This document shows positions 1-64,000 of a stretch of DNA of 64,000 nt, one piece after another. This stretch comes from Candidatus Parcubacteria bacterium (GTDB lineage Bacteria; Patescibacteriota; Minisyncoccia; Phycocordibacterales; UBA918). The stretch spans positions 105,892 to 169,891 of the forward strand of contig JAKFXN010000005.1 of the NCBI GenBank assembly GCA_021731405.1, given 5' to 3'. Numbering within the stretch: the first letter of the stretch is position 1; each line of letters begins with the position of its first letter. A program made the translations under genes and the position numbers. The notes below the pieces were generated by a model. That model ran no database searches and was not told where the DNA came from. It saw only the letters and a list, made by a program, of their open reading frames with translations.

Positions 1-3000
1 AACTGGAGAGTTATTTGTGACATCATACAAACGGAAATAGTAGACCGCGTTTACGCGTGCTGCTGCATGTCTAATAGTAAATGAATACTCTTGCGTAGTT
101 TCTGCAAAGTGTACGTGCCCCGTGGCTGCGTTAGGGCCAGTGTTGTGGCGTCCGCACCCAATACCTACCCCCGCCACACAAACATCTCCTCCAGTAAGAA
201 CCTTAGTACTGACTATTTGATTATCAGTCACTACAGCATCTTCGTAACACCAGAGAGAAAGGTCTGTACAGGTGGTTGTTGCAGCAACGTCTATCGGATT
301 AGTGAACGCCACGTCTTCAGAAAACTGTAGTTTAAATTTAATGTCTTCACCCTGTACGTTTCTTCTCTCATTTACATTAATCCGCAATGCAATGGCGTTA
401 CCATTCACTATATTGATAGGGGCAACGTCCTCGTTTGCGAGAGCTGTCAAAGGTGTTTCATTTTCAGAGTCATTGTACCATCGCCAGTTTTGTGTAGCGG
501 GACTAAAGCCAGCCGTCCTGATTTGCGGATAGTTACTATAGGTATCAAGTGGCGAGCCGTCACTATAGACTGCTCTAAAACAATACGTACTTTGTGGCGT
601 TGCACCGTTGTGTTGCAGATACCAATCATATTCAACATCGTCCCCATCATTTACAGGATACGGGTTTACTGCTGAAGGGCTTTCATGAACAAGGACACCA
701 GCTCGATTAGCTATAGAGATAAGGAGTTCTCCTCCGGTTGGAGGGTCGTTTGAAAGCGCTGTCCCGTCAGCAGTTCCAGTTGCTGAAAACCCTCGCCAGA
801 CGGTTCCGCTTGAAGCGTCTCCAACATCAGACCAACTTCCCCCATCTACTGCAGAGCACGTTGAAACACGGGTGGCGTACTGAAGTTTATAATTGAGAAG
901 TCCTGCGGGCATTGTGGCGTTAGCGGTACGAAGAGTCATCCGAATTCTCACCACATCACTCGTCCCAAGGGGTTCATCAGCAATCGTAATAGAAGTATTT
1001 TCTCCTAGGTTTGATGGTCCAGGTGGCCATGGATCAGTTGGGGTAAGGGCATTATTATCTGCGTAGAATCGGTAATAATTTTGTCTAATTGAAAGATCTG
1101 CCACCGGCCACTCGACCAGCTCAACACGGTACTGGAGTGCTGTACCAGTGTTACTTCTCCAAATTTGGTAGGTAGTTGTACTGGTAATAGTAAAACCCGC
1201 CATCGGTCGCGGATAGGTTGTATTGGCTCCTGCACCACTTGAGTTTGCGGAGATAGAGGTATTATTAAGAGCTTCGATTGGCGTAGAGAGTACTACCGAA
1301 AGAGCGAGTGGCGCAGTACCGCCGGTAGTAAGTCCGTTTGAACGTTGTACGACCATCGCTCCCCCACCTGATTCGATGTTTTCTATTACCCACGCCACAG
1401 AAGTTTGCTCAACCGCTACCGTCGCTCCTGATTCAAGCTGGAACGAAACTGCACCAATACTTGAAAGCCACACCTGGTCTCCGAAGTTGACAACGTTAGT
1501 GGTAGCACCAACTCGTCTTTGCGCATGGATAAATGTACGCGCTAAACTATTTACTGCAGTAATAGGTTCTGTCTCTGTGACTCCTGAGGCACTGTAGGTA
1601 TGTGATACTCTTTGCACATTCCAGTTTGGTCCAACAAATTCTACGACCGCATAGCTCACATCAATGGCACTAGCACCGTTGGCAGCTCGCCGTATGATAG
1701 GTGCTTGAAGAGCGGTATTCCACTCAGAAGTAACCTGACTCGCGTAAAAATTTCTTGCTGTATTACGGTTGCTTGAGCCAGTTACAAACACCACCACGTT
1801 ACTGTTATCGCTCACATTTGAAAGTACTGTGCCCGTAGCCACGACCGCTGTCGTATTAAATGCAAGTGTCCCAACTCCACGAACAACCATTTCATTATCT
1901 GTACCAGCGTTTCCTATAAACTCAACAATCTCCCAATCTACCCGGGTGTTGGAAGTAGCAGCGGGGGGTCTGGTAATGGTAAAGCTTGTGCTGATGTTGC
2001 TTGGATTTGAGATGTAAGCCGTAACATCATCAGCGTTTTGCCCGGCGGTGGCTACGTTGTTTCCAGCTCCAGTCTGATGTGAATTTGTGATTCTGACAAA
2101 TGCCCGCGTGCTACTGGCTGGTGCCACATAATCAACTCCGGCAGTGACTGTCGCTGAAGTCCCACTCACCTGCACCGATCCGCGCTGCACTTTAAAATCA
2201 CGTTTTGCAGCAGTGGTAACTTCAGCGTACTGAGAATAAGTGTTAAATGCAGTGCCGTTTGAAGAGGCTCTAAAGCAGTACGTAGTACCAAATGAGGTAA
2301 AACTGGTTGAGGTTAAACTAAACTCGACATCAAGATAGTCTCCAATCGGTATTGTAGTAGTGGAAGTCAACGACTCAGTATCACGAACTCCGCCGTTGGC
2401 GGCAATAAAACTTCCACTACCATTACTTACACCACCATTTGCAATTGAAATGTTGGTGGTTGTCTCACCGTTTGTGAGGAAAGCTGAGTTGTACATGTCC
2501 CAGCCATCTAAAGATGCGTTCACGTCTGTCCATACTGTAGCCATATCACAGGTAGTAATCTTTGGTGCATACTCGACGCGAAAGCGTGTCGGTACACTAG
2601 AAACTGAGCCAGTGTTGGTAATTCCAAGTCGCAGTCTAATCTCTTCATTTTGGGCAAATTCAGTCAAAGGTGTATTTTCGGTTCCTGCTGTTGCGGAAGA
2701 AGCAGTCACTTCAGTGCCGTTGTCAGTGCGCCAGTGGTATCCCAATTGCGTTACTATCGGACCCTGTACCGTAGTCTCACCGCTTATAGTAACCGCGCTT
2801 GAAGGCCCCACACTTGCCCCGCCACTCACGAGCACATCGTCAGCCGGCGAGGTAATTTCCAGATCTATTGTCTCTCCATTTTGAGCAGCATTTGAAACAT
2901 CATATACAACATACAAACAAAGAGCTGAAATAGAGGAGATACTCACGGTGTCTGTAAACACCGCCGTCTCACCCACTCCATCAAAGCCATTTGTGCTTGT

Positions 3001-5601
3001 CGCTCCGTACTGTAGTTCAGTACCACCATATGACACACTGGAGCAATTATATGGAAGTGTAGTATCAAACTCATAGACTAGACGGACATTCTCTATATCA
3101 GTTGCACCGTCAACTGTCCCAAGTTCGCTTATTTCTACAGAGGTTACGTCACGTGTAGTTGCATTCTCAATCACCGCGAAGCCACCGCCGGCGTATACAT
3201 TTGCCTCCAGCACGTCGGCTGTAGCTGTCTGTGTGCCAAAACTTTGGACTGACACGTCAGCCGCAATGGTTGCTTCTGGGTAGTGACTATAGACACTAAG
3301 TGGAGTACCGCTTCGTGTCATTCTAAAACAATATGTTTGACCCTCAGTCGCACTGGTTGACGCCACAATAGAAAACTCTGCCTCTATAAAGGCGTCAATC
3401 GCTAGTGTTACCGAGCCAGTGGTGTTTGTTGTGTCACGTACACCGCCATTGGAGGCCAAAAAAGTGGTTCCGGGTAAATCAGTTATTCCGCCACTTGATG
3501 ATGCAATATTGGTAGTGTTGTTTCCATCAGTTAAATTGGCAGAGTTAGACAATACAAAGTCAGCATCAACTGCCCCTACCGCTTCCCATGATGAAGTATC
3601 TGTACAAGCAGGCGCAGCGAGGCCGTATTCTAGTTGGTAAGTTGATGCAAGAGTTGAGGTTGAGCCCTGATTTGCCACACCAACCCGAATACGCCTCGGT
3701 ACACCAATTGATAAACTATTCAAAGGGGTATTGGGAACTCCAAGCGTCGCGGAAGACGCGGTCACCTCAGTACCATTGTCTGTGCGCCAGTGATATCCAA
3801 ACTGTGTAAGGTTTGGATCCACGATAGTTGTAGTGCCGGCAAGAGCAACGTCAGTATCTGGATAGACAAGAAAGCCACCCGATACGGTTATATCTGTCTC
3901 TGGATCTGCTACTGAAATTTCAATCGTATCACCGTCTCCAGCCGTTACTTCGACATCAAACACAGGGTAAATACACATACTTTGAGTGGGCAAAATAGAG
4001 ACTGGCGCATTGGTAAAACCGGCTACGCCATTGGCGCCTGAGAAGCCGCCACTTACGGTCGAGCCAAACTGCGCCTCACCTCCTGTATAAGATTCACTTA
4101 CACAGTTATAAGGAGCTGAAGTGTCGAATTCGTAAAAAAGTTCAACATTTTTTATATTATTTTGAGCTTGGACGGTTCCACTCTCAGTTATTACGATATT
4201 GCTGACCGTTTGACTTGAAAGCGACTCAAGCATAAATGCGCCCCCGACATAAAATGCATTTGCATCAGTGCGGGTCTGAGCTGTTTGTGTTCCGAGTGTC
4301 GTGAGTCGTATCTCAGGACCTATATCAGCGTTTGTGTCTCCAAAAATATCTTGAGTGCCGACGTTGTTGTACCAACTAGTAAACAAACGGTCATAGGACA
4401 TGATGTTCATATCAACACCATAGAAGTCACCTGCGGCACTATTGAGCGGACCTTGTTCTGCACCCCAACTAGTCATACTGTCAGTAGAACTTCGGTAGTA
4501 TACGTTTGCTGTCGCTGCTGTTCCAATGGTTGTTCTTGCGGTATAGGCTACATAAATATTGCCATTGTTTTGGTCTCTCCCAATTGCCACCTGTAAGAGG
4601 CCTCTCGTGGGATGGTTAGTAATAATATCAGCCGTACTTGACCACGAGCCGCTTGAATAAAGTCTTGTGCGGATGTCGTGGTCAGCAACAGTGAAGGTGT
4701 CATTGTCAGCAGTGTACGCAATGTAGATATCTCCCGTATCAGTATCGATAGTCGCAGCCATTCCAACGTCGTAGGTTGTGTTACGAATAGCTGAAGCATC
4801 TACAATTGTGAATCCAGACCAAATAGAACCATTCCAAGTAGATGAGCGAACCTGACTACCAGTACTGCGGTTTATAAGAAGTATGTTTCCCGCCGAGAGC
4901 GGCATGAGAATGCTCCAGCTATCAGCGTTTCCTTGTGGTGGTGTTCCAACAGCCCCCCAGTTGACTGCTAAGTTACAAGACGAGATACAGGAACGAATAA
5001 CGGTGGCGTTACCATCATCAGCCACAATATATATACGGCCATCAGTTCCTTTGGTAATACTATTTTCGTTTGTCCCAGCCGCATACACAGCGGCTGAACC
5101 AGCTGAAACGTTCACCGCTGTAACCAGAAGAAGTGTGTCGCTCGTAGTATCAAGACGGTTGTAAAAAACGTCGTCATCACCAGTATCAATAGTAGAGATA
5201 TGAATATTGGTACCGGTATCACCTGGAGTCCATTTGTCGTACCACACCGTTATACCAATACAGTCAGTCTGTGTGTCTACGACCACAAAGCTCCCCCACG
5301 TACCGCCACCATTAGTTGTCTTTCGGTAACCACACATTCCGCTACTCGGGGCTGCTCCATAACGGTGAAATTTATACCCGACTTGGTCGTCAATAAAGAC
5401 AGTAGATGCTCCGGACTGAGTGTGCACAGCAGCGGTTGTGTTTGGAGTTGCTTCAATAGTTACTTGAGCCGCCTCTGCTTCATTGGGCCAGAGTAACAAA
5501 ACATTTAAGAGTGTTGTGTTTGACACCTCAGCCAGAAAAGACAGCACTAAAAAGAGTGCTACTATTTTATTACCAATATTAAACAAACCCCGGAAATTCA
5601 T
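1..5601 (-). CDS. Very large secreted repeat protein, partial. The start codon is at 5601-5599 and the 3' end runs off the left window edge. It has a signal peptide and Thr/Ser/Gly-rich propeller-like repeats resembling modules of the giant protein.
   Basis: Manual reverse-complement translation from the ATG at 5601 gives MNFRGLFNIGNKIVALFLVLSFLAEVSNTTLLNVLLLWPNEAEAAQVTIEATPNTTAAVHTQSGAS... with no stop in the first ~250 codons checked. No other minus-strand ORF over 83 aa is listed in 1-5600, which fits one open frame truncated by the window edge. All plus-strand ORFs here look like antisense shadows. Confidence 0.6.
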   Translation of the reverse strand, partial: MNFRGLFNIGNKIVALFLVLSFLAEVSNTTLLNVLLLWPNEAEAAQVTIEATPNTTAAVHTQSGASTVFIDDQVGYKFHRYGAAPSSGMCGYRKTTNGGGTWGSFVVVDTQTDCIGITVWYDKWTPGDTGTNIHISTIDTGDDDVFYNRLDTTSDTLLLVTAVNVSAGSAAVYAAGTNENSITKGTDGRIYIVADDGNATVIRSCISSCNLAVNWGAVGTPPQGNADSWSILMPLSAGNILLINRSTGSQVRSSTWNGSIWSGFTIVDASAIRNTTYDVGMAATIDTDTGDIYIAYTADNDTFTVADHDIRTRLYSSGSWSSTADIITNHPTRGLLQVAIGRDQNNGNIYVAYTARTTIGTAATANVYYRSSTDSMTSWGAEQGPLNSAAGDFYGVDMNIMSYDRLFTSWYNNVGTQDIFGDTNADIGPEIRLTTLGTQTAQTRTDANAFYVGGAFMLESLSSQTVSNIVITESGTVQAQNNIKNVELFYEFDTSAPYNCVSESYTGGEAQFGSTVSGGFSGANGVAGFTNAPVSILPTQSMCIYPVFDVEVTAGDGDTIEISVADPETDITVSGGFLVYPDTDVALAGTTTIVDPNLTQFGYHWRTDNGTEVTASSATLGVPNTPLNSLSIGVPRRIRVGVANQGSTSTLASTYQLEYGLAAPACTDTSSWEAVGAVDADFVLSNSANLTDGNNTTNIASSSGGITDLPGTTFLASNGGVRDTTNTTGSVTLAIDAFIEAEFSIVASTSATEGQTYCFRMTRSGTPLSVYSHYPEATIAADVSVQSFGTQTATADVLEANVYAGGGFAVIENATTRDVTSVEISELGTVDGATDIENVRLVYEFDTTLPYNCSSVSYGGTELQYGATSTNGFDGVGETAVFTDTVSISSISALCLYVVYDVSNAAQNGETIDLEITSPADDVLVSGGASVGPSSAVTISGETTVQGPIVTQLGYHWRTDNGTEVTASSATAGTENTPLTEFAQNEEIRLRLGITNTGSVSSVPTRFRVEYAPKITTCDMATVWTDVNASLDGWDMYNSAFLTNGETTTNISIANGGVSNGSGSFIAANGGVRDTESLTSTTTIPIGDYLDVEFSLTSTSFTSFGTTYCFRASSNGTAFNTYSQYAEVTTAAKRDFKVQRGSVQVSGTSATVTAGVDYVAPASSTRAFVRITNSHQTGAGNNVATAGQNADDVTAYISNPSNISTSFTITRPPAATSNTRVDWEIVEFIGNAGTDNEMVVRGVGTLAFNTTAVVATGTVLSNVSDNSNVVVFVTGSSNRNTARNFYASQVTSEWNTALQAPIIRRAANGASAIDVSYAVVEFVGPNWNVQRVSHTYSASGVTETEPITAVNSLARTFIHAQRRVGATTNVVNFGDQVWLSSIGAVSFQLESGATVAVEQTSVAWVIENIESGGGAMVVQRSNGLTTGGTAPLALSVVLSTPIEALNNTSISANSSGAGANTTYPRPMAGFTITSTTTYQIWRSNTGTALQYRVELVEWPVADLSIRQNYYRFYADNNALTPTDPWPPGPSNLGENTSITIADEPLGTSDVVRIRMTLRTANATMPAGLLNYKLQYATRVSTCSAVDGGSWSDVGDASSGTVWRGFSATGTADGTALSNDPPTGGELLISIANRAGVLVHESPSAVNPYPVNDGDDVEYDWYLQHNGATPQSTYCFRAVYSDGSPLDTYSNYPQIRTAGFSPATQNWRWYNDSENETPLTALANEDVAPINIVNGNAIALRINVNERRNVQGEDIKFKLQFSEDVAFTNPIDVAATTTCTDLSLWCYEDAVVTDNQIVSTKVLTGGDVCVAGVGIGCGRHNTGPNAATGHVHFAETTQEYSFTIRHAAARVNAVYYFRLYDVTNNSPV

Positions 5602-5643
5602 ACCCGATGGCTTTATTGTACACGAAGCTGTTCAAAAAATTGG

Positions 5644-7188
5644 TTATTCTTGCACAACCATTGACGATGAAGATGCTCTATAAGGCTCTATGATGAGGTC
5701 AAACTCGGTTGACGCACTCGTTTCTATATTTTCAAATACTGCTTCTGATTCGAGTAGTGAGGTTAAGTCTAAAGTAAGAGCTTCAGTTGTTGTGGCGGTT
5801 GCAGGTGGCACATTTGCGTTTGCGGTAGAGGTACCTACGCCATCCACTACTTCTTCAACCTCAGATTTGAGGCTTGGCTTACTCTGAATAAGCGCCCTTG
5901 TTTCGCCAGTAGAGTCACTGGCAGGAAGTTCATCGGGAAGGTTCCGAGGTAACGTGTCTAGGTCTATAAACTTACGAGCTAGTACGTCATATCCCTTAGT
6001 AACAATATCTCCATTTGGGTGAAGTGAGTCATAGACAAAAACCATGCGTGGGTTTGAGACAGACATACCATCTGGATCGTCAACAGAAACGTACGTGTCA
6101 TTCTCAATGTCATACATTTCTATAGTCTTTTCACTTGTACCAGTGTAGCGATTCCATACAACGAGTGAGCCGTGAATATACGGCGCGATATTATGGCTAG
6201 AGGTTTTTGTTATCTGAGATTCTGTCTCACCGTCAAATAAAATGATGTTCCACCCTCCATCAATCCAACGCTGCCAAACCGTGTACGAACCTTGCCTGGT
6301 TGGCTCCATGTTGTTTTCGCCTGTTCTGGTGAGTTGTGTCTCTTCTTCTTCCTCAATATCAAAAGATATAATCTGGTAGCGATCGTCAATCAAACGATGC
6401 CACACCAGCGTATTGGTGTTTTGGTCAAAGTATGGAGAAGCGTCGTCCATAGAGTTACTGGTAACCTGTGTCTGTACTCCATCTCGAACCAAAAATATCT
6501 CAAGGTCACCTTCCTCATCAGGAGCAGAAAAAAGGGCGTCATCAAGAACATTTTCTTGTGGCTGATGACAGTAAAAAGAACCGGTAGCGAGTTGTGTACA
6601 TTCGTCTTTATTAAAAGAAAACTCAGAATCACTCTCGGTAACAGACACCATTTCGTGTGTCACATTTGTCTCAAGAAGCACCTCCTCTGTTTCGGGTATT
6701 TCTTCAACTACCACGTCGCCATCTTCCAAAGATTCTTCAGTCTCAACTGGTTCCTCGGTATTTATTGGATCTGTATCATCTTCAGCTGAAGCATCTTCTT
6801 CTGACTCCGGTTCTTGGCTAGCCTCATCATCTTCCGATACAGAATCTCCTTCCTCAACATCAACAGCTTCTTCGGAGGACTCAACCGGAGCCTCTGTCAT
6901 CACATCTTCTTCGAGAGAAATGTTCTCTGGAATATTTTCTTCGAGTTGAATCTCGGAAATAGTCTCGATTTCCTCAATCGTTTCCTCTACGGATACTGTC
7001 TCGTTCGCATAGACTTTTTCAACTCCTTGCACAAAGAATGAGACTACCAGCAAGAAGGACATCAGGAGACTAAAGGTGCTTGAGTATACAAAACGGTACA
7101 AAAATAAATTGTTTTTACAATTAGCAAAATCACCTATCACAGGTGTACTGTAAACTTTTGTATTACTTTTTTGAATTTTTTTACTCAT
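5644..7188 (-). CDS. Secreted/membrane-anchored protein with a long acidic Glu/Asp/Ser stalk followed by propeller-like repeats (LVWHRL / TVWQRW / LVVWNRY). Function unknown.
   Basis: 525-aa ORF in the track. The likely true start is the internal Met (MSKKIQKS...) followed by a hydrophobic signal anchor. The W-containing strand motifs repeat at about 45-aa spacing. Confidence 0.6.
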   Translation of the reverse strand: MSKKIQKSNTKVYSTPVIGDFANCKNNLFLYRFVYSSTFSLLMSFLLVVSFFVQGVEKVYANETVSVEETIEEIETISEIQLEENIPENISLEEDVMTEAPVESSEEAVDVEEGDSVSEDDEASQEPESEEDASAEDDTDPINTEEPVETEESLEDGDVVVEEIPETEEVLLETNVTHEMVSVTESDSEFSFNKDECTQLATGSFYCHQPQENVLDDALFSAPDEEGDLEIFLVRDGVQTQVTSNSMDDASPYFDQNTNTLVWHRLIDDRYQIISFDIEEEEETQLTRTGENNMEPTRQGSYTVWQRWIDGGWNIILFDGETESQITKTSSHNIAPYIHGSLVVWNRYTGTSEKTIEMYDIENDTYVSVDDPDGMSVSNPRMVFVYDSLHPNGDIVTKGYDVLARKFIDLDTLPRNLPDELPASDSTGETRALIQSKPSLKSEVEEVVDGVGTSTANANVPPATATTTEALTLDLTSLLESEAVFENIETSASTEFDLIIEPYRASSSSMVVQE

Positions 7189-7296
7189 CAGTCGCAGCCA
7201 TACGTAGGATAGAGTAAGCAAATCCCATCACTATCTAATAATAGCAATATTTTTCAATCTTTTTTTAACTGTTATCAACAGTAGTTTGAGGAGAAA

Positions 7297-8052
7297 CTAA
7301 GCACCGAAGAACGATTTTGCCAGAATAATTGAGAAATCGACAAAGTTCATTTTTCCATCACTATTGAAATCATGGGTCAGGGTTTTACTATTCCAAGCAA
7401 CCATAAAAGCACTGATGTCTCTCAGGGTTACTTTACCGTCACCATCTATGTCTGCAGTAATATTGACTCCTAGGTTGGCAGAAATAGCGCTTGGGTCTTC
7501 ATCTTGGTCATATATGTAAAAACTTTGCTTTGAGGCGCTACCAGTACCAGAAACAGCAACCGGGGTTCCTCTTCCGTCACCAGCCAAGAGCTGGGCTTCG
7601 CGGACAAAAAATTCTGTGTTGCCACTCACTTTCGCTTGAGCTTTAATGGTGGCAATGAGATGTTCTCCCACAAAGCCTCGTCTAAATGTACCTCCGCCGA
7701 GAGTGATGGTTGATCCTTCAACAATGGGTTCTTGTGTCCAAACTGTTAGCACCGACTGTGCTTTGTCCACTGAAACAACCTCTACTTTATCTGGTGAAAA
7801 ATCAATCGTGATATCGATTGCGTTTACAGGAACATGTGCAGAGGCATAAATATCAATTGAAAAGCGCTCTCCTTCCATCACTGCAGTTTGGGACGGCTCT
7901 AATCGAATATAGGACTTGTCAGTAGAGACGACAGACGCACTCAGGACTGCAAATACACCTAGTACCAGTGGAAACATGTACTTCACTGTCAAACCATCCT
8001 GAACTGGTCTTTCAGGCCTAAATATCCTAAAAAGCGCTTTCAAATAGTTCAT
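7297..8052 (-). CDS. Small secreted protein with an N-terminal cohesin-like beta-sandwich and a C-terminal type-I dockerin (two DxDxDG Ca-binding loops).
   Basis: C-terminus DIDGDGKVTLRDISAFMVAWNS...DFNSDGKMNFVDFSIILAKSF matches the duplicated F-hand dockerin pattern. The N-terminal region is paralogous to the cohesin-like domains of 8762-10489, 10493-11569 and 42786-44360. Confidence 0.65.
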   Translation of the reverse strand: MNYLKALFRIFRPERPVQDGLTVKYMFPLVLGVFAVLSASVVSTDKSYIRLEPSQTAVMEGERFSIDIYASAHVPVNAIDITIDFSPDKVEVVSVDKAQSVLTVWTQEPIVEGSTITLGGGTFRRGFVGEHLIATIKAQAKVSGNTEFFVREAQLLAGDGRGTPVAVSGTGSASKQSFYIYDQDEDPSAISANLGVNITADIDGDGKVTLRDISAFMVAWNSKTLTHDFNSDGKMNFVDFSIILAKSFFGA

Positions 8053-8708
8053 GGCGTAACAAGAGCAGAGCGAAGTTGTGATGCTTCTGCGGTTGCTGCT
8101 GCGAGTTTTTGTTGAACTACTTGCACCTCAGTCTGAATTGTTGTAATTGTTTCACTTGATGCCGTTTCGCCGTTCATAAGGGCATTTATAATATTGCTTT
8201 GAAGCGCAACTAATGCATAAAATTGTGTACTAATTTCTTTTTCCTTAGCTACCAAACTTTTCCATGAGTCAAGTCGTGCATCTTCGTAGTTTTCTTTGCC
8301 AAGGAGACTTCTTTGTGAGACCCCTTCTTCAAGTAGTGTTACTTTTTGCTCGAGAAGCAAACTCATGACAGCCCTTCGTGTTGCGGGAATTGATCCACAT
8401 TGGTTGAAAAGCTCAGTTAAAGTACGGAGTTCTGCAGTAGTCAGTCCTTTATCTAGTGAGGCAAGGAGTTCGTCGTATTGAAGATTTTTATCACTTGGAC
8501 ATTCGTGGATGATTTCTTTTACATTTGCAAGGACACCGCCACGCCCGATCTCGCGAGCTACTTCCACAGCAGCTGCTTCAGTTTCAATTATCAAAGTATC
8601 GTACGCAGACCGAATATCATGGAGTCTTTTTTCAACCACCAAACTCGAACATATAAAGACTAAAAGAATTCCTACCGCAACTCCGTACACTGTTTGTTTG
8701 TTTTTCAT
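8049..8708 (-). CDS. Hypothetical membrane-anchored protein with an N-terminal TM and a helical ectodomain. Its stop overlaps the downstream gene start by 4 nt.
   Basis: 219-aa ORF with N-terminal hydrophobic segment GVAVGILLVFICSSLVV. The ATGA-type overlap with 7297-8052 suggests translational coupling. Confidence 0.55.
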   Translation of the reverse strand: MKNKQTVYGVAVGILLVFICSSLVVEKRLHDIRSAYDTLIIETEAAAVEVAREIGRGGVLANVKEIIHECPSDKNLQYDELLASLDKGLTTAELRTLTELFNQCGSIPATRRAVMSLLLEQKVTLLEEGVSQRSLLGKENYEDARLDSWKSLVAKEKEISTQFYALVALQSNIINALMNGETASSETITTIQTEVQVVQQKLAAATAEASQLRSALVTP

Positions 8709-8761
8709 ATGTGACTAACTGAATATTAACCGTTCTGACTATGTGTCTATAATAGCTCTTT

Positions 8762-10489
8762 TTATACCAACTGTTCAACGTCATCAACTTCCTTTTCAAC
8801 CCGTGTTTGCGCTCCTTTAAGAGCGCCGCTGAGTGAGACAAACATATCCTCTTCTGCTTTTGAGAGTTTTTTAGTCTTTTTTGCTTGAGTGAGACGCTCT
8901 TGTTCTTGACCCAAGACCTCATGTAGGTGAGCAAATTCACGCGCCAAAATAACAAGAGCTTCTTGTGATTCGGTAGAAACTCTACCTTTAAACCGGCGCA
9001 TGTATGCAACAAGGAACCACATAGATAAAACAAGTAGTACGAGCATTGCTAGAAGCGGAATTACCACTGACAGAATGTTTATGAGGAACGTTCCTATTTG
9101 GACATATCCAGGTTGCTGGACAGCAATTCGTATTGTCTCAGAAGTCTCTGATTGGGCACCAAACTCATCAATTGCTTTTGCCGTAAGTTCGTAGACACCT
9201 TGTGTGAAGGTGCCTTCAGGAATCAAAGTAAAGACTCCCGAGTCGTCAGCTGTGAGATTGTAGAGAGTCGGCTCAGCTCCAATCTTTTGGACACTCACTT
9301 CTACCTGCGCCCGTGGTCTTGTGAGTCCGCGCACTACTGGAATCACTTCTTCATTTATTTCATTTGGATATTCCGTGAATGTTGGCTTATCAAACGCTGA
9401 AAGTGTCAGTGAGAATGAACTTACGGTACTATTTCCAGCTCTATCGAAGGCCTCTACGATAACTGAATGTAGGCCTGGATCAAGTTCCTTCAGCTCAATT
9501 TTCTGCTCATTTTTTTCATCCAAAAATTCATAGGCTTCTTCATTATCAATTTTTATTGCATATCGGTTCACTCCAGAAGCACTGTCTTTCACTTGTACCA
9601 AAAGAGTCTGTTTTGGATTTGAAAGATCAGCTCCTTCTGGTAAGCTCAAGGCGAGTTCAGAGGGTGCTTCTGTATCTACCGCTAACCGATAGTGACTCAC
9701 TCTACCCCACCCGTCTTCATTTCGAAACTGAAGGTGAAAATATGACTCTCCTTCTGGTAAGTCGTTAAGTGTAATGGTAGAAATTGGTGTCTCGTACACG
9801 CGAGTCGGAACTGAACTTGGTGACTCATCAAGCAGCGTTCGTACTGAGGTTACTCCTGCAGGCAGCGTCCATGACAGTACAGCATTCTTTGTTTTATACC
9901 AACCTTCTCTATCGCTGTGTGTACTTGATTCAATTTGCGGAGCTCCTGGAGTATTTGCCGGAGCCACATATTCAACTACCTCGGGTGTTGGAGAGGTGGA
10001 AGGGGCTTGAATAGTGTACGTGCCACCGTTCATACTAGAGAGCACATTGGTACCCATTCCGTCATTTGCCAGCACTGCTCCTCCAGTCAAAGTAACTCTA
10101 GCAGTGCTGGCATTAGTAGTTCTGAAAGTAATATTAAAAACTGTTCCCGATGAACCGGTGTAGCCAGTTGGAAGCCCTCCACTGAAAGTTACCGTGCCAG
10201 CAGAATTTGAAAAACTAGGTTCTGTCACCCAAAGACTAAAAATGGAGTTAGATCTATCAACAGACACCACTGTGACTTCTTGTGGATTAAATTTTATGGT
10301 TCCTTCAGCAGCATTGATAGATTTTCCAGCAGAGTTTACTACTACTCTGGCAGTAAAGGTTGCCCCGGCAGAATACACACCAGTGGCCGGCGACATAGAC
10401 ATCGTGGCAGCAGACGATACTGCAGGCAGCAGCAAACTTAGAAGGGTGATTCCAAAAAATACGTAGGTGTTGCGGAGGGAAAGTGACAT
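8762..10489 (-). CDS. Anchoring-scaffoldin-like surface protein: signal peptide, cohesin-like domain, Ig-like/FN3-like domains, a C-terminal TM helix and a charged coiled-coil cytoplasmic tail.
   Basis: N-terminus MSLSLRNTYVFFGITLLSLLLPAVSSA then ATMSMSPATGVYSAGATFTARVVV...FSLWVTEPSFSNSAGTVTFSGGLP (cohesin-like). TM LINILSVVIPLLAMLVLLVLSMWFLVAY followed by the basic/acidic tail KKLSKAEED...VEKEVDDVEQLV. Confidence 0.65.
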   Translation of the reverse strand: MSLSLRNTYVFFGITLLSLLLPAVSSAATMSMSPATGVYSAGATFTARVVVNSAGKSINAAEGTIKFNPQEVTVVSVDRSNSIFSLWVTEPSFSNSAGTVTFSGGLPTGYTGSSGTVFNITFRTTNASTARVTLTGGAVLANDGMGTNVLSSMNGGTYTIQAPSTSPTPEVVEYVAPANTPGAPQIESSTHSDREGWYKTKNAVLSWTLPAGVTSVRTLLDESPSSVPTRVYETPISTITLNDLPEGESYFHLQFRNEDGWGRVSHYRLAVDTEAPSELALSLPEGADLSNPKQTLLVQVKDSASGVNRYAIKIDNEEAYEFLDEKNEQKIELKELDPGLHSVIVEAFDRAGNSTVSSFSLTLSAFDKPTFTEYPNEINEEVIPVVRGLTRPRAQVEVSVQKIGAEPTLYNLTADDSGVFTLIPEGTFTQGVYELTAKAIDEFGAQSETSETIRIAVQQPGYVQIGTFLINILSVVIPLLAMLVLLVLSMWFLVAYMRRFKGRVSTESQEALVILAREFAHLHEVLGQEQERLTQAKKTKKLSKAEEDMFVSLSGALKGAQTRVEKEVDDVEQLV

Positions 10490-10492
10490 AGG

Positions 10493-11527
10493 TTATACAA
10501 TATCTTCAGACATGTCTTCTTTCGTCTTTGTTGTAGCAGAGAGTTTTCTTCTTCGTCGCACAATGAAATACGTTCCCAAGAGAAGAAGGATGAAAAGCAC
10601 GCTGAGAGAACCGAGGGCAATGTATGAGTAGAGTTCGTTTCGCGATAGTGTCTGTTGTGATTCATCTGGAATATAGGTAGCAATATATTCATTACCAGCC
10701 TTATCAATAGCTTTTACGCGGATAACACTATTGAGACTTTGATCATTGAGTACATATGGGCTTTCACCTCGGAGCCAAGCGCTTCCGACACCTCCCCAAG
10801 TGAAGTTACTAAACTCTAAAACCGGCTCCTCCATTACCTCATAATGGCTGATACCTGTCTGTTTGTCAGTAGTACTAAAGACAATAAAATACTTTCCATT
10901 GAAGTAAACTCCTTCTGAGTCTTTCTCTAAAGTGATACTAAACTCCTCTGGTGCTACATCATCCGCTCGCACCGCTTCACGCCAATCATCAACGATTCCT
11001 GAACCAGCGTTTTTATCAAGCGTAAAAGTCCCTCCAAGTGCAGTCAAAGGTGCTCGAGTGCCTTGACCATCGTTTAGAAGAACTTGGGTCTCTGGAGCAA
11101 AATCAATCCTGGCGGTAGTATCGTCAGAACCTCCAATCTGCATACCAGGCGAACGGAATATAATTTCAGCAATAACATTAGTGAGGCGAGGATCCCCTTC
11201 AACTCGGCCGCAGTATCCATTTGGAATACCGCCAGCAAAAGTAATGGTCTTTTCCTCTTTGTTTATAACAGGTGGCTCTATCCAGACATTAAGAATCGAC
11301 TTTCCAATTGAAATATCTACTGGTTGGATATTATCTGTATACGTGAGTACTACATCAAGGGCGTTTATACATTCCCCAGCCTGACTGTCGGGCATAAGTC
11401 GTACCGCCGCTGTCAAAGCGTCGCCTCGATACAGCGTCCCAACGCCAGGATCAATATAGATGGTAGCTGCTTCCGAAACAGGAGCATACAACAAGAAAAG
11501 GAACGCAGCGAAACGCACAATGTGAAT
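10493..11527 (-). CDS. Cohesin-like surface protein with a C-terminal TM anchor and a short basic tail.
   Basis: Probable start at internal Met MIHIVRFAAFLFLLYAPVSEA (track start 11569). Cohesin-like ATIYIDPGVGTLYRGDALTAAVRL...ILNVWIEPP...ITFAGGIPNGYCG. C-terminal TM LGSLSVLFILLLLGTYFIV then RRRRK. Confidence 0.6.
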   Translation of the reverse strand: MHIVRFAAFLFLLYAPVSEAATIYIDPGVGTLYRGDALTAAVRLMPDSQAGECINALDVVLTYTDNIQPVDISIGKSILNVWIEPPVINKEEKTITFAGGIPNGYCGRVEGDPRLTNVIAEIIFRSPGMQIGGSDDTTARIDFAPETQVLLNDGQGTRAPLTALGGTFTLDKNAGSGIVDDWREAVRADDVAPEEFSITLEKDSEGVYFNGKYFIVFSTTDKQTGISHYEVMEEPVLEFSNFTWGGVGSAWLRGESPYVLNDQSLNSVIRVKAIDKAGNEYIATYIPDESQQTLSRNELYSYIALGSLSVLFILLLLGTYFIVRRRRKLSATTKTKEDMSEDIV

Positions 11528-11582
11528 CATGTTGTAAGTATAGCAAAACAAGCATTCTCTAATCTTCACTGTACACAGACAA

Positions 11583-11625
11583 ACAAAAAACCCGTCTCGT
11601 GGTGGGAGATAGGGTTTTTTGTTTT
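11583..11625 (-). terminator. Terminator-like hairpin with flanking A/T runs, downstream of 11651-12799.
   Basis: AAAAAACCCGTCTC-GTGGTGG-GAGATAGGGTTTTTTGTTTT. Confidence 0.6.
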
Positions 11626-11650
11626 AGCTCCAAGCTTGGAACCAATATTC

Positions 11651-12799
11651 CTAGAATACTGGCGTTGCTACGTATGTCAGCGTAGCTGTGTAATCGCTGC
11701 CCGCTTCTTGTAGCGGACCTACTTCAACGGTATATCCTACACGTGTGATACCGACTCCTTGCGTTGTCGAATCAGCTGGTCCATCGTGTCGGAAGATTTC
11801 TACTGGTGTAGTAGAAGCAGATACATACATTCGTCCGCCGCCCCCTACATCAAAGTAGTTATCGAGGTCAGGATAAATGGTATCGTCGTTTGTTGTGATT
11901 CCCCAGTGTCCATAGGTATCTTCGTCACCTAGGGCAGATGTTGGACTCTCATAAAACAACGGTGTGTCTGTATATGCTCCATTACTATAACCATCGATAT
12001 CAGCACCTGTGGCTGATGTGAGTTGTTGGTCAGCATGTACTGTAACGACAAAGCCGTTAGCTGCGTTGGTACTTACTTCTAAGTCCTGCGCAGCGGTGAC
12101 TGCTGTATCAGCTTCTAGAACTCCAAAAGGAATTTCAGTAGAAGTTGTTGTACCGCTCGTTGTGTCTCCGTTGATTGCAGCTCCCGCATTTACACCTGTA
12201 ACAGTGAAATCGAAAATTGTTTCAACAGAGGCAGTAACTGTAACAACGTCAACAATTGCTACTCGCGTCGCACCAGTATCACTACTTCCAACAGTAAGCG
12301 TAATTTCGTACGAGTTTACAGCAGGGTTAGTGATTTGGTTTGAACCAGCTCCACCAGTAGTGGCGTTGGTACCAATTTCAATGGTGACAGTAGCATTTGC
12401 TCCGATAGTACTTGTGCCACTTTCAATGTCAATGACATCTCCAGCGGCAGTAACGTTCCAGTCCGCCCCACTGGCAACACCGTCGATAAGACTTTGCTCA
12501 ACGCCGTTGACGTTTAGGTCAACATCGGCAGCAACGATGGTTCCAACATCTGTAAAGACGCCAGTACCGAAGTTGATTGAGATTGTCTCACCAGCAGCGA
12601 GGCCAGTTGGTGTAACGAAGGATAGTGTGTGGTTGGATACTACCCCAGGTGCAGAATCTGAGAGTGTGTTACTAAATGAGATGACATTTGCAGCTTCCGC
12701 TCGGAATAAAGGTACACCTACGAACCATAAAATGATTGCGAGGGTAACAACTGCGGTGATTGCTTGGAGCAACGTGAACGTTGTATTCGTTCTAATCAT
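11651..12799 (-). CDS. Secreted Thr/Gly-rich beta-sandwich surface protein with a possible distant WxL-like C-terminus. Paralog of 53041-54132.
   Basis: Signal anchor then AEA|ANVISFSNTLSDSAPGVVSNHTLSF. The C-terminal region contains YGHWGITTND and ends TLTYVATPVF, alongside WGHWGLTSDD...TLMYIATPTF in the paralog. Confidence 0.55.
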   Translation of the reverse strand: MIRTNTTFTLLQAITAVVTLAIILWFVGVPLFRAEAANVISFSNTLSDSAPGVVSNHTLSFVTPTGLAAGETISINFGTGVFTDVGTIVAADVDLNVNGVEQSLIDGVASGADWNVTAAGDVIDIESGTSTIGANATVTIEIGTNATTGGAGSNQITNPAVNSYEITLTVGSSDTGATRVAIVDVVTVTASVETIFDFTVTGVNAGAAINGDTTSGTTTSTEIPFGVLEADTAVTAAQDLEVSTNAANGFVVTVHADQQLTSATGADIDGYSNGAYTDTPLFYESPTSALGDEDTYGHWGITTNDDTIYPDLDNYFDVGGGGRMYVSASTTPVEIFRHDGPADSTTQGVGITRVGYTVEVGPLQEAGSDYTATLTYVATPVF

Positions 12800-13091
12800 G
12801 TTGCTCTACGTTGTATTAGTTTTTCAGCTTAGATTGACGTCGCGACCGAAAAAACTAAATGAGCAGATACTCATGCGGGCGTCGGGTCTCCACTCCTTTC
12901 GCCTATATGTGCGCTGCAAAACATACCTACTTTGAAACACTCGGCTGAAGTGTCCAGATACAGCTACGCTGCACCTGCAGTAAGACTAATTTCTTACCTC
13001 CTAAGTAAGTACTCTTTCATTGTAACGTGTTGAATTTTTTTATAGGCTGCGTTATACACAAACGAACAGAGGAACGTAGTGACTATTGTGA

Positions 13092-13150
13092 GTTTGTGCA
13101 GCCGCTTAGCTGAGCTGCGACCCCGAAGGGAGCAGTCAGCTGCAGCGGTC
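13092..13150. ncRNA. Repeated intergenic element X, copy 1: hairpin with a GACC-CCGAAGG-G core, then CTGCAGCGGTCTGCCAAAT.
   Basis: CCGCTTAGCTGAGCTGCGACCCCGAAGGGAGCAGTCAGCTGCAGCGGTCTGCCAAATAT. A related sequence occurs at 13194-13258 and 44938-44988. Confidence 0.45.
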
Positions 13151-13193
13151 TGCCAAATATTTGCGTTTAAATATTTAAAGGGTAGTGAGATAC

Positions 13194-13258
13194 TGCAGCC
13201 ACTTAATTGAATTCGACCTTCGGGAGAGAATTCAATTGCAGTGGTCTGTCAAACGGTC
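13194..13258. ncRNA. Repeated intergenic element X, copy 2, with a perfect 10-bp stem around a UUCG-type loop.
   Basis: AATTGAATTC-GACCTTCGGGAGA-GAATTCAATT-GCAGTGGTCTGTCAAA-CGGTCTGACAAATAAT. A partial third repeat GCAGTCTGCCAAAG lies at 13280-13296. Confidence 0.45.
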
Positions 13259-13366
13259 TGACAAATAATAGATAAAGCCGGACAAATATAGCAGTCTGCC
13301 AAAGAAATAATAAAACCTCACCACATGCTGGCAAGGTTTTATAACCCTTAGTAAAATCAATATTAA

Positions 13367-14497
13367 TTATCCGCTCCAATTAAACAGCAAAATAGAAAAG
13401 TCCTCAATACTCACCCTCCCGTTACCATTTATATCCGCAGGAGGATTAGAGTTTCCTCCGTCTGTCTGCCACCAGAAAATCAAAATAGAAAAGTCGATTA
13501 GGTTTACTCGTCCGTCACGATTGAGATCTGAAGGAGTAGTTACCTGTCCATCAACGCCAACAAAAAGTTGTAGGGTGGAACTAAAACTACTTTGTGTAGT
13601 CAATTGTCCGGTCCCCGTAACCGAACGAGCCCGAAGGGTATGCGGAGCAACTGAGAGTGAGGCGGTGTTTAAAGTAAGACTCCAATTTCCCTCCGCGTTT
13701 GCCGTGGTGCGTTCTATAGTTGAGCCTGTATCTATATGTACTTCTATTCCTGCGCTAGGAATAGATTGTCCACTTACAGTCACTATGTCTCCCGGGTTTA
13801 CGTTTTGGTTTGGAACACGAATAGTCGGCGGCAAAATAACACCAGCAATATTTGTAACCGCACCCTGCGTCACATCAAAGGTAGTGTTGAGAGTAATTGA
13901 GCGAGTCCCTGCAACGTCTGTGGCCCAAAAGCCAAGTGAGGCGGTGCCTGGTGAAGCGTCGGTAGTAAAATCAAATCTTCCTGCCCCATTGGCGCGTACA
14001 CTACCGACTGTTTCTGAGTCAAGAATTATATTGATAGTACGGCCAGGGTAGGCGAGGCCCGTGACACTTATGATAGTATCTCCCAGTTCAGTGGTACTTC
14101 CTCCGCTACCACCACTTCCTCCTCCCGAGCTTCCTCCTCCTCCCGAACCAGCTGGTTCAACCTGACAAATTGCTGAACAAAAGTCTCCATTGTCATTATT
14201 ACCATCATCACATTCTTCAGAGAATTGTGTCTGTAAAATTCCGTCCCCGCAATACGGACCAAAATTACAAATAGTGCTGCACTGTCGTCCAACTATAGTT
14301 GTACTATACACACCAGTCTCACCTGGAGCATCACACTGCTCACCATCGTCTACAAGTGCATTACCGCAGATACTTAAACTAAGGGTGGTTGATGCTGTAC
14401 CTGCAAAAAAAGTTTGTGCGAAAGCGACCTCCCCTTGGAGTAGTAGGAGTACAAGGCAAGAAAGTAAATAGAAAGTAAATCTCATAAGTCTATCCAA
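13367..14497 (-). CDS. Secreted dockerin-bearing protein: N-terminal Cys-rich repeats of the Myxococcus-type CGDG...CDDGN...C pattern, a Gly-rich linker, two Ig-like domains and a C-terminal type-I dockerin.
   Basis: YCGDGILQTQFSEECDDGNNDNGDFCSAIC repeat. C-terminus DLNRDGRVNLIDFSILIFWW...DINGNGRVSIEDFSILLFNWSG (two dockerin segments). The C-terminal half is paralogous to that of 45148-47058. It overlaps the upstream gene by 8 nt. Confidence 0.7.
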   Translation of the reverse strand: MDRLMRFTFYLLSCLVLLLLQGEVAFAQTFFAGTASTTLSLSICGNALVDDGEQCDAPGETGVYSTTIVGRQCSTICNFGPYCGDGILQTQFSEECDDGNNDNGDFCSAICQVEPAGSGGGGSSGGGSGGSGGSTTELGDTIISVTGLAYPGRTINIILDSETVGSVRANGAGRFDFTTDASPGTASLGFWATDVAGTRSITLNTTFDVTQGAVTNIAGVILPPTIRVPNQNVNPGDIVTVSGQSIPSAGIEVHIDTGSTIERTTANAEGNWSLTLNTASLSVAPHTLRARSVTGTGQLTTQSSFSSTLQLFVGVDGQVTTPSDLNRDGRVNLIDFSILIFWWQTDGGNSNPPADINGNGRVSIEDFSILLFNWSG

Positions 14498-15455
14498 CCT
14501 GTCGGCGAGAAAGACGTCTGTTGTAAATGAAATACAGAACGAGGATCAAAAGTGCAAAGATTGGCAGCAAGATTGAGATCTTATGCGGGACCGAGAGTCC
14601 ACTAAAGCCAAAGCCTGCTTGTTGTAGTGTGCCGTACGGAAGAATACTGAGACTAACTTCCCCTTCTTGCTTAACTTCATCGCCATTATAAATACTGTAC
14701 CGCGCAATATAGTTTCCGGCTGGAAGACGAGTTGGAATCTCAGCCAGTACTTCTTCAGTTGCGTAAGGAGCAATCTCAGTTATACGTCCCTTATGATCTG
14801 TTTCTTCAAGGAGAACATTTCCAGCGAAGTCAAAGATTCTAAATGCAACACGTGAAGGTGAAATATCTACGTTACCAGTGTTTTCGATTAACATAGTGAA
14901 ATTAATCTTTCCAGGGAAATACAACCAACCAAGTTTCTTTCCTTCATTCAAATCAGAAAGTCCAATTTTACGTACTCGAAAATCTTTTATTTCTCTATCA
15001 ATAACAGTGAGACCTATATCAACCTGCGCACCAAGTGAAATACTCACCGCACCAGCAGCTACTTGATCATCATCAGGTACAGTCTTGATTCTAATGACAC
15101 CTTTATAGTCTTTGAATTCAGCGTCATCAGGAACCGTTACTCGGACAGTCATTGGTACTTTCTGTACGCCTCGTGGCAATGGCACAGACTCTCCTTCTAC
15201 AATCTGGATCCAGTCCATGATTTCGGGAGCGTCCACGCTAATTTGGGCCTTCTGGGGCACATCAGGATTACCGCGCACCAACAAAATCTGTTGTTCGTAA
15301 GTGGAGTTTCGAGTCAGGCTCGTATTGCGTACATATGGTGGCGTAATACCAAAACCCGCTCGCACTATCTCAGTTGAGAGCACAAAAAAAAGCAGGCAGA
15401 TGGAAATAACCTTCTTCATATAAACAATATCGAGTACATCTCTTGCACTCTCCAA
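14490..15455 (-). CDS. DUF916-like cell-surface protein with an N-terminal signal, Ig-like ectodomain and a C-terminal TM plus basic tail (ends ...LVLYFIYNRRLSRRQVG).
   Basis: N-terminal GFGITPPYVRN...ILLVRGNPDVPQKAQISVD resembles the start of DUF916 proteins from lactobacillus/enterococcus WxL loci, recalled from memory. The C-terminus has LPYGTL then a hydrophobic stretch and an RR tail. Paralog of 51829-52974. Confidence 0.5.
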   Translation of the reverse strand: MESARDVLDIVYMKKVISICLLFFVLSTEIVRAGFGITPPYVRNTSLTRNSTYEQQILLVRGNPDVPQKAQISVDAPEIMDWIQIVEGESVPLPRGVQKVPMTVRVTVPDDAEFKDYKGVIRIKTVPDDDQVAAGAVSISLGAQVDIGLTVIDREIKDFRVRKIGLSDLNEGKKLGWLYFPGKINFTMLIENTGNVDISPSRVAFRIFDFAGNVLLEETDHKGRITEIAPYATEEVLAEIPTRLPAGNYIARYSIYNGDEVKQEGEVSLSILPYGTLQQAGFGFSGLSVPHKISILLPIFALLILVLYFIYNRRLSRRQVG

Positions 15456-15464
15456 TTATCGAAA

Positions 15465-15515
15465 ATAAATCAATAAAAAGCAACAGCCACTGTATGGATA
15501 ACAATGGCTGTTGCG
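15465..15515 (-). terminator. Hairpin plus U-run downstream of 15543-17405.
   Basis: CAACAGCCA...TGGCTGTTG 9-bp stem. On the minus strand it is followed by CTTTTTATTGATTTATTTT. Confidence 0.55.
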
Positions 15516-15542
15516 TCGATATTCTGTGTTGTGGTATGTAGT

Positions 15543-17405
15543 CTACCAGTCTGTACTACTTGAGGTCACGGCGTAGAAGGTGTTTAGCCCTGTGTAGGCA
15601 CCAGCTACAGTAATCGCGATCGGTACTTCAATTCCCCAGTACGTTACACCTGAGTTAGGTGATGAGGTGGCTGTGGTCTTTGGTACTTTGAGCTCGAGGA
15701 GCTGTTGTGTTGTAGAAGAAAGATTGTATCCACTTCCGTACGCAACAGAACTTGTTCCGAACTCTTGTTGGTAATCTGGAATAGTTGAAGAAGCACTGTT
15801 TGCACATGGACTTCCCACCGCAAATCCTGGACACATCGCCTCACCTTCAAGTTCTTGGTTGAGCCCGGTGTTACCTACCGAGAGAACAGTTGTCGTTGCG
15901 TCGAGCGTTCCGGTGTTGTCTCCTGGTTCGAGTGATCCATATGGAATTTCTCCTGTAATCAAGTCAATGGCTGGGAAACTAAGGAGAGTCACTGGACTTG
16001 AGCCAACTGTTCTTGTTCCAGTAGCGTTGTTGTCATCGATACCAGCAATTGCTGCTACCCAATCATCGGCAGCAAATGGAGAGATAACGTCTGTTGGTTC
16101 AGCAACGAACCAGAGTGGGAATGTGCAAGACCAAAGTTGAGTTGGGTCTGATGGTCCACCACAACTAGTGGTAGATGCTGTACATGAGAGGTTCCAGACG
16201 TTGCTTGGGGCTCCACTTGGATAACAGTTGTTTGGATTGTATGAGCCGGCAAGACCAGAACAAGTTGATGTTCCAATACTACTTCGGTAAAGAGAGACTA
16301 CATATCCGACCATCTCGTCACCTCCAAGAGCATTTTCGCAACTGTTGGCATCGGAAGTTTCAAAGGCGAGTGGGAAGTTTAGAGTTTCTCCCGCTTCTAC
16401 CGTGAGTGAGATGTTTAATCCTCCGTTGACTGAGATACTTCCCGCAGCCACTGTTGGCGCTACGTTGCTTACCACAAAGCCATCATTTTCACCTTGAGAT
16501 CCACCTACTGCTGTGTGTCCATGGTTGTCTACAATGAAGCCGTAAGCATCAAAAGTATCATCTTGGATAACGCTTGGAAGAGTGAATGCCGCTGTAGCGT
16601 TTGCAGTTACTGGAACAGTAGTGGTAGCGATAGTTCCGCCGATACCACAACTTGCTGTTGTTGTACTGTAGTCGTTTGCATTACAGACATGCAGTGTAAG
16701 CACGTCTTCTCCACCAACAACGTCAGGGTCAGTTGAAGTTGAGAAGAAGGTTACAACGGCTCCAGGGTTAGCTGGTGAGTTGTTGTAGAAAGATGTAAAG
16801 CTTGGTCTGAAGTTTACATGGAAAGGAGAAGAGTTAGTTGCATTAGTACCTTGAGAACTTACGTCATTACAACGTGGGTTCACAGGATCGTCGTCACATA
16901 CCCAACCATACCAGTTGTTGCTTTCAGCAAACGGTGCGACTTCTGATGTTGTGGTTGCGACCCGGGCTTGCGCAAGAGCAGCTGTGGCGGTAGAGACTCC
17001 CCACTGCACTCCACCCACACACTCTGGCGGCTCAGTACCGAGCGTACCGAGACTGGCTGCAGCGTTTGGCGTCGGTGTAGCACTGCCACTACAGATAATC
17101 AAGAAATACGGCGCATTTCCAGAGTTGTCAGCCCGAGCTGTCCACGAGACTTGTCTTCCTGAGTTAGTCGGTGTGCTGGTTGAAGATTCAAACTCTTCTA
17201 CAGCAAAATCAATCCAAATCGGAGGAGTGTTGAGTACGGTCAGTGTCGTAGTTGCGGTCTGTGCTTCTACTTTTAGGAGCTCTGTTTTTCCTGCGTTAAA
17301 GAGGAACACGAAGGCAAAAATGAGCACTCCAGAAACAGCAGCCGCAATGGTGATTTTGCCTGCAGTTTCTAGGTAATTAAATTTCTCTACTTTGTTGTAC
17401 AACAT
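15543..17405 (-). CDS. Secreted 620-aa protein with an N-terminal signal anchor. It is a paralog of the C-terminal ~500 aa of the giant protein, including the shared YWGI(E/A)VP C-terminal domain.
   Basis: C-terminus SGVTYWGIEVPIAITVAGAYTGLNTFYAVTSSSTDW against the giant protein's TDVYWGIAVPFTASNAAHTGTNIFTAIGID. The upstream 100 aa also align (IPYGSLEPGDNTGTLDATTTVLSVGNTGLNQELEG against INYGALSGDSDTGSFNPTTTITNLGNTPINVDVEG). Confidence 0.65.
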   Translation of the reverse strand: MLYNKVEKFNYLETAGKITIAAAVSGVLIFAFVFLFNAGKTELLKVEAQTATTTLTVLNTPPIWIDFAVEEFESSTSTPTNSGRQVSWTARADNSGNAPYFLIICSGSATPTPNAAASLGTLGTEPPECVGGVQWGVSTATAALAQARVATTTSEVAPFAESNNWYGWVCDDDPVNPRCNDVSSQGTNATNSSPFHVNFRPSFTSFYNNSPANPGAVVTFFSTSTDPDVVGGEDVLTLHVCNANDYSTTTASCGIGGTIATTTVPVTANATAAFTLPSVIQDDTFDAYGFIVDNHGHTAVGGSQGENDGFVVSNVAPTVAAGSISVNGGLNISLTVEAGETLNFPLAFETSDANSCENALGGDEMVGYVVSLYRSSIGTSTCSGLAGSYNPNNCYPSGAPSNVWNLSCTASTTSCGGPSDPTQLWSCTFPLWFVAEPTDVISPFAADDWVAAIAGIDDNNATGTRTVGSSPVTLLSFPAIDLITGEIPYGSLEPGDNTGTLDATTTVLSVGNTGLNQELEGEAMCPGFAVGSPCANSASSTIPDYQQEFGTSSVAYGSGYNLSSTTQQLLELKVPKTTATSSPNSGVTYWGIEVPIAITVAGAYTGLNTFYAVTSSSTDW

Positions 17406-17510
17406 ACTAATGAACTATTTATAAATACTTTACTTCATATACTATTGTAACCAATGTAAAGCAACACTTCTCTTTAGTTATACACATTTTATCTACAGGT
17501 TATGTACCTG

Positions 17511-18719
17511 TTATTCATATCTAATCGCATCAAGTGGATTGAGGGTTGAAGCACGTCTGGCTGGGAAAACTCCTGTTAAGTACCCCACTCCAGCTGAGAA
17601 AAGAGCAATGAAGACCAAAAATACAATTGGGAAAGAGAAAAGTGAGACAGATTGTCCACCAAATTGACCCGCCACGATATTCAAAAATAGATTGACAGTA
17701 AGACCTAAGGCAACGCCCATCACAATTCCACTCACCCCACCCATAAAGCCCACCACAATAGACTCAGAAATAAAGAGGTTTTTTACGTCTTTTGGTGAAG
17801 CGCCAATTGTACGCATAATTCCAATTTCTTTTGTTCGTTCAAGGAGTGTAACTGTCATGGTATTAAACATACCAATAGCAGATACAATAAGTGCAATTCC
17901 GCCAAAGGTAGCCAGTACCGCTTGTACGCCTTGGAAAATCTTTGACGCCTGCTCCACAGTCTTTGAAAGTGCGGTTACTCGATAGCCAGCTTCAATAAGG
18001 CGAGCTTCAACAATCGGTAGATTTTCGTTTGAGTTCACACGAACTTGAATACGCTCATATTCTTCAATACCCACGTGATTGCGAAGCTCTGGAAGCATCA
18101 TCATGGCATTAAGAACACCTTCTTCTTTTGTAATACCACGTACGGTGTACTCTTTATCAATTGGAACCTCAACCACTGCGTCAGTCCCATCCTCAGCTGG
18201 TACAAGCAGTCTGAAAGATACTTTTTCGCCAACAAAAGACTCCGCTTCATCAATTCCGAAAAGCTTCAAAACAGCAGGGGAAAGCATTATGCTGTTTGTA
18301 TCACCAGCATCTTCATCAGTAAAAACAGTTCCTTCGGTTGCTGTTACTCCTGCATACCGTAGGTATGGAGGCTCAACACCTTGAATAAAGACGTTTCCGG
18401 TTAAACCTTTATAGGTAACGAGCGCAGGAAAGCGAGCCAATGGTGCAGCATCAAGAACCTCTTCATACTTTTTAAAAGTATCAACTGTTTCAACTGTGAG
18501 TTTGAGGTTTTGTGCACCTGTGGCAGAAACACCAAGTGAGAGAAGTGTCTCTCCAAACACAATCTGCTCAAGAATGATTTTTTGTAGACCAAAGCCGAGT
18601 CCAACCAGCACCACCACCGCTCCAGTTCCCACACCCATACCTAAAATCGTAAGCCACGTACGAAGTGGGTTAGTTTTAAACATTCGAGTTGAGAGTTGGG
18701 CTAGATCTTGAATTCGCAT
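17511..18719 (-). CDS. ABC transporter permease, FtsX/MacB-like, with an N-terminal TM, a large extracytoplasmic domain and a C-terminal 3-TM FtsX domain.
   Basis: 402 aa. N-terminal TM LRTWLTILGMGVGTGAVVVLVGLG, ~230-aa ectodomain, then C-terminal FtsX-like helices (ATFGGIALIVSAIGMFNTMTVTLLERTKEIGIMRTIGAS...). Immediately downstream of the ABC ATPase. Confidence 0.8.
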   Translation of the reverse strand: MRIQDLAQLSTRMFKTNPLRTWLTILGMGVGTGAVVVLVGLGFGLQKIILEQIVFGETLLSLGVSATGAQNLKLTVETVDTFKKYEEVLDAAPLARFPALVTYKGLTGNVFIQGVEPPYLRYAGVTATEGTVFTDEDAGDTNSIMLSPAVLKLFGIDEAESFVGEKVSFRLLVPAEDGTDAVVEVPIDKEYTVRGITKEEGVLNAMMMLPELRNHVGIEEYERIQVRVNSNENLPIVEARLIEAGYRVTALSKTVEQASKIFQGVQAVLATFGGIALIVSAIGMFNTMTVTLLERTKEIGIMRTIGASPKDVKNLFISESIVVGFMGGVSGIVMGVALGLTVNLFLNIVAGQFGGQSVSLFSFPIVFLVFIALFSAGVGYLTGVFPARRASTLNPLDAIRYE

Positions 18720-18797
18720 TAAATGAAATAATGAGCGTAGCGATTATATTGAATTTAGTTCCTAATTTTCTCCATTACTAGAGAAAATTACTGGAAC
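18719..18797. ncRNA. Conserved structured intergenic element, copy A (hairpin-motif family), lying between the ABC ATPase stop and the FtsX start codon.
   Basis: TTAAATGAAATAATGAGCGTAGCGATTATATTGAATTTAGTTCC-TAATTTTCTC-cattacta-GAGAAAATTA-CTGGAAC. The outer stem GTTCC/GGAAC and the 10-bp inner stem are shared with copy B, and the inner stem shows compensatory changes between copies. Confidence 0.5.
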
Positions 18798-18865
18798 GAC
18801 CCAACGCCCCTATTAAATGTAATTGTAACACTTCAAACTCTCAAAGAAACAAGTTTCCCCCGTAA

Positions 18866-20188
18866 CTAACTCTTGTAACTCACATCCACTCCTTGGGCGA
18901 TGATTTTTTCGAAGTAACGTGTAAGATCATCCGCTTCTTTTGGATCTAGTGCGAGTCCACCACCTTTTATACCAAGCATGAGACGTTCATTAAACTGCGC
19001 TTCCTCCACTACGCCAGTCACACGGTCGGCAATCATTTCAACCATGTTGTCATTTTGTTCTTTACTCAATTTCATATGGTAAGAACCCATTAGGTGGTCA
19101 CGTAACCGCTCAGCTAGTTTATGTTGGCTAAAAAAGATATCGTCGTTATCTTTTTTTGCTCTAAAACGCCTAATATCATCTGCTTGATGCATAAGTTTTT
19201 CGGCCACGTGTGCCATCCGCTTGGCTTCTTTTTCTTCAATCTCTACTCCACCTTGCTCAAGCTTGAGTACAAGCGCACGGATAAATGTGTCTTTGTCTAT
19301 TTTGCCTTTGATAAATAGGGCAATAGCATGCTCTAGGCGAATAATTTGGTCATAGGTGTACTCTTGGGTCAGGAAGTTAACCATACTCTTCACGCGAAGC
19401 GTATCAACTGAGTCGTAGGGATACAGACGAGCAAGTTGTTCAAGCTCAGTCACAATAGTCTCACCTTCGCGGACTGGTTTAATTTGTTTTCGCTGTGGGT
19501 TTACCACTTCTCGCACCACAAAGCCGTCTTTGAGATAATACACGCGGTGCGCATAGCTCAAGTGCGCAGCGTTATGAGACACCATAATAATGGTTCGTCT
19601 ATCAAACGTGTTAATTTCGTCAATCTTGTCCATTACCTGCTGCGTAGAAACCGAGTCGAGGTTTCCGGTTGGTTCATCTGCCAAGAGAATTTTTGGGTCG
19701 TTCACCATCGAACGAGCCACCGACACACGCTGCTGCTGTCCTCCAGAAAGCATGGCTGGGATTTTGTGAGATACATGCCCTACCCCAAAGCGATCAAGCA
19801 GTGACTGCGCACGACGTTCGCGTGTCACTCTATCAGCATCACAAAAAATCATTGGGAGCGCGACGTTGTCGAGTACTGAAAGGGAGCCAATCAGGTTGAA
19901 AGACTGAAAAATAATACCCATCACGTACCGTTGAAAATAAACACGTTCACTCGGTGGATATGAATAGATATCGTCTCCACGAATAAGGAGAGTGCCGTCT
20001 CCTGGGGGAAGCGAGCCCTGAATTGAATACATCAAAGTAGACTTTCCTGAACCTGAAGCACCGAAAAGAATGATGTACTCCCCTTCATAGATATCAGTAT
20101 TTACACCCTGAAGGGCTCTAAATTCATTAGATTTGCCTTTGTTGTAGATGATTGAAAGATCACGACAAACAATGAGTGGTTTCGCCAT
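18866..20188 (-). CDS. ABC transporter ATP-binding protein (MacB/LolD/FtsE-like NBD) with an unusual ~200-aa charged helical C-terminal extension.
   Basis: Walker [11 protein letters not shown]-loop, ABC signature LSGGQQQRV, Walker [14 protein letters not shown]-loop VSHN. The C-terminal part beyond the NBD is charged and helical (...[11 protein letters not shown]...[30 protein letters not shown]...) and has no match I recognise. Confidence 0.85.
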
Positions 20189-20248
20189 GTGTACATTATG
20201 CCATTAGTCTTACAATCTTTAGGCTTCTTCTATCCCCACTGCAGACAT

Positions 20249-21748
20249 CTATACTCCAATGTTCTTAACCCAACCGAAGGTACTCTGGAAGTTTTCAAGA
20301 ATGAGGTCAATAATGTTTTTTTCTTGAATCGGTGTAAAGAGCACAAAGTTTTCCGACTGTGTCTTATTCCCTGCTTCGTCTTCACAGTTGAGCCAGAACT
20401 GATACACCGTTGCTGGCGCAAAGTCGACCACCACTTCTACATGCTTAGTATTGTACTCCACTCGCTCTTTTTCACGCACTGTTGGTTCACTTCCCCCGGC
20501 CACACCTTCGCGATACGTCATCAAACAGTAGGCTGGTTCATCAGAGACCCATTCAATAATAGTTTGAATTCTTGATTCTCCTCCTGGGAATAGCGTTGAT
20601 TCATTAGTTACGTTTGAAATAATTGGCGGAGCAATATCCCGTACAGTAATAAACTGAATTGGCTGACTGCGTACGCGGTCTCCGCCCGAGTTTTCTGAAA
20701 TTACAAAGGCCACGTACCTAGTACCAAGCGTCAAGTCAGCTAAACGCATCTGGTGTGAAGTAGCAAGCGTTGGACGTCCAACTGAGTTTTGCGCACCGGT
20801 TGTTTGGTCTTGGAATTCAATCAAGGCCTTAGCTGGTACCGTAGTGTCCCAAGCAAGCGTAGCAGCATTTTCTTCCACCTTGAGCACCCGTAGATTTCGG
20901 ATTTCTGGTAAAGAGGCTTTGGTGAGGAAAGTGAAGTTTCTACTTTCACCAGTAATATTTAACCCATCAGTTGAAAGGACTTTGAAGCTATACTCAGTAT
21001 AGGGTTCAAGTCCAATGATACGAATTTCGTGATCTGTTGTTGGTCCACCGGTTGAAGCCTGTGAATAGGCATAATTTGTACCATCAAAACTGGCTGAGGG
21101 TGAAAATTGTACCTCTGAGGAAGCTTCGCGGTCAGTCGTCCAACGCACAAGCGCTGTGGTTGTCTCTGGTATAACGGTTGGTGGACCAATAATTGTCAAA
21201 TCGGTAGTAATACCTTGAATCGCTTCCACAACTTCAGTTAAGATTTCCTGCAGTTGCTGGGGGCTGGTGATTTGATTTATTTGTTCAATAATTTCTTCTA
21301 CGGTTGGCGTCGGCGTAGCCGATTGAGAAGTAGTTGAGTCAGATGATGATTGTCCTTGCCCAGGACCATCGCCAGTTTGTGGAGTACCACTCATTTGCAC
21401 CTTATAGTCTGCAGAAATACCTTGGTTGCCATCTTCATCAGCAGAAATCACCCGAAAGTAATAGACCCGTCCAGCTTCGAGATTCTCGAGAGTGATCGAG
21501 TGCACAGTTTTGTCAGGGACAGGAATACGAACAATGCCTAAGTCAGGCTGTAGACCATAGTTTACAACTGAGTCTGAATCTTTATCAGTTTCCCATGTCA
21601 CCGTAAGTGAATCTTCAGTCACGTTTTCAATCTGTACATTACTAATTTCAGGGGGGTCTGTTGATTGAGCAAAAGCTATCTGGGCAGCAATAACTACTCC
21701 GACAGTAAAGAGTAGCGAGAGTATTTTATAGGTAAGAACATTCCTCAT
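20249..21748 (-). CDS. Secreted protein with multiple fibronectin type III-like domains and a Pro/Thr/Gly/Ser linker. Lies immediately downstream of the giant gene.
   Basis: Signal peptide MRNVLTYKILSLLFTVGVVIAAQIAFAQS. FN3-like SNVQIENVTEDSLTVTWETDKD...RVYYFRVISADEDGNQG, repeated after the linker (LRVLKVEENAATLAWDT...). Confidence 0.65.
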   Translation of the reverse strand: MRNVLTYKILSLLFTVGVVIAAQIAFAQSTDPPEISNVQIENVTEDSLTVTWETDKDSDSVVNYGLQPDLGIVRIPVPDKTVHSITLENLEAGRVYYFRVISADEDGNQGISADYKVQMSGTPQTGDGPGQGQSSSDSTTSQSATPTPTVEEIIEQINQITSPQQLQEILTEVVEAIQGITTDLTIIGPPTVIPETTTALVRWTTDREASSEVQFSPSASFDGTNYAYSQASTGGPTTDHEIRIIGLEPYTEYSFKVLSTDGLNITGESRNFTFLTKASLPEIRNLRVLKVEENAATLAWDTTVPAKALIEFQDQTTGAQNSVGRPTLATSHQMRLADLTLGTRYVAFVISENSGGDRVRSQPIQFITVRDIAPPIISNVTNESTLFPGGESRIQTIIEWVSDEPAYCLMTYREGVAGGSEPTVREKERVEYNTKHVEVVVDFAPATVYQFWLNCEDEAGNKTQSENFVLFTPIQEKNIIDLILENFQSTFGWVKNIGV

Positions 21749-21768
21749 AGTATTTCTATCATAACACT

Positions 21769-24700
21769 CTAATCAATACCGATAGCAGTAAAGATGTTGG
21801 TACCCGTGTGTGCGGCGTTACTAGCTGTAAACGGAACCGCGATACCCCAATACACATCAGTCTCTACTGGAGGAGTCACAACACTTGGCTTGCTGAGGTT
21901 AAGTCCAAGTACAACGGCACTACTTGATGAGAGCTGCTGGCAAGTAACACAGGCGTTGTAGGTGAAAGTTGAGGTAGCAACTTTCTGTTGATCAGCTGGA
22001 ATAGCTGAAGATTCACCGTCAGTTAGATCAGTTCCTTCAACATCAACGTTGATTGGTGTGTTGCCGAGGTTTGTGATGGTGGTAGTTGGGTTAAACGAAC
22101 CAGTGTCAGAGTCTCCTGAGAGAGCGCCGTAATTTATGACAGAATCCACTGCCATCGCTCTTAGAGTAATGAGTTCTACTCCAATAGCGGAGGCAAAATC
22201 ATAGCCTTCACTAGAATCTTCTGCCTCAGCGTAAGCTTCCCAAGTTTGTCCTAAATATGGCTCCTCGTCTGTTGCATCCGCATGGAAGAAGATATCAACT
22301 TCACAAGACAGATCACAACTGTTTCCAACACAGTTAGTGAGCGTACATTGACCATTTTCAGTTGTAGCTACGTAACAGTTGTTGTTATCTGGTGTACAAG
22401 TAGGACCAGCCCCACTGCGGTAAATAGTAGCTGTCGCATGAATGATGTCAGAAGCACCATTGAAGTCAGTGACAATACCCGAAACAGTAACTGGCGTAGT
22501 TGTACCTGGAGTAAGATTTATATCTCCTCCACCATTAAGTGTAACTGCACCAAAGGTTGGGTCAAATTGAAGTCCTAGTTCAGCAATTTTAGCGTAAAAG
22601 TCCAGTGGAGTTCCATCGTTTGTGACTCTGAAGCAGTAGTCATCTGAAGCATTACTTGTTGGGGTCAGTACATACTCGAGTTCAGTGTAGAAGTCTTGAT
22701 CTAAGTCAGTCGCAGCTGTTTGACTCGAAGGACTCTCAACAATTGAACCCTCACTAAATGTTCCTTCTGTACCAGTGAGTAAATCAGTAGCAGGGTCGCC
22801 ATTTGTGACAAAAGTAGAGGCTTGCATACAAACAGGAGAACTGCCACAAGATGCTTGGTTTGGCACAGTAGCATATGAAGCACTGTTGACAGACTCACAA
22901 GTAGGGGCTGCTCCCTTAGCAGCAAACTCAAGTCGGTACTGTTGAGCAGTCACATCGAGACCTGAGTTTTCAACCGCCAACCTTAGACGAACAATGTCAC
23001 CTGGGATAGCTGTTGTAATTCCATCTAAACTAGAGGCCCAACTTGCACCACCATCGGTCTGCTTTGCACCAAGGAAAACAGTTGGAGTAGTAGCTATTCG
23101 GGCCCGTGAGGTAAAGCTGTCCCAAGCTCCGTTCTGGAACCAGAAGGCATATCCAAATCCGCCAGAAGTGTAGTTGGCGTCAGTGGCAGAAGTAGTCGCA
23201 ATGAGGGTGCCGGCACTATTAAAGAGTGATACTTCCATTAAGTCACTTGTCTGCCAGTCAATTTCTACTTCATACCAACCAGTTGTGTATGTGACTGTAG
23301 TGGTGGCAAGTACAACTCCCGAAGTATCATTATTGTCTACATCTCGAGCGAGAGAAATTCTATCTACCCCGAACTGCTCAAGACAAACGCCGTAATTTTG
23401 GTTTGTTGTTCCTGGCGACTGCACTCCAAAAAGTGTACAAGGTTCATCTCCACTACCACCCGAAGTGTTTACATATTGCATGTAGCGAATTATTTCACCT
23501 TGAGTCACCGGATCATCAAAGCGGAAAATACCGTCCGTCGTCTTTCCGCTTGGATTTGAAGGTGCAAGCGACCGCGCTCCGCCATAGACTGGAGTTGTAA
23601 CAGTGGTAAAGAGACTGGTGTCTCCTGAATACTCAGAGATAGAAGCGTCTTCATAATCATCAAATGCATTCATGGTACTTGTTCCACTACTTTGTGACAC
23701 AGCTGTAGAGCTTCCATAATACATAAACACCGTTGCATAATCGCTTGCTGGCAATGTTGGGACTCGCACCCAAATCTGTGCGTCGGTACTGGCAGTGTAC
23801 CTTTCTATCCAGAACGGAATTTGTGTTTGCCCGTTATCGCTCGTGAAGCGAATATCTTCAAAGTCTGATTGCATTGAACTATCGTACGGAACAATCACCT
23901 TAACGGCGGTTGAAGCATATGCTTGGTTGTCGTTATTAAGTACTCGCACTCGTGTCCGATAATCAAAGCTGCTATTAAACCACTCTGTAGATGGTGCACC
24001 TTCTCCACCATCATCATTTCGCCAGCGAACGTGTGTTTGTTCGGTGAGGAGACAAGAGCTGTTATCAAATCGGATTGAGCCACAAGCATCAATGCCATCA
24101 ATGTCGAATCCTTCTCCGCCAATATTTCCATAGTTGTTGGTAAAGCGCCACGCGTTTGCAGTCTCGCCAGTGAGATTTATGTTATAGCCCGTAAGTGGCC
24201 CTGTGGCATTAAAACCTACGGCGTCAAATGTTTTTGAAGGATTGGCGTTGAGGGTGGTTGAAGAAAGTGTGACCGCAGAACCAGAAGCCACGGCGATATC
24301 GAAGTATCCGTTCGATAGTTCATCAATAGTAGACAGACCACTTAACTGAAGACCAAACACATTCATATCACCAAACTCATAATAATTGGCATTGAGAGTT
24401 CCTCCGGTCACGGCAAAGTTATATGTTCCACTACCTTGATTTTGCATGATAGTTGAACTTCCAGATGTTCCTACAATCTGAAGCGAGCCAGTAGTGACCG
24501 TCGTAGTTGCATTTGGCGCAAACGAGACCGTTACTTTTCGTTGATTACTGCCACTGAGTACCGTTCCGTCAAAGTCGTTACTGTAATTCCAGTACTCAGT
24601 AGTGGTGGCGATTTGTAGATCTCCGTACACATATAGCGCCCCGTTAGTGTTTGCGTGGTCTTGTGAGTACAACGAACCAGAAAGCGCAACGGTTGTAGTA

Positions 24701-27700
24701 GCAGCACTACTGTACCAACTTCGAATGTCAGTGTTGGCATCGATACTGATAGTACCGTACACGTCTCCACTGTTTGAGCGGGTATTAATACTGTAACCAG
24801 ACTGACTGATTAGTCTGAGAGTTGTGTTTGTCCAAGTAGTACCCGCTCCACCAACTGAGTTTGTGAACACACCTCCGACCGTGATGACCGCTGTAGGATT
24901 TACGGTAAGAATATTCGCACTGGCAATAGTGAGGTTGTTTGTCGTAGTGGCACTAAAGAGTGTATACCCACCACTTGGTGCACCAAACTGAAGGTTATAG
25001 AACGGGCTAGTGCCAGGATTTACTGTAAGACCGGCTGAAGCAGAATTGAGGAGGACTGTTCCACTTGCACTGGCAAATGTACCGCCTGTTGCTACAAATG
25101 AACCTCCGACTGCAGTTGTACTTGCTCCAAGGGCGACACTGCCACTGGCAATAGTAAATGAATCCAAGAACGTAATGTTTGCGTCAGTAATGGTGAAAGC
25201 TGCTGGTCCAACAAATCGAACTGCGTACAAATCTGAAGAACTAGCGGTCAAAACAGCGGTACTGGTTGCTGTCATGATAAGGTCGGAAGTATTGTGCGTC
25301 ACGGTACCGGAACGTTTCTCGAAGCTGCCTCCAATAGCAAAGTTTCCGCTTGGAAGCGTCACGGTACTACCAGTAATCAAAACTGAACCAGTACTGGTGG
25401 CGTTTGTATCACTCATTGTGAACGAGCCACTGTTTGTGAATCGGAGGGAAGACACAACTGAATTGTTGAAACGAACAGTATTACCGCCAGAGGTACTTGT
25501 GAAGACAAATGGGCTACCGCCATTGGTAAATGAACCAGAGGTGACATTAAATGATGCGCCAATGGTTGTCGTACCTGACCCAAATGTAACTGCACCATTT
25601 GATTGTGTGTAAGAGCCACCAAGTGTGAGCGTAGCGTCAGTCACCACGTAACTGCCCGATCCAGAAACAGTAAGGTTGTGTAATGCTGCACTATTTACAT
25701 CAAAGGTTCTACTGGCACCAGTTGTAGTGAGGGTTAGAGTTGAACTGGCACCTACAAACTCCGCTCCTGTACCAAAGATGACACTACCGCCGATGCTATG
25801 AGCTTCAGTTGTTTTTGCTCTAAATCGAGCGTTTGTCTGAGCTTCAAGTGTTCCATCATACGCCGCTCCAGCACCAGCACCAGCAAGGGTTACGTTTCCG
25901 TTTGGTTCAAATGTTTTTCCTGTCCAAATGAGAAGCTTCGTGTCAGCTGGTAGTGTGAGGGTGTCGGTACCTGTTGTTGTGGCAGTGAAATTAATATCTG
26001 AATCAAAACTAGAGTCCCACACAGCCATATTTGCAATGGTAATCGGATCAGTGTTTTCATGACGCACCACCACTCGATTGTGATACAGATGCATGTTACT
26101 GATTGAAGAAATTGGCGCCACACTCACTGTTGTTGCTTTTGGTGTCTCACCATTAATGAAGAGTGTCAGTGTATCAAGTGGACTAAAAGCAACTCCACTA
26201 ATACTGTAGGCACCTGTACCTGCGTTACAACTTGTGTTGTATGTCGTAAGACCGGCCACCACCAGACGAATATTATTGGTAGAACCGTCACAAACGGTTG
26301 ATACCGTAACTCCTTCATCACTGTATACGTTTCCTGCCACGGTAATAAGCGCAGCTGAGTCGTCCCATACCACATAGCCAGGGTCGCCTGCTGGATCATC
26401 ATCAAAGGCTTCTCCACTTATGTTTCCAAGGTGGTTTGTAAAGCGCCATGAACTTATTGTTGTACCAGTTGCAGTTACGTTTTTAGCACCCGTTACTCCG
26501 CCACCAGCTTCAAACTTGTTGTTAGTGAAGTTCTTTGCTTCGTTTGCATTTATAACAGTGCCCCCTACCGTAATTGCGCTACCACTGTTGATACCAACCA
26601 AATGATCAGTTCGAGAAAAATCAGTGACTGTTGGCGCACCAGCAAACACAACTCCGTTACTATTAGTATCGCGAACTTGAACCGTGTCAAACTGAACTGT
26701 CGACCCTGTACCGAAAGTGATTCCATAGGTACCACTTCCTTGATTTTGAATCGTTGTGGTAGCTGAAGGTGTCCCCACAGCTACAATTGAACCGCCTGCC
26801 CACAAAGCACTAGCACCGCTGGCGAAGTATATTTCCGCCTGACGTTCACTACCGCCAGTGAGGTTAGTACCATCGAAGTCTGTGGAGTAACTCCAGTAAT
26901 CATTTCCGGTGGTTCGTACCAGCTGACCCCAGATATACGCGTCACCATTTACTCCTGCATGGTCTTGAGAGTAGAGCGAACCTGTTGCGTTTACCGCATA
27001 AGAAGAAGCGCTAGAATTCCACATTCGAATTTGTGTGCCGGCCGCAATAGCGAGGTTGTTATAGACATCGTTTGTAGTTGAAGCATTAATTGAGTATGTT
27101 CCCGAACCAGTGAGGAGAAGAGTTGAAGTTCCCCAGTTTGTTGCGGCTCCACCAAGTGTGTTGGTGAATTGTCCACCAACAGAAAGCGTTTGTCCATTGT
27201 TTACGTTAAACGCACTATGATTTGTGAGTGTAAAGGCGTTGGTCGCAGTTGCATGTGAGTTGAGAGAAAACGTTCCTGTTCCATCTATAACTACATTACT
27301 AAAGCTTGAAGAACCGGCATTTATGAGCGAAGTGGTTGAGCCGGTAAAACGAACTGTTCCACTATTGCCAACAAAAGTACCGAGATTGGTGTAATCTCCG
27401 AGAATAGTTAGATTGGCACTATTGCTTGCTTGTAGTGTGCCATTATTCTGAATAACTACGTCGCCACGCACTTCTACCACGGGATCGCTTGTATTGGCGG
27501 TAAAAGTTGATGTGGCACTACCACCAATGATAAGGTCGTTGTACACAAGAATTCCAGAGCCTGTACCAGTGTATGTTGCGGAGCCAGCGCCAGCATTGAG
27601 TACAAGGTTGTAGTAGTTGATGGACGGCACATTAGCTGTAGCGCCACTAAACCGCAGAGTACTGGTGTCCTCAAGGAACGTTCCAGTTCGCACAAGCACG

Positions 27701-30700
27701 TTACCAGTACCTGACAAATCAAAGACAGCATTCCCTGCATCGAGGAAGTGAGCGTTTGCAATGGTGAGGGTTCCTGAGACAGTAGTAGTTGCAGCAGAAG
27801 CTGGGGTCGTTGTCCCGACCACAGAACCATTTCCTAAGATAAGGTTACTAAACGTCCAAGCAGAGGTACCGCCAAGAGTATTGGTACGATTAATGGTTGT
27901 GGTACCAGAACCAAGAGAAAGTATACCGTTACCATACAGAGATCCGTTTTGAATGGTTATGTTATTGGTACCAGTGACCGTTCCTGAAGCGATGTTCATA
28001 TCAGCCACAACAGAGATTGGGGCAGTGATATTCCAGCCGCCTCCAGTTCCTGCAAACTGCAGTTGATTGAAGGTTACGAGATTTGGACTAGTAATGCTCT
28101 TTCCCGTTGTTGTGGCGTTAAAGATAAAGGTTGATGAAGCAGATGTGAAAGTTGACGTAGTTGCCATTACAAACCGTCCTGCAAGTGTATGGGTCTGTGT
28201 ACCTGACGCAGTGAAGGTAGCGTTCGCACCAATCTGCAGCGTCCCTTCGTAACTATTAGCATTTCCGTTTCCTGTAAGCGTAACATTTCCGCCTGGAGCG
28301 AACGTAGAACTAGCAAATACAAAGAGTTCAGTGTTTGCAAGAACTGTAAGCGTGCCAGTAGCTGCCACAAAACGCAGATCAGTATCATTATCAAAGTCAT
28401 ATGACTGCAAATCAGCAATTGTTAGCGGGGAGACGTCTTGGTGTCTTGTAATTACCCGGTTTGCATAAATGTGCATGTTGGTAATATTCCCTGTTGGAGT
28501 CTTGGTAATAACGCTTCCTTGGACACCACCATTAGTATCAAGGTAGACGACTACTTTTGGATCACCTGTATATGCAACAGCCGGGAAAGAGTAGGCACCT
28601 GTCGTACCATTACAACTTGTCGAAGAAGCGTAAGTTCCACCATCTACAACCACTCGCACATTTTGTGTCGATCCATCACAGGTTGGTCCGCCAAGCGTAG
28701 TTAGTCCGGCATCAGCATACACAACACCCGAAATAGTAACGGTGTTCGAACTATCGTCGAAACGGATCGAACCTGGGTTACTGTCATTATTATCAAATGC
28801 TTCGCCATAAAGACCACCAGTTCCTTCACGAAACCAAATGAATGAACTTGGCGATCCTTGGAGAGTAATGTTTGAGGCAGCCCCTGGACTAGTAGTAGCA
28901 AAACCAACCCGATAATACTGAACGGTTGGATTCGTATCTATGGTTGATGCATCTACAGTAATACCAGTTCGTGACGGAGCAACAGTGAATAGTCCATCCC
29001 TGAAGACTGAAAGTGTTGAGGACGCTTTGAGGCCAAAACCCTCAGCATTTGTACCCGCAACTCTAAAGTGTTCGGCGGTAACGGTGGTATTTGTCGCATT
29101 GAGACTAAATGTTCCCGACAGTGCGTCGATGGTCGTTGATGCACTCGCTATACCTACGAGATTCAAAGAAGCATTTGTAAGACCAATCTGACTACTAGTG
29201 GCAATGCGAACATCTACTTGACGGCTGGTACTAGCAATCAAGGCCGTGCCATCGAAGTCAGTGCCATAACTCCAATACTCAGTTCCTGTTGAACGAATAT
29301 AGTTACCAAAAATGTATAGGTCTCCATCTACAGCTGCGTGGTCCTGAGAATATATTGCTCCTGCCGCTCCGCTCGTGACGTAACTTGTGGCACTTGAGTT
29401 CCACATTTTTGCAAGTGTGCTACTGGCTGCTTCAAGTGTTCCGTACACATCTCCACCATGTGTCTTAGCATTCATGTTTGTGGTGGTAGCACTCAAGAGT
29501 CTCAAGGTTGATCCAGTCCAAGTGGTGTTGGTACCACTCACTGCATTAGTGAAAGTTCCTTGTGTCGCCAGAACTCGTCCGCTTGAGAGCGTAAACTGCG
29601 AAACGTTAGTTAGATTAACAGCCACCGTCGCCGTAGCATTTTCAGTGATAGTAAAGTCCCCTGTTACGCTATCAAATGTCACCGTTGCAAACGAAGAATC
29701 CCCAGCATCAATAGTCTCAGAACCAGCAGTTGAGTTGAAACGAACGGTTCCATTATTAGCATTAAACTGAGCGTTGTTTGTAAACGAGCCTCCTACTGAC
29801 AAAGTACCAGTATTAAATGTACTATCGCCACCAGTATCAAGAATAAGATTTCCTAACACCGTCGCATTTGTGTCGGCAAAGGTGCGAGTGAACTGGGCTT
29901 CGCTTGCACTGACTGCATAAAACTGAGTCGTGCTAGCCATGTTATTAAACGAAGTAGTCAACCAACCTTGGGTTCGTGCTGTATTTGAAATCCGCACCTC
30001 GTCTAAAAGGCCGTTATAGAAGCGACCGCCAGCACTATCTTGACCGAAGTTGAGGGCGTTAATGAGTGAATTACCATGAGTAGTGACGTTCACTCCTGAA
30101 GTAATACCACTTGTTGCATGTACGTACGCAGTGGCTTGGTTAGGAAGCACAACCAACGACGCCATAAACCATGTATTGCGAGGATAGACTGGTCCACCGT
30201 TCCAGTTGTAGGTAGCGGCCGCGTCGTTCCAATGATATCCGATACGATTGGCCGTATTATCGATATTAATACCTGAAGTTTGCCCGCCTCGAGAGAAGAG
30301 AACTCCGTCATACGCCCCCTGATTGCCGTCTGTCCTCATCCAGAGCGACCAAGTTGAGGTAGCAAGTGTACGATTCATATTTGTACCGATGTACTCATTA
30401 GTACCATCGAGATCAGCACCACGACCTACTTGCGCAGCTTGTTGGTCTCCAGTCTCCATGTTAAAGGCAGTACCGGTAGTTGAACCTGTGCTGTCGATAT
30501 ATTGTGGAGCACCGAGAGATGGATCTTGATCCATGTGATAAACCGCTACGTATCCATTTGACCACACATTGTTTCGACCATAGGTAGCTGTGGTAGCGTA
30601 CGCTGTAGCACTCGGATTTCCATGATACACATAAAAAGTTGTATCGGTAGTTGAGTCAAGAGCGGCACGGAAATGGATTTCACCAGTCTTTGCAACGGTA

Positions 30701-33700
30701 TCAATAGTCACAAGCTCAAATGGTACTTCGGTAAAACCATCTCCGGTAGTGACACGGATATCGTCTCCGTCTGCTTGTAAAGCAGCAAAGAAAGCGTCTG
30801 GAAGATCATCTAGATTTACATACACAGGGAAATCAGTGAGGTTCTCTTCTACCGAGTCCGCATCTATTGTCACAGGCACGCGACCAGACCAACTATTGTC
30901 ATACCAAGAACCAGCCGCCCCCATTACTCTGAGGTTATTAAATGAAGAACCATTTGTTCGCACCTCATCAGCATCACTTACGAGTAGTATCACCTCACCG
31001 TTGTTGTGAGCAAAAGCACCAGAACCGGTTGTCAAGAAGTCTCCGCCTATTGTCAGCTGACCGGCTGGGAAAGTAACCGTACCTGATTGAATACGGAAAT
31101 TGCGTGTGGTACTGGCATTTGCTTCACTAAAGCTCCAAGCACCAGAGCCCGAAAAGACCAAGTCATAAAAGGCATTGAGGAAGGCCGTTCCACTTTGTGT
31201 AATGGTGCGCCCACCAGCAGTACTTGTCATTCTCACCTCTCCATTATTGTGCAGGAAAGTACCACCAGTGTTACTAAATGAACCTGCAATGGTAGTGGTT
31301 CCAGTCGGAAGTGTGACTGTACCTGTCGCAATAGACAAGTTTCCGGTTAAAGCGAGAGTTGAAGTAGAGAACGACCAATTACCGCCAGCTCCGGTAAATG
31401 ATAGGTTATTGAATGAGGAAGATCCTCTATTGATTGAGCCGGTAGTAGTTCCAACAAAAGTGACCGTTCCAGATTGTGGAATAAAGGCATTGTTGTTGAC
31501 CCAGCTTCGATACACGTTAATGTTGTAGCCTGAACCAGACGCATTAAGGGTATCGTCTGTCCCGATAGTAACGGACTCTGCCCCAACATTGCCAGCTAAA
31601 GTAATTGTTTTGGTTGTCCCATCAATTACTACGTAACCGATATTACTACTGGAAGTGGTTGCTTTTGCGTCACTCCATGTATTACTTCCCGAACCATCAA
31701 AAGTAGTTGTTCCAAGACCAGACATACTACCGCCTGCCGCTAATGAGAGGTTCCCCGCTACAGCTATTGAAGTTGTACTGCGAGCTAAAGTTCCAAAATT
31801 GACAGCAAGCGCTCCATCGATATCCAGATTTTTGCTTGAATTCCAGGTTGCAGTACCACTCGTTTCTCCAAAAGTTAGATTGTAGAAGCCAAGTGAACTT
31901 GAAGCACTCAGTGTTGAGCTTGAGGTTGTGGCTGTAAAAATGACCGTTGATTGACCGATATTAAACGTGCCGTTTTGTGTCCAAGAACCACGAACCCTAA
32001 CTGTACTTGTGGCAGGAGAGAACGTGCCGTAGTTTTCAAAATTAATCAGTGACGTATTTGCACTTGGGGTATATGTTGTACCTGCAAGTACTCGCAACTT
32101 TGCATCTGTACAGCCTGACTCAACACAGAGTGTCAATACAGAACTACCATCAATACTAAAGAAAATATCTTCGTCGTCAGTATTATCAAACTGACCCAAA
32201 AACGCGTTGGTGAGAGTTGGACTATCAGATGAGCCGAGCGATAAATGTCTTCGTGCCAGCTGCATGTTTGTCACGTCACCGATACCATTATATATAGTGA
32301 CCGCAACTGATTCCTCTGCATCCACTGCCCCATCCATAAATGTAGTCACAACATCGTCTTCAAAAGCAGTGACATTGTTGATTGCCCATGTCCCATCCCC
32401 AAGCACTGTTGCTGTCTTACCTGCCTGAACAACACCATTTACAGCTACACCCACCGTACCACTTGAAAGAGTTGTTGAGGCATTGTAATCATACGCGGTA
32501 CCTGAGACAGTAATACCTTCAGACCATTCCACTGTCCAATCATTGAGAGTTGGACACGAACCAGACACACACACAAACTCTGCATCAAGTGACAGAATTT
32601 CATAAATAGTTCTATCAACAGCTGAAATATCGATAGGGCTCGCTGTAAAGCCAGCACTGTTCCCTGGTAAAGCACTATCTGGAATAAGCTCATACCCTGA
32701 AGATGTTGCGTAGTATATATGATATTCAATATAACTAGCTCCTGGTGTTACGTCGGTGAACGTCACCTCTTCCCAACGAGGTCCGGCACCGTCATTAAAA
32801 TCAATTGTTGTAGAACGGATCGAGCCGGCAGTGAAGTTAGGGTACGTTCTAGCAGCCATTGTGTATGATCCGTCAAACGGTGTTCCTGTGATTGACGGAG
32901 TCGTGCTAATTGTTTGGAGCACTGTCCAAGTACTACCATCCCACTGACTTACATCATAGCGATCATTTGTATCATCAAAGAATACCGTATGGATAAGACC
33001 GTCGCCAGCTCTAAGAGATGACACCCGCCAAGAGTCCTGCATGGTAGTAAGTGAGAGTTCACCATTAAAAGACGAGGTGGCATAAAACTGGTACCGACCA
33101 GCTGTTGCATCGGAGTATGGCACTATCAAATAACCATCTCTCCCTGCCGTGGTTTCGTACGTACAGTCTACAGGTTGTCCGGCTTTTCCATTTGCTATCT
33201 GTTCAATTTCTGTAAAGGCGCCCCAAGCACTTCCGCTCCACTGAATCACTCCAACGTTTGTGTCGTTATCGACATAACATAATGAGACAGCATCTGAGCC
33301 TTCGTCACGCTTTAGAGAAGCCCATTCAATATGGTCACCAAGTGGAGTAGTAGAAGTTGACCATGCCGAACCATTCCAAAGCGCATAAAGAAGAGTGGTG
33401 GCAGCATTGTTAGTCAAGGCGACAATTGCCTGATTACCCGACTCTTCGTATACAACTGCCGCTCCCGCATTAGCATTTTCCGCCATATCACCAAGTGCTA
33501 GTGAATTCCCCCAAGCCGAACCACTCCATACCAAAATTTGGTAATCGACAGCACTAGTATTGGTATGCTTAAACACAGCCACAATCTCGTCTGATATTGG
33601 GTCTGAAGCGAGTTCAATATATAAACAATTATTTGCATTAGCTAGGTTAATTGTTGTTGTAGCAGACCAGGTTGTACCATTCCAGATTGCGTAGGTGGCA

Positions 33701-36700
33701 TCTACCCCATTACACGACACCGCCAACAAATCCCCTGAGGTGGTTTCGTAACTTAAATCAAAGCCACGTTGTAATGTGTCTGGTATAGCATCTTCAAGCT
33801 CATACACATCTCCCCACGAATCGCTATTAGCATCGTATATTTGCACATTCATGTCGTTGTCCGTACCAACGGTACCTAATGCATACTCAGCTCGAGTTGG
33901 TGAAGCCTTGAGCTCTGTCCAACGTATCTGTGCACCAACACTAGCTGCAGTTCCAGCGGCGCTCCAAGACGTTCCGTTCCACAAACGATATCGCGGAGCT
34001 TGTCCGGTTCCTTCTCCATAGGCCATCAACACTTCATTCACGATTGAAGTAATTTGGGCACTACCAGCATCTGTCTCGATACTATCAAGGACACCAGTCT
34101 CAAACTGTTCTCCAGTTGTTTGATGCCACATAGACACCGTAATAGCAGTGTCTACCGTAAAGCTATACGGGTCGGAATACTCGGACCAATTATTTGCACC
34201 ACCCGGATCGCGTGCTCGCACTCTCCACCAGTAGGTATTGCCGTTTGTAAGTGCTGATTGTAGTGTATAGCGAATTGTTTCACCTGAATTAAATGGTGTC
34301 GTATCTCCACCAGTTATGGTGTTTGAAAAACCAGCATCAGCACCTGAGTTAAAAGTTGAAGACGAGGTAAAAGCGTAGCTACTAGATAGCTGAACCTCAT
34401 ACTCAATTGAATCATTTTCTGGGTCAGTTGAAAAAAATGTTAGAGCTGGTGTAGTGGTAGCAACTTTAGCATTATCAAACGGCTGAACTTGTGAAGGAAT
34501 TTCAATTGTTTCAGACCACTCCACCGTCCAATCGAGCAGTCGTGGCAAAGTCGCGTTGCCAGTAAAACCAGCTACAATGCGAAGTTCATTGTATGTAGTA
34601 GTATTTAAATCAGCTAAAGACACAGGTGAGCTTGTAAAGCCACTACTGTTTCCCGCCAAGGCTACATCTGGAACAAGCGCATAGGTATCTCCTGCCACTA
34701 AGTACTCAATGTAGTAGCGAATTGCTCCCGAGCTCACATTATGGGTAAAAGAGAAATCTCCCCAAGCATTACCACTTGTTCTATCATCGTAATCAATCAC
34801 TGACGACGTAGTTGTACCTGCAGTAAAGCCTGATTCAATTCCAACATCGTTACTGCTAGTTGAAGTGACCAGATCAACAAAATTATTAGTAGCAAATTGA
34901 CTACCAGTGGTCTGGAACCAAGTTGTAATCGTATTTGAGGTGTTAATGGTTACGCTATAAGGAGTAGACCAATCACCGTACTCGCCTGAACCCGACACAT
35001 CTTGTCCACGCACTCTCCACCAGTAGGTATTGCCGTTTGACAGAGCGGTGGCTGACTCAAAGCGGATTCTTTGTCCGCTTGTGAATTCACTTTTTTGAGT
35101 CGGTTGGAGCAGGTTGGTAAATGCAGCAAAATTACTGACTGAATCAGTACTAATATCTGGTGTGCCAAAATTGACATCAGTATCTACTTGAATCTGGTAC
35201 GCAATTAAGTCCCCTACTTCATCGGTGGCTGCAAATTCAAACCACGGTGTTGTAGATGCAAGGCGCTCATTATCAAACGGAGCGTATAGCTCAGGCGCTA
35301 CAGGCGGTGCATTTGTAATAAGGCGGGGATAATTTGAGTATGTATTAAACAGAGACCCGTCTTCATACACCATACGGAAACAGTAATTGGTGTTTGACTC
35401 GGCATTATTATCTTGGATGACAAAATCCCACTCTGATTCTTCACCTACCGGTAGATCATTTTGATTCTCGCGAGTTGGGTTTTCAGTTTCGTATGTTTCA
35501 GGGTTGTCCGATGAAGACAAAAGAGTTGTGGGGAGCAATCTTCCGTCACTTATGAGCTCTTCACTAGACACTCCATAAAAACCCGTTGGATTTGATTTAT
35601 TATTGTAGGTAGTTGCGAGCCAAGTTGCACTTCGTGCAACGTTAGAAAGAGTAATTTCATCAACCAAACCATTAAAAGAGCGAGCGGCACCAAATGGATC
35701 TCGACCAATAGTGAGTGCGTCGATAGTTGCAGTTGCGTGCGTTACCGCATTTGTTCCACTAGCCACACCGCTTCCAGTATGAGCATACATAGTTGCTGTT
35801 GTGGGTTGAACCACCAAAGAGGCCATAAACCACTGATTGGTTGGATAAAGTGGACCCCCAACCCAGCTGTAGGTATTAACGGCATCTCGCCAGTGATAGC
35901 CAAGCCTTGTTCCAGCACTATCCACATTCATACCATTAGTGAGGGTTCCTCGTGACATCAAGAGTCCATCATATGCTCCTTGGGCACCATCCGCGTTCAA
36001 CCAAATAGACCAAGTGGAGGTAAGCATGTTCTGATTCATGTTGGTAGTGATATGTTCATCAACACCATCGTGATCAATTGCCCGCCCCACCACTCCAGCG
36101 AGCCTATCTCCTACTTCGAGGTTAACAGCTGTACCAGCGTTGTTTCCGGTACTATCAATAAACTGTGGAGCACTGGCAGTTGGGCTTTGATCAAGGTGAA
36201 ATACCGCCAAAAAACCATTGGTCCACACATTATTTCGACCATAGGTAGCTGAGACTGAATACCCCGACGCGCCTGAATTACCATAGTAGACAAAAAACTC
36301 TGAATCAGTTGTTGAGGATACATTAGCCTTAAAATGTAACTCTCCGGTTTTTGCAGAGGTATCTATTGCCACGAGCTCATAAGGAAGTTCTGTTTCTCCA
36401 TCACTTTCAGTGATTCGAATATCATCACCGTCGACCTGCACATTACTGAAAAAAGCATCGGGAAAATCGTCTAGGTTTAGATAGACTGGGAAATTTGTTT
36501 GGTCACCGGTGACAAGACCACTATCTATTGTCACTTTTACACGCCTATCCCAACTGCCACTATACCAACCGTCTCCGACTGCGGGATTTTCAAATCCCCG
36601 CCATAGCGCAGTAGTGGAAGACGTGTCGCCCACATCAGACCAAACTAAGGAGTTACTGCAGGTCAGACCTTCAGCATACTGCAGCTTAAAGGCTTCTGAA

Positions 36701-39700
36701 AAAGCCGGCAACTCGACATTTTCACCCATAAGTGACATACGTAGACGAATCACATCATCTGCATTAATTGCCATCACAGAAGTAAGTGGTGCATTTTCTG
36801 CAAGATCAGTCGCTCCGACTGGCCAGACATCTGTTGGGGTCAAGAAGCTTCCATTTACATACCAACGATAATTGTTCTGCGAAAGTTTTGGCTCGCGAAC
36901 CCACGCCAAGGTCCACTCTTCAAGTGAAGCAGACTCACTTCCGAGTGTAGTAAGTGTCGCCTCAAGACATATTTGGTCATAGGTTGTGGTTGAAAGCCCA
37001 GTAAGGTCGATTGGTGAGTTAGTCACATCAAATCCTGCACCATTACCAGAGAGTGCACCATCAGAAATATACGCATCACAGGTTCCAACATTAGAGTATT
37101 TGATACGTACTTTTACATCAGTACCAAACGGTTCAGTAGTTGAAAACGAGACATCACCCCAAGTTGGCTGATTTGGTACCGCTGTAAAATCAATCGGTGG
37201 AGTTTCAACTACCCCCTCAGAAAATTCAAATTTCTTAGAAACAATGTCATACATTTCATACGGAGTAGCAATAACAGATGAAGGGCTTGTTTCTAGTAAC
37301 TCTTCTGTAGACCATGACGAACCATTCCAAGCTGAGGCATTGAGGTCATCAGTCACATCATCAAGCGCTGCTATTATGATGGTTCCATCGCCTGCTCGTG
37401 CGGTCTGTACCCAAAACGAATCCTGCATGGTGCCAATTGTAGCTTCTGTACTGTATGCACTTGAGGTAGCTGAACGATAGCGTACATTTCCAGTATCACT
37501 ATATGGTGCCATCAAATAGTCACTGCGACCTGGAGCAATTTCAAATGCACACTCGATAGGTCTTGCGGTGTCTATATTGCCATCTATGTCTAACTCCACA
37601 AACGTACTCCATACACCCCCATCCCAGCGTAAGACCCCAACATCGTTGTCGGTATCAATATAACAAAGGGCAATTTTGTCTGAACTCGGATCTGCGGTCA
37701 GTCGACCAAATTCGAAGTCGTCACCAATGGCTTGCGTGGCATTAGCACTAAACTCAGTCCCATTCCAAGTAGTATAAAAGATAGCTGGATTTGCGTTGTC
37801 ACTCACAGTGATAATCGCCTGATCTCCTGAAGATTCATACACTACAGACATACCCTCTCTAGCTACAAGTGCAGATGAGCCGATAACTCGACTTTCTATC
37901 CACGCACTTCCATCCCAGACCAAAGCTTCGTACTGAGTACCAGTGTCACGGACCACCAAAATCAATTCATCTGAAGCAGGGTCAGAAGCAATTTCAAGGA
38001 AGTTACAGTTATTAGCTGAACTAACAGTAATTGAACTCGTTGCAGACCAAGTTGTACCGTTCCATACTCGATATACTGGATTTGGACCATTACTACAAGA
38101 AACAGCAATTGCGTCACCCGAAAGACTTTCATATCCAACTGCGACACCTCGATAAGCGGCGCTCGTGACAACCGAAGAAAGGAGGGTCAGATTTCCCCAT
38201 GAGCTCGTAGAAGCACTGTATATCTGAGCGTAGGCATCGTTTGCGGAATCAAGCGTGACCATTGCATACTCATCACGACTGACTGCCGCTGATGTACGTA
38301 CCCAATTGATAGTACCGCTTACTGCCTGCGCACTACCTTCAAGTCCCCAGTTTGCACCGTTCCACAATCTGTATCGTGGAGTTGTCACCGAGCCTTCGCC
38401 ATATGCAATGAGGACTTCAGAGCTTTCAGTGGCATCAACTTGTACACGATCAGCGCCACTGGAAACAGTTCCGACAAGCGAGTCTCCTTCAAATTGCCCA
38501 CTGTACGACTGGAACCAGCTAGGTGCCGACGCAGCCATGTCAACAGTAAGACTTTGGGTAGTAGACCAATCTCCGTATTCTCCTGAACCCGTCACATCCC
38601 GCGCCCGAGTTCTCCAGTAATAGGTAGTGAGATCAGTAAGAGCGTCTCCAGAGCTAAGTTGTAGACGAATTATATTATTTTCAACAAATGGTGATAGGTC
38701 TGTTGAGGATGAAGTATTAAAGAACTCAGAATCGACTGATGAATTAAATGTTGTCGATGCTGCAAAGCCAGTACTGGTAGAGATAGAAAATTCGTATTCT
38801 ATATTTGATGTACCGTCAGGATCGTTAGCTTGAAAATCAAAAAATGGTGTCGTTGACGCAAAGCGAATATTATCAAACGGAAGATTATAAGTTGTTGGAG
38901 CATCGGGTCTAAAGTCGATTTCTGCTTTCTTCCACATTAGAAGTTGTCCATCTGTAGAATCATTAAGCGTTCCTGCAGCTCCCTCCTGCTGAACAGTTAC
39001 CGTAATCACGTCTCCTATCAAGAGGTCTTCAACCACCATTACTAACGCGGAAGAAGACTCGGAATGCGCATTTTGGTTTCTTATGAAATGAGATTTGGTT
39101 TGCGCACCACTAATTCCAGTACCATTTTTTAGTACTGTTACTCTACTGTTTGCTCGTGTCACTCCGCCAGTGAGTGCATCATTATATGAAAGTAGGTAAT
39201 CCCCATCTGAACCGATTGTAATTTGGTGACTATTACTTGAAGTCGAGTGGGTGAAGAGAGAAGAATCGTACGCATCTCTGCTCGTCCATTGAATTGCTGC
39301 GGCTGCAGCAGGGTTCCAGTTTGTCCCTCCAACAACTGCGGTTCCGCGCAATGCAATAAACTCTGTCGAAGGCATTTCACGCACCAAAACGGAACCAAAG
39401 AACCCGGAGGTAACTGTTACTGTTCCGGCGTTTCCTTCCCGCAGTGCAGTTAGGGTAAGGACTTGGTTTGTAGTGGTTGCTACGACAATACCCGACCAGT
39501 GTATGGAACCTTCACTATCTGATTCAGTTCCAGGCGCCTGAGTGTATCCTTGCTTAAATTGACCTCCAGAGACTAAGGCCCCATCTAACCTGACTTGACC
39601 TGTGATGTTGGTATTGTTTGCACTACTTGTTATCGGAATATTTACTTGTACAAAGTAAGTACCTGGATTTGAAATAATAATCTGTTCAGGATTCACTGAA

Positions 39701-42672
39701 TCAGAATGAACAAAACCGCTATCTTGACGACTTTCTACCCAACTAAACGGGTATTCAGTAGTTTGGTTGAGGTTAGTTGAATTGGTAGTCTGTGTTGTGG
39801 TGGCGGCGAATACACCTGCCCCAACACCAATATACTCAAGGTACATAGAAGCTTTGCCAGTAACATTTATAATGTCTGCCACGTTGATGGTGGTAAGTCC
39901 TTCCACATACACTTCAAGCACATCATCAGCAACAATATCTGAGAGTAGAAAATGTGCATTGGTGGAGGATTCAGCATGTCCGTTTTGGTTTGAAATATAA
40001 CCACTTCTACCAAGACTCTCTGGTACAGAAACACCGTTTACACGAACCTCAACACCAACACGTGTACCACGTGCGTTTCCATCTGTCCGTTGATGTGGAA
40101 CAGAGATCGCCAAGAAATAATCTCCTGTTTGTCGCAAAGTTACTTCATGTGAGTCTGTGGTAGTTGAGTGTGTGTAGTAGAAAGTATCAACAGAAGAAGT
40201 ACTCCACTGCATCGGGCTGGCTGTCTGATTAAGGTTAGTGCCAGCTATAGTTCGTGTTCCAGAAAAAGAACCAATTGAAGTTAATGCATCCGAAGCAATT
40301 TGCCACTGCCGAAGCTCTGTAAAGCCATCCATATTGAGCGGCCCAAGCAAAAACATGTACGGGCTTATGTCTGGCGCATCAAACTGATATGACAAAAGTA
40401 GATCATCTCCTTCTTCGAGGACAACATTTCTCCAGATAAGCTCTGTGTACTCTGGCATAGTCAAGACTTCTGCCCCTTCTGAGTTTTCTGTCAGGACAAA
40501 GCCACGCGGAATACGCTCAATAATATCTCCCTCGTAGCTCCGGTTGGCTTTAATTTTTAATGAAACATCATAAGGAGCAGGCGGGTAAATACGAGTTGGC
40601 GCTGTTCGTTCAATATCGTACGGAATAAAGTCACGAACTTCAAAACTATCTTCAATACTATGCACCACTTCCCCTTCACGGTTCAGATGTTTTAGCTGAA
40701 TGGTGTACTCTCCTATTTCGTGGGCATCTTTAAAGTACGCAAGGTAGTCAGGGATATCTGTCACGTTATTTTTGCCGCAAGAACCTGACTGTTCTACGGG
40801 TACTTCGTAGATAGTGTTTGCAGGATCAATAATCTTGAGCTCCAGTCGAGCATCACAAATGGTATCTCCCTTTTCGGTCAATGCTGCAAGATTGAGTGTC
40901 ACATCTTCGTCAGCAAAATACATACTCTTGGTGGTGTTTACGGCCAAGACGCCCCAGTAGAATTCAAACGTATCAGTGTAGAGGGTATCGTTTTCGTTAA
41001 TTACCAGCTCCATCTGGTATCTGCCTGGCACCAGCTTTTGTGGTTGCTTAAGGAACTGCACTGTCCAAGTCATATCTTCATGATAAATAACATCAACAGG
41101 CACGGTCATTACCGTCCCGGCACTATCTGTGATTTTCACACTATCAACAAGATACTGATTTTCACTAAAGATATCGTTGAATGTTCTTCTGAAAAAACCT
41201 TGCTGAGGTGAATAGCTCAACGTGAATGAAGGCAACTCACTCATTGAAGGATCAAGGTCGGGATTGTTTAACTCATGAAACTTTGGCTCCTCAAGTGTCC
41301 GCCCATATTCAATAGCTCCACTCAGATATTCAGGATCTGTTTCTTCATAAAATGTAGCTGAAGTCACTTCAAGCCAGACACTTTCTATATAGGCACGTTC
41401 AAGCTGGCTAATATCTCCTTGATAAGAAACACGTACTTGAAGGTTTGAGAGTTGACTTTGTGCTTGCGGACGCTCAAGCGAGACGAGGAAGTAGCCGCCA
41501 TTAATACTGTTTGATGTTTCGTCTTCAATATCAATAATTGTGGCAGTACGCCAAGGAGTACCTACTTCGTACGTATACTCAACTACAAATCGCTGCAACT
41601 TCTCTCTATCTTCTGTCTTAGTGCGAGCGCCAAGTGAAAGACGGAGCTGTGCGCCAGAAAGAAATGTTCCACTTTCAAACTCTGGCATTGAGAAACCAGA
41701 AAAAATCGAGCTGTAGAGTTTACACTCAGTATCTCCAATACAATCGTCTTCAATGTTTGGAATTATTTCTTCCTCCTCAACTACTTCTTCCTCTGAAATA
41801 TTTTCATCAGCTGCATCAACCTCTTCAGAATTTTCTTCTGCAGCGCCTGAATTTTCTTGTCCAGATTCATCAATCACCTCTTCCTCATTTACCATTACCT
41901 CTTCAGAATTTTCCTCAACCTCCGTTTCGACTGGAGCTATCTCTTCAGGCACAACAGGTTCTTCTTCTACAATAACTTCTGGTTCAGTTTCTGACTCTGG
42001 TTCTGGTTGCACCTCTTCTTCTATAACCTCTTCGGGCACAACTGGCACTGGCTCATCATTAGTATTATTTACATCAGTAGTTATAACTTCCTGTGCAAAA
42101 GGAAATAGTTTTACAGTTGAAGCTTCTTCTGCTGGTTCTGGTTCTTGTTCTACCTCAGGTTCCGGTTGTGTTTCAGGTTTTTCTGTCGCAGACTCTGGTT
42201 CTGGCTCCTCTACAACTTCAGGCTCTGTTTCAACTGGTGACTCTGAAGGTTCCTCCGTTTCATCAGATACAGCCTCTTCTGGATTTGTTTCCGCATTTTC
42301 GCCTGAAGGTTCCTCTGAACCTTCAGTACCTGGAGTGTCGGTTTGCTCTGCCTCTGATTCAGTTACATCAACTGGAGAAGCTTCTGGCTCAGCTAACTCA
42401 ATTTCAGGAACAGTCACTATGCTCACAGCGTCTATGTAGGCTGAGTTCTGCTGATTAAAATCTTGGTACAAAGATTCTTCGGGCACATCATTAATAAGTG
42501 CATTTTCGAGATTACTCCAAACACTTGAAGTGACCGTGTCTGGAATGACAATAAGCTGCTCAGTTGTATAGACGGTTTTATCGATTGTTGCGTACACAAA
42601 AACACCTATAAGCAGGCCAAAAACAGCTATCATTAATAATGATGTCTTTTGGAAAAAAACCTTAATTTGCAT
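21769..42672 (-). CDS. Giant 6967-aa multidomain surface protein. Order along the protein: signal anchor; acidic Glu/Pro stalk; Ig-like domains; FN3-like domains; two ~440-aa beta-propeller-like modules; three DUF2341-like units, two of them followed by LamG/concanavalin-like domains; long parallel beta-helix-like tandem repeats; a C-terminal conserved domain shared with 15543-17405.
   Basis: Single uninterrupted 20.9-kb ORF. N-terminus MQIKVFFQKTSLLMIAVFGLLIGVFVYA. Acidic region about nt 42400-41750. FN3 signature YYWR(T/V)RARD at about 38600, 35020 and 34230. DUF2341-like WYSGSWDRRVKVTIDSGL...NFPVYLNLDD at about 36570 and WYDNSWSGRVPVTIDADS...DFPVYVNLDD at about 30915, each followed by a LamG-like ...GLVDEITLSNVARSATWL. 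Third DUF2341-like at about 24040. Approximately 780-aa tandem units at about 29900-22900. Ends VYWGIAVPFTASNAAHTGTNIFTAIGID. Confidence 0.8.
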   Translation of the reverse strand: MQIKVFFQKTSLLMIAVFGLLIGVFVYATIDKTVYTTEQLIVIPDTVTSSVWSNLENALINDVPEESLYQDFNQQNSAYIDAVSIVTVPEIELAEPEASPVDVTESEAEQTDTPGTEGSEEPSGENAETNPEEAVSDETEEPSESPVETEPEVVEEPEPESATEKPETQPEPEVEQEPEPAEEASTVKLFPFAQEVITTDVNNTNDEPVPVVPEEVIEEEVQPEPESETEPEVIVEEEPVVPEEIAPVETEVEENSEEVMVNEEEVIDESGQENSGAAEENSEEVDAADENISEEEVVEEEEIIPNIEDDCIGDTECKLYSSIFSGFSMPEFESGTFLSGAQLRLSLGARTKTEDREKLQRFVVEYTYEVGTPWRTATIIDIEDETSNSINGGYFLVSLERPQAQSQLSNLQVRVSYQGDISQLERAYIESVWLEVTSATFYEETDPEYLSGAIEYGRTLEEPKFHELNNPDLDPSMSELPSFTLSYSPQQGFFRRTFNDIFSENQYLVDSVKITDSAGTVMTVPVDVIYHEDMTWTVQFLKQPQKLVPGRYQMELVINENDTLYTDTFEFYWGVLAVNTTKSMYFADEDVTLNLAALTEKGDTICDARLELKIIDPANTIYEVPVEQSGSCGKNNVTDIPDYLAYFKDAHEIGEYTIQLKHLNREGEVVHSIEDSFEVRDFIPYDIERTAPTRIYPPAPYDVSLKIKANRSYEGDIIERIPRGFVLTENSEGAEVLTMPEYTELIWRNVVLEEGDDLLLSYQFDAPDISPYMFLLGPLNMDGFTELRQWQIASDALTSIGSFSGTRTIAGTNLNQTASPMQWSTSSVDTFYYTHSTTTDSHEVTLRQTGDYFLAISVPHQRTDGNARGTRVGVEVRVNGVSVPESLGRSGYISNQNGHAESSTNAHFLLSDIVADDVLEVYVEGLTTINVADIINVTGKASMYLEYIGVGAGVFAATTTQTTNSTNLNQTTEYPFSWVESRQDSGFVHSDSVNPEQIIISNPGTYFVQVNIPITSSANNTNITGQVRLDGALVSGGQFKQGYTQAPGTESDSEGSIHWSGIVVATTTNQVLTLTALREGNAGTVTVTSGFFGSVLVREMPSTEFIALRGTAVVGGTNWNPAAAAAIQWTSRDAYDSSLFTHSTSSNSHQITIGSDGDYLLSYNDALTGGVTRANSRVTVLKNGTGISGAQTKSHFIRNQNAHSESSSALVMVVEDLLIGDVITVTVQQEGAAGTLNDSTDGQLLMWKKAEIDFRPDAPTTYNLPFDNIRFASTTPFFDFQANDPDGTSNIEYEFSISTSTGFAASTTFNSSVDSEFFNTSSSTDLSPFVENNIIRLQLSSGDALTDLTTYYWRTRARDVTGSGEYGDWSTTQSLTVDMAASAPSWFQSYSGQFEGDSLVGTVSSGADRVQVDATESSEVLIAYGEGSVTTPRYRLWNGANWGLEGSAQAVSGTINWVRTSAAVSRDEYAMVTLDSANDAYAQIYSASTSSWGNLTLLSSVVTSAAYRGVAVGYESLSGDAIAVSCSNGPNPVYRVWNGTTWSATSSITVSSANNCNFLEIASDPASDELILVVRDTGTQYEALVWDGSAWIESRVIGSSALVAREGMSVVYESSGDQAIITVSDNANPAIFYTTWNGTEFSANATQAIGDDFEFGRLTADPSSDKIALCYIDTDNDVGVLRWDGGVWSTFVELDIDGNIDTARPIECAFEIAPGRSDYLMAPYSDTGNVRYRSATSSAYSTEATIGTMQDSFWVQTARAGDGTIIIAALDDVTDDLNASAWNGSSWSTEELLETSPSSVIATPYEMYDIVSKKFEFSEGVVETPPIDFTAVPNQPTWGDVSFSTTEPFGTDVKVRIKYSNVGTCDAYISDGALSGNGAGFDVTNSPIDLTGLSTTTYDQICLEATLTTLGSESASLEEWTLAWVREPKLSQNNYRWYVNGSFLTPTDVWPVGATDLAENAPLTSVMAINADDVIRLRMSLMGENVELPAFSEAFKLQYAEGLTCSNSLVWSDVGDTSSTTALWRGFENPAVGDGWYSGSWDRRVKVTIDSGLVTGDQTNFPVYLNLDDFPDAFFSNVQVDGDDIRITESDGETELPYELVAIDTSAKTGELHFKANVSSTTDSEFFVYYGNSGASGYSVSATYGRNNVWTNGFLAVFHLDQSPTASAPQFIDSTGNNAGTAVNLEVGDRLAGVVGRAIDHDGVDEHITTNMNQNMLTSTWSIWLNADGAQGAYDGLLMSRGTLTNGMNVDSAGTRLGYHWRDAVNTYSWVGGPLYPTNQWFMASLVVQPTTATMYAHTGSGVASGTNAVTHATATIDALTIGRDPFGAARSFNGLVDEITLSNVARSATWLATTYNNKSNPTGFYGVSSEELISDGRLLPTTLLSSSDNPETYETENPTRENQNDLPVGEESEWDFVIQDNNAESNTNYCFRMVYEDGSLFNTYSNYPRLITNAPPVAPELYAPFDNERLASTTPWFEFAATDEVGDLIAYQIQVDTDVNFGTPDISTDSVSNFAAFTNLLQPTQKSEFTSGQRIRFESATALSNGNTYWWRVRGQDVSGSGEYGDWSTPYSVTINTSNTITTWFQTTGSQFATNNFVDLVTSTSSNDVGIESGFTAGTTTSSVIDYDDRTSGNAWGDFSFTHNVSSGAIRYYIEYLVAGDTYALVPDVALAGNSSGFTSSPVSLADLNTTTYNELRIVAGFTGNATLPRLLDWTVEWSETIEIPSQVQPFDNAKVATTTPALTFFSTDPENDSIEYEVQLSSSYAFTSSSTFNSGADAGFSNTITGGDTTPFNSGETIRYTLQSALTNGNTYWWRVRARDPGGANNWSEYSDPYSFTVDTAITVSMWHQTTGEQFETGVLDSIETDAGSAQITSIVNEVLMAYGEGTGQAPRYRLWNGTSWSAAGTAASVGAQIRWTELKASPTRAEYALGTVGTDNDMNVQIYDANSDSWGDVYELEDAIPDTLQRGFDLSYETTSGDLLAVSCNGVDATYAIWNGTTWSATTTINLANANNCLYIELASDPISDEIVAVFKHTNTSAVDYQILVWSGSAWGNSLALGDMAENANAGAAVVYEESGNQAIVALTNNAATTLLYALWNGSAWSTSTTPLGDHIEWASLKRDEGSDAVSLCYVDNDTNVGVIQWSGSAWGAFTEIEQIANGKAGQPVDCTYETTAGRDGYLIVPYSDATAGRYQFYATSSFNGELSLTTMQDSWRVSSLRAGDGLIHTVFFDDTNDRYDVSQWDGSTWTVLQTISTTPSITGTPFDGSYTMAARTYPNFTAGSIRSTTIDFNDGAGPRWEEVTFTDVTPGASYIEYHIYYATSSGYELIPDSALPGNSAGFTASPIDISAVDRTIYEILSLDAEFVCVSGSCPTLNDWTVEWSEGITVSGTAYDYNASTTLSSGTVGVAVNGVVQAGKTATVLGDGTWAINNVTAFEDDVVTTFMDGAVDAEESVAVTIYNGIGDVTNMQLARRHLSLGSSDSPTLTNAFLGQFDNTDDEDIFFSIDGSSVLTLCVESGCTDAKLRVLAGTTYTPSANTSLINFENYGTFSPATSTVRVRGSWTQNGTFNIGQSTVIFTATTSSSTLSASSSLGFYNLTFGETSGTATWNSSKNLDIDGALAVNFGTLARSTTSIAVAGNLSLAAGGSMSGLGTTTFDGSGSNTWSDAKATTSSSNIGYVVIDGTTKTITLAGNVGAESVTIGTDDTLNASGSGYNINVYRSWVNNNAFIPQSGTVTFVGTTTGSINRGSSSFNNLSFTGAGGNWSFSTSTLALTGNLSIATGTVTLPTGTTTIAGSFSNTGGTFLHNNGEVRMTSTAGGRTITQSGTAFLNAFYDLVFSGSGAWSFSEANASTTRNFRIQSGTVTFPAGQLTIGGDFLTTGSGAFAHNNGEVILLVSDADEVRTNGSSFNNLRVMGAAGSWYDNSWSGRVPVTIDADSVEENLTDFPVYVNLDDLPDAFFAALQADGDDIRVTTGDGFTEVPFELVTIDTVAKTGEIHFRAALDSTTDTTFYVYHGNPSATAYATTATYGRNNVWSNGYVAVYHMDQDPSLGAPQYIDSTGSTTGTAFNMETGDQQAAQVGRGADLDGTNEYIGTNMNRTLATSTWSLWMRTDGNQGAYDGVLFSRGGQTSGINIDNTANRIGYHWNDAAATYNWNGGPVYPRNTWFMASLVVLPNQATAYVHATSGITSGVNVTTHGNSLINALNFGQDSAGGRFYNGLLDEVRISNTARTQGWLTTSFNNMASTTQFYAVSASEAQFTRTFADTNATVLGNLILDTGGDSTFNTGTLSVGGSFTNNAQFNANNGTVRFNSTAGSETIDAGDSSFATVTFDSVTGDFTITENATATVAVNLTNVSQFTLSSGRVLATQGTFTNAVSGTNTTWTGSTLRLLSATTTNMNAKTHGGDVYGTLEAASSTLAKMWNSSATSYVTSGAAGAIYSQDHAAVDGDLYIFGNYIRSTGTEYWSYGTDFDGTALIASTSRQVDVRIATSSQIGLTNASLNLVGIASASTTIDALSGTFSLNATNTTVTAEHFRVAGTNAEGFGLKASSTLSVFRDGLFTVAPSRTGITVDASTIDTNPTVQYYRVGFATTSPGAASNITLQGSPSSFIWFREGTGGLYGEAFDNNDSNPGSIRFDDSSNTVTISGVVYADAGLTTLGGPTCDGSTQNVRVVVDGGTYASSTSCNGTTGAYSFPAVAYTGDPKVVVYLDTNGGVQGSVITKTPTGNITNMHIYANRVITRHQDVSPLTIADLQSYDFDNDTDLRFVAATGTLTVLANTELFVFASSTFAPGGNVTLTGNGNANSYEGTLQIGANATFTASGTQTHTLAGRFVMATTSTFTSASSTFIFNATTTGKSITSPNLVTFNQLQFAGTGGGWNITAPISVVADMNIASGTVTGTNNITIQNGSLYGNGILSLGSGTTTINRTNTLGGTSAWTFSNLILGNGSVVGTTTPASAATTTVSGTLTIANAHFLDAGNAVFDLSGTGNVLVRTGTFLEDTSTLRFSGATANVPSINYYNLVLNAGAGSATYTGTGSGILVYNDLIIGGSATSTFTANTSDPVVEVRGDVVIQNNGTLQASNSANLTILGDYTNLGTFVGNSGTVRFTGSTTSLINAGSSSFSNVVIDGTGTFSLNSHATATNAFTLTNHSAFNVNNGQTLSVGGQFTNTLGGAATNWGTSTLLLTGSGTYSINASTTNDVYNNLAIAAGTQIRMWNSSASSYAVNATGSLYSQDHAGVNGDAYIWGQLVRTTGNDYWSYSTDFDGTNLTGGSERQAEIYFASGASALWAGGSIVAVGTPSATTTIQNQGSGTYGITFGTGSTVQFDTVQVRDTNSNGVVFAGAPTVTDFSRTDHLVGINSGSAITVGGTVINANEAKNFTNNKFEAGGGVTGAKNVTATGTTISSWRFTNHLGNISGEAFDDDPAGDPGYVVWDDSAALITVAGNVYSDEGVTVSTVCDGSTNNIRLVVAGLTTYNTSCNAGTGAYSISGVAFSPLDTLTLFINGETPKATTVSVAPISSISNMHLYHNRVVVRHENTDPITIANMAVWDSSFDSDINFTATTTGTDTLTLPADTKLLIWTGKTFEPNGNVTLAGAGAGAAYDGTLEAQTNARFRAKTTEAHSIGGSVIFGTGAEFVGASSTLTLTTTGASRTFDVNSAALHNLTVSGSGSYVVTDATLTLGGSYTQSNGAVTFGSGTTTIGASFNVTSGSFTNGGSPFVFTSTSGGNTVRFNNSVVSSLRFTNSGSFTMSDTNATSTGSVLITGSTVTLPSGNFAIGGSFEKRSGTVTHNTSDLIMTATSTAVLTASSSDLYAVRFVGPAAFTITDANITFLDSFTIASGSVALGASTTAVGGSFVATGGTFASASGTVLLNSASAGLTVNPGTSPFYNLQFGAPSGGYTLFSATTTNNLTIASANILTVNPTAVITVGGVFTNSVGGAGTTWTNTTLRLISQSGYSINTRSNSGDVYGTISIDANTDIRSWYSSAATTTVALSGSLYSQDHANTNGALYVYGDLQIATTTEYWNYSNDFDGTVLSGSNQRKVTVSFAPNATTTVTTGSLQIVGTSGSSTIMQNQGSGTYNFAVTGGTLNANYYEFGDMNVFGLQLSGLSTIDELSNGYFDIAVASGSAVTLSSTTLNANPSKTFDAVGFNATGPLTGYNINLTGETANAWRFTNNYGNIGGEGFDIDGIDACGSIRFDNSSCLLTEQTHVRWRNDDGGEGAPSTEWFNSSFDYRTRVRVLNNDNQAYASTAVKVIVPYDSSMQSDFEDIRFTSDNGQTQIPFWIERYTASTDAQIWVRVPTLPASDYATVFMYYGSSTAVSQSSGTSTMNAFDDYEDASISEYSGDTSLFTTVTTPVYGGARSLAPSNPSGKTTDGIFRFDDPVTQGEIIRYMQYVNTSGGSGDEPCTLFGVQSPGTTNQNYGVCLEQFGVDRISLARDVDNNDTSGVVLATTTVTYTTGWYEVEIDWQTSDLMEVSLFNSAGTLIATTSATDANYTSGGFGYAFWFQNGAWDSFTSRARIATTPTVFLGAKQTDGGASWASSLDGITTAIPGDIVRLRLAVENSGLDVTAQQYRLEFAAKGAAPTCESVNSASYATVPNQASCGSSPVCMQASTFVTNGDPATDLLTGTEGTFSEGSIVESPSSQTAATDLDQDFYTELEYVLTPTSNASDDYCFRVTNDGTPLDFYAKIAELGLQFDPTFGAVTLNGGGDINLTPGTTTPVTVSGIVTDFNGASDIIHATATIYRSGAGPTCTPDNNNCYVATTENGQCTLTNCVGNSCDLSCEVDIFFHADATDEEPYLGQTWEAYAEAEDSSEGYDFASAIGVELITLRAMAVDSVINYGALSGDSDTGSFNPTTTITNLGNTPINVDVEGTDLTDGESSAIPADQQKVATSTFTYNACVTCQQLSSSSAVVLGLNLSKPSVVTPPVETDVYWGIAVPFTASNAAHTGTNIFTAIGID

Positions 42673-42720
42673 TACATAACAACCGCCGTGTCCTTGGGAG
42701 ACACAAAGAGGTTCTTTTAA

Positions 42721-42755
42721 TTATACCGCGTACCCACTCAAGGGTACGCGGTATA
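42721..42755. promoter_or_regulatory. Perfect 15-bp inverted repeat (hairpin) in the 113-nt spacer between the scaffoldin-like gene end and the giant gene start.
   Basis: TTATACCGCGTACCC-ACTCAA-GGGTACGCGGTATAA. No strong U-run, so it may be a terminator, an attenuator or a protein-binding palindrome. Confidence 0.5.
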
Positions 42756-42785
42756 ACGTCTGTATGTGGGGATTGAAGTAGTATT

Positions 42786-44360
42786 TTACTTCAGAATTGC
42801 CTTTACATCATTGATTTCCTTTTCAATCAAGGTCTCTGAAACTTCGAGTGCTTGATTGAGTCCTTCCACTGCTTCTCGCTCACTTTTTGACAATCGCTTT
42901 CGTTTAGTAATCATGTTTACTTGGTCATAGATTTCATCTCGCAGTGCTGAGAAAATTTTCTCCATTTGATCTTGAACCTCACGTGTTTCTCGACGCAACT
43001 TCTCTTCTTTTATCTTAAGTTGTTTTCTTTCATACCAGATAAATATTGCCATCAAAAGGATAATAACAAAGAGGAAGAAGATGAGTAGGTTGCCGGGAGT
43101 CAAGAACGACCAGAAAGATTCTTCTTCAAGCACCTCAGCTGGTTTTATCCAGCCAGCCGTGATGAGTACCGCCTTGTTACTCTCTCGAATATTTCCAGCC
43201 TTGTCATGTGCAACTACTTTTACCGTGTAGGTGCCATCTTCAAGTTCACCAAGCAAATATCCGAGCAGTGCTTCATCTGGAGTTACTCTAAATGGCTCCT
43301 TGTCTGCAATCGTAAGCTCATAGAAGTCTATGCCTGAAATTTTATCTATCGCTTCAAATACAAGGAGTGGGAATGACGACGGTGTACTGCCAGTTCGTAC
43401 GCCAATTTCAAATGGTTCTGGAGGAATGGTATCAATCTGAAGTTTTCGATTGAGCGTTACTCCCCAACCAACTTGGTTCTTAAATCTAATACTAAGATAC
43501 TGTACTCCATCGACAATGATGTCTTTTGTGATTCTGAATTCATCTACTGGCGGTTCGAGTACTGAATCGGGATTGAGACTCGGATCGTTTTCACTTGAAG
43601 TTGCCATTTCTATTGCAACTGCATTTACGTCAAATGGTAGTGTCCAAGTAAATAGTCCTTCAGTAGTGTTGTACCACACTTCAGGGTCAAGGAAGGCTGG
43701 TGAGCCAACTTCTGGAGCACGTGGCGGATCTCCGAAAATAAGCGCTTCTTCACTATCATCTTCTTCATCGGGCTCTGGCGTATTTGGGGTAGGTGTTGGT
43801 GTCGGAGTTGGGGTAGGTGTTGGTGTCGGAGTCACAGCAGCTCCAATGGTAAAGTTGCTTGGGGAGGAAGTCTGATATACGTCGGTGCCGCGACCGTCTG
43901 CCGCTAGTACTGAAGCAGCACTAAAGCTAACAGCGGCTGTTCCTGCTTTTAATGTTCGAAACGTTACATTGATAAGGTTCGAGGTTGCAGAAAATGGGGC
44001 TGGGCTACCACCTCCGAAGCTTACGGTACCGGCTGTATTAGAAAAGGTTGGCTCTACAGTCCAAAGTGAGAAGGCGGAACCATCTTTTGTGATACTCACA
44101 ACTGAGAGAAGTGTTGGGTCAAACTTGAGAGTAGCCTCAACTGCATTAATGTTTTGACCGGCAGGTAGCACGCGTACCGCAGCGGTAAATGTCTGCCCTC
44201 CAGTATAAGAGCCCGTGCTTGGGTTCAATTGCAAAGTGGCAGCACTCGCAGTAAGTGCGCTCAAGAAAAATAGTACACTTACCGCAAGCAGACACAGAAG
44301 CTTTACAGCCACTTGTTCAACTTTATTATGTAAATGAATGTGTAACATACGTGATTTCAA
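42786..44360 (-). CDS. Anchoring-scaffoldin-like protein: signal, cohesin-like domain, (TP)n linker, Ig-like domains, a C-terminal TM and a coiled-coil cytoplasmic tail. Paralog of 8762-10489.
   Basis: ATLQLNPSTGSYTGGQTFTAAVRVLPAGQNINAVEATLKFDPTLLSVVSITKDGSAFSLWTVEPTFSNTAGTVSFGGGSP then TPTPTPTPTPTPTPNTPEP. TM LIFFLFVIILLMAIFIWY. Tail ...KRKRLSKSEREAVEGLNQALEVSETLIEKEINDVKAILK is conserved with the tail of 8762-10489. Confidence 0.65.
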   Translation of the reverse strand: MKSRMLHIHLHNKVEQVAVKLLCLLAVSVLFFLSALTASAATLQLNPSTGSYTGGQTFTAAVRVLPAGQNINAVEATLKFDPTLLSVVSITKDGSAFSLWTVEPTFSNTAGTVSFGGGSPAPFSATSNLINVTFRTLKAGTAAVSFSAASVLAADGRGTDVYQTSSPSNFTIGAAVTPTPTPTPTPTPTPTPNTPEPDEEDDSEEALIFGDPPRAPEVGSPAFLDPEVWYNTTEGLFTWTLPFDVNAVAIEMATSSENDPSLNPDSVLEPPVDEFRITKDIIVDGVQYLSIRFKNQVGWGVTLNRKLQIDTIPPEPFEIGVRTGSTPSSFPLLVFEAIDKISGIDFYELTIADKEPFRVTPDEALLGYLLGELEDGTYTVKVVAHDKAGNIRESNKAVLITAGWIKPAEVLEEESFWSFLTPGNLLIFFLFVIILLMAIFIWYERKQLKIKEEKLRRETREVQDQMEKIFSALRDEIYDQVNMITKRKRLSKSEREAVEGLNQALEVSETLIEKEINDVKAILK

Positions 44361-44373
44361 GGTACTAATTAAC

Positions 44374-44838
44374 TTATGCTTGGGTCTTACGTTCTTGTTT
44401 TACTCGTAAGCGCACTCGTTCTTTTTCTGAGGATTTCAGAAGAGGCAAAATGAGTATCAAAACTCCGTTTTTAATTTTCGCTTCTGCTTTTTCTATCTCA
44501 ACACTCTCGGGCAAAATAATGCGACGATAAAAATCTCCCCAAACACACTCCGAAGCGAAGTACGCTCCCTGCTCAGTGCGTTTAGGAAACACGATGTACT
44601 CAGGTCTAATTCTTCTTCCTTCAATGAGCACAATGTCAGCATCACCCTCGATAGAAACGTTGACGTCATTCATATCCGCTCCAGCTGACTGTGCGTAGAT
44701 GACAATTTTATTTTCAGTTTGAAAAACATCAACGTCAAGTTGAGCTACTTTGTCTACCGCGGTTTCTTCGGACTCAGACTGCAAAGAAGACTGCCCAGAA
44801 CGAACACCTCTATTTTTTAGTCTCTGTAGAAAGGACAT
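44374..44838 (-). CDS. Small heat-shock protein of the Hsp20/alpha-crystallin family.
   Basis: 154 aa with an alpha-crystallin-domain-like core (...VNVSIEGDADIVLIEGRR...) and a C-terminal IKNGVLILILP. A TATAAT-like box sits just upstream of the ATG on the minus strand. Confidence 0.8.
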   Translation of the reverse strand: MSFLQRLKNRGVRSGQSSLQSESEETAVDKVAQLDVDVFQTENKIVIYAQSAGADMNDVNVSIEGDADIVLIEGRRIRPEYIVFPKRTEQGAYFASECVWGDFYRRIILPESVEIEKAEAKIKNGVLILILPLLKSSEKERVRLRVKQERKTQA

Positions 44839-44937
44839 ACACTAGTATTATAGTATTTTTTATTATCTATTTGTGATGTTACCCACACAAGTAGAAATAA
44901 GAAGAAGCAAAGCTTCTACTATATTTTACTTGTGCAG

Positions 44938-44988
44938 GCGCTTAGCCATGATTCGACCCCGCAGGGAGAATCTGGCTGCAGCGAGCTG
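44938..44988. ncRNA. Repeated intergenic element X, copy 3.
   Basis: GCGCTTAGCCATGATTCGACCCCGCAGGGAGAATCTGGCTGCAGCGAGCTGCCAAATGAG. It shares GCTTAGC, the CGACC-hairpin-AG core and CTGCAGCGxxCTGCCAAAT with copy 1. Confidence 0.45.
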
Positions 44989-45162
44989 CCAAATGAGTAA
45001 AGAAGCATAGTGAAGTCTATATCTTTATCCAGTCCAGTTTAAATGAGTAGACGAGCGTAGCGACTACTACGAATTTAGTTCCCGATTTGTCCTCCTAAGG
45101 CAAATCGCTGGAACTCGAAGTAAAGAAGCATAGTGAAGTCTATATCTTTATCCTGTCCAGTT
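44987..45162. repeat. Two direct repeats of about 44 bp flanking element B: R1 at 44987-45039 and R2 at 45120-45162. R2 includes the last four codons and the stop of the dockerin gene 45148-47058.
   Basis: GTAAAGAAGCATAGTGAAGTCTATATCTTTATCC(A/T)GTCCAGTT occurs twice, about 133 bp apart, with the hairpin element in between. Confidence 0.6.
45043..45118. ncRNA. Conserved structured intergenic element, copy B (same family as 18719-18797).
   Basis: TTAAATGAGTAGACGAGCGTAGCGACTACTACGAATTTAGTTCC-CGATTTGTCC-tcctaa-GGCAAATCG-CTGGAAC. The inner stem sequence differs from copy A but complementarity is preserved. Confidence 0.5.
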
Positions 45163-47058
45163 AAACAGCAATATAGAGAAGTCAGTTAAGTTAACCTTGC
45201 TGTCACTATTAATGTCAGCTGACGGATCAGAATTACCGCCATCGGAATTCCACCAGAAAAGTAGAATTGAGAAGTCAGTTAAGTTAACCTTGCTGTCACG
45301 GTTCAAGTCGGCATTAATAGGGCGCGCAGCTGATTGTCCCACACCGTAAAACGTAAAGTTTGAAAAGTTTGTTGAGGCACCAGAGGCCTGTACTGCCCGT
45401 GCGCGCGTTTTATAAGTACCAACAGAGAAGCCGCTGGTGTTTATTGTTGTTGACCATTGCCCGTTTCCGTCAGAAGTAACGGTTAGACTTTGCTTTGAAG
45501 CGGCTGACCCTTCCTTTTCATTTTCTATAGTTATTGTTGCGTCTGGTAGTGCATACCCGCTTAGAGTGAGTGTACTTCCTGGAGTAACAGGGTCAGGAGA
45601 AACTTTAATAGTTGGGGCAAGGTTGATGTTTGAAAGCGCTGAAGTTCGAGCACCAATAACCGTAAATGAGGTACTAAAGGTAGATGAGCGCACTTGCGCA
45701 GTATCGACCGCATACACACCAAAGGTATACGCACCGCGCGCTATCTCATCAACAGTAATTGAATACACTCCCTGATTATCTGCACGTTCACTTGTTACCG
45801 CCTTCCCATCAACAAGTGCAAAGACCTCACTTCGCGGAAAAGCGTAACCAGAAATAATTACCCGAGCATCTCCACTTCGATACGGTCCATCGGTACTTTC
45901 AAATCCTCCGCCAGCGGTGTTACCTGAACCTCCACCCGAACCACCACCGCCGCCGCCACCCGAGCCACCCGAACCAGAGGATCCACCTTGAGCAGGTGCA
46001 ACTCCGTCAGAGCTTCCTGTCTCCCCTCCGGAACCTCCTCCGTCTCCGGTACCATTATTACCCGTACCGGTACCATCACCATCTACTTCTCCTTCGGTAT
46101 TGGATTCACCGGTTGGAACAGCACTAACGGCAAATTCGATTAAGTAATCATCGATGTTAAAGTTTCCTTCATCGTCAATACAGCGGACATAAAATTGTTG
46201 AATCGTATCTGGAAGAACTGAGACTACAACCGTGTGAAAAATAAGGCCCGTACCTGTAAAGGTGTTCGGCATTGAGGCATAACTTTGTCCTGGTGTAAGA
46301 CTATACTTGCAAACTGCCAACTCATCAGTCTGAAGGAAAAGTTCGACACTCAAAGTAACACCGGTTACCGTACTACTCGGCGCACCATTAAAGCGATCAG
46401 GCGGAATCTCTTCTGTCGTATCGATTGGTCCAACACCAACACGGTTTACCAGCGAGATAGAAAAACTTGCATCTGCTACCAGTCCGCCATCATACACTTC
46501 GAGGCGTACTTTTTTAGTACCCGTAGTTGAGGCGTTTATTACTGGTTCTTCATCGCCAATTATTGTAGTAGTACCAGTTGTGGTGGCAAACGTTTCACTA
46601 AACTCAAGAGATTTTGAAGTATGGTTTCCAATCTTCAATACCAACTCAGAACCAGAAGTGATTCCGGTCACGGGGTTAAGTGTGTACTTAATTGAACCAG
46701 GTGAACCGGGAAATATTTCAACCATATCCACCCCTGGAGCAAGAGTGCTGTCAGAGCTTCTTAAAGATCCATCTACCAACAATTCAACATTTCGCTCAGC
46801 TGCAAACGTACTAGTACTTAGGACTTCAAAACCAGCAGGAAGCGTGACTTCAAAGTACCCTCCCGGAGAAACATTAGTGCCAATCTTAAACGAAAGGGTG
46901 TGATTAGAAGCTCGTAGTGGCGCCGAATCAGAGATAGTGTCTTTATATTCATTGATATTGCGAGCGAACAAGATATCTGGAAAAAACAGAAACAACGTCA
47001 GCATCAGAATACCAACCGCTGCCAGTAAAAACGCCCAGGCTTTAACCACTAAAGTCAT
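45148..47058 (-). CDS. Secreted dockerin-bearing protein: signal peptide, an N-terminal beta-sandwich shared with the WxL-like proteins, a Gly-rich linker, Ig-like domains and a C-terminal type-I dockerin.
   Basis: The track start at 47211 would overlap the upstream ABC gene by 86 nt. The internal Met MTLVVKAWAFLLAAVGILMLTLFLFFPDILFA (about 47058) is a better signal peptide. N-terminal motif SDSAPLRASNHTLSF. C-terminus DLNRDSKVNLTDFSILLFWW...DINSDSKVNLTDFSILLFNWTG. Confidence 0.7.
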   Translation of the reverse strand: MTLVVKAWAFLLAAVGILMLTLFLFFPDILFARNINEYKDTISDSAPLRASNHTLSFKIGTNVSPGGYFEVTLPAGFEVLSTSTFAAERNVELLVDGSLRSSDSTLAPGVDMVEIFPGSPGSIKYTLNPVTGITSGSELVLKIGNHTSKSLEFSETFATTTGTTTIIGDEEPVINASTTGTKKVRLEVYDGGLVADASFSISLVNRVGVGPIDTTEEIPPDRFNGAPSSTVTGVTLSVELFLQTDELAVCKYSLTPGQSYASMPNTFTGTGLIFHTVVVSVLPDTIQQFYVRCIDDEGNFNIDDYLIEFAVSAVPTGESNTEGEVDGDGTGTGNNGTGDGGGSGGETGSSDGVAPAQGGSSGSGGSGGGGGGGSGGGSGNTAGGGFESTDGPYRSGDARVIISGYAFPRSEVFALVDGKAVTSERADNQGVYSITVDEIARGAYTFGVYAVDTAQVRSSTFSTSFTVIGARTSALSNINLAPTIKVSPDPVTPGSTLTLSGYALPDATITIENEKEGSAASKQSLTVTSDGNGQWSTTINTSGFSVGTYKTRARAVQASGASTNFSNFTFYGVGQSAARPINADLNRDSKVNLTDFSILLFWWNSDGGNSDPSADINSDSKVNLTDFSILLFNWTG

Positions 47059-47125
47059 CTTATCTATAAGTATACCCCGCACAAATACAAACAATATGTC
47101 TGGTCGTGAACAACTTGTAACTCTT

Positions 47126-48892
47126 TTATTCAACCAAAAATCCACCAGCTTGGTGTTGCCACAACTGAGCGTAGTGACCTTGTTTCTGAAGCAGTGTCTC
47201 GTGAGTACCATCTTCAGTTATTGTTCCTTCTTCAAGAACGATAATCCTATCCATTTCTCGGAGCGTCGATAGTCTATGAGCAATAGCAATAACCGTCTTA
47301 CCTTCCATCAAAACATGGAGTGCTTTTTGTATTTCTCGTTCGCTGGTGCTATCGAGGGCAGAAGTAGCCTCGTCTAGGATAAGAATAGGAGCGTTTTTGA
47401 GCATTGCCCGAGCAATAGCTACGCGCTGCTTTTGTCCACCCGAGAGCTTTACTCCCCGTTCTCCCACAAGGGTGTCATACTTTTGTGGCAGTCGCATGAT
47501 AAAGTCATGTGCCTCGGCCTTCTTGGCGACTGCTATAATTTCGTCCGAGGATGCGTCAGGTCTCCCGTAGGCAATATTTTCTCTAATAGTCCGATGAAAT
47601 AATGACGGTTCTTGCGGTACCAGTGCAATTAACTCGCGAAGTGAGTCTTGTGTGACACTAGAAATATCTTGGCCATCAATACATATTCGCCCCTTTAAAA
47701 TAGCGTGTTGTCGCAAAAGGAGTGACACAAATGTACTCTTTCCTGCTCCAGAAGAACCAACCAGTCCAATTTTTTGGTGTGGCAAAATTGTCAGGTTAAA
47801 ATTTTCAAACACAGCCAAATCATCAAATTTAAAAGTGACGTCTTTCCAATCAATACCACCGCCTTCTACTTTTAAGGGTGAGGCTGGGATCATATCAACT
47901 ATCTCGTACGGTAGCAGGATGTCATCAAGTCCTTCGCGTAATTCTCCGGCAGTCCTTGCGGTGGCGTTAAAGGCTCTTCCGATAAAGAGTAGTGAGCCAG
48001 TAATATTTGAGATTAGAGCTAATACAAGCACAAACTCACCGGTAGTGAGCATACCTTCGCCCCACTGCGTTACAAGCCGCCAAAACATGAGTGAAGCAAA
48101 TACAAATAAGAGCAGGCTGTTTATCGTCAAAAGTTTCTCGGTGTACAGCCAGTTCCGTACCCCTTTTTCAAACTTGTTTTGCGTCAATTTTTGTACTTCA
48201 GTGAGCTCATAGTCTTTCCGCACGTATTGGCGTGTAGTATGCACGTTTGAAAGCACATCCACCAAATACCCTTGTAGCAAGGAACCAGCTTCAGCATTTT
48301 CTTTCGCCACAATAGCTTTTGTCTTAGCGAAGCGTTTATTAACTACAAAGAGTACCGTAAGGAGTCCAATAAAAATAATCCCCGACTGAGAATCTACAGT
48401 TAAGATGAGGGCAAATGTCACTAAAAAGGTAACGAGGACACTCAAATGTGCCCACAAAATATCTGGAATCATCTCATCAAACGCTGAGGTGACGTTTTTT
48501 ATTTTATTGGTAATTGAACCGGCGAATCGATCAATGAAGTAACTATGACTATGCCTCATAATGTACGTCATTAGGGTATTAGTAGCCGTCTGATTACTAC
48601 CAACAGTGAGGTGCGCACCTGCATATCCACTCACTCGATATATAAGCTGAACTAGTAGTATAAAAAATGGATATAAAAGTCCCCACATTAAAGCCGCGTT
48701 AAGGTCGTCCGCTTCGACAGCATCAATGATGAGCTTAAAGAAGTAGCTGGTTGATGCTCCTGCGGCTGACGCAATCACTACCGCGATTACTGCCAAAGCT
48801 GCCCAGCCCTTGTGCTTACCTATAATGTATATGAAAAAACGATACGGAGTATTTGGAATTGTTGTTTCTCTGGCGGAGGTGAGTGATTTCAT
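47126..48892 (-). CDS. ABC exporter with fused N-terminal 6-TM domain and C-terminal NBD (MsbA/type-I exporter family).
   Basis: 588 aa. Walker A GSSGAGKST, signature LSGGQKQRVAIARAML, Walker B ILILDEATSALD. N-terminal half hydrophobic. Confidence 0.85.
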   Translation of the reverse strand: MKSLTSARETTIPNTPYRFFIYIIGKHKGWAALAVIAVVIASAAGASTSYFFKLIIDAVEADDLNAALMWGLLYPFFILLVQLIYRVSGYAGAHLTVGSNQTATNTLMTYIMRHSHSYFIDRFAGSITNKIKNVTSAFDEMIPDILWAHLSVLVTFLVTFALILTVDSQSGIIFIGLLTVLFVVNKRFAKTKAIVAKENAEAGSLLQGYLVDVLSNVHTTRQYVRKDYELTEVQKLTQNKFEKGVRNWLYTEKLLTINSLLLFVFASLMFWRLVTQWGEGMLTTGEFVLVLALISNITGSLLFIGRAFNATARTAGELREGLDDILLPYEIVDMIPASPLKVEGGGIDWKDVTFKFDDLAVFENFNLTILPHQKIGLVGSSGAGKSTFVSLLLRQHAILKGRICIDGQDISSVTQDSLRELIALVPQEPSLFHRTIRENIAYGRPDASSDEIIAVAKKAEAHDFIMRLPQKYDTLVGERGVKLSGGQKQRVAIARAMLKNAPILILDEATSALDSTSEREIQKALHVLMEGKTVIAIAHRLSTLREMDRIIVLEEGTITEDGTHETLLQKQGHYAQLWQHQAGGFLVE

Positions 48893-48918
48893 AGTCTGAC
48901 ACTATACCAGAAGCAGTA

Positions 48919-49722
48919 CTATTTCACACAGCGAAAACCAACCGCTGCTCCACTAAAGTTTGGGGGTGTTTGCGCATGTACCGTATAGGTACCAGCATCA
49001 TCTTTACTGCCATAAAATCCACCACGAATAATTCCAAAAGCACCTGTTCCACTTGTCCAAAAATAATCCCCTTTTATTTCAGTGCTTGTCTCTTCTTGTG
49101 TGATGGTCGCCATTCCCGAACTATCAACTTGGCTCACATATCCAGTCCCTGGTAACTCTCTTCCCTGATACACCCCCTCAATGACATCATCGCTCACCCA
49201 CTCCCACACATTACCAACCGTATCTTTTACGCGAGCGGCGGAAATACATGTTTCATACTCACCAGCTGCGCTAATGTCGCCACTTGCAATATTACAACTA
49301 TCTTTTGTCGTTCCGAGGGAAAATTGATACCACTCACTCGCTGAGGGAAGTCGTTTGCCTGCTCTCGTACAAAGTATGGCTGCTTGCTCTCTGTCAACAA
49401 ACCGCCATGGTTCATTACCCACCTCACTAGTAGGTACACAATCACTTTTTGAGAGATTTATTTCTGTATCATACTGACTTGAAGGATTGACGACGGTACA
49501 ATCTTCTTGAACTGATGCTTCAAACTCATCTACGCACGTAAATGTCAGAGCCCCGGATACCGGTATCATCCCCGCAGGACAAATTTCTGTCTGTGTTCCA
49601 ATGAGCGAGGCTAGCATAGTACCCCCTTTTCCAGTCAATGTGTCAGTAGCATCAATACTAAAAGTCGTAAGAATAAGGGCTACAAGAACCCCGCCACCAA
49701 TTGTGAAGACCTTCTTATACAT
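48919..49722 (-). CDS. Secreted formylglycine-generating-enzyme (FGE)/SUMF1-family domain protein, paralog 1 of 3.
   Basis: N-terminal TM/signal. C-terminal ...DYFWTSGTGAFGIIRGGFYGS...GFRCVK is characteristic of the FGE-sulfatase (SUMF1/EgtB/PvdO) fold. Multiple conserved Cys. Confidence 0.7.
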   Translation of the reverse strand: MYKKVFTIGGGVLVALILTTFSIDATDTLTGKGGTMLASLIGTQTEICPAGMIPVSGALTFTCVDEFEASVQEDCTVVNPSSQYDTEINLSKSDCVPTSEVGNEPWRFVDREQAAILCTRAGKRLPSASEWYQFSLGTTKDSCNIASGDISAAGEYETCISAARVKDTVGNVWEWVSDDVIEGVYQGRELPGTGYVSQVDSSGMATITQEETSTEIKGDYFWTSGTGAFGIIRGGFYGSKDDAGTYTVHAQTPPNFSGAAVGFRCVK

Positions 49723-49760
49723 ATATATGTATATTGTACCGCAAAGCTGCAGCGAAACCT

Positions 49761-50579
49761 TTATTTAACACACCGAAATCCAATGGCGGCACTAGCAAAA
49801 TTCTGATCAGTTTGAGCATGTGCAGCATATATTCCGCCATCCGCACGACTACCATAAAATCCTCCGCGAATAAGCGTGAAGTACCCTGTTTCTTGTGACC
49901 AAAAATAGTCATCATGATAAATAGTATTTGGTTCTGAGGTAGTCAAAAGTGCAACTCCAGAAGAATCGGCGAGAGCAACATATCCTTCAGCTGGTAAAGT
50001 CCGGTTTTGATACTGCCCATCTTTGATGGTTTCACTGGTGTGCTCCCAAACGTTACCCACCATATCAAACACACCAACGCCTGAAGTACAGTCTTTAAAC
50101 TGGCCTGTTTTTGCCAACTGACCATCTGTATTACAAACAGCACCATCTGTACTACCAATTGCTGCCAAGAACCATTCTTCTGCCGAAGGTAGTCTCTTCC
50201 CCGTCTTTGCGCATAGTTCTACTGCTTGCGGTCGAGCCACTGAAGTCCATGGAAGAACCCCTTCTTCAGACACTGGTACACAATTTTTTTGCGAAATATT
50301 ATGTGCGGTATCTACCGTACTGGCTGGTGCTTCAATAATACAATCCTGACTTGGACTCGCTTCATACACATCGATACAAAAACTACCGCGTTCACTTTCT
50401 ACCAGCTGCATCCCAGCATCGCACTCTTCATTATTAATATTTGTAGCAAATATACTTAAAGCAGTTTGCGAGCCACGTAGGGTATCAGTGGCGTCAATAG
50501 TAAACGAGGTCAACAAAATAATCCCGAGCGTAACGAGTGAAAACCTGAGGCTCTGTGTGAGTATTTTTTTCATGCTCAT
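49761..50579 (-). CDS. Secreted FGE/SUMF1-family domain protein, paralog 2 of 3.
   Basis: Same architecture: signal, Cys-rich N-terminal half, ...YFWSQETGYFTLIRGGFYGS...GFRCVK. Confidence 0.7.
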   Translation of the reverse strand: MSMKKILTQSLRFSLVTLGIILLTSFTIDATDTLRGSQTALSIFATNINNEECDAGMQLVESERGSFCIDVYEASPSQDCIIEAPASTVDTAHNISQKNCVPVSEEGVLPWTSVARPQAVELCAKTGKRLPSAEEWFLAAIGSTDGAVCNTDGQLAKTGQFKDCTSGVGVFDMVGNVWEHTSETIKDGQYQNRTLPAEGYVALADSSGVALLTTSEPNTIYHDDYFWSQETGYFTLIRGGFYGSRADGGIYAAHAQTDQNFASAAIGFRCVK

Positions 50580-50594
50580 ACCAATAAGTATACG

Positions 50595-51410
50595 TTAGAG
50601 AATATCCCGTACGCAGCGAAAGCCCACACCAACCGCAGAGAAGTTGAGCGGTACTGCTATATTTTGTGAAAAGATTCCGCCATCTTCCCCACTCCCGTAG
50701 AACCCGCCACGAATAATTCCCTGTACTCCCGTGCTGTTTACCCAGGCATAATCTTCCCCAAAACGAGCGTCTGGCTCAGTATGAGTAGTCAGTACTACTC
50801 CATCGCTATCAACGAGCGTTATATACCCAGACTCTGGGAGACTTCTGTCTTTGTACGTACCGTCTGTTACCGTGTCGTCCATCCACTCCCAGACATTACC
50901 AACCACATCATGGACACCAGTATTGGTTACACAATTTGCAGTTCCGGTAAGTTCTAATGTTTGACTCAAAAAACAAGCGTCTAGTTCAGTCTGCCCTAAG
51001 GCGACTTTGTACCATTCTTCGTTGGTCGGCAAGCGCTTACCCGCCCGAGCACACAACTGTTGAGCTTCGGTATAGGTCACATATTTCCAAGGATCAAGGC
51101 TTGGAGCAGAATGTGCACGGCAAGCCTCAGCCCCAATATTTACTTGTGTATCTACTTCACTTTTGATTTGTTCATACGGACACGAAGTATGTGGACTCGC
51201 TTCATAGACATCCATGCAGACACTGTGAGAGCCAAACAATATAGGTACTTCGTGTAGGCCACATACGCCCTGTGACTCCAAGACGAGCCCCGAAAGCCGA
51301 CCACTAACTCCAGCCAGTTCGTCACTCGCTTGTATCCCTAATGTAGAAATAATAAGAGCCCCGACTCCAACCAAAATCGACTTAGGCAGCGCTTTCATTT
51401 CTCTGAACAT
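50595..51410 (-). CDS. Secreted FGE/SUMF1-family domain protein, paralog 3 of 3.
   Basis: ...DYAWVNSTGVQGIIRGGFYGS...GFRCVRDIL. Tandem with the other two copies. Confidence 0.7.
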   Translation of the reverse strand: MFREMKALPKSILVGVGALIISTLGIQASDELAGVSGRLSGLVLESQGVCGLHEVPILFGSHSVCMDVYEASPHTSCPYEQIKSEVDTQVNIGAEACRAHSAPSLDPWKYVTYTEAQQLCARAGKRLPTNEEWYKVALGQTELDACFLSQTLELTGTANCVTNTGVHDVVGNVWEWMDDTVTDGTYKDRSLPESGYITLVDSDGVVLTTHTEPDARFGEDYAWVNSTGVQGIIRGGFYGSGEDGGIFSQNIAVPLNFSAVGVGFRCVRDIL

Positions 51411-51810
51411 ATATTTCTTTTACCTCTTTTCTCCGTGCACGCATAAAATCTAGAATATAGTTGAGTACAATGAGTGTTAGTAAAATAAAAAGAATGACGC
51501 TCAATATAAAAGTTGAGGTATCAAACGGTGCGGTCGATTGAGTATTCCCGACCGAGACAGCGATGAGTCTTTCTTTTGCCTCAAGCTCTGTCTCGAGTTC
51601 AGTAATGCGACCTGTCAGTTGATTGAGTTCATTTGGCGCCACTCCGACAGTCACCCCAACTACGTTTGCAAGATGTTGCTCAGTTGTATTTGAAAGTAGC
51701 ACGGTCTCTTCAAACAAAAGTCCACTATCAAACACCAGGGCAATCGCCAAAACACTCACCGTTACACGCAGAAAGCTATGGTAGAGGCTATGTTCAAGCG
51801 AATTTCTCAT
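51382..51810 (-). CDS. Small bitopic membrane protein with an N-terminal TM, a coiled coil, a C-terminal TM and a basic stretch.
   Basis: 142 aa. TM segments VTVSVLAIALVF and FILSVILFILLTLIVLNYIL followed by RARRKE. It overlaps the upstream FGE gene by 29 nt. It occupies the position of the small cell-surface protein in Csc-type clusters. Confidence 0.45.
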   Translation of the reverse strand: MRNSLEHSLYHSFLRVTVSVLAIALVFDSGLLFEETVLLSNTTEQHLANVVGVTVGVAPNELNQLTGRITELETELEAKERLIAVSVGNTQSTAPFDTSTFILSVILFILLTLIVLNYILDFMRARRKEVKEIYVQRNESAA

Positions 51811-51828
51811 ATACCTTATAGTATATCA

Positions 51829-52935
51829 CTAAGCAAAAAGCAGGAGGAGTATGATAAAGAATAGAGCAGTTACCGCCAGCATTGAGATAAACACCAGCAA
51901 AACCGGAAATTGGTTTTGCTGTCTTGAGCGAACAAGCCTCCTAGTAACTCCAGAGCTCGCAACTGCCATACTACGTTTTACGTACACCTTGACGGTCACA
52001 TAAATAAGTAAGAAGAGAACGATAAGACCAATCAATGCAGGAGTAACAATATTCATTGGCAAGATCCAGAACGTTACCGTACTTGAAATAGTATTGATAC
52101 TTCCTTGTTCTCCATACACAACGCTTAAGAGTGCTTCATACCGCCCAAAGCCTGGACTCTCATCTGTCCAGTTGATGTCAAACTCACGAGTCCCTTCGGG
52201 GTTACTCGCTGTCTTCGGAAAAACACTGGCTTGGTTGTCATTAAACTTCAGCATTGCCACTTGCTTACCGAACATATTTTTTACTTCCAGTGGACCAATT
52301 GGCTTTATGAGTGTATTACCCTCATTTTCAATATGTACATTAAAATCAACATCAGTTGTTCCGTATATGTACTGTGACGTTGAAAATTGGCGGATACGGG
52401 CGGACTCATACGCATCACCAGCAATTCTAATACTAATGATATTTGCTACTTCATACCCAATACCTGCACCAGACGCACGGAGTTTTGGTGGTTCCGCCGA
52501 AATTATCAAGCTTCCGAAGTGACTTCCTGGACTGACTTCAAGCGGTACATTCATCACAAAGGTATATTCTTTTGTTTCCCCCGGTTGAAGCTGTATTTCC
52601 TCAGCTGAAAGGGTAAGCCAGTCACTAATTTCGTAGCCTGTTTTTTCTGAACTATCGGTTGAAAATATCGGGACTCCACCGTCTCGTACCCCAATAATGT
52701 CACGAATAGAAAGATAGAAAGTTTTCTCAACAGTATTGAGGTTAGATATCTCAACACTAAATTGAGCAGTAGCCCCAGGTTCAAATTGCTCTGCCGGCTC
52801 TATAATTGCGGGACTTATTCCAATACCGGCCGCGGCCTGGGCAAGCGCGAAAGAGCTTGACCCGGCGTAGAAAAATGAGAGTAAAAAGAGTGCTAATGCA
52901 AATAAAACTGGGCGTGAAAAAATGTGGGTATTCAT
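51829..52935 (-). CDS. DUF916-like cell-surface protein with a signal peptide, Ig-like ectodomain and C-terminal TM helices. Paralog of 14490-15455.
   Basis: After the signal: AAGIGISPAIIEPAEQFEPGATAQFSVEISNLNTVEKTFYLSIRD, which resembles the (F/I)xVxP...PGxxQxLxVxLxNxT opening of DUF916 proteins. C-terminus WILPMNIVTPALIGLIVLFLLIYVTVKVYVKRS. Start may be 52974 or 52935. Confidence 0.5.
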   Translation of the reverse strand: MNTHIFSRPVLFALALFLLSFFYAGSSSFALAQAAAGIGISPAIIEPAEQFEPGATAQFSVEISNLNTVEKTFYLSIRDIIGVRDGGVPIFSTDSSEKTGYEISDWLTLSAEEIQLQPGETKEYTFVMNVPLEVSPGSHFGSLIISAEPPKLRASGAGIGYEVANIISIRIAGDAYESARIRQFSTSQYIYGTTDVDFNVHIENEGNTLIKPIGPLEVKNMFGKQVAMLKFNDNQASVFPKTASNPEGTREFDINWTDESPGFGRYEALLSVVYGEQGSINTISSTVTFWILPMNIVTPALIGLIVLFLLIYVTVKVYVKRSMAVASSGVTRRLVRSRQQNQFPVLLVFISMLAVTALFFIILLLLFA

Positions 52936-52990
52936 ATATAAGTGTCGCCTTATAGTAACACTCCTAAAACGCAAGTTTGTAAATTTATAA

Positions 52991-53026
52991 ACACAAAAAG
53001 AACCGCCGAAGCGGTTCTTTTTGTGT
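52991..53026 (-). terminator. Rho-independent terminator downstream of 53041-54132.
   Basis: AAAAAGAACCGC-CGAA-GCGGTTCTTTTT hairpin with flanking A/T runs. Confidence 0.75.
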
Positions 53027-53040
53027 ACATACTTTTATAG

Positions 53041-54132
53041 TTAGAAAGTAGGTGTAGCGATGTACATGAGAGTTGTCGTGTAGTCATCTCCCGCTTCCTG
53101 AAGTGGTGAAATCTGAACTCGGTATCCGATTGTAGCAGAACCGACATCCTGTGTTACACCATCAGCTGGGTCGTTGTGAGAGAAAATAATACGTGGAGTA
53201 GTACTTGCCGCGACCCATTTATCCCCGCCACCTGAGGTGAATTCAGAACCGTTAAGGTTTGAGTCATCAGAGGTAAGACCCCAGTGCCCCCAAGTGTTTT
53301 CAAGCAAGAGAGAGTTTGTAGGTGCAGACCACGCAGTAGGGGTGTTGGTATAAGCACCATTGATGAAAGCATCAATATCGGCACCTGTACTGGATAGCAA
53401 GTTCTGATCCTGTTGTACTGTTACAACGAATCCGTTTGCAGCGTTTGTTTCTACCGTAAGCTCTTGAGCTAGGGTATACACATCACCAGCATCTAGAATT
53501 CCGAATGGAATTTCTGTAGCTGTTGAGGCGCCACTTGTTGTTGTGGCATTAACTGTTGTTGAAGTAGCTGTCCCTGCAACAACGAAGTCGAAGGTTGTTT
53601 CTACCACAGCAGTCACTGTTACATAATCAACGATAGCTACTCGTGTACGTCCTGTGTCTGTCGTAGCATTCGCAATTGAAATTGTGAATTCGTATGACAT
53701 CACTGGTGCAGGATTTCCTACAATGCCAGGTGCCAACACTACAGTCACAACATCTGTTGATGTTGCCGCAACGTTATCAAAGGTAAGTGTTTGTGCGCCT
53801 GCTGCGAAGTTACCGATTGTAATCGGAGCTCCACCGTTCAGTCGTACCGTCAGGTCACCTGAGACAACTGTGTTTACATCTGTGAACCCTGACGGGAAAG
53901 TAATTACGTAATCACTAGTTGAGGCTACAGATGAACCAAGCGGAATTTCAAAACTGAAATTGTGCCCTGAGAGCGCACTTGGACCTGAGTCTGTTAAAGT
54001 ATTGCTAATCTCAATAAGGTTAGCTGCTTGTGCGGTTGTGTAGACTCCGACTGACCAGAGAACTACTGCACACGCAACGAGCATCGCGACTACCCGGTGC
54101 GTAAAGCCAACGTGTGTTGGTATTACGAACAT
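53041..54132 (-). CDS. Secreted Thr/Gly-rich surface protein, possibly WxL-like. Paralog of 11651-12799.
   Basis: Signal anchor then AQA|ANLIEISNTLTDSGPSALSGHNFSF. C-terminal ...NTWGHWGLTSDDSNLNG...TTTLMYIATPTF. Adjacent to the DUF916-like and small membrane protein genes. Confidence 0.55.
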   Translation of the reverse strand: MFVIPTHVGFTHRVVAMLVACAVVLWSVGVYTTAQAANLIEISNTLTDSGPSALSGHNFSFEIPLGSSVASTSDYVITFPSGFTDVNTVVSGDLTVRLNGGAPITIGNFAAGAQTLTFDNVAATSTDVVTVVLAPGIVGNPAPVMSYEFTISIANATTDTGRTRVAIVDYVTVTAVVETTFDFVVAGTATSTTVNATTTSGASTATEIPFGILDAGDVYTLAQELTVETNAANGFVVTVQQDQNLLSSTGADIDAFINGAYTNTPTAWSAPTNSLLLENTWGHWGLTSDDSNLNGSEFTSGGGDKWVAASTTPRIIFSHNDPADGVTQDVGSATIGYRVQISPLQEAGDDYTTTLMYIATPTF

Positions 54133-54451
54133 GTTTATGTTGTATTAAATTTTATTAAATAACTATGCTCTGCCCTACTTTCGTAAAACAAAACTATCCG
54201 ACTGAAGTTTCTGTGGAGAAGATGCGTGTGAAATTTTTTGAAAAAGCTCAGCCAATTTCGCGTCATCACTTCTGTCGTCTTCCCATATTATACCGTTACA
54301 TGAGACAACCTGTCTGATACTTGATGTTGATAACTAATCAGTAAACAGACATTGTTCTAAGAGTAAACCTTATTTTAAACATCCTTACTTAGACATTGGA
54401 GACAATGGTCTTAAAGTCCATCAAGAACAAGTGTCTTTTCTGGCCATATAG

Positions 54452-55717
54452 TTACTTTGCCAGGACAGTCTTCACATCTGACCAACTCGTCGTATACGAA
54501 GGTGACTCAGAATCTTTTCTCACACCCCACGCTTGTGTTTTGCTACTAAGTCTACCTAGCTGTAATGCCCCTTTCCCATGCTTTGTGTTAATAGAAAAAA
54601 GGGCTTCGGTTAAGCTTTCTGTTTTCACACTTCTCTCTTTTGATCCAAAGAGATTGAGGGTTTCAGTCTCTGCCCCGACTAAGTCCGAGAGAATAACTCC
54701 GGCTCGTTTATAGGGTACCTCTGGCTTAAAACAAGCTTGTAAGAGCAGAAGGGCCACCTTCTCAAGTACAAACAAGTCTTTGGTCGGAGCAAAGGTGAGT
54801 TCTTTGCTTGCACCTTGTAATACATAGTCTCCATGGCGACTTGGCTGTATTAAGACCCGCATTTTTCGGGCTGAAAGGTTCATAGCATCAAGGTCTTTAG
54901 CCCCTTCATGGAGGTGATACAAGAGAGCATCTTCAAGCACAGAGAGGCTGGTGGTGGTCTTTGCAAATGAACGTGTATTCATAATACTTTGTTGTGCACT
55001 TACTACTCGCTTAACAGCACTCACAGAGACACCCTGTAGTTCAGAGTGTAATCTGCTTCCTTCTACACCAAATAATTTCCCGACCACTCTTTGTTCAAGC
55101 TTACAAAGATCAGCGACAGTTGTGAGTCCATGTTTTTTGAACTCGTCATTGCGCCCTCTCCCCACTCCCCAAATCTCAAAAAGTGAAATGTGCGGGGCGC
55201 GTTCCTGCCACTCTGCTTCGCTCCACACCGCAAGGCCATTTGTCTTTTTGGCTACTCCATTCACATACTTAGCTCGTGTCTTTGAAGAAGAAACACCGAT
55301 GGAGACCGGTATCCCAACCTGTCTTTCTACCTGCTCCTTCAGCACCTTAATAACCTCAAGCGGTGTATCAGATTCGAAGTTAATGAAGCATTCATCAATA
55401 GAATATTGTTCTACAGTATCAAAGTTTTCACGCACCACCTCAAAGACACGTTTTGAAATGTCACGGTAGAGCGCGAAGTGAGTAGAGAAAGTTACCGCCT
55501 TAATCTCCTGTAGTGTGTCCTTTATCTGAAAATAAGGGACACCCATGGGAATTCCTTTGTCCTTTATCTCTTTAGAGCGCGCTATGACACAGCCGTCATT
55601 ACTAGAAAGAACTACTACCGGCCTGTGCTTTAAGTCTGGCCGAAAAAGTCGTTCACAAGAAACGAAGAAATTATTGCAATCAAGTAAGGCTATATGCTGC
55701 ATATGTTTGTGATACAC
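54452..55717 (-). CDS. umuC: Y-family DNA polymerase, UmuC-like (error-prone translesion polymerase Pol V catalytic subunit).
   Basis: N-terminus ...LLDCNNFFVSCERLFRPDLKHRPVVVLSSNDGCVIARSKEIKDKGIPMGVPYFQIKD closely parallels E. coli UmuC (CDVNAFYASCETVFRPDLWGKPVVVLSNNDGCVIARNAEAKALGVKMGDPWFKQKD). Confidence 0.85.
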   Translation of the reverse strand: MYHKHMQHIALLDCNNFFVSCERLFRPDLKHRPVVVLSSNDGCVIARSKEIKDKGIPMGVPYFQIKDTLQEIKAVTFSTHFALYRDISKRVFEVVRENFDTVEQYSIDECFINFESDTPLEVIKVLKEQVERQVGIPVSIGVSSSKTRAKYVNGVAKKTNGLAVWSEAEWQERAPHISLFEIWGVGRGRNDEFKKHGLTTVADLCKLEQRVVGKLFGVEGSRLHSELQGVSVSAVKRVVSAQQSIMNTRSFAKTTTSLSVLEDALLYHLHEGAKDLDAMNLSARKMRVLIQPSRHGDYVLQGASKELTFAPTKDLFVLEKVALLLLQACFKPEVPYKRAGVILSDLVGAETETLNLFGSKERSVKTESLTEALFSINTKHGKGALQLGRLSSKTQAWGVRKDSESPSYTTSWSDVKTVLAK

Positions 55718-55726
55718 TATTTTATC

Positions 55727-56200
55727 ATGTCAGAAAATCAGTATTTTAGAGCAGGGACCGGAACCATCATCTACAATGACCAAAACGAAATCCTCCTTTT
55801 TCAAAGAGCAAACAAAGCTGAAGTCTGGCAACTTCAGCAGGGCGGAATGGACACCGGAGAAGCCGTGGAAGAAACCCTAGCTCGAGAACTCTTTGAAGAA
55901 ACATCTCTTACTCTTGAAGACATGGAGAAAGTTACTCTTTACCCTACTTGGCTCTACTACGAATACCCAGACAGCATAAAAGCGCATATGAAAGATCCAA
56001 ATAGCCTTGGACAAATCCACCGCTGGTATTTCTTAAAACTAAAACCTGGTACCGCTATCGATGTTTCAAAGGCGAAAGACAAAGAGTTTACAAACAGCAA
56101 GTGGTCAACCTTTGAGGATTTACTGGCTCGTGCCGACATCCTCAAACACGCTGTCTATACAGAGCTCTACCATTACTTCAAAACTAACATCCTTAAATAA
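55727..56200 (+). CDS. NUDIX hydrolase. It is the only plus-strand gene in the window.
   Basis: NUDIX box GGMDTGEAVEETLARELFEETSL. Track start 55694; the internal Met MSENQYF is more likely. Followed by a bidirectional terminator. Confidence 0.8.
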   Translation: MSENQYFRAGTGTIIYNDQNEILLFQRANKAEVWQLQQGGMDTGEAVEETLARELFEETSLTLEDMEKVTLYPTWLYYEYPDSIKAHMKDPNSLGQIHRWYFLKLKPGTAIDVSKAKDKEFTNSKWSTFEDLLARADILKHAVYTELYHYFKTNILK

Positions 56201-56235
56201 TAAAACCGCCCCTTGGGGCGGTTTTATTATTTTAG
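56200..56235. terminator. Bidirectional rho-independent terminator shared by the NUDIX (+) and GH18 (-) genes.
   Basis: AAAACCGCCCC-TTGG-GGCGGTTTT flanked by A-runs and T-runs on both sides. Confidence 0.8.
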
Positions 56236-57431
56236 AACAAATCCCAGATATCAGGGTCTTCTTCTCCGTCAATCTTAAAGAAGGCGACCCCCGCCAGACC
56301 GTATTTTTTTGCTAAAGCTACTTTATCTTTTGCTGCCTCTGCGTCTGAGTAAGTGGCGAAACGGACCGTTACCTCTTGTCCGGTCAGATTGGCAAACATC
56401 AATGCTCGGGCAGCATCTTCATATCCCTTCGGTGTTCCTGAAGGAACAGGAAGAGCGGTAAGACCTTTGTATACAGAGGTGGTCGGGAAGTAACTAAATA
56501 CTGCTTCACCACTCACCGCTCTACCGAGTGATACCTTGTACTCTTTCACAAGCTCTTTAAAACGAGGTACATTGAGGGTGCCCGCTAAGGTGTAGTCACG
56601 GTACCAATCTGGTGCCACAGCAACGTCCCAAGCCCGGCCATACGTCGCAATACCCACATACACCTTATCTGCTGGAAAATCTTCTACTGCCAAATCTATT
56701 ACCTTCTCAACCCATTCCTCATCAGCCACAGGCATGTACGGCAGCCCTGTTCGTTTTTCATTAAGCTTAAGATCAGCCCGCTGTTGGTCATAAGTCATAA
56801 TCTCAATCCGGTCACAGTGTTTGGCAATTTCCTCGTAGTCATTGGCATACTCCAGTGTAGCTGGCACATTTTTATACAGTGAGTCAGCGGGTGTGCGTGC
56901 TTCTATAGCACACGTCACGAGCTTCCGGCCGAGCTTCTTATTGAGCTCCTTTAGAAAAAGAGAAAAGTCGTCTTTAGTCTTTGCCTCCTTTTGTTCGTAA
57001 TCAATATTAATACCGTCGTACTTACCTCTCTCCACAATCTTAGCGATATCGTTAATGTGCCGCGTGCGCTTAGTTTTATTACTCAGGATTTCATCAATTT
57101 GTTCTCCATCAAACCAAGCGATGGTAGGGATGATTTCTACCCGTTCTTTGCGTGCCGCTTTAAAGAAATTCAGCCACAAGCGTGAGGAAAGTTCGGTCTT
57201 TTCAACAATCCGACCCTCTGCATTCACTTCAAAAACAAATGGGTAGACGGTATCTAGTGTTTTAATATTTTTAGTGGCACTTTTCACTCCTTCTGTTTCT
57301 TGCCACCACGGTATCCATCCAGCCACCTCTAAATCACTTGTCGCCGCAAATGTGAAACTTGGCAGCATTAGAGTGGCCAACAGCGACCCTAATACCAACT
57401 TTTGATTTATAGTTATTTTATTTTTGAACAT
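56232..57431 (-). CDS. Secreted glycoside hydrolase family 18-like protein (chitinase/peptidoglycan-hydrolase-like TIM barrel).
   Basis: Signal peptide [31 protein letters not shown]18 catalytic motif DGINIDYEQ (DxxDxDxE). Confidence 0.7.
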
Positions 57432-57566
57432 ATTTATTTATGACGCAAGAAGTCATTGTTTCTTACTAGTTCGTCGCGTATAGCGACATTATACATGTAC
57501 CGCCGGTGGGCGGGTCTTCTGCTAGCAAAACACCTAGGTTCCGGGGTCTGTCCGGATGTTTTTACA

Positions 57567-58046
57567 CTAAAAAACTCGTGCACTTCCTATTACCACTCCC
57601 CAGATATAACAATCGTCGTTGTCATTCACCAAAATTGGCTCGTACCCTTCCTGTTCTGAGATAAGCTGTGTTCCTTCTTTAGTAATACGCAGACGTTTTA
57701 CCACCATTTCACCATACACCGCAGCCACCACTATTTTACCTGAAGTTGGCGTCACTGATCTATCTACCACCAGAATATCGCCCGAAAATATCTTTGCCCC
57801 CTCCATCGAGTCCCCCTCCACCCGCACAAAAAAAGTAGCGGTGGGGTTTTCTATTAATAAATCATTGATATCGAGTGACTTCTCTAGCAAATCGTCCCCG
57901 GGCGCTGGAAACCCAGCAGCTGGGCGAGAAGCATATAGAGAGTGTAGGCTACTCTCGCCAGACACACTTTCTGAAATGGCTCTTACTTTCGTCTCATTTT
58001 TCCCAAGCATACTATAACTGTTGTGTTTCTGGTGTCTCAGCCGCAA
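57567..58046 (-). CDS. umuD: UmuD-like S24 peptidase (LexA-type self-cleaving serine protease fold without a DNA-binding domain).
   Basis: ...FFVRVEGDSMEGAKIFSGDILVVDRS...GKIVVAAVYGEMVVKRLRI aligns with E. coli UmuD ([26 protein letters not shown]...GDIVIAAVDGEFTVKKLQL). Catalytic Ser (GDSM) and Lys (VKRL) present. The start may be the internal Met at about 58010. Confidence 0.85.
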   Translation of the reverse strand: MRLRHQKHNSYSMLGKNETKVRAISESVSGESSLHSLYASRPAAGFPAPGDDLLEKSLDINDLLIENPTATFFVRVEGDSMEGAKIFSGDILVVDRSVTPTSGKIVVAAVYGEMVVKRLRITKEGTQLISEQEGYEPILVNDNDDCYIWGVVIGSARVF

Positions 58047-59136
58047 TCACTACTTCAGTTGTAAGCGCGGTGTGAACCTGAAAAAGTGCGCTCATAAGCA
58101 AGAGGAGACCGAGTCCATACACAATTTGTAGCGGGCGCTCGTACTTTATCCCAATCACAATTGAAGACATTAAAAGAGAAGCGACAAACAGACCTATGAG
58201 TAAGTACATAAACTGCAGTACAGCATTTGGCTTCGTCGCTACCGCACTCATGATTGAGGCTTCGGTGGCAGTGCTCCCACTTACATTTTCAAGCATCATT
58301 GGAGCAAGTCCTGAACTGGTTGCAAAATGAGTTGAAAAGACTGACGTATTTTTTTCATCGGTATACACCTCAGCCACTTCAACAGGAGTTTCATTTTCTA
58401 TTATTTCGTCTACCTGTTCATTTACAATCTCCGCTTCGGTTGTTTGTTCTCCAGCCACCACTTGAGAAGCTTCTGTCTCGGTAGTTTCAATTGAGAGTGT
58501 TCCTATTTCTGCAGGGGCTTCTACCGCTACTGTAGAAGGTACAGGAGTTGGAGGAATTACTGCTACTGGAGAAGGTTTTTCGGCTGGAGTACCAAAAAGC
58601 TGAACCACAAAGACTGTGTCATAGCCATCAAAAGTTCCTTTAGCGGTTCCGACACCTATTTCGGTGTATTTATCACTGACAATATTTGCCTTATGAAGCG
58701 GAGACTTCATCCATGCCGACACCACTGCGTTTGAGTCATTAAAATGAATAGCCAGATTTTCGCCCGCATGAGCATAGGTATAGTCTACTTCATCAAACCA
58801 AACCCAAGGTGAAACACCATCTGGACTATAGTGGGCAAAATAGCTATTTTCTGCCATGTGTTCAGCTTTGAGCCTCGCTGCTTCATCCAAAAGCGCATTG
58901 CGCACCAGAGGAACAGCCGCTACGTCTTTTCGTTCGCTATTGGTAAGGTCTACCACCACCGCTGGAAGTACCGTACCCACGAGCCAATCCGAAGACTGCC
59001 AAAACAAAGCCTGAATATTTACCGCGGTAAATGAAAGGAGAGTAAGGACGACCATCATCACCATTGCCGCTTTTTGCAAAAGATGTGGTGTATAGTCGTT
59101 TTCTTTGGTCGGTAGAAAGAGATCAGTGAATTTCAT
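58012..59136 (-). CDS. Membrane-anchored CAP/SCP (PR-1-like, YkwD-like) domain protein with C-terminal TM helices.
   Basis: CAP-domain motifs ...LKAEHMAENSYFAHYSPDG...YAHAGENLAI...GVGTAKGTFDGYDTVFVVQLFG. N-terminal TM and two C-terminal hydrophobic helices. Confidence 0.7.
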   Translation of the reverse strand: MKFTDLFLPTKENDYTPHLLQKAAMVMMVVLTLLSFTAVNIQALFWQSSDWLVGTVLPAVVVDLTNSERKDVAAVPLVRNALLDEAARLKAEHMAENSYFAHYSPDGVSPWVWFDEVDYTYAHAGENLAIHFNDSNAVVSAWMKSPLHKANIVSDKYTEIGVGTAKGTFDGYDTVFVVQLFGTPAEKPSPVAVIPPTPVPSTVAVEAPAEIGTLSIETTETEASQVVAGEQTTEAEIVNEQVDEIIENETPVEVAEVYTDEKNTSVFSTHFATSSGLAPMMLENVSGSTATEASIMSAVATKPNAVLQFMYLLIGLFVASLLMSSIVIGIKYERPLQIVYGLGLLLLMSALFQVHTALTTEVVIAAETPETQQL

Positions 59137-59156
59137 ATTGTAAGTATACCAAGTTC

Positions 59157-59825
59157 TTACTCAACGAGCCGCGCGTAGACGATTAAGTTGTGCGTGTAGC
59201 GTTGTGTGCCACGTACGTATATTCCCGTACAAGTAATAAGTCTGAGTCCCGCATGGTCAATGTCTCCATACACACGTGCGGTCGGAAACTCAGACTGTGC
59301 TGGACGTTCCATAGACTCCACTTTAAAATGCGCTGTAGTTCCATCAGCTCTTTCGATATAGATATCATCGTCTGGTTTGAGTTGTCCCAGCGAAAAGAAC
59401 ACTGCTGGACCGGTGTATGAGTCGACATGCCCAAAGATAACTGCTGGACCAACTGATCCCGGGGTTGGGCTGTATTTGTACCAACCTACCTCGCCATACG
59501 AATCAGGTACTGCCGCTTCCCCATTTTCGAGCAATCCGAGCGGCTCCACAAACGTTGTGTTGAGCTTTAGAGCTGGAATACGCAGACGAGTTGGTTCTGA
59601 GCTCGGAAATGCCAAGACAGCTTGTGGAGACTCTTCTACCGGCAAAGGTACTCCTACCTGATCTTTTTGCCCACTTAGTATAGAGATAGTAAAAAACAAG
59701 ACTACGCCAAACACCAAACCGACCCCAGCCACTAAGCCGTGTTTCATAGAGAGCTTTGGTAGCTTGTTTTTAATAGCTTTTACATCCATGAAGATAATAC
59801 TAGGCGCTTTGATAGAAATACGCAA
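59157..59825 (-). CDS. Sortase-family transpeptidase.
   Basis: N-terminal TM. Catalytic His (VIFGHVDS) and the TLxTC-type Cys motif LRLITCTG with a downstream Arg, the arrangement of the sortase triad. Confidence 0.75.
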   Translation of the reverse strand: MRISIKAPSIIFMDVKAIKNKLPKLSMKHGLVAGVGLVFGVVLFFTISILSGQKDQVGVPLPVEESPQAVLAFPSSEPTRLRIPALKLNTTFVEPLGLLENGEAAVPDSYGEVGWYKYSPTPGSVGPAVIFGHVDSYTGPAVFFSLGQLKPDDDIYIERADGTTAHFKVESMERPAQSEFPTARVYGDIDHAGLRLITCTGIYVRGTQRYTHNLIVYARLVE

Positions 59826-59830
59826 GGCAA

Positions 59831-59864
59831 CAAAAAACCGCGCCGAAGCGCGGTTTTTTGTTGA
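59831..59864. terminator. Rho-independent terminator downstream of the 59879-64000 gene, with bidirectional geometry.
   Basis: AAAAAACCGCGC-CGAA-GCGCGGTTTTTT. Confidence 0.8.
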
Positions 59865-59878
59865 GCGGAGTCTTATGG

Positions 59879-62800
59879 TTACGCTACATCACGCCGTCGT
59901 TGGACAAAGAGAAGTTGTAGTAGTGTCAGACCTGAGGTTGCTGCACTTCCTCCGTGACCAGTTCCTGGAGCACCATATGGCACTGCAGTTACTTGCTCAC
60001 CGAGTACAAGTGGCATCAAGCCTGGAGCTGAGATACTGTCTCCAGCTACTGATGGCTTAGGCTTCTTTACGAGAGTTCCGCCACCACCTCCTGAACGACC
60101 GTTTGGTGTTGGGTCTGGGTCAGTTACAACTACCTCACTTTCGTCGTTACCGAAGTTAAGGTCATCTACTATACCTATAACTGCAGCATGTGCTACTGGC
60201 ACAAGGAGTGCAAATACTTTTTCTACTAGAGTTTGAGTGAATAGGTCGTCTGGTACAGTCACAACGTAAGATTCTGGCTCTGTTGTCTGCTCCCATCCGT
60301 CTGGAAGAACCTGTGTGATTTCCCATGTACCTTCAGTCACCACAAAACTATAGTACCCATTTTCATCTGTAGTTGCGGTATGTGTAGTGGCACCTTTTGT
60401 TGCTTTTACTGTCCATCCAGCTAGTGGGTTTTCTACATACTCATCGAGAAGTTGGATTTCTTCTAGATATTCCTCGTATCCCTGCTCCCACTCTGTGTTT
60501 TTATTGTCATCATGCCATACATATCCTTCAAGACGGTAGACATCATCGTTTTCACCATCATCACCATCTTCTGGTTCACGACAATTAAGTGACACATCAT
60601 CAAGGAAGGTTCCTTCTGAGTTGCCGAGTCCAGCGTCTTGGAACGTTACGGTCACGAGAGCACCCGTACCAGTAAAGACATAGTTGTCAGCTGTCCATGA
60701 AGTGTTTGATCCCCCAGTTCCTGTGTTAGTCTTCTTCACTACACCATCCACCAACACTTCAAGTACGTTTTGGTATTCACTGGTGTTTGGTCGTGGTGAG
60801 AACTTCCATGAAAGTGAGTATTCCTTGCCAGCGATGGTTTGTACGGTTTGTGAGATTGCTACTGAAGCATTTTCACCACTCGTACCCGCTGGTCCTTGCC
60901 AATCACTATCAAGCTCAGCATGTTGGTCTCCTCCAGCTGGTGTCCAACCGTTTACACCTTCATGGAGTTCAAGAGATGCTACTTCTGGAGCATCTGCGCC
61001 GTTCATCCACTCTACAACCCAAGCAAGTGCTGGTGAGGTAGAAAAGATATCCCAAAGAGCTCCATTTGTTACTTCTGGGGATTCAAACCCTCCGTTAGCA
61101 AGTAGGTTTACTTGTGGCTGACAGATTGGAGCTGGCTCTTCGATATGATTCCACGCTACACAGTTGTACGTGTTGTTTACTGCAATACCATCTACACGGT
61201 CGTAGTTGTCGTAGTTGAATACGTCAGTATGACAATACATTTCTGCAGTAAAGCTGTCGGTATTAGTTGCATTTGTTGGTCCGTAGGTAAATGGAATATA
61301 TCCATCTTTTAACACTTCTCGCATCCAGATGTTACTCATTCCCGCGATTTGTGCAGCAGTAAGTTGTACTTGTGTCTTTCCATCTACCCCAGTTGCTGGA
61401 AGAAGAGTCCAGTCCCCACCAGCTGCACCGTAAAATGCTGTTGTTGGTAGGTTATTGTCTGGATTTGAAGCACTCTGTCCTGCCCATTCGAATTGCCAAC
61501 CTGACTCAAACTCACATGATTTGTGATCTAGTACCCACTGCGCAGCAGTAGTAGAAGAGATTACATTTCCGTTCACTGCGCCCCAGTTTGGAAGCTCTGC
61601 TTCATCAGTACACACAATCTTGTGAGCAATAACAGTTGCTACTGGCTCTGTCGGGATAGTTATTGGTCGGTTTACAACTGTGAAGGTTTCAGTCTCTGAA
61701 TCAACAGTTACTTCGCCAAGACCAGATACGTTTTGCCATCCATCTTTCATGATCTCGTCTACATCGTATGTTCCAAACGGTACGTTTGTGAAAGTTACAC
61801 AACCGTTTTGATTGGTAGTAGAAGCGTATCCTTCAAATACAGTCACATCTAGTGAACCAGTGTTGTCACCGTAGAATGTGTCGTAAATAGCAAATGTAGC
61901 TGAGCCGGTAGCCGTTTGGTTAAAACCGCGAGCATATTCATGTCCGCTGTTGTAAGTACCCCAATTTGAATTTGGATCAGTTACTCCATTGAGTTGAAGC
62001 TCAAGAATATCTGTGCCGTAACCAGTAAATCCGTCCATCTGTGTAGCCCAGTTATCTTCGGTTGAGTACTCAGCATCAACGATATTGAGTGGACCACGGT
62101 TATTGTCCCAAGTACCTGAAGCTACGGCTACGTATGATCCGGTATTAAGAGCTACAGTCGCTCCAGTACCATTAGTAGCTGAAACGTCTACTGTATCTAC
62201 TTCGTCCCCAAGAAGCATAAGATTCCAGCCTGAAAGGGCATTTTGATTTCCATCAATCTTACACATTGTCACGGTAGAAAACTTTGGTTCTTCGTATGGA
62301 ATATCACACTCTGCATCAGTTCCAGTAATCACAAGCTCATACTTAAGACCAGCTGGGTTACTTTGTGTTGTACCGTTAGCTTGAGCCCAGTTTTTCACTG
62401 AAACTTCAAGGTCGTTGTTTCCTTGATCAATAAATGTAGTGAGGTCGTGTGTATTTGCAGCCGCGTAATTGAATTCAGTTGCATCTACACCAGCCACATC
62501 ACCATTTACAGCTACTTCGTAACTGTTGTCAGCAGCAATTGTGAGAATAGCGCTTGTTACAGGGCCGTTCCAACCAAACTTCTTCAAGAAGGTTTGATTT
62601 GTTTCGTTTACTGGGTCTGCTACTGGATTATCTCCCCAAATCCACTTACTTGGTGCATTTACTACCGCATCCCAAGCATCATGAATAAATGTAACGAGTT
62701 TTGCAGCAGCACCATCCACAGTATCAGTCGTATCACTTACGATAGTTACACTACAAATCTTTGGTTCTTCTGGTGCCTCACAGACAGACTTTGTTGCAGC

Positions 62801-64000
62801 AATCGCATCAACGTCAAAACCGTCAGCGTCATTTGCGTGGAGAGCTGGATTACTGGTGTCTGTTACTCGAACAAACTTAATCCAAGCATATCCAGTTCCA
62901 TCAAAATCAAAGTAGGAGATTTTGCCAGCATTGGTGTTACTTGCAATACCAACTGACTTCCACTCGATTCCGTCCTGACTTACTTCTACAGTAGCTGTTT
63001 CTGCTGGATATGTCCCGTTAGTAGCTTCATGTACCGCGATATCGTTGCCAGCTACATTTGGTACATAGGTGTCAAATTCTACAGTCACAAACCCACCAAA
63101 TCCAAGGGCGAAGAAGCCTGTTGAACCATTATTAACCCAATCAGAAGCGCCGAGCACAGCTTCATCATCTGTACGATTTGGGTCAGTTATAGCTGAACCA
63201 TTCTTTTTTAGCTTTTGATCACTTTCCACGACACTTCCTGCCCAGTCACCATTTGGCATATCTTCACAAGGTGGAACATATTCGTTTGTGAATACACAAC
63301 GCTTGTCATCTGTGTCAGGAACCTGCACAAAAGTAATAATGGAGTCCACAACTTCACGACCAAAGAAGACACATTGTTCAGTTACTTCATCCTCAGAGTT
63401 AACGTAACCATTTTCTACACTTACATCAACTTGCTCCCAATCTTTCTGTATTTCTTCATTTACCGTCCATGGGCCATCATTTGGATTTACCATTTGTGAC
63501 ACACAACCGTCTTTTTCTGTTTCAAGTGTGTATGAAATATCTCCATTTGAAAGTGTCATTTCCCAACCTTCTATTGATGCTTTTAGTGCGTCATACTTAC
63601 ATATTTCAATTTCCTCAAGTACGGGTACATTCCAAGCTACACAGTGATAGGTCTTGTCTACTTGTACCTTTGAAATCCATTCGAGATTATCGTAACCAGC
63701 CGCATCATCGGCACAATAAATTTCAGCAGAAACATTTCCACCTTCACTACCTACAAATGGAATATAGTCATCGCTCCAAACTTCTCGCACTGAAATAGTT
63801 GGCTTATTGCCTACGATATTCTCAGAGAGAGTAATAACTACATTTCCATTCTCGTCAGTATAGTCTGACGTTAACCACGGCGAATTGAGCTCCCCAGCGT
63901 TATCTGGAGACGAACCATTTGACTGGCCATTCTTAGCCCATTGAAACTTAAAATCCTCTACTGGTGAACAATCTCCTTGGTGTTGCGCAAGGAAACTTGC
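59879..64000 (-). CDS. Large (over 1370 aa) surface protein, partial, with the 5' end beyond the right window edge. It has a Cna-B/SdrD-B-like domain and a C-terminal hydrophobic segment plus RRRD tail, so it is a putative sortase substrate.
   Basis: The frame remains open upstream of the track start (63790 is a GTG). Manual translation of 63794-63850 shows no stop. Cna-B-like LEGYVWHDDNKNTEWEQG...LAGWTVKATKGATTHTATTDENGYYSFVVTEGTWEI...PDGW. C-terminus ...AVPYGAPGTGHGGSAATSGLTLLQLLFVQRRRDVA. Confidence 0.65.
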   Translation of the reverse strand, partial: ASFLAQHQGDCSPVEDFKFQWAKNGQSNGSSPDNAGELNSPWLTSDYTDENGNVVITLSENIVGNKPTISVREVWSDDYIPFVGSEGGNVSAEIYCADDAAGYDNLEWISKVQVDKTYHCVAWNVPVLEEIEICKYDALKASIEGWEMTLSNGDISYTLETEKDGCVSQMVNPNDGPWTVNEEIQKDWEQVDVSVENGYVNSEDEVTEQCVFFGREVVDSIITFVQVPDTDDKRCVFTNEYVPPCEDMPNGDWAGSVVESDQKLKKNGSAITDPNRTDDEAVLGASDWVNNGSTGFFALGFGGFVTVEFDTYVPNVAGNDIAVHEATNGTYPAETATVEVSQDGIEWKSVGIASNTNAGKISYFDFDGTGYAWIKFVRVTDTSNPALHANDADGFDVDAIAATKSVCEAPEEPKICSVTIVSDTTDTVDGAAAKLVTFIHDAWDAVVNAPSKWIWGDNPVADPVNETNQTFLKKFGWNGPVTSAILTIAADNSYEVAVNGDVAGVDATEFNYAAANTHDLTTFIDQGNNDLEVSVKNWAQANGTTQSNPAGLKYELVITGTDAECDIPYEEPKFSTVTMCKIDGNQNALSGWNLMLLGDEVDTVDVSATNGTGATVALNTGSYVAVASGTWDNNRGPLNIVDAEYSTEDNWATQMDGFTGYGTDILELQLNGVTDPNSNWGTYNSGHEYARGFNQTATGSATFAIYDTFYGDNTGSLDVTVFEGYASTTNQNGCVTFTNVPFGTYDVDEIMKDGWQNVSGLGEVTVDSETETFTVVNRPITIPTEPVATVIAHKIVCTDEAELPNWGAVNGNVISSTTAAQWVLDHKSCEFESGWQFEWAGQSASNPDNNLPTTAFYGAAGGDWTLLPATGVDGKTQVQLTAAQIAGMSNIWMREVLKDGYIPFTYGPTNATNTDSFTAEMYCHTDVFNYDNYDRVDGIAVNNTYNCVAWNHIEEPAPICQPQVNLLANGGFESPEVTNGALWDIFSTSPALAWVVEWMNGADAPEVASLELHEGVNGWTPAGGDQHAELDSDWQGPAGTSGENASVAISQTVQTIAGKEYSLSWKFSPRPNTSEYQNVLEVLVDGVVKKTNTGTGGSNTSWTADNYVFTGTGALVTVTFQDAGLGNSEGTFLDDVSLNCREPEDGDDGENDDVYRLEGYVWHDDNKNTEWEQGYEEYLEEIQLLDEYVENPLAGWTVKATKGATTHTATTDENGYYSFVVTEGTWEITQVLPDGWEQTTEPESYVVTVPDDLFTQTLVEKVFALLVPVAHAAVIGIVDDLNFGNDESEVVVTDPDPTPNGRSGGGGGTLVKKPKPSVAGDSISAPGLMPLVLGEQVTAVPYGAPGTGHGGSAATSGLTLLQLLFVQRRRDVA

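Follow-up and report, generated by a model that had tools for sequence, protein, structure and literature searches.

The DNA analyzed was a stretch of 64,000 nucleotides (the window) from contig JAKFXN010000005.1 of a Candidatus Parcubacteria bacterium, a member of the Paceibacteria (candidate phyla radiation, CPR; Patescibacteria). Six open reading frames for proteins with cohesin or dockerin modules (A, C, D, F, L, and N) were confirmed, all on the minus strand, and are presented with their neighbors in Table 1. When the window was searched in six frames using lineage-specific HMMs, exactly four cohesins and three dockerins, and no others, were found, with one cohesin per carrier protein. 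The true start of D is probably M14 at nt 11530.

Table 1. Genes and modules of the window, in order of nucleotide position
Feature	Size or residues	Nucleotides	Strand	Description
~2054-aa protein	first 1867 aa	1–5601	-	continues past the window edge
Z	525 aa	5644–7221	-	N-terminal TM helix, acidic region, beta-propeller repeats; conserved downstream member
A	251 aa	7297–8052	-	N-terminal hydrophobic segment, cohesin, dockerin
A dockerin	aa 196–251	7300–7467		class 2
A cohesin	aa 45–172	7537–7920		
B	219 aa	8049–8708	-	N-terminal TM helix (TM prediction); conserved operon member
C	575 aa	8762–10489	-	signal peptide, cohesin, disordered linker, three Ig/FN3-like domains, TM, tail
C TM helix	about aa 466–494			then helical cytoplasmic tail of ~80 aa
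C cohesin	aa 28–162	10004–10408		
D	358 aa	10493–11569	-	signal peptide, cohesin, one more beta domain, C-terminal TM helix
D cohesin	aa 33–186	11012–11473		
E	382 aa	11651–12799	-	Pam-pilin-like: signal peptide, N-terminal domain, conserved linker, C-terminal domain
F	376 aa	13367–14497	-	signal peptide, Cys-rich repeat (DUF4215), Gly-rich linker, two Ig domains, dockerin
F dockerin	aa 320–376	13370–13540		class 1
G	321 aa	14490–15455	-	signal peptide, beta-rich ectodomain, C-terminal TM helix; paralog of S
H, I, J, K	H, 620 aa	15543–21748	-	upstream part of conserved cluster (Pfam/NCBIfam): H, surface protein; I, MacB/FtsX-type permease; J, ABC ATPase with C-terminal extension; K, 3x FN3
6967-aa protein	6967 aa	21769–42672	-	between L and K; Pfam DUF2341, Ig_Rha78A_N; conserved neighbor
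L	524 aa	42786–44360	-	signal peptide, cohesin, Pro/Thr linker, Ig-like domains, TM, helical tail
L cohesin	aa 40–173	43842–44243		
Hsp20		44374–44838	-	Pfam HSP20; between N and L
N	636 aa	45148–47058	-	pilin-type signal peptide, N-terminal domain and linker, without pilin C-terminal domain; middle domain, Gly-rich linker, two Ig domains, dockerin
N dockerin		45151–45312		class 1
T and S	363 aa and 381 aa	51829–54132	-	T, second Pam-pilin-like protein; S, DUF916-like TM-anchored chaperone candidate
GH18		56232–57431		single carbohydrate-active Pfam match among scanned ORFs

Proteins C, D, and L are type-I membrane proteins with one N-terminal cohesin each, carried in C and L on an Ig/FN3-like stalk. 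C-terminal TM helices were predicted for all three, and the topology is also supported by an AF2 model with a TM helix and a long cytoplasmic helix. No SLH domain was detected in the cohesin proteins using Pfam. The earlier note had proposed anchoring by C-terminal TM helices rather than by SLH or sortase signals, and this is borne out for C, D, and L. Unlike these proteins, A has its predicted hydrophobic segment at the N-terminus; it is the one small protein with both a cohesin and a dockerin that had been singled out before. The Pfam matches of F are to Dockerin_1, Big_6, and DUF4215. Protein B has no recognizable domain and no Pfam match beyond its TM helix, and Z gives weak NCBIfam matches to beta-propeller/TolB models. 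A sortase gene also lies within the window.

The four N-terminal domains were compared using sequence models, family profiles, and predicted structures. C and L score 31.7 and 34.4 bits, respectively, against Pfam Cohesin (PF00963; gathering score 24.1 bits). The earlier description of four cohesin-like domains is supported by this model for C and L only, since A reaches 14 bits, under the threshold, and D has no match to PF00963 or to anything else in Pfam, but it stands for all four by homology. Every pair among the N-terminal domains of A, C, D, and L is significant by BLASTP (E from 3e-57 to 2e-7). The D family was aligned using hhalign with the C family (99.7% probability, E = 4e-26) and with the A family (97%, E = 7.8e-11), and the cohesin of D was detected at E = 4e-45 using the lineage-specific HMM. 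When the AlphaFold model of A was searched against the PDB using Foldseek, nearly all of the top 50 matches were cohesins (2jh2 at 4e-9, 2vo8, 2xdh). Solved cohesins rank above every other fold in the structure matches, and the beta-sandwich (jelly-roll) fold of the cohesins of A and C superposes on them. Also among the fold matches is CLIPPER (9ifr), a domain of a fibrillar adhesin that is not a cohesin. The family profiles of A, C, D, E, and G retrieved no cohesin, pilin, or chaperone from the PDB sequences; the PDB cohesins were recovered by fold comparison only, without success by profile–sequence search. The cohesin is the best conserved part of C (mean pairwise identity of 0.63 versus 0.52). 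Proteins A, C, D, and L carry real cohesin modules, and the setting is non-cellulolytic.

The dockerin modules of A, F, and N score 24.4, 33.7, and 28.0 bits, respectively, against Pfam Dockerin_1 (PF00404), and all are above the gathering score of 22.9 bits. Each contains both 12-residue Ca loops in tandem, recognized by D/N at positions 1, 3, and 5 and D at position 12, with a helix after each loop. In A the helices are found at residues 210–222 and 237–249 of the AlphaFold model, and 52 orthologs show no variation at the loop residues D201, D205, G206, D212, D228, N230, D232, and D239. The Ca ligands of the F dockerin are highly conserved among orthologs, and the loop is kept in 54 of 54. 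Position 6 of the N loop is Ser instead of Gly in the window and mostly Gly in the orthologs of N. The dockerin is the best conserved region of F, with a mean pairwise identity of 0.80 versus 0.56 for the Ig part. Proteins A, F, and N carry real type-I-like dockerin modules, and the claim of duplicated dockerin segments in three proteins holds in each case, as does the presence of the Ca-binding residues on alignment.

The dockerin carriers are secreted, mid-sized, enzyme-free stalk proteins that end in these modules. No catalytic domain or CBM was detected in F, N, or A using Pfam and NCBIfam; Ig-like, Cys-repeat, or pilin-like domains were found instead. The GH18 gene, described earlier as the only carbohydrate-active candidate, retains that position among the scanned ORFs, which included nearly all of those of at least 150 aa. 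The co-occurrence of cohesins, dockerins, and a GH18 gene could be read as a genuine cellulosome-like complex of enzymes that degrade polysaccharides, but this explanation is effectively refuted by the domain content. The dockerin proteins lack catalytic domains and CBMs, no dockerin was found in the GH18 protein with the lineage HMM, and there is no multi-cohesin scaffoldin. The features by which a cellulosome is recognized, namely, dockerin-bearing enzymes, a multi-cohesin scaffoldin with a CBM, and SLH or sortase anchoring, are absent here.

The cohesin and dockerin genes are part of a conserved cell-envelope cluster, and A, C, D, and F belong to a 12-gene operon that is conserved across Paceibacteria. 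At the loci with enough flanking sequence the order is fixed as ABC transporter, H, G, F, E, D, C, B, A, Z, and the ~2050-aa protein, and B lies between C and A in most loci. A second conserved block contains N, Hsp20, L, and an ~7000-aa protein; the order is kept in three other genomes (L084–L086), where the orthologs of the 6967-aa protein contain 5528–7538 aa and adjoin L. A relative of the C cohesin is present in 313 species-level genomes, and all 80 of those inspected are Patescibacteria/Paceibacteria. The A family contains 831 proteins (53–93% identity). The examined loci are all from metagenome-assembled genomes, and to our knowledge no Paceibacteria have been cultured. No description of this system was found in the literature on dockerins or cohesins in Parcubacteria, Paceibacteria, Patescibacteria, or CPR; the only related remark found concerns an essential dockerin-domain protein of a saccharibacterium (PMC10633639).

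In all genomes inspected, cohesin genes are linked to dockerin genes in two distinct conserved blocks, and this genetic linkage suggests that the modules may bind each other. L is the nearest paralog of C (the L family is 64–82% identical), and the cohesins of C and L are 49% identical versus 30–36% for the remaining cohesin pairs. The dockerins of F and N are 69% identical versus 37–44% for the remaining dockerin pairs. An assignment of partners from correlated evolution in 40 genomes was dropped, because the partial correlations between distance matrices were too weak (0.24, 0.15, and -0.01 for the F dockerin with the cohesins of C, A, and D, respectively).

Alternatively, the modules may not be paired at all: the cohesin-like sandwiches would have host molecules or glycans as ligands, and the EF-hand pairs that resemble dockerins would serve for stabilization or calcium sensing. 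Orphan dockerin-like and cohesin-like modules are reportedly common outside cellulosomes (attributed to Peer et al., 2009), and the failure of the sequence profiles to match any solved cohesin in the PDB, together with the CLIPPER match, is compatible with such functions. This alternative is considered unlikely in light of the linkage in two blocks, the occurrence of the nearest cohesins with the nearest dockerins, the constraint on the dockerin, which is the strongest within F, and the rank of true cohesins above all other folds.

If the modules do pair, A might be the core of the system, its dockerin binding the cohesin of the next A molecule to form head-to-tail chains or a mesh on C or D that F and N would decorate. 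A is conserved and possesses both modules, its dockerin is of another class than those of F and N, and a precedent is provided by Amy4/Sca1 of R. bromii, in which both modules occur together and self-aggregation is thought possible (PMC4611034). The most divergent loci lack A and nevertheless retain F, D, and C, and a central role for A is considered quite improbable.

Flanking genes were compared with components of the Pam pilus of Ca. Mycosynbacter amalyticus, whose pilins are built of N- and C-terminal domains with a linker (bioRxiv 10.64898/2026.03.03.709456). A comparable three-part layout is predicted for E and T, which are 46% identical by BLASTP. E matches NCBIfam model NF058581 (CPR_Pam_pilin_C) at E = 3.4e-5 (24 bits), and T matches it in two stretches at E = 2.9e-6 (27.4 bits). 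In the E family 27 of 39 members match NF058581 at E ≤ 0.01 and match no other model; the scores of E, T, and the best family member are all under the cut-off of 55 bits. Residues 3–216 of N were aligned with residues 9–196 of E using hhalign (98.1%, E = 7e-14), and N contains the pilin N-terminal domain and linker only. No pilin-like part is present in F. The G and S families are related (98.5%, E = 1.6e-15 with hhalign), in both proteins a signal peptide is followed by a beta-rich ectodomain and a TM helix at the C-terminus, and both adjoin pilin-like genes. S matches Pfam WxLIP_PGBD (DUF916) at 29.6 bits, over the gathering score; G has no match in Pfam or to PDB sequences. On the basis of these sequence comparisons, G and S are candidate membrane-anchored pilin chaperones, and the neighbors of the cohesin and dockerin genes look like a Pam-type donor-strand pilus kit.

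Two giant proteins accompany these genes. The ORF-poor stretch at positions 1–5600 was considered as an rRNA locus or a pseudogene; no Rfam match was obtained, and the stretch was identified as the gene for the ~2050-aa protein crossing the window edge. The 1867 aa within the window are 63% identical (tblastn) to the 2054-aa protein of another locus (L001), and the final 170 aa of that protein are similar to the C-terminal domains of both E (E-value 2e-9) and T (E-value 5e-12). As seen in this ortholog, the ~2050-aa protein has the pilin-type C-terminal (acceptor) domain only, and because the ortholog ends in an acceptor domain, the protein is a candidate fiber tip. H and the 6967-aa protein have a common C-terminal domain, which was considered as a Pam-type acceptor and rejected (2.5% probability against the E family with hhalign).

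The earlier note had suggested that the large surface proteins are assembled by the cohesin–dockerin pairs into an ordered supramolecular surface layer. The giant secreted proteins are conserved neighbors of the cohesin genes, and the ectodomain of C resembles the stalks of tandem Ig domains found in adhesins and S-layer proteins, both of which speak for a layer. The proposal fails at the large proteins themselves: neither a cohesin nor a dockerin was found in the 6967-aa protein, the ~2050-aa protein, or a 1303-aa SpaA-like protein with the lineage HMMs in six frames. Each scaffold has a single cohesin, and the four cohesins and three dockerins of the window therefore provide no multivalency for a lattice. 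In addition, the neighbors resemble parts of a fiber and not sheet-forming proteins. A surface layer is therefore improbable, and the conserved operon with its Pam-like neighbors argues for the tethering of fibers or stalks rather than for an S-layer-like sheet.

The best overall explanation, to which a probability of about one-half is given, is that the membrane cohesins tether dockerin-bearing stalk proteins and that a Pam-like fiber cluster accompanies them. Ca-dependent docking of the dockerins to the membrane cohesins would keep F and N on the cytoplasmic membrane, in cells that have no outer membrane. The nearest cohesin pair, C and L, would probably bind the nearest dockerin pair, F and N, and A could be an adaptor or link molecules head to tail. 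More speculatively, the cluster may also encode a Pam-like donor-strand fiber with the ~2050-aa protein, bearing an acceptor domain only, as the tip, E and T as the shaft, and G and S as the TM-anchored chaperones. N, without an acceptor domain, might cap the proximal end of the fiber, and its dockerin might fasten the fiber to a membrane cohesin. The cohesin–dockerin pair would then take the job proposed for the TM-anchored terminator PamR in Saccharimonadia. It is possible, and is suggested only tentatively, that a cohesin–dockerin plug is used throughout Paceibacteria, instead of a sortase, an usher, or a TM terminator, to fasten a donor-strand-exchange fiber with a giant adhesin at its tip to the cytoplasmic membrane, and that the cluster encodes the main host-attachment organelle of this very large class.

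Besides its four cohesins and three dockerins, the conserved set of parts comprises the pilin-like and chaperone-like genes and two giant proteins; it is compact and experimentally tractable, and its small domains are open to expression and testing with no need for a culture of the organism. If the modules pair, the cohesin–dockerin principle would be extended from enzyme complexes to the anchoring of appendages in the monoderm-like CPR envelope and would be tied to the newly described Pam pili, and new orthogonal cohesin–dockerin pairs would become available for protein engineering.

In structure, the cohesins of A and C are best matched by those of Archaeoglobus fulgidus (2xdh) and Clostridium perfringens (2jh2, 2vo8, and 2w1n), which likewise are single cohesins unconnected with cellulose degradation. 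In A. fulgidus the cohesin and the dockerin form a functional pair (PMC12484212). The C. perfringens modules are found on enzymes of toxin/glycosidase complexes, whereas every carrier in the window is enzyme-free. In contrast to both organisms, the cohesins here belong to type-I membrane proteins whose tails are cytoplasmic, and they are encoded in a class-wide 12-gene operon.

The capture of a dockerin protein by a cell-bound cohesin follows the same logic in OlpA/OlpC, ScaE, and ScaC of clostridia and ruminococci and in the amylosome of R. bromii. An adaptor or self-aggregation function was proposed for Amy4/Sca1 of the latter (PMC4611034), and A, which similarly contains a cohesin and a dockerin, could act likewise. 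The Paceibacteria system differs from cellulosomes and amylosomes in having no CAZymes, CBM, or multi-cohesin scaffoldin and in being anchored by a TM helix, not by SLH or sortase. A further likeness is to the WxL/Csc clusters of Firmicutes, given the WxLIP_PGBD (DUF916) match of S and the layout common to S and G, in which beta domains lie between a signal peptide and a C-terminal TM helix; E and T showed no WxL domain in Pfam, and this kinship is a lead only.

The likeness to the Pam pilus includes the weak matches of E and T to the NCBIfam pilin model (24–27 bits versus 55). The Pam pilus is CPR-specific and was reported mainly in Saccharimonadia and Microgenomatia; chaperones with a C-terminal TM helix, an acceptor-only tip, and a membrane-anchored terminator were proposed for it, and cohesins, dockerins, and Paceibacteria are not mentioned in that work (bioRxiv 10.64898/2026.03.03.709456). 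In contrast to the Pam terminator, N, which is proposed as the terminator here, lacks a TM helix and carries a dockerin, and the TM anchor would be provided by a separate cohesin protein.

The modules belong to the cohesin and dockerin families. C (31.7 bits) and L (34.4 bits) exceed the gathering score of the Pfam Cohesin model, A falls short of it at 14 bits, and the Pfam scan gives no match to D. Every pair of the N-terminal domains of A, C, D and L is significant by BLASTP, and on sequence comparison the four domains are one family. Alignment of the D family with the C family using hhalign gave a probability of 99.7% (E = 4e-26), and with the A family 97%. The AlphaFold model of A has a pLDDT of 80-90 across the sandwich. 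Its PDB matches in Foldseek are almost all cohesins, led by the non-cellulosomal cohesins 2jh2, 2vo8 and 2xdh. The cohesin-like domains proposed in the earlier note are thus real, and its C-terminal TM anchors are borne out: C, D and L each carry a predicted signal peptide and C-terminal TM helix, and the TM helix of C runs on into a long cytoplasmic helix in the model.

Pfam Dockerin_1 passes its threshold in all three proposed proteins, A, F and N, each with the full pair of Ca loops and helices. Among orthologues, the Ca ligands do not vary in A and are highly conserved in F. The small protein A does combine a cohesin with a dockerin. Lineage family HMMs were built and run over the six reading frames of the 64 kb, where exactly four cohesins and three dockerins were detected. 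The features are listed in the table.

Features of the window (lettered genes, the 6967-aa gene and Hsp20 from the ORF listing; every gene lies on the minus strand)
Feature	Position	Strand	Content
~2050-aa protein	1-5601	-	gene cut by window edge
A	7297-8052	-	cohesin, dockerin
B	8049-8708	-	
C	8762-10489	-	TM-anchored cohesin protein
D	10493-11569	-	TM-anchored cohesin protein
E	11651-12799	-	Pam-pilin-like
Hairpin 3' of F	13342-13310	minus	strong, terminator-like; gap 12800-13366
F	13367-14497	-	Cys-rich repeat, Ig domains, dockerin
G	14490-15455	-	TM-anchored, chaperone-like candidate
Hairpin 3' of H	15514-15480	minus	strong, terminator-like; gap 15456-15542
H, I, J, K	15543-21748	-	surface protein (H, 15543-17405); MacB/FtsX-type permease and ABC ATPase (I, J, 17511-20188); 3x FN3 (K)
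6967-aa gene	21769-42672	-	giant protein; DUF2341, Ig_Rha78A_N
L	42786-44360	-	TM-anchored cohesin protein
Hsp20	44374-44838	-	
N	45148-47058	-	pilin-like N-terminus, middle domain, Gly-rich linker, two Ig domains, dockerin
ABC exporter	47126-48892	-	
FGE-sulfatase-like paralogues	48919-51410	-	three in tandem
S	51829-52974	-	TM-anchored, chaperone-like candidate
T	53041-54132	-	Pam-pilin-like
Four-gene set	54452-59136	-	DinB/ImuB-type polymerase, GH18, LexA-like S24 peptidase, CAP-domain protein
Sortase locus	59157-63790	-	sortase, 1303-aa SpaA/SdrD-like protein

Domain searches identified no catalytic domain and no CBM in F, N or A, and the family HMMs found no dockerin in the lone GH18 of the window. 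A cellulosome is therefore ruled out, and the non-cellulolytic setting stands. The same HMMs detected neither module in the giant proteins of the window, which weakens the suggestion that large surface proteins are what is assembled.

The best 120 relatives of C are 56-89% identical, and the named ones among them belong to Ca. Kaiserbacteria, Paceibacterota or Patescibacteria; the automatic annotation of some already reads 'cohesin domain-containing protein'. The A and L families are conserved to the same degree. Ca. Kaiserbacteria RIFCSPLOWO2_02_FULL_45_11 has the gene order of the window: ABC ATPase, MacB/FtsX permease, H, G, F, E, D, C, B, A, the conserved 525-aa gene Z and the ~2050-aa protein. 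With one genome per species, a C relative is present in 313 genomes. In the 80 loci fetched, every contig of sufficient length shows the shared order. Cohesins in D, C and A occur together with dockerins in F and A at 48 loci, and the most divergent loci (34-39% identity) retain F-D-C. A second block, N-Hsp20-L-giant protein, is kept in three further genomes, one a complete Nomurabacteria chromosome. Cohesin and dockerin genes are thus linked twice, independently, across the class.

Hsp20 lies between the genes for secreted N and membrane L, also in 3/3 other genomes checked, an odd location for a cytoplasmic chaperone. Orthologues of the giant protein (5528-7538 aa) adjoin L in three other genomes, and similarity to the C-terminus of H covers its last ~250 aa (E = 2.8e-16). 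With a mean pairwise identity of 0.81, the permease is the most conserved cluster gene measured. The partner ABC ATPase, also highly conserved at 63-95% identity to the window copy, has a ~215-aa C-terminal extension without a domain match. The hairpins after H and F, identified by consensus match only, point tentatively to division into three transcription units: K-J-I-H, G-F and E-D-C-B-A-Z-onward. The non-coding F-E gap is ~570 bp, and ~1.2 kb in a Kaiserbacteria locus (L001).

The cohesins of C and L are mutual closest relatives (49% identity versus 30-36% for other pairs), as are the dockerins of F and N (69% versus 37-44%). N is one gene away from L, and F three from C. From this paralogy and proximity, they look like a duplicated cognate pair. 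Across 40 genomes, mean pairwise identity is 0.80 for the F dockerin versus 0.56 for its Ig part, and 0.63 for the C cohesin versus 0.52 for its stalk. Correlated-distance analysis gave a signal too weak for partner assignment. The dockerin of A belongs to a different sequence class from those of F and N, which makes D, C or A itself its possible partner; R. bromii Amy4/Sca1 is a precedent for head-to-tail self-association (PMC4611034).

The sole NCBIfam match of E and T is CPR_Pam_pilin_C, sub-threshold, detected in 27/39 family members; in T the sub-threshold match spans both model ends. Pam pili were described in 2026 from a saccharibacterium. Their pilins combine an N-terminal sandwich with a donor linker strand and an Ig-like, strand-deficient C-terminal domain. 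A C-terminal TM helix is found on the chaperones, the tip subunit of the fibre is acceptor-only, and the terminator is TM-anchored; cohesins, dockerins and Paceibacteria are not mentioned in that paper (bioRxiv 10.64898/2026.03.03.709456). E and T consist of an N-terminal domain, linker and C-terminal domain, and the ~2050-aa protein has only an E/T-type C-terminal domain, at its end. N aligns with E across the signal peptide, N-terminal domain and conserved linker (hhalign, 98.1%, E = 7e-14), then departs from E and ends in its dockerin. G and S are homologous and TM-anchored, each adjacent to or near a pilin-like gene, and S matches Pfam DUF916/WxLIP. These neighbours suggest a fibre.

S and G have a family link to Pfam WxLIP_PGBD (DUF916), which in Firmicutes is the membrane protein of the WxL/Csc surface clusters; this hints at a possible relationship between Pam-like systems and WxL clusters. 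The ORF-poor stretch at the window start is not ORF-free; it codes for aa 1-1867 of a ~2054-aa protein, whose gene is followed in other genomes by an S-like (DUF916-like) gene. The FGE-sulfatase-like paralogues (38-46% identical, each with an N-terminal TM segment) are followed by the ABC exporter, and the set also lies upstream of N in locus L086. Locus L085 has the polymerase-GH18-S24-CAP genes in this order upstream of its pilin-like gene, which takes the conserved region to ~58 kb. The C-terminus of the SpaA/SdrD-like protein adjoining the sortase gene is hydrophobic and positively charged; anchoring by sortase thus exists in this genome, and the cohesin proteins do not use it.

The cohesin and dockerin modules are real, and the analysis also establishes the membrane topology, the enzyme-free carriers and the conserved linkage. 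Ca-dependent docking to C, L and D is predicted for F and N, and also for A, and would tether them to the membrane. Speculatively, the ~2050-aa protein could form a fibre tip, followed by a shaft of E/T and by N as terminator. N would then plug into a membrane cohesin by way of its dockerin, and this pairing might anchor a Pam-like fibre.

A literature search found no paper describing the cohesin-dockerin system of the window; the nearest remark concerns an envelope protein with a dockerin domain that is essential in Southlakia (PMC10633639). The system differs from a cellulosome and is not one, because it has none of the three defining features tested. Closest in predicted working mode are anchoring and adaptor scaffoldins and non-cellulosomal pairs, for example the one from A. 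fulgidus (PMC12484212). Unlike these, the system in the window has TM-anchored single-cohesin receptors with cytoplasmic tails, no enzymes, and a conserved association with pilin-like genes.

Follow-up and report, generated by a model that had tools for sequence, protein, structure and literature searches.

A predicted cytoplasmic two-helix hairpin domain shared by two cohesin-bearing membrane anchors and conserved across Patescibacteria

Two membrane-anchored surface proteins encoded in the window (the whole 64-kb stretch of Candidatus Parcubacteria DNA analysed here) end in homologous tails of 79-82 aa, and the best explanation of our sequence comparisons and structural models is that these tails represent a distinct cytoplasmic domain of Patescibacteria, folded as a two-helix hairpin of about 80 residues. 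The two segments singled out in an initial annotation of this DNA (8762-8990 and 42786-43010) do lie in ORFs of the minus strand, of which they are the last ~75 codons. Gene A (8762..10489, minus strand) is an ORF of 575 aa and gene B (42786..44348, minus strand) an ORF of 520 aa with an ATG start at 44348; the TTG start also listed for B (44360) is probably too far upstream.

Protein A consists of a signal peptide, a cohesin domain (residues 28-162, 10004..10408, minus strand), three Ig-like beta-sandwich domains, the last of which matches Big_13, a transmembrane (TM) segment directly preceded by a Q-x-P-G-[YFIL] motif (residues 467-496, 9002..9091, minus strand) and the tail (residues 497-575, 8765..9001, minus strand). 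Protein B is made up of a signal peptide, a cohesin domain (residues 37-170, 43839..44240, minus strand), a TP-rich linker, Ig-like domains, a TM helix (residues 421-438, 43035..43088, minus strand) and the tail (residues 439-520, 42789..43034, minus strand). Both matches to the Pfam Cohesin family (PF00963; E 2.1e-7 and 31.7 bits in A, E 3e-8 and 34.4 bits in B) are above its gathering cutoff of 24.1 bits. The tails contain about as many K+R as D+E residues, and neither Cys nor Pro. Homologs of A number 976, the best 120 listed being nearly all 566-601 aa long (with three outliers), and B homologs are 485-538 aa long.

The K(K/R)LSK(A/S)E-type motif reported earlier as common to the two tails is indeed present in both (A = KKLSKAEEDMFVSLSGALKGAQTRVEKEVDDV; B = KRLSKSEREAVEGLNQALEVSETLIEKEINDV). 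In A, it belongs to a basic loop and putative helix N-capping box (AKKTKKLSKAE, residues 537-546, 8852..8881, minus strand), where L542 and E546 hardly vary and S, T or N serves as the cap residue; we infer the capping box from the S/T/N-x-x-E pattern and from the point at which a helix starts in the models. An HMM built solely from A-type tails of other genomes matched the B tail over nearly its full length (E 7.4e-9), the runner-up among the 645 ORFs of the window having an E-value of 2.3. The reverse test, a B-type HMM against A, gave E 4.6e-5, and profile-profile alignment of the A and B tails with hhalign yielded a probability of 96.5% (E 8.3e-10, 69 columns). By these non-circular sequence comparisons, the two tails are shown to be homologous, above chance. 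Since A and B are paralogs over their whole length (with 33% identity in the ectodomain), the shared tail was inherited rather than acquired by independent convergence. According to the tail HMM, the A and B ORFs are the only tail carriers in the window. The full-length tail alignment has invariant residues E12, E15, F24, E51, K71, E72, and D75, its charged patch is invariant in every tail type, and tail proteins can be described by the signature (K/R)(K/R)L(T/S)xxE ... KE(I/V)xD(I/V).

Conservation of the tail in orthologs, which the initial annotation had suggested, is borne out on a large scale. Searched against 1.84 billion representatives, the tail profile matched 414 clusters (defined at 50% identity) with an E-value of 1e-3 or lower, 68 of them with one of 1e-10 or lower, so that at least 414 clusters carry it, and a single-sequence scan of genomes detected the B tail in at least 107 species genomes, with 78-99% identity among the best 80 listed. 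All named sources of tail clusters are Patescibacteria. The titles of genomes carrying the B tail refer to Kaiserbacteria, Nomurabacteria, Paceibacteria, Parcubacteria, and Elulimicrobium, along with many automatic 'Saccharibacteria' labels and one contig labelled Legionellaceae. Nearly all listed matches extend to the C-terminus or stop only a few residues short of it, and the tail comes after one TM helix in every full-length tail protein inspected. Big_13 is matched by 55 of 75 tail-bearing representatives and Cohesin by only 23; in addition, a class of short tail proteins (~340 aa) with a B-like tail is entirely devoid of cohesin. The idea that the tail is a special feature of cohesin systems is thus not supported: as judged from these short homologs without cohesin, the tail goes with the Ig-like/TM module and not with cohesin.

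AlphaFold2 folds the A tail alone as an antiparallel helical hairpin (pLDDT 90.3, pTM 0.68). In the full-length A model (pLDDT 89.4, and 80-89 within the tail), one helix spans residues 461-536 (TM segment and first tail helix) and is followed by a loop (537-543) and a second helix (544-574). In each of the two tail helices, hydrophobicity is periodic, with a peak at 3.6 residues. The earlier label of 'coiled coil' fits this heptad-like amphipathic pattern, and the model refines it to an antiparallel hairpin. Foldseek searches of the PDB with the tail model retrieved generic hairpins only (best E 1.4); with few exceptions, the matches spanning the entire tail were two-helix hairpins (EsxA/B, the ERS1 DHp domain, Snf7, designed hairpins). 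The tail profile matched no PDB sequence significantly (best E 0.031, a Rab-family protein), Pfam searches with the tails alone returned sub-threshold coiled-coil noise only, and NCBIfam has no family for the tail. The protein family was also found undescribed in the literature on cohesin or dockerin in Patescibacteria, the candidate phyla radiation (CPR) or Parcubacteria, as well as in the preprints on Pam pili and on giant genes.

Two of these generic resemblances, the top Foldseek matches, deserve comment. Like the modelled tail, the DHp domain and the WXG100 proteins EsxA-EsxB are antiparallel hairpins of two helices of ~30-40 residues, and in histidine kinases the DHp hairpin extends a membrane-spanning or signalling helix and pairs as a four-helix bundle. 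Unlike them, the tail has no WXG motif, and no score is significant (Foldseek E 1.4; PDB sequence E 0.03). A histidine-kinase DHp identity was rejected, as there is no conserved His (0.12 His per B tail on average), the invariant tail residues being E, F, K, and D, and as the protein ends after the second helix, with no catalytic domain following. An identification of B with DUF4381 (PF14316) is doubtful. This family scores 27.8 bits on the full protein and 31.6 bits on the TM helix plus tail (cutoff 27.2), and two B orthologs carry a precomputed match. The match covers the TM helix and first tail helix (profile positions 13-93 of 145), excludes the second helix and the signature motif, is lost once the TM helix is removed and is absent from A; it is probably a generic match to a TM segment followed by a charged helix.

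Cytoplasmic placement of the tail, as originally proposed, is supported by three concordant features: a signal peptide, a single TM helix and an excess of K/R on the tail side. The 15 residues past the TM helix contain 5.1-6.8 K+R, vs 1.5-1.8 in those ahead of it (316 proteins), the excess being strong in all three sets of homologs, and all but one of 240 homologs have a tail-side domain of 79-91 residues past the TM helix. Sequence rules (the positive-inside rule) and the model thus indicate that the tail sits in the cytoplasm. Neither a tail located outside nor a motif unconserved in orthologs, the two outcomes named beforehand as contrary to the proposal, was found.

Sequence conservation differs markedly between the two types. 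In B-type proteins, mean pairwise identity is 88% in the tail, 70-74% in the ectodomain and 58% in the TM helix, the tail being the best-conserved region of the protein, while it is 41% in the A tail. Identity in polar tail columns reaches 87% in B vs 36% in A, where only the positions of the hydrophobic core and a few charged ones are conserved. The A-type pattern is equally expected of a purely structural, self-associating hairpin; with only 36% identity in polar columns, no partner is required for the A type. Among 80 B-tail sequences (the window and 79 species loci), identities at the three codon positions are 0.85, 0.90, and 0.44, respectively, and third-position identity within identical residues is 46%. 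As synonymous sites are saturated while the B tail is conserved, selection acts on the protein. These comparisons show that purifying selection maintains the protein sequence of the tail, in the B lineage more strongly than that of the ectodomain.

The known proteins closest in layout are the single-cohesin anchors of cellulosomes, such as SdbA, OlpA, and OlpC in Acetivibrio/Clostridium thermocellus and ScaE in Ruminococcus flavefaciens, which keep dockerin-bearing proteins at the cell surface. Like them, A and B are predicted to be secreted with a signal peptide, contain one cohesin and have dockerin genes adjacent. Cellulosomal anchors are fixed to the wall through SLH domains or sortase (LPXTG) and are not known to have a cytoplasmic part. 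Unlike them, A and B are anchored, in a CPR bacterium, by a TM helix and a conserved 80-aa predicted hairpin; there is no Pfam match to SLH in A or B, and none of 240 homologs has LPxTG in its last 150 aa. The earlier term 'scaffoldin-like' is overstated: each protein has a single cohesin, and among the scanned neighbours we detected no CAZyme family, glycoside hydrolases included, the neighbouring dockerin proteins having Ig-like and cysteine-rich repeats.

RsgI anti-sigma factors and eukaryotic type I adhesion receptors (integrins and cadherins) are bitopic proteins with a ligand-binding domain outside and a conserved cytoplasmic part that binds a factor inside the cell, and resemble A and B by functional analogy only. 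In cellulosome-producing clostridia, RsgI has its N-terminus inside and a cognate sigma factor gene. Unlike RsgI, A and B have the opposite topology, with no sigma-factor family among scanned neighbours, and their tails have no sequence or fold relation to those of integrins and cadherins.

CPR-specific surface anchors have been described as well. PamR and PamC/D, which are exported through Sec, combine an ectodomain of tandem beta-sandwiches with a C-terminal TM helix and have been put forward as tethers holding surface filaments at the membrane (bioRxiv 10.64898/2026.03.03.709456). A PamR-like anchor would be expected to be homologous to PamR of Ca. Mycosynbacter amalyticus (WP_260763282.1), with an N-terminal donor strand and an RbmA-like tandem FnIII fold, and to have Pam pilins and TM-anchored PapD-like chaperones encoded in its operon. 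The abstract of the preprint places the Pam pilins predominantly in Saccharimonadia and Microgenomatia (bioRxiv 10.64898/2026.03.03.709456). Like these anchors, A and B are exported proteins with a beta-sandwich ectodomain and a TM helix. Pam-pilin-like ORFs are located next to A (11651..12799, 24 bits) and near B (53041..54132, 27 bits), both below the cutoff of 55 of the CPR_Pam_pilin_C family (NF058581). Unlike the situation in A and B, cohesin, dockerin, and a conserved cytoplasmic tail do not appear in the main text of that preprint, the comparison being based on the description of PamR only. The A ectodomain resembles tandem FnIII/Ig strings generally: Foldseek with the full A model retrieved generic strings of this kind and was uninformative on the tail.

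Both the A and the B operons are conserved in other genomes. Directly upstream of B and co-oriented with it is an HSP20 (alpha-crystallin) gene (44374..44838, minus strand; Pfam HSP20, PF00011, E 8e-11, 42.3 bits for a cutoff of 20.8), whose product has no signal peptide and no hydrophobic N-terminus. It is the sole cytoplasmic protein of the B cassette, and as such a candidate partner only. This gene is found upstream of B in all 77 testable species loci, with a median gap of 18 nt (mostly <=38 nt). Directly downstream of B, a gene for a giant surface protein of 6967 aa (21769..42672, minus strand) is present in 71 of the 80 loci. No dockerin motif was found in the giant protein, which is therefore unlikely to bind the B cohesin directly as its ligand; we regard it as context for B only. 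A strong conserved hairpin (42720..42757) also lies between the B stop codon and the giant gene. Scans for promoter and terminator consensus around both genes revealed no excess over shuffled expectation.

Dockerin_1 matches above the cutoff of 22.9 bits occur in three proteins of the window, beside both paralogs, so that cohesin-dockerin pairing is predicted from the genes. A 687-aa dockerin-bearing protein (45148..47211, minus strand, 28 bits) is encoded upstream of HSP20-B, a position kept in the B loci of other genomes, and is the likely ligand of the B cohesin. The A operon encodes a 376-aa dockerin-bearing protein (13367..14497, minus strand, 33.7 bits), whose position is conserved in loci L001-L003, and a 251-aa protein (7297..8052, minus strand) with a C-terminal dockerin (24.4 bits) and an N-terminal domain that looks cohesin-like by eye. 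Directly upstream of A lies the gene for a 358-aa cohesin-like, TM-anchored protein (10493..11569, minus strand) with a tail of only 21 aa, which has no hairpin domain and no match to the tail HMM; a 321-aa neighbour, which has a TM helix at its C-terminus, gave no family match. No obvious cytoplasmic partner gene was found in the A operon, where the sole cytoplasmic candidate is an ABC ATPase (18866..20188) with a ~200-aa helical C-terminal extension over residues ~230-440. Finally, the short, cohesin-less homologs have neither HSP20 nor the giant gene adjacent.

Our preferred reading, to which we give about even chances, is that the tail is a hairpin that self-associates in the cytoplasm and serves there for anchoring and docking. 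As a two-helix hairpin is seldom stable in isolation, bundling of at least two anchor molecules is expected. The first tail helix would run on from the TM helix of a type I surface protein with its Ig-like domains, and optionally a cohesin, outside, and the hairpins of two or more anchors would pack as a helical bundle directly beneath the membrane. Such a bundle could set the oligomeric state and spacing of the ectodomains. We further infer a load-bearing role, in which it would act as a cytoplasmic 'foot' retaining a single-pass anchor when surface structures pull on it; the latter would include dockerin-bearing proteins, and possibly the neighbouring pilus-like proteins and giant adhesins. 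At the membrane-proximal end of the hairpin, an invariant cluster of charged residues (E507, E510, K566, E567, and D570 in A) may either lock the hairpin register or form a docking site. Even residues that face the solvent scarcely vary in the B lineage, which calls for at least one extra cytoplasmic ligand, and HSP20, whose gene shares the B operon, is the only candidate encoded nearby. As short homologs have a B-like tail and no adjacent HSP20, its standing as a general partner is weakened, and HSP20 could instead lie next to B because it is co-regulated with the 7000-aa neighbour or acts as its chaperone.

The strongest competitor to such a self-associating hairpin, though in our opinion rather unlikely, is a tail devoted mainly to binding a specific cytoplasmic protein (HSP20, or a cytoskeletal or division protein), either coupling surface attachment to the cell interior or recruiting a chaperone to the export site of the giant neighbour. 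This adaptor-docking or signalling role, the one proposed in the initial annotation, would account for a B-tail surface that is nearly invariant over ~80 species despite saturated synonymous sites, and is consistent with the charged patch present in all tail types. The HSP20-B adjacency at 77 of 77 testable loci, with gaps mostly <=38 nt, also fits, as the products of strictly conserved gene pairs often interact, and so does the lack of a signal peptide in HSP20. However, the lack of an adjacent HSP20 beside short-type homologs with a B-like tail and the variable surface of A-type tails speak against it, and no regulator, kinase or sigma-factor family was detected among the scanned neighbours of either locus. 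A more specific version, which strikes us as quite improbable, makes the hairpin the docking site of a CPR-specific transmembrane link, in which the B tail, encoded between HSP20 and the giant gene in a strictly conserved cassette, would recruit HSP20 to the membrane. The surface anchor would thereby be coupled to a stress signal, or to the holding of the ~7000-residue adhesin in the cytoplasm and its export.

Very little credence can be given to the suggestion that the downstream gene is regulated by the 3' end of the anchor gene, through an overlapping gene or a DNA or RNA element, or by the nascent C-terminal peptide, in the manner of a SecM/MifM-like arrest peptide that senses membrane insertion. 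The tail does occupy the last ~80 codons, and ~80 residues past the TM helix, and the conserved hairpin between the B stop codon and the giant gene would suit such a role. However, third codon positions are near saturation whereas first and second positions are 85-90% identical, so the constraint is on amino acids, and A-type and short-type genes keep the tail although their downstream genes differ; together, these two observations largely refute a DNA/RNA element or an arrest peptide. Moreover, the heptad pattern, capping box and confident AlphaFold2 hairpin point to a folded domain, and the only long overlapping ORF, of 133 aa in another frame (8632..9033), has no equivalent among the called genes of other genomes.

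It is just as improbable that the tail is a sorting signal, cleaved off by a sortase-, exosortase- or archaeosortase-like enzyme and functionless itself. A Q-x-P-G-[Y/F]-type motif does precede the TM helix in 117 of 120 A-type homologs, and a basic cluster (RRFR) follows it, but known sorting signals end a few basic residues past the TM helix, where at least 75 conserved, structured residues are found here. B and short types keep the tail without the PG[YF] motif, and a discarded peptide is unlikely to be the best-conserved part of a protein. Given this restriction of PG[YF] to the A type, the domain past the TM helix and the absence of LPxTG from the 240 homologs noted above, C-terminal sorting signals (LPXTG, PEP-CTERM, PGF-CTERM) were rejected. 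Finally, an extracytoplasmic tail, with the hairpin as a surface stalk and either two membrane passes within the ~37-aa hydrophobic stretch of the A type or an inverted orientation, could explain the long uncharged span of A-type proteins (36.9 aa on average, with a conserved Pro mid-way), but it is extremely doubtful, as AlphaFold2 gives one continuous helix, the K/R excess is on the tail side in all three sets, and the homologous B-type span averages only 26 aa and therefore makes a single membrane pass, after a cleavable signal peptide.

Patescibacteria/CPR make up a large share of bacterial diversity, and their cultivated members live attached to other cells. The tail defines a widespread, previously unannotated cytoplasmic domain on their membrane-anchored surface proteins. 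Two surface anchors sharing an inner hairpin suggest a link between the adhesive surface machinery and the cell interior, and the conservation of this inner domain above that of the surface-exposed part, usually the focus of interest, in the B lineage points to an important event inside the membrane. A TM helix with a cytoplasmic hairpin would also be a third mode of cohesin-dockerin anchoring, beside SLH domains and sortase. Experimenters are offered an 80-residue peptide, a strictly conserved three-gene cassette (HSP20, anchor, and giant protein) and a signature for annotation. HSP20 recruitment, if true, would be a chaperone-to-adhesin connection without known counterpart in cohesin-dockerin or pilus systems.

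The initial annotation described conserved cytoplasmic coiled-coil tails on two scaffoldin-like proteins and took them to imply an intracellular partner. These proteins, hereafter A and B, are encoded by co-oriented ORFs on the minus strand: A at 8762..10489 (575 aa) and B at 42786..44360 as listed, although the ATG at 44348 is its more likely start and makes it 520 aa long. The segments originally marked as tails are the final ~75 codons of both ORFs, and the motif quoted for them was found in each. A and B share an identical domain order, namely a signal peptide (with an AxA-like site at its end), a Cohesin domain (above the Pfam gathering score in both), Ig-like/Big_13 domains, a single hydrophobic segment and the tail, which is 79-82 residues long, with as many basic as acidic residues and neither Cys nor Pro. 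They are paralogous over their full length, with 33% identity in the ectodomain and 24% over Big_13, TM helix and tail. The similarity of the two tails is statistically solid, also in non-circular tests using HMMs built from the tails of other genomes: the HMM of A-type tails (those of A orthologs) matches the B tail with an E-value of 7.4e-9 (2.3 for the runner-up among 645 window ORFs), the converse search with B-type tails matches A at 4.6e-5, and the two tail profiles align with 96.5% probability in hhalign (E 8.3e-10, 69 columns). Among the 645 window ORFs, the tail HMM detected no tail other than those of A and B. A third cohesin-like, TM-anchored protein, encoded just upstream of A (10493..11569), has a tail of only 21 residues.

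The tail is a homologous and widespread C-terminal domain. There are 976 detectable homologs of A and 919 of B, the named ones belonging to Kaiserbacteria, Nomurabacteria, Paceibacterota and Parcubacteria. When 1.84 billion representative proteins were scanned exhaustively in HMMER with a profile of the tail-only alignment of both types, 414 tail clusters passed E<=1e-3, of which 68 also passed E<=1e-10. The proposed conservation of the motif in orthologs is borne out by this spread and by the RKTKKL(T/S)KxEE ... VEKE(V/I)xDV pattern, which every A-type ortholog keeps; E12, E15, F24, E51, K71, E72 and D75 are invariant in the joint alignment. In nearly all matches listed, the match stops a few residues or less from the C-terminus, and one hydrophobic segment precedes the tail in each full-length protein inspected. 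Tail-bearing proteins fall into three size classes: about 575-600 aa (A type), about 480-530 aa (B type) and about 330-365 aa, the last having a signal peptide and a B-like tail but no cohesin, and beginning at a 'GGPxAP' segment. As Big_13 is present in 55 of the 75 tail-bearing representatives of at least 300 aa and Cohesin in only 23, the tail goes with the Ig-like/TM module, cohesin being an optional N-terminal addition. The B tail was detected in no fewer than 107 species-representative genomes, with identities of 78-99% (best 80 listed). Informative genome titles are from Patescibacteria only (including Elulimicrobium, a Patescibacteria lineage); many others bear automatic 'Saccharibacteria' labels, and one contig labelled Legionellaceae is probably mis-binned.

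The tail is under purifying selection at the protein level, which is very strong in the B lineage. There it is the best-conserved part of the protein, reaching 88% identity where the ectodomain domains have 70-74% and the TM helix has 58%, and its polar columns are 87% identical versus 67% in the ectodomain. Across 80 B-type sequences (the window and 79 species loci), identity at codon positions 1, 2 and 3 of the tail is 0.85, 0.90 and 0.44, and where the residue itself is identical, third positions agree in only 46%. Synonymous sites are thus near saturation and selection acts on the protein, which excludes both a nucleic-acid element and an overlapping gene as sources of B-tail conservation and contradicts the reading of the tail as a regulatory nucleic-acid or arrest-peptide element. 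In the A type, mean pairwise identity of the tail (41%) is close to that of the least conserved ectodomain segment (segments range from 43 to 61%; signal peptide 21%), and tail columns are 36% identical when polar and 55% when hydrophobic.

The 15 residues after the hydrophobic span contain 5.1-6.8 K+R, versus 1.5-1.8 before it, in three sets of proteins (120 of the A type, 120 of the B type and 76 representatives). Given this excess, the N-terminal signal peptide and the beta-sandwich ectodomain, sequence rules place the tail in the cytoplasm, as the initial annotation had it. The long uncharged span of the A type (37 aa) could in principle cast doubt on a single pass, but it is modelled by AlphaFold2 as one continuous helix, and the homologous B-type span of 26 aa can, judging from its length, fit one membrane crossing only; an extracellular tail is contradicted by this short span and by the K+R excess on the tail side. 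Immediately before the TM helix, 117 of 120 A-type proteins (P0001-P0120) carry a Q-x-P-G-[YFIL] motif (A residues 460-466; 9092..9112, minus strand), replaced in 76 of 120 B-type proteins by an FWxF-like motif. Although Q-x-P-G-[YFIL] looks like a sorting motif, the long conserved tail following the TM helix speaks against cleavage there and, with the absence of LPxTG, contradicts a cleaved sorting signal.

The tail is confidently modelled as a helical hairpin continuing the TM helix. The full-length AlphaFold2 model of A (pLDDT 89.4) comprises four beta-sandwich domains, a helix at 461-536, corresponding to the TM helix extending into the cytoplasm, and a second helix at 544-574 beyond a loop (537-543); modelled alone (pLDDT 90.3, pTM 0.68), the tail forms helices at 2-41 and 49-79. 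Each helix is amphipathic, its hydrophobic residues being spaced 3-4 apart with a period of 3.6 residues. The conserved KKL(T/S/N)KxE coincides with the start of helix 2 and, we infer, resembles an N-capping box (S/T/N-x-x-E) preceded by a basic loop. The antiparallel arrangement brings the invariant E507, E510, K566, E567 and D570 together at the membrane-proximal end, beside a juxtamembrane RRFR. Foldseek returned no significant match to the tail model; of the matches spanning the full tail, nearly all are antiparallel hairpins, and DHp and WXG100 hairpins resemble it in fold only, without a significant score. The tail also differs from DHp by the absence of a conserved His and of a catalytic domain.

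In order, the A operon encodes a MacB-type ABC ATPase and an FtsX-like permease, then proteins of 620 aa, 321 aa (C-terminal TM helix), 376 aa (dockerin) and 382 aa, a cohesin-like TM protein of 358 aa, A itself, a helical protein of 219 aa anchored at its N-terminus, a cohesin-like/dockerin protein of 251 aa and an acidic protein of 525 aa. From the permease onward (the fetched flank ends in its gene), it is kept gene for gene in one Kaiserbacteria genome. The MacB/LolCDE-type transporter at its head (17511..20188, minus strand) has a 440-aa ATPase with a ~200-residue helical C-terminal extension lacking a family match; this cytoplasmic ATPase could in principle meet the A tail. The 219-aa protein immediately downstream of A (8049..8708, minus strand), which has an N-terminal TM helix, an all-helical region, two Cys and no family match, is probably extracytoplasmic; a 217-aa gene of like size and place follows A at three homologous loci (L001-L003).

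The B locus reads ABC exporter, 687-aa dockerin protein, HSP20, B and a giant 6967-aa protein, in the same order in every long contig examined. Its minus-strand cassette of HSP20 (44374..44838), B (42786..44348) and giant gene (21769..42672) recurs at homologous loci L004 and L007-L089. Among 80 species loci, HSP20 is the co-oriented gene immediately upstream of B in 77 of 77 testable cases (the other three contigs end earlier), with a median of 18 nt from its stop to the first ATG of B (<=38 nt in 75 of 77), and the giant gene was detected downstream in 71. HSP20 lacks an export signal, and so close a bond between a small heat-shock protein and a giant exported protein is unusual. Giant proteins range from 3000 to 7500 aa across cassettes; that of the window combines a signal-anchor at its N-terminus with an acidic low-complexity region, matches only Ig_Rha78A_N and DUF2341 in Pfam, and lacks a dockerin motif. 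Its C-terminus (…VYWGIAVPFTASNAAHTGTNIFTAIGID) resembles that of the 620-aa protein (15543..17405; …VTYWGIEVPIAITVAGAYTGLNTFYAVTS). A strong hairpin (42720..42757, minus strand; 16-bp stem GTTATACCGCGTACCC/GGGTACGCGGTATAAT, MFE -28.8) separates the B stop codon (42786) from the giant start (42672), and one lies just past the B stop in 71 of 79 species loci (L010-L089; 80-nt MFE <= -15). The stem interior varies jointly on both arms while the outer TATA(C/A)C...G(G/T)TATA(A/C)T is retained, so that the 3' arm closes in a -10-like TATAAT/TATACT box; upstream there is a conserved AATCCACA motif, and downstream no T-run. This hairpin could act in termination or processing, or else serve as a palindromic operator that overlaps the promoter of the giant gene. 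Upstream of the exporter and dockerin genes are three tandem FGE-sulfatase (formylglycine-generating-enzyme-like) paralogs of 267-272 aa (48919..51410, minus strand), an arrangement also seen at locus L008.

Genes of the short, cohesin-less class (L005 7001-8032, L006 1604-2635, L090 5001-6041 and L091 2922-3947; about 340 aa, B-like tail) always have dinB (IMS) directly ahead of them and an AI-2E-family transporter gene behind, and neither HSP20 nor the giant gene was found near them at these loci. As dinB also lies about 10 kb upstream of B in the window (54452..55717), the surface island looks like an insertion or expansion at the dinB position, or else the short-type lineage has been reduced.

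The ectodomains of A and B qualify as cohesin-bearing, and dockerin-bearing proteins are encoded nearby. Unlike cellulosomal anchoring scaffoldins, A and B have neither the defining SLH domain nor LPxTG, and a scan of their neighbours found no member of a glycoside hydrolase or other CAZyme family. Their general build is like that of membrane-anchored parts of the CPR Pam pilus, which has TM-anchored chaperones and a TM-anchored terminator, PamR, compared here by description only; this pilus was described predominantly for Saccharimonadia and Microgenomatia, and the main text of the 2026 preprint mentions no cohesin, dockerin or cytoplasmic tail (bioRxiv 10.64898/2026.03.03.709456). The 382-aa (11651..12799) and 363-aa (53041..54132) minus-strand proteins match NF058581 CPR_Pam_pilin_C (NCBIfam) at 24 and 27 bits, below the cutoff of 55, and Pam-like donor-strand pili may exist in this lineage too (homologs named Kaiserbacteria, Paceibacteria). 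The 321-aa protein (14490..15455), with a signal peptide and a C-terminal TM helix, and a WxLIP_PGBD-domain protein (51829..52974), both on the minus strand, could be membrane-anchored chaperone-like partners. B has a formal match to Pfam DUF4381 that hinges on the TM helix and misses the signature half of the tail. The tail is real and conserved, and no description of the family was found in the literature searched; we class A and B as membrane-anchored cohesin/Ig surface proteins with a novel cytoplasmic hairpin domain.

An intracellular role for the tail, as initially proposed, is plausible, and strengthened for the B lineage, any partner being putative. A tail dedicated to an adaptor or to signalling is a less likely alternative to the self-association proposed below. 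The near-invariant surface of the B tail would call for an additional ligand, for which HSP20, as the sole cytoplasmic product of the B cassette, is the first candidate; the short-type surroundings without HSP20 argue that it cannot be a general partner. Two-helix hairpins, among them those of WXG100, DHp and designed proteins, as a rule pair up in bundles and, these being the matches to the tail's fold, our preferred reading is that the tail hairpins likewise self-associate. Self-association would determine how many anchor molecules come together, and the hairpin would be the cytoplasmic foot of a single-pass anchor holding dockerin-bearing proteins and perhaps filamentous surface structures.

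Follow-up and report, generated by a model that had tools for sequence, protein, structure and literature searches.

The three hairpins previously noted as a repeated intergenic element in the window, by which we mean the whole 64-kb stretch of DNA analysed here, are the 3' part of a modular unit of approximately 105 nt. In this unit a 5' hairpin, HP1, is followed by a second hairpin, HP2, of which family X is one type. We judge with modest confidence that the HP1-HP2 unit is probably a lineage-specific, modular, copy-and-insert structured repeat of the Paceibacteria, which are ultra-small CPR bacteria, and that its fold, as RNA or single-stranded DNA, is under selection. Directly observed are the fold and its covariation, strand-specific non-Watson-Crick motifs, the number and distribution of copies, gain and loss of units, and duplications in the flanking sequence.

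Copies of the unit in the window and beyond

Three X units (c1, c2 and c3) and two units with a type-Y hairpin (Y1 and Y2) were located in the window, together with fragments and a flanking duplication:

13058..13097, plus strand: HP1 of unit c1, the 5' hairpin (ACAAAC-GA-ACA...GUA...UGU-GA-GUUUGU; fold prediction)
13098..13158, plus strand: HP2-X of unit c1 (first copy of the earlier note); hairpin 13098-13153, then a CAAAT tail to 13158
13159..13194, plus strand: degenerate, 5'-truncated HP1 of unit c2, holding the AAATATTT-GCGTT-TAAATATTT palindrome and a GTAGTGAGATAC remnant
13195..13254, plus strand: HP2-X of unit c2 (second copy of the earlier note); hairpin 13195-13249, tail to 13254
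13254-13267 (CGGTCTGACAAATA) and 13292-13305 (CAGTCTGCCAAAGA), plus strand: two 3'-terminal X fragments, direct repeat family D1
18720..18797, plus strand: unit Y1; HP1 18720-18757, type-Y hairpin 18758-18797, antisense in the ABC-ATPase/MacB spacer
44887..44933, plus strand: HP1 of unit c3, AAGUAGAAAU/AUUUUACUU subtype (inverted repeat I1; fold prediction)
44934..44994, plus strand: HP2-X of unit c3 (third copy of the earlier note); hairpin 44934-44989, tail to 44994
44997..45039 (upstream) and 45120-45162 (downstream): 43-nt direct duplication flanking Y2 (direct repeat D1, one mismatch)
45040..45119, plus strand: unit Y2; HP1 45040-45077, type-Y hairpin 45078-45114 (GTTCC...CCUCCUAAGG...GGAAC), then TCGAA

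The HP1 of c1 aligns with that of 24 other units (nhmmer match 13059-13095, E = 1.7e-7), the TGCAG of this unit lies at 13097, and its HP2-X, with a minimum free energy of -41.1 kcal/mol (z = -6.0), falls within a covariance-model match at 13081-13158 (85.3 bits, E = 5e-23). The HP2-X of c2 is built on a perfect 10-bp AATTGAATTC stem (inverted repeat I5) with one additional A in the apical G.A loop, and its model match spans 13178-13254 (67.3 bits, E = 1.4e-17); direct repeat D2 relates 13088-13113 to 13185-13210 with 77% identity. Unit c3 (model match 44917-44994, 81 bits, E = 1e-21) carries an HP1 subtype that recurs at many other loci, here with a fully Watson-Crick apical hairpin (AGAAGC-AAA-GCUUCU). 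Fold z-scores of the three X copies range from -3.9 to -6.0, the 19-mer box with at most three mismatches occurs twice where 0.02 occurrences are expected, and beyond c1, c2 and c3 a covariance-model scan of the 64 kb gave nothing better than E about 1. The HP1 of Y2 was matched by nhmmer at E = 1.3e-9. The X fragments at 13254-13305 are leftovers of truncated or decayed units, and TCTGNCAAA is present four times within 160 nt in this region.

The central observation of the earlier note, a repeated hairpin element in three copies, is thus real, and the hairpins lie on the plus strand as listed; the ranges it gave (13092-13150, 13194-13258 and 44938-44988) point to the right copies with coordinates shifted by 5-10 nt. 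The GACC-loop-GGGAG core within differing enclosing stems, the perfect 10-bp AATTGAATTC/GAATTCAATT stem and the box CTGCAG(C/T)G..CTG(C/T)CAAA are all present. What had been described as one extra partial copy at 13280-13296 is indeed partial X sequence and resolves into the two 3'-end fragments, while the AAATATTT palindrome exists at 13155-13176, not at 13145-13170, and consists of spacer and the degenerate 5' module of c2. That first reading had overlooked both the status of the X hairpin as one half of a two-hairpin unit and the presence of HP1 before other hairpin types, including two further units in the window.

A search for additional copies, for which the earlier note had called, returned 122 beyond the window by pattern scans and covariance model, those in named genomes all lying in Paceibacteria metagenome-assembled genomes (MAGs), and this rules out the ancient local duplication it had entertained. 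Across 185,579 species genomes, a strict pattern search picked up 14 loci, all in Paceibacteria MAGs, against an expectation that we put at less than one match; metagenomes supplied 106 more stretches with the element. Covariance-model matches number 3 in the window, 19 in loci L003-L016 and 103 in L017-L096, and subtypes are common to distant genomes. Rfam 15 gave no gathering-level match in the 64-kb window, nothing relevant in region 12800-13400 at E up to 10, and only rRNA, tRNA, group I intron and noise in 10 array-bearing loci at E up to 0.5. Scanning viral contigs of IMG/VR for the element pattern yielded no matches, as did blastn of the consensus unit against phage and plasmid collections, and in the literature on RNAs and repeats of CPR, Patescibacteria, Parcubacteria and Paceibacteria we found no account of this element, the one lead being TIGR-Tas. 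With no catalogued RNA family or known repeat matched, the best reading is that the element is a new lineage-specific interspersed repeat of Paceibacteria.

Fold, covariation and folding strand

HP1, of approximately 40 nt, lies directly 5' of HP2-X, of approximately 56 nt, and the two helices abut. From the base upwards HP1 comprises helix Pa, a GA/GA motif, helix Pb, an ACGA/GACUA internal loop and an apical hairpin. HP2 is ordered as GCAG/CUGC, a 1x2 purine loop, CGCU/AGCG, a bulged C beside a conserved U.G pair, a variable stem, a tandem G.A, CC/GG and the loop. In the HP2 alignment 94.7% of cells are paired and double changes occur at 20 of the 21 pairs, which bears out the compensatory stems proposed in the earlier note; none of 500 shuffles paired equally well, and the signal collapses once the pairing is slid. 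Double changes are also found at all 13 pairs of HP1 in an alignment of 25 sequences, 22 of them non-window sequences picked for a canonical fold. The U.G pair of HP2 is kept in 90/103 copies, and in Pa a G.U alternates with A-U (12 vs 12). The unit ends are conserved as TT(A/G)A and CTGC-AAAG, apical loops often carry CCUCC or UCCUA, and modularity is evident as the hairpin after HP1 is X in 67 cases and of another type in 15. Because units persist over long times while accumulating compensatory substitutions, the fold itself appears to be under selection, which may act for propagation or on a protein-bound processing or stability module.

The unit contains three tandem G.A/A.G motifs, which on the other strand would read U.C/C.U. 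Unit c1 folds 6 kcal/mol better on the plus strand, for c3 and the Y units neither strand folds clearly better, and the non-Watson-Crick motifs are retained even in copies antisense to all their neighbours, such as those of the window. This motif logic, together with small energy differences, suggests that the TGCAG-sense strand is the one that folds, as RNA or single-stranded DNA.

The tandem G.A motifs are reminiscent of box C/D-type RNAs, and tandem structured RNA-like units with conserved short motifs around variable segments are also a feature of the TIGR systems reported in CPR genomes (PMC12045711), which raises the reading of a guide-RNA array, either of the TIGR-Tas stem-loop kind or CRISPR-like. 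However, TIGR units are 36 nt long, with two single-stranded 8-12-nt spacers, and stand beside a Nop-domain Tas gene (PMC12045711), whereas the Paceibacteria unit is larger at approximately 105 nt, is scattered singly over the genome, and has variable segments that are base-paired to each other. No Nop-domain protein was found in 33 ORFs scanned against Pfam (27 window and 6 locus ORFs, the giant ORF and some small ORFs being left out), and we consider a guide array exceedingly improbable.

Several structural identities were rejected. On inspection, two of the tandem G.A motifs sit in symmetric 2x2 loops, whereas the 4x5 loop (ACGA/GACUA) that holds the third has additional bases on each strand, which does not fit a kink-turn or box C/D RNA; hammerhead and hairpin-ribozyme cores were not matched, and Rfam was silent on them. 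An apparent pairing of the linker with the 3' tail dissolved once the linker was recognised as HP1's own 3' strand, and seeming 'guides' to upstream gene ends proved to be the HP1 of the next unit or target duplications. Small ORFs on either strand, with SD-like GGGAG/GGAGG loops and TTG/ATG starts, vary in frame and length between copies.

Genomic context and gene-linked readings

The copies are intergenic in 121 of 125 cases, and their orientation relative to genes is near random. They form head-to-tail arrays of up to four units (L009, L087, L091 and L078), and opposite orientations at one locus occur only in L072 and L074. Neighbouring genes are functionally unrelated, comprising those for dockerin proteins, hsp20, r-proteins, EF-P, GroEL, rRNA and an ABC transporter. 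In rRNA operons the arrangement is 23S-X-tRNA-tRNA-X-5S in L072 and 23S-5S-X-terminator in L015, and r-protein operons contain nusG-X-rplK and rplJ-X-rplL. There is no clear asymmetry of terminators around the units. GC skew, considered as a proxy for replication orientation, merely tracks gene direction and is thereby confounded.

A cis-regulatory part of neighbouring mRNAs could be a 3'UTR stabiliser or a terminator/antiterminator pair, both candidates of the earlier note, or else a leader or translational element. Co-orientation with the downstream gene is favoured 2:1 (41 vs 20), a bias that hints at a cis role, and units often lie 20-60 nt before the co-oriented start codon; the rplJ-rplL spacer holds a unit in five genomes, and at some loci the 5' strand of HP1 reaches into the final codons of nusG or another gene and covaries with them. 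Against these points, the three X and two Y units of the window are antisense to every neighbouring gene (all ORFs of at least 150 aa around c1, c2 and c3 are on the minus strand), and the same holds at the orthologous loci L091, L087, L017 and L066. The dockerin gene 13367-14497 (minus strand) has its own intrinsic terminator at 13342-13310, and c1 and c2 lie past it and upstream of a conserved -10-like box of the next gene. HP2 is not itself an intrinsic terminator, being followed by CAAAT or AAAGG with no U-tract, and a terminator scan flags 13342-13310 (minus) but not X; nor is an alternative pairing conserved. The genes beside the copies, moreover, have no function in common, and a cis-regulatory element is in our view very unlikely. 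For the dockerin genes in particular, the described location between them and the next gene holds, but on the strand opposite to both; the antisense placement, the position past the dockerin terminator, the missing U-tract and the near-random orientation across 125 copies all speak against a 3'UTR stability element or a terminator/antiterminator pair of these genes, and on the best reading it is neither. As to function, the element may still be a small RNA or a protein-binding site, the two other candidates of the earlier note.

Promoter identities fared no better. A sigma-54 promoter on the minus strand (TGGCAG-N-TGCA) would have its GG/GC spacing one base short, and copy 2 has no GG. For a sigma-70 promoter upstream of or inside HP1, the 92-unit profile contains no motif and the TTGAAT-GACTAT spacing varies with the apical hairpin; sigma-70 scans of the window flagged nothing convincing.

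A reading that we regard as unlikely holds that the units are multicopy small-RNA genes, or RNAs processed from longer transcripts. HP1 would then serve them all as a 5' module for processing or stability, X, Y and Z would each give a different mature RNA that is bound by a Paceibacteria-specific protein or acts via its C-rich apical loop, and copy-number change would be ordinary gene duplication. The strong covariation and conserved non-Watson-Crick motifs are typical of protein-bound RNAs, and the frequent CCUCC or UCCUA of the apical loops, the polycistronic-looking arrays, the sites within rRNA operons beside tRNAs and 5S, the subtypes common to distant genomes and the retention in fixed orientation at orthologous sites all agree with it, while the sharp 5' end could be a processing site. 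However, an anchored profile of 92 units reveals no conserved promoter motif upstream of HP1, where the 5' boundary is sharp; a same-strand intrinsic terminator ends within 10 nt of HP1 in 11/109 units, which leaves no room for a promoter, and a terminator follows only 14/109. Insertion of units in antisense into a 19-nt operon spacer and target-like duplications around some units also tell against small-RNA genes.

Gain, loss and relation to known elements

Unit Y2 is missing from the orthologous spacer of L066 and is probably a recent insertion. The upstream copy of its 43-nt flanking duplication ends exactly at the first base of HP1, and the downstream copy takes in the end of dockerin gene 45148-47211 (minus strand), from its last four codons through the stop codon to the 3'UTR. 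The 5' end of Y1 abuts the MacB start codon (18717-18719), and the same ABC/MacB spacer holds an HP1+X unit in L029 and is unit-free in L098 (19 nt) and L027 (8 nt), with flanking proteins 85-90% identical in amino acids despite the filled versus empty sites. The rplJ-rplL and nusG-rplK spacers are likewise filled in some genomes and empty in others, and L018 has two copies where the otherwise identical L025 has one. Gain and loss of units and the flanking target duplications had not been noticed in the first reading.

A 27-nt duplication surrounds a single unit in L020, and overall flank repeats of at least 12 nt accompany 8/80 units versus 5/391 shuffled pairs, the upstream copy ending within 3 nt of the HP1 start in 6 of the 8. 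Repeat lengths are 12, 14, 14, 23, 27 and 43 nt, clear in only about 10% of units, and for some of them the cause could be tandem duplication on the spot or a template switch instead of true insertion. At the 5' junction, TTAA or TTG is common to unit and target. Other units are conserved at orthologous sites: the dockerin-hsp20 spacer of L066 contains an orthologous X unit matching the c3 site, and in the dockerin/p382 and dockerin/hsp20 spacers units are retained in fixed orientation in four or more genomes, while rplJ-rplL keeps one in five. Such long retention with compensatory changes is no less to be expected of an element useful to its host than of a selfish one.

Under the preferred reading of a copy-and-insert repeat, new copies would arise from a single-stranded intermediate, starting exactly at the first nucleotide of HP1 and ending variably 3' of HP2. 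They would insert into A/T-rich spacers near stop codons, start codons and terminators, sometimes with duplication of 12-43 nt of target; arrays would grow or shrink by tandem duplication, and HP2 types would be swapped on a common HP1. An inserted unit would ride in any transcript crossing it, including pre-rRNA and r-protein mRNAs, and would be kept over long periods with compensatory substitutions, its fold being selected either for propagation or for a role in processing or stability as a module bound by protein. What the intermediate is, which enzyme acts and whether the host benefits are matters of inference. The 709 ORFs flanking copies (approximately 560 kb of flanks) clustered into housekeeping families only, and no transposase, HUH nuclease (including RAYT and Y1/HUH) or reverse transcriptase was seen among them; candidates near copies with the YxDD motif of reverse transcriptases proved to be aminotransferases, GyrB and similar proteins.

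A bacterial counterpart of SINEs, an analogy that goes no further than the footprint, appears rather unlikely. In this case a small structured RNA whose 5' end, made by cutting or by initiation, coincides with the first nucleotide of HP1 would occasionally be copied back into DNA, either by a trans-acting reverse transcriptase or by an equivalent copy-and-paste route through a single strand; its insertion where breaks are staggered would produce the 12-43-nt target duplications, 3' transduced sequence and 5'-truncated copies, and the fold would be the recognition signal. The flanks of the units are compatible with copying at a staggered break. As with eukaryotic SINEs and target-primed reverse transcription, the unit is small, structured and non-coding, with a precise 5' end, variable 3' extra sequence, target duplications of variable length, 5'-junction microhomology and 5'-truncated copies (c2, and the 12-14-nt X tails at 13254-13305). 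In contrast to them it has no A-tail or known internal promoter, and no reverse transcriptase was found near the copies. We know of no SINE-type element described in bacteria. A related possibility is that HP1+X may be an abundant protein-bound small RNA specific to Paceibacteria, riding in rRNA operons.

In its behaviour the unit appears to resemble REP, BOX or Correia elements. That it is a DNA-level hairpin or cruciform of REP/BIME type, which a RAYT-like HUH (Y1) transposase would recognise in single-stranded form or nucleoid proteins would bind, with mobilisation at replication forks, seems to us distinctly doubtful. Like the REPs and BIMEs of Enterobacteria and Pseudomonas, the units are extragenic, multicopy, arrayed imperfect palindromes with compensatory evolution, persist at orthologous sites and lie after genes and inside operons; their orientation is independent of transcription, one end is sharp at the foot of a hairpin, and conserved mismatches and G.T pairs are tolerated by single-stranded-DNA enzymes. 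A REP is, however, a single 20-40-nt palindrome with a 5' GTAG, in alternating orientation and with a linked RAYT gene, whereas the Paceibacteria unit has two different hairpins over approximately 105 nt and arrays that run head-to-tail, with neither a RAYT among the 709 flanking ORFs nor a Y1/HUH gene in the approximately 560 kb of flanks. IS200/IS605- and RAYT-type mobility, moreover, produces no target duplication, whereas repeats of 12-43 nt are seen here.

The Correia (CREE/NEMIS), RUP and ERIC elements of the MITE class are likewise non-autonomous spacer insertions of approximately 100-150 bp, with presence/absence polymorphism between relatives, long hairpins in RNA and sites beside start codons and terminators. 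A MITE is bounded by terminal inverted repeats and makes a short target duplication whose length is fixed (TA for Correia), but the 5' end (TTAAATGAG or TTAAGCAG) and the 3' end (GAGCTGCAAAG) of the unit are not reverse complements, each pairing inside its own hairpin; a sharp 5' end contrasts with a variable 3' one, and the flank repeats, of 12-43 nt in about 10% of units, are not of fixed length. These features do not fit a MITE. Nor does the unit fit an integron attC site, as the conserved stem bases are TGCAG/CTGCA rather than RYYYAAC...GTTRRRY, orientation is near random instead of uniform after cassette ORFs, and the window ORFs scanned contained no integrase.

The BOX elements of Streptococcus pneumoniae are strongly folding intergenic repeats of approximately 100-200 nt with a boxA-boxB(n)-boxC organization, present in many copies and either orientation, with a repeated or exchangeable internal module, non-coding and carried in neighbouring transcripts; to our knowledge no dedicated enzyme is known for them. 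The Paceibacteria units are similarly short, modular, strongly folding, multicopy and intergenic, occur in both orientations without coding capacity and would be carried in transcripts of their neighbours. They differ in having no sequence similarity to BOX, in their CPR rather than Firmicutes host, in combining a constant 5' HP1 with alternative 3' hairpins X, Y and Z, and in forming head-to-tail arrays, some with long and variable flank duplications.

Genomes of Paceibacteria and other CPR bacteria, at approximately 1 Mb, are commonly regarded as streamlined, with few repeats and few regulators. An element with possibly tens of copies per genome, textbook covariation and sites in rRNA, r-protein and chaperone operons contradicts this picture, and would be either a previously undescribed type of mobile element, unusual in the footprint of its insertions, or an abundant structured RNA not described so far, in both cases new biology for a major uncultured lineage. 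Filled and empty sites offer natural experiments on effects upon neighbouring genes. The covariance model is usable as a marker for Paceibacteria contigs, in whose MAGs many long spacers that had no explanation, along with assembly breaks and spurious small ORFs, would be put down to the units. Extrapolating from the three X and two Y units of the 64-kb window and from three units in one 4.7-kb contig, a genome may hold tens of copies.

Architecture of the two-hairpin unit

The three copies of a repeated element that the earlier note had described (c1–c3) were borne out, all of them on the + strand, although the elements lie a few bases from where they had been placed. In all three, CGACC-loop-GGGAG is enclosed by the complementary strands of a variable stem, with TGCAG-N-C-R-CTTA on the 5' side and TGCAG-Y-G-NN-CTG-Y-CAAA on the 3' side. 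The copies resemble one another far more closely than chance would allow. With up to three mismatches permitted, the 19-nt box occurs twice against 0.02 expected, the fold z-score of each hairpin (X, or HP2) falls between -3.9 and -6.0, and the covariance model recovers the copies with E-values of 5e-23 (c1), 1.4e-17 (c2) and 1e-21 (c3), the best other match in the window reaching only E ~1. What had been read as one extra partial copy does consist of X remnants, but of two 3'-end fragments (13254-13267 and 13292-13305), and the AAATATTT palindrome is present at 13155-13176 rather than at its first reported position.

Inspection of the flanks of X copies in other genomes revealed a second conserved hairpin, HP1, immediately 5' of X, with the form 5'-(U)UAAU-GA-GCAA-ACGA-(2-6-bp GC-rich stem and 3-4-nt loop)-GACUA-UUGC-GA-AUUUA-3'. 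The two hairpins abut with no spacer, and folding of full units yields -47.4 kcal/mol, the z-scores being -6.3 (c1) and -6.9 (c3).

Units of the element in the window
13058-13097: HP1 of c1
13098-13153, + strand: X hairpin of c1, tail to 13158
13159-13194: HP1 of c2, a 5'-truncated remnant only
13195-13249, + strand: X hairpin of c2, tail to 13254
18720-18797: HP1 followed by hairpin type Y (unit Y1; GTTCC...CCUCCUAAGG...GGAAC)
44887-44933: HP1 of c3, AAGUAGAAAU/AUUUUACUU subtype
44934-44989, + strand: X hairpin of c3, tail to 44994
45040-45119: HP1 followed by hairpin type Y (unit Y2; same form as Y1)

The architecture is modular, as the 3' partner of HP1 in the searched loci is X in 67 cases and another type (Y, the longer Z, or composites) in 15. 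Y reads G(U/C)UCC-N-GAUUU...UCCUAA loop...AAAUC-GCU-GGAAC on the HP1 module common with X and was also seen in L009 (5332-5215), L048, L060 and L030; its loops often carry CCUCCUAAGG, the complement of the Shine-Dalgarno sequence. Z (UGUCCC..CCCCAAGAGUAUUUCCGUUUUUAUA..CCUCUUUAAAAACUAGGC..GGAC) follows HP1 in L007 (2770-2660, - strand), L068 (~775-900), L085 (4880-4935) and L045, in some cases lying between HP1 and the X hairpin. A further module, GGCGCCUCCUUUCUGCCAACC-loop-GGUUGG, recurs 3' of some X units (L072 2455-2478 and 2645-2676, and several metagenome loci) and contains CCUCCUUUCU, which presumably matches the 3' end of 16S rRNA.

Distribution, covariation and folding strand

A strict pattern scan of 185,579 species, each represented by one genome, returned 14 loci, all in Paceibacteria, Nomurabacteria or Kaiserbacteria MAGs, where by our estimate fewer than one match was expected by chance. 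A second scan with the reverse-strand variant of the pattern found 106 stretches in metagenomes and no match in viral contigs. R1, the covariance model of X, gave 19 matches in loci L003-L016, five of which had not been selected by the pattern, and 103 in L017-L096. The element is multicopy and, among named genomes, confined to Paceibacteria. It had no match in Rfam or in phage and plasmid records and no description in the literature searched, and so far as Rfam 15, these collections and open-access papers reach, it has not been described before.

Across the 103 matches in L017-L096, 94.7% of HP2 cells are paired and 20 of 21 pairs have changed on both sides, values reached by none of 500 shuffles; sliding the partners lowers pairing to 26-52%. 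In an alignment of 25 HP1 units, all 13 pairs show double changes. This covariation is not inflated by the choice of sequences, unlike the 100% pairing of HP1, since the 22 non-window sequences were selected for canonical folding.

The conserved fold belongs to one strand. Three tandem G.A/A.G motifs are conserved on the TGCAG strand, one beneath the apical CC/GG of HP2 and the other two in HP1; on the opposite strand they would read U.C/C.U. A U.G pair beside a bulged C or U is found in 90 of 103 copies (A-U in the remainder), and in the HP1 outer stem G.U alternates with A-U, 12 against 12. The c1 fold is 6 kcal/mol more stable on the TGCAG strand, while c3 and the Y units are about equally stable on both. 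Because the strand-specific motifs are retained even in copies antisense to every neighbour, selection appears to act on the TGCAG strand itself, in RNA or single-stranded DNA form, rather than merely on a hairpin carried by a neighbour's mRNA.

Genomic placement and insertion footprints

Nearly all copies (121 of 125) are intergenic. Orientation is the same as that of the upstream gene in 53 cases and opposite in 50, and for the downstream gene 60 against 43, or 41 against 20 where that gene lies within 400 nt. Sense-oriented units occur inside highly expressed operons, as in the rRNA operons of L072 (23S-X-tRNA-tRNA-X-5S) and L015 (23S-5S-X-terminator), in nusG-X-rplK and rplJ-X-rplL arrangements in several genomes, and immediately 5' of a GroEL-like ORF in L057. 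In units whose HP1 5' strand reaches into the final codons of a gene (nusG and a gene ending MKMMKND(A/V)), the HP1 3' strand covaries with those codons. In the L015 operon, where X follows the 5S gene, the 23S rRNA gene also contains a group I intron-like match (4291-4489, - strand) at 47.4 bits, just below the gathering score of 50. In L042, L069 and L108, which lack X after nusG, the last nusG codons pair with a complement ~100 nt downstream (GGUAUAAAUUGG...CCAAUUUAUACC, for example); this pairing covaries between genomes and encloses another conserved element.

In the window, all ORFs of at least 150 aa around both X loci are on the - strand, so c1–c3 are antisense to the dockerin genes, hsp20 and a 382-aa gene, and the dockerin gene at 13367-14497 has its own canonical terminator at 13342-13310. 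Orthologues of the dockerin/382-aa spacer hold three (L091), four (L087) and one (L017) X units, stably antisense, and the dockerin/hsp20 spacer of L066 holds one, antisense as in the window. The cis-regulatory role first proposed for the element is very improbable given this antisense placement and the unrelated neighbours. A processed or independent small-RNA family is unlikely: no promoter is conserved 5' of HP1, the information content dropping to zero directly before TT(A/G)A, and same-strand terminators abut HP1, ending within 10 nt of it in 11 of 109 units.

The element persists at orthologous sites, yet is present or absent between close relatives. The ABC-ATPase/MacB spacer measures 146 nt with HP1+Y in the window and about 165 nt with HP1+X in L029, the first base of HP1 abutting the MacB start codon in both, but in L098 and L027 it spans only 19 and 8 nt, respectively, despite MacB identities of 90% and 85%. 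Five loci (two of which, L032 and L039, are identical in sequence) carry a unit between rplJ and rplL, and L012 has none there; between nusG and rplK a unit occurs in three genomes (L013, L009 and the identical pair L068/L118) and is missing from six other loci. The element also forms arrays; L018 holds an exact 142-nt tandem duplication of the unit that is absent from the otherwise identical L025.

Duplicated flanks vary in length and are anchored at the sharp 5' end. Y2 lies between the two copies of a 43-nt direct repeat, which differ by one mismatch. The upstream copy (44997-45039) stops exactly at the first base of HP1, and the downstream copy (45120-45162) takes in the 3'UTR and stop codon of the dockerin gene together with its last four codons; the L066 orthologue lacks both Y2 and the duplication. 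A single unit 5' of rpsL in L020 sits between 27-nt repeats, and L072, L087 and L017 add repeats of 23, 14, 14 and 12 nt. Overall, flank repeats of at least 12 nt accompany 8 of 80 units, compared with 5 of 391 shuffled pairs of flanks. Six of the eight have an upstream copy that ends no more than 3 nt from the HP1 start, the downstream copy starts 5-82 nt past HP2, and target and element 5' end share 2-5 nt of microhomology (TTAA, TTG).

We lean towards a copy-and-insert reading, in which the unit would spread through a single-stranded intermediate with its start at HP1 position 1 and a variable end. The duplications would come from staggered breaks or template switching, unequal recombination may later have altered the arrays, and the fold could be selected because copying requires it or as a protein-bound processing or stability module once in a transcript. 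A single-stranded-DNA element of REP/RAYT type is decidedly unlikely in view of the architecture, the direct arrays, the target duplications and flanks devoid of a Y1 gene; a guide array resembling TIGR or CRISPR is extremely improbable. The element behaves like BOX, REP/BIME and Correia-type repeats but fails the defining features of each, and its insertion footprint is closer to target-primed retrotransposition than to any bacterial MITE. We place it in a known class, the structured interspersed repeats; that it is categorically new, whether SINE-like or an abundant CPR RNA of a new kind, is quite unlikely.

Other features of the window

The ~250-nt region at 12804-13056 (- strand), 5' of the 382-aa gene (11651-12799, - strand), is 84% identical in L091 and 79% in L087; even L017, whose protein is only 52% identical, retains large blocks of it unchanged. 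The region holds an invariant CATTGTA at ~13021-13027 (reverse complement TACAATG, -10-like), a UUAGGAGGUAA hairpin and GGAGUGGAGACC, has no Rfam match, and has the appearance of a long, conserved 5' leader or of a cis-regulatory RNA not yet catalogued. A 6,967-aa ORF (21769-42672, - strand) has cohesin, dockerin, sortase and WxL-interacting-domain genes as neighbours, on one strand throughout. A second giant ORF probably extends past the left edge of the window, since positions 1-5600 hold no closed ORF longer than 174 aa. Three tandem paralogous genes at 48919-51410 (- strand; 267, 272 and 271 aa) each encode a C-terminal FGE-sulfatase/C-type-lectin-like domain, the fold that DGR variable proteins usually have; a reverse transcriptase was not noticed within the window. 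Leaders are A/U-rich with mostly unrecognisable Shine-Dalgarno sequences at the window starts 12799, 18719 and 44838 and at rplK, rplL and rpsL in the other loci, and Shine-Dalgarno-like and anti-Shine-Dalgarno-like strings are concentrated in the repeat hairpins.
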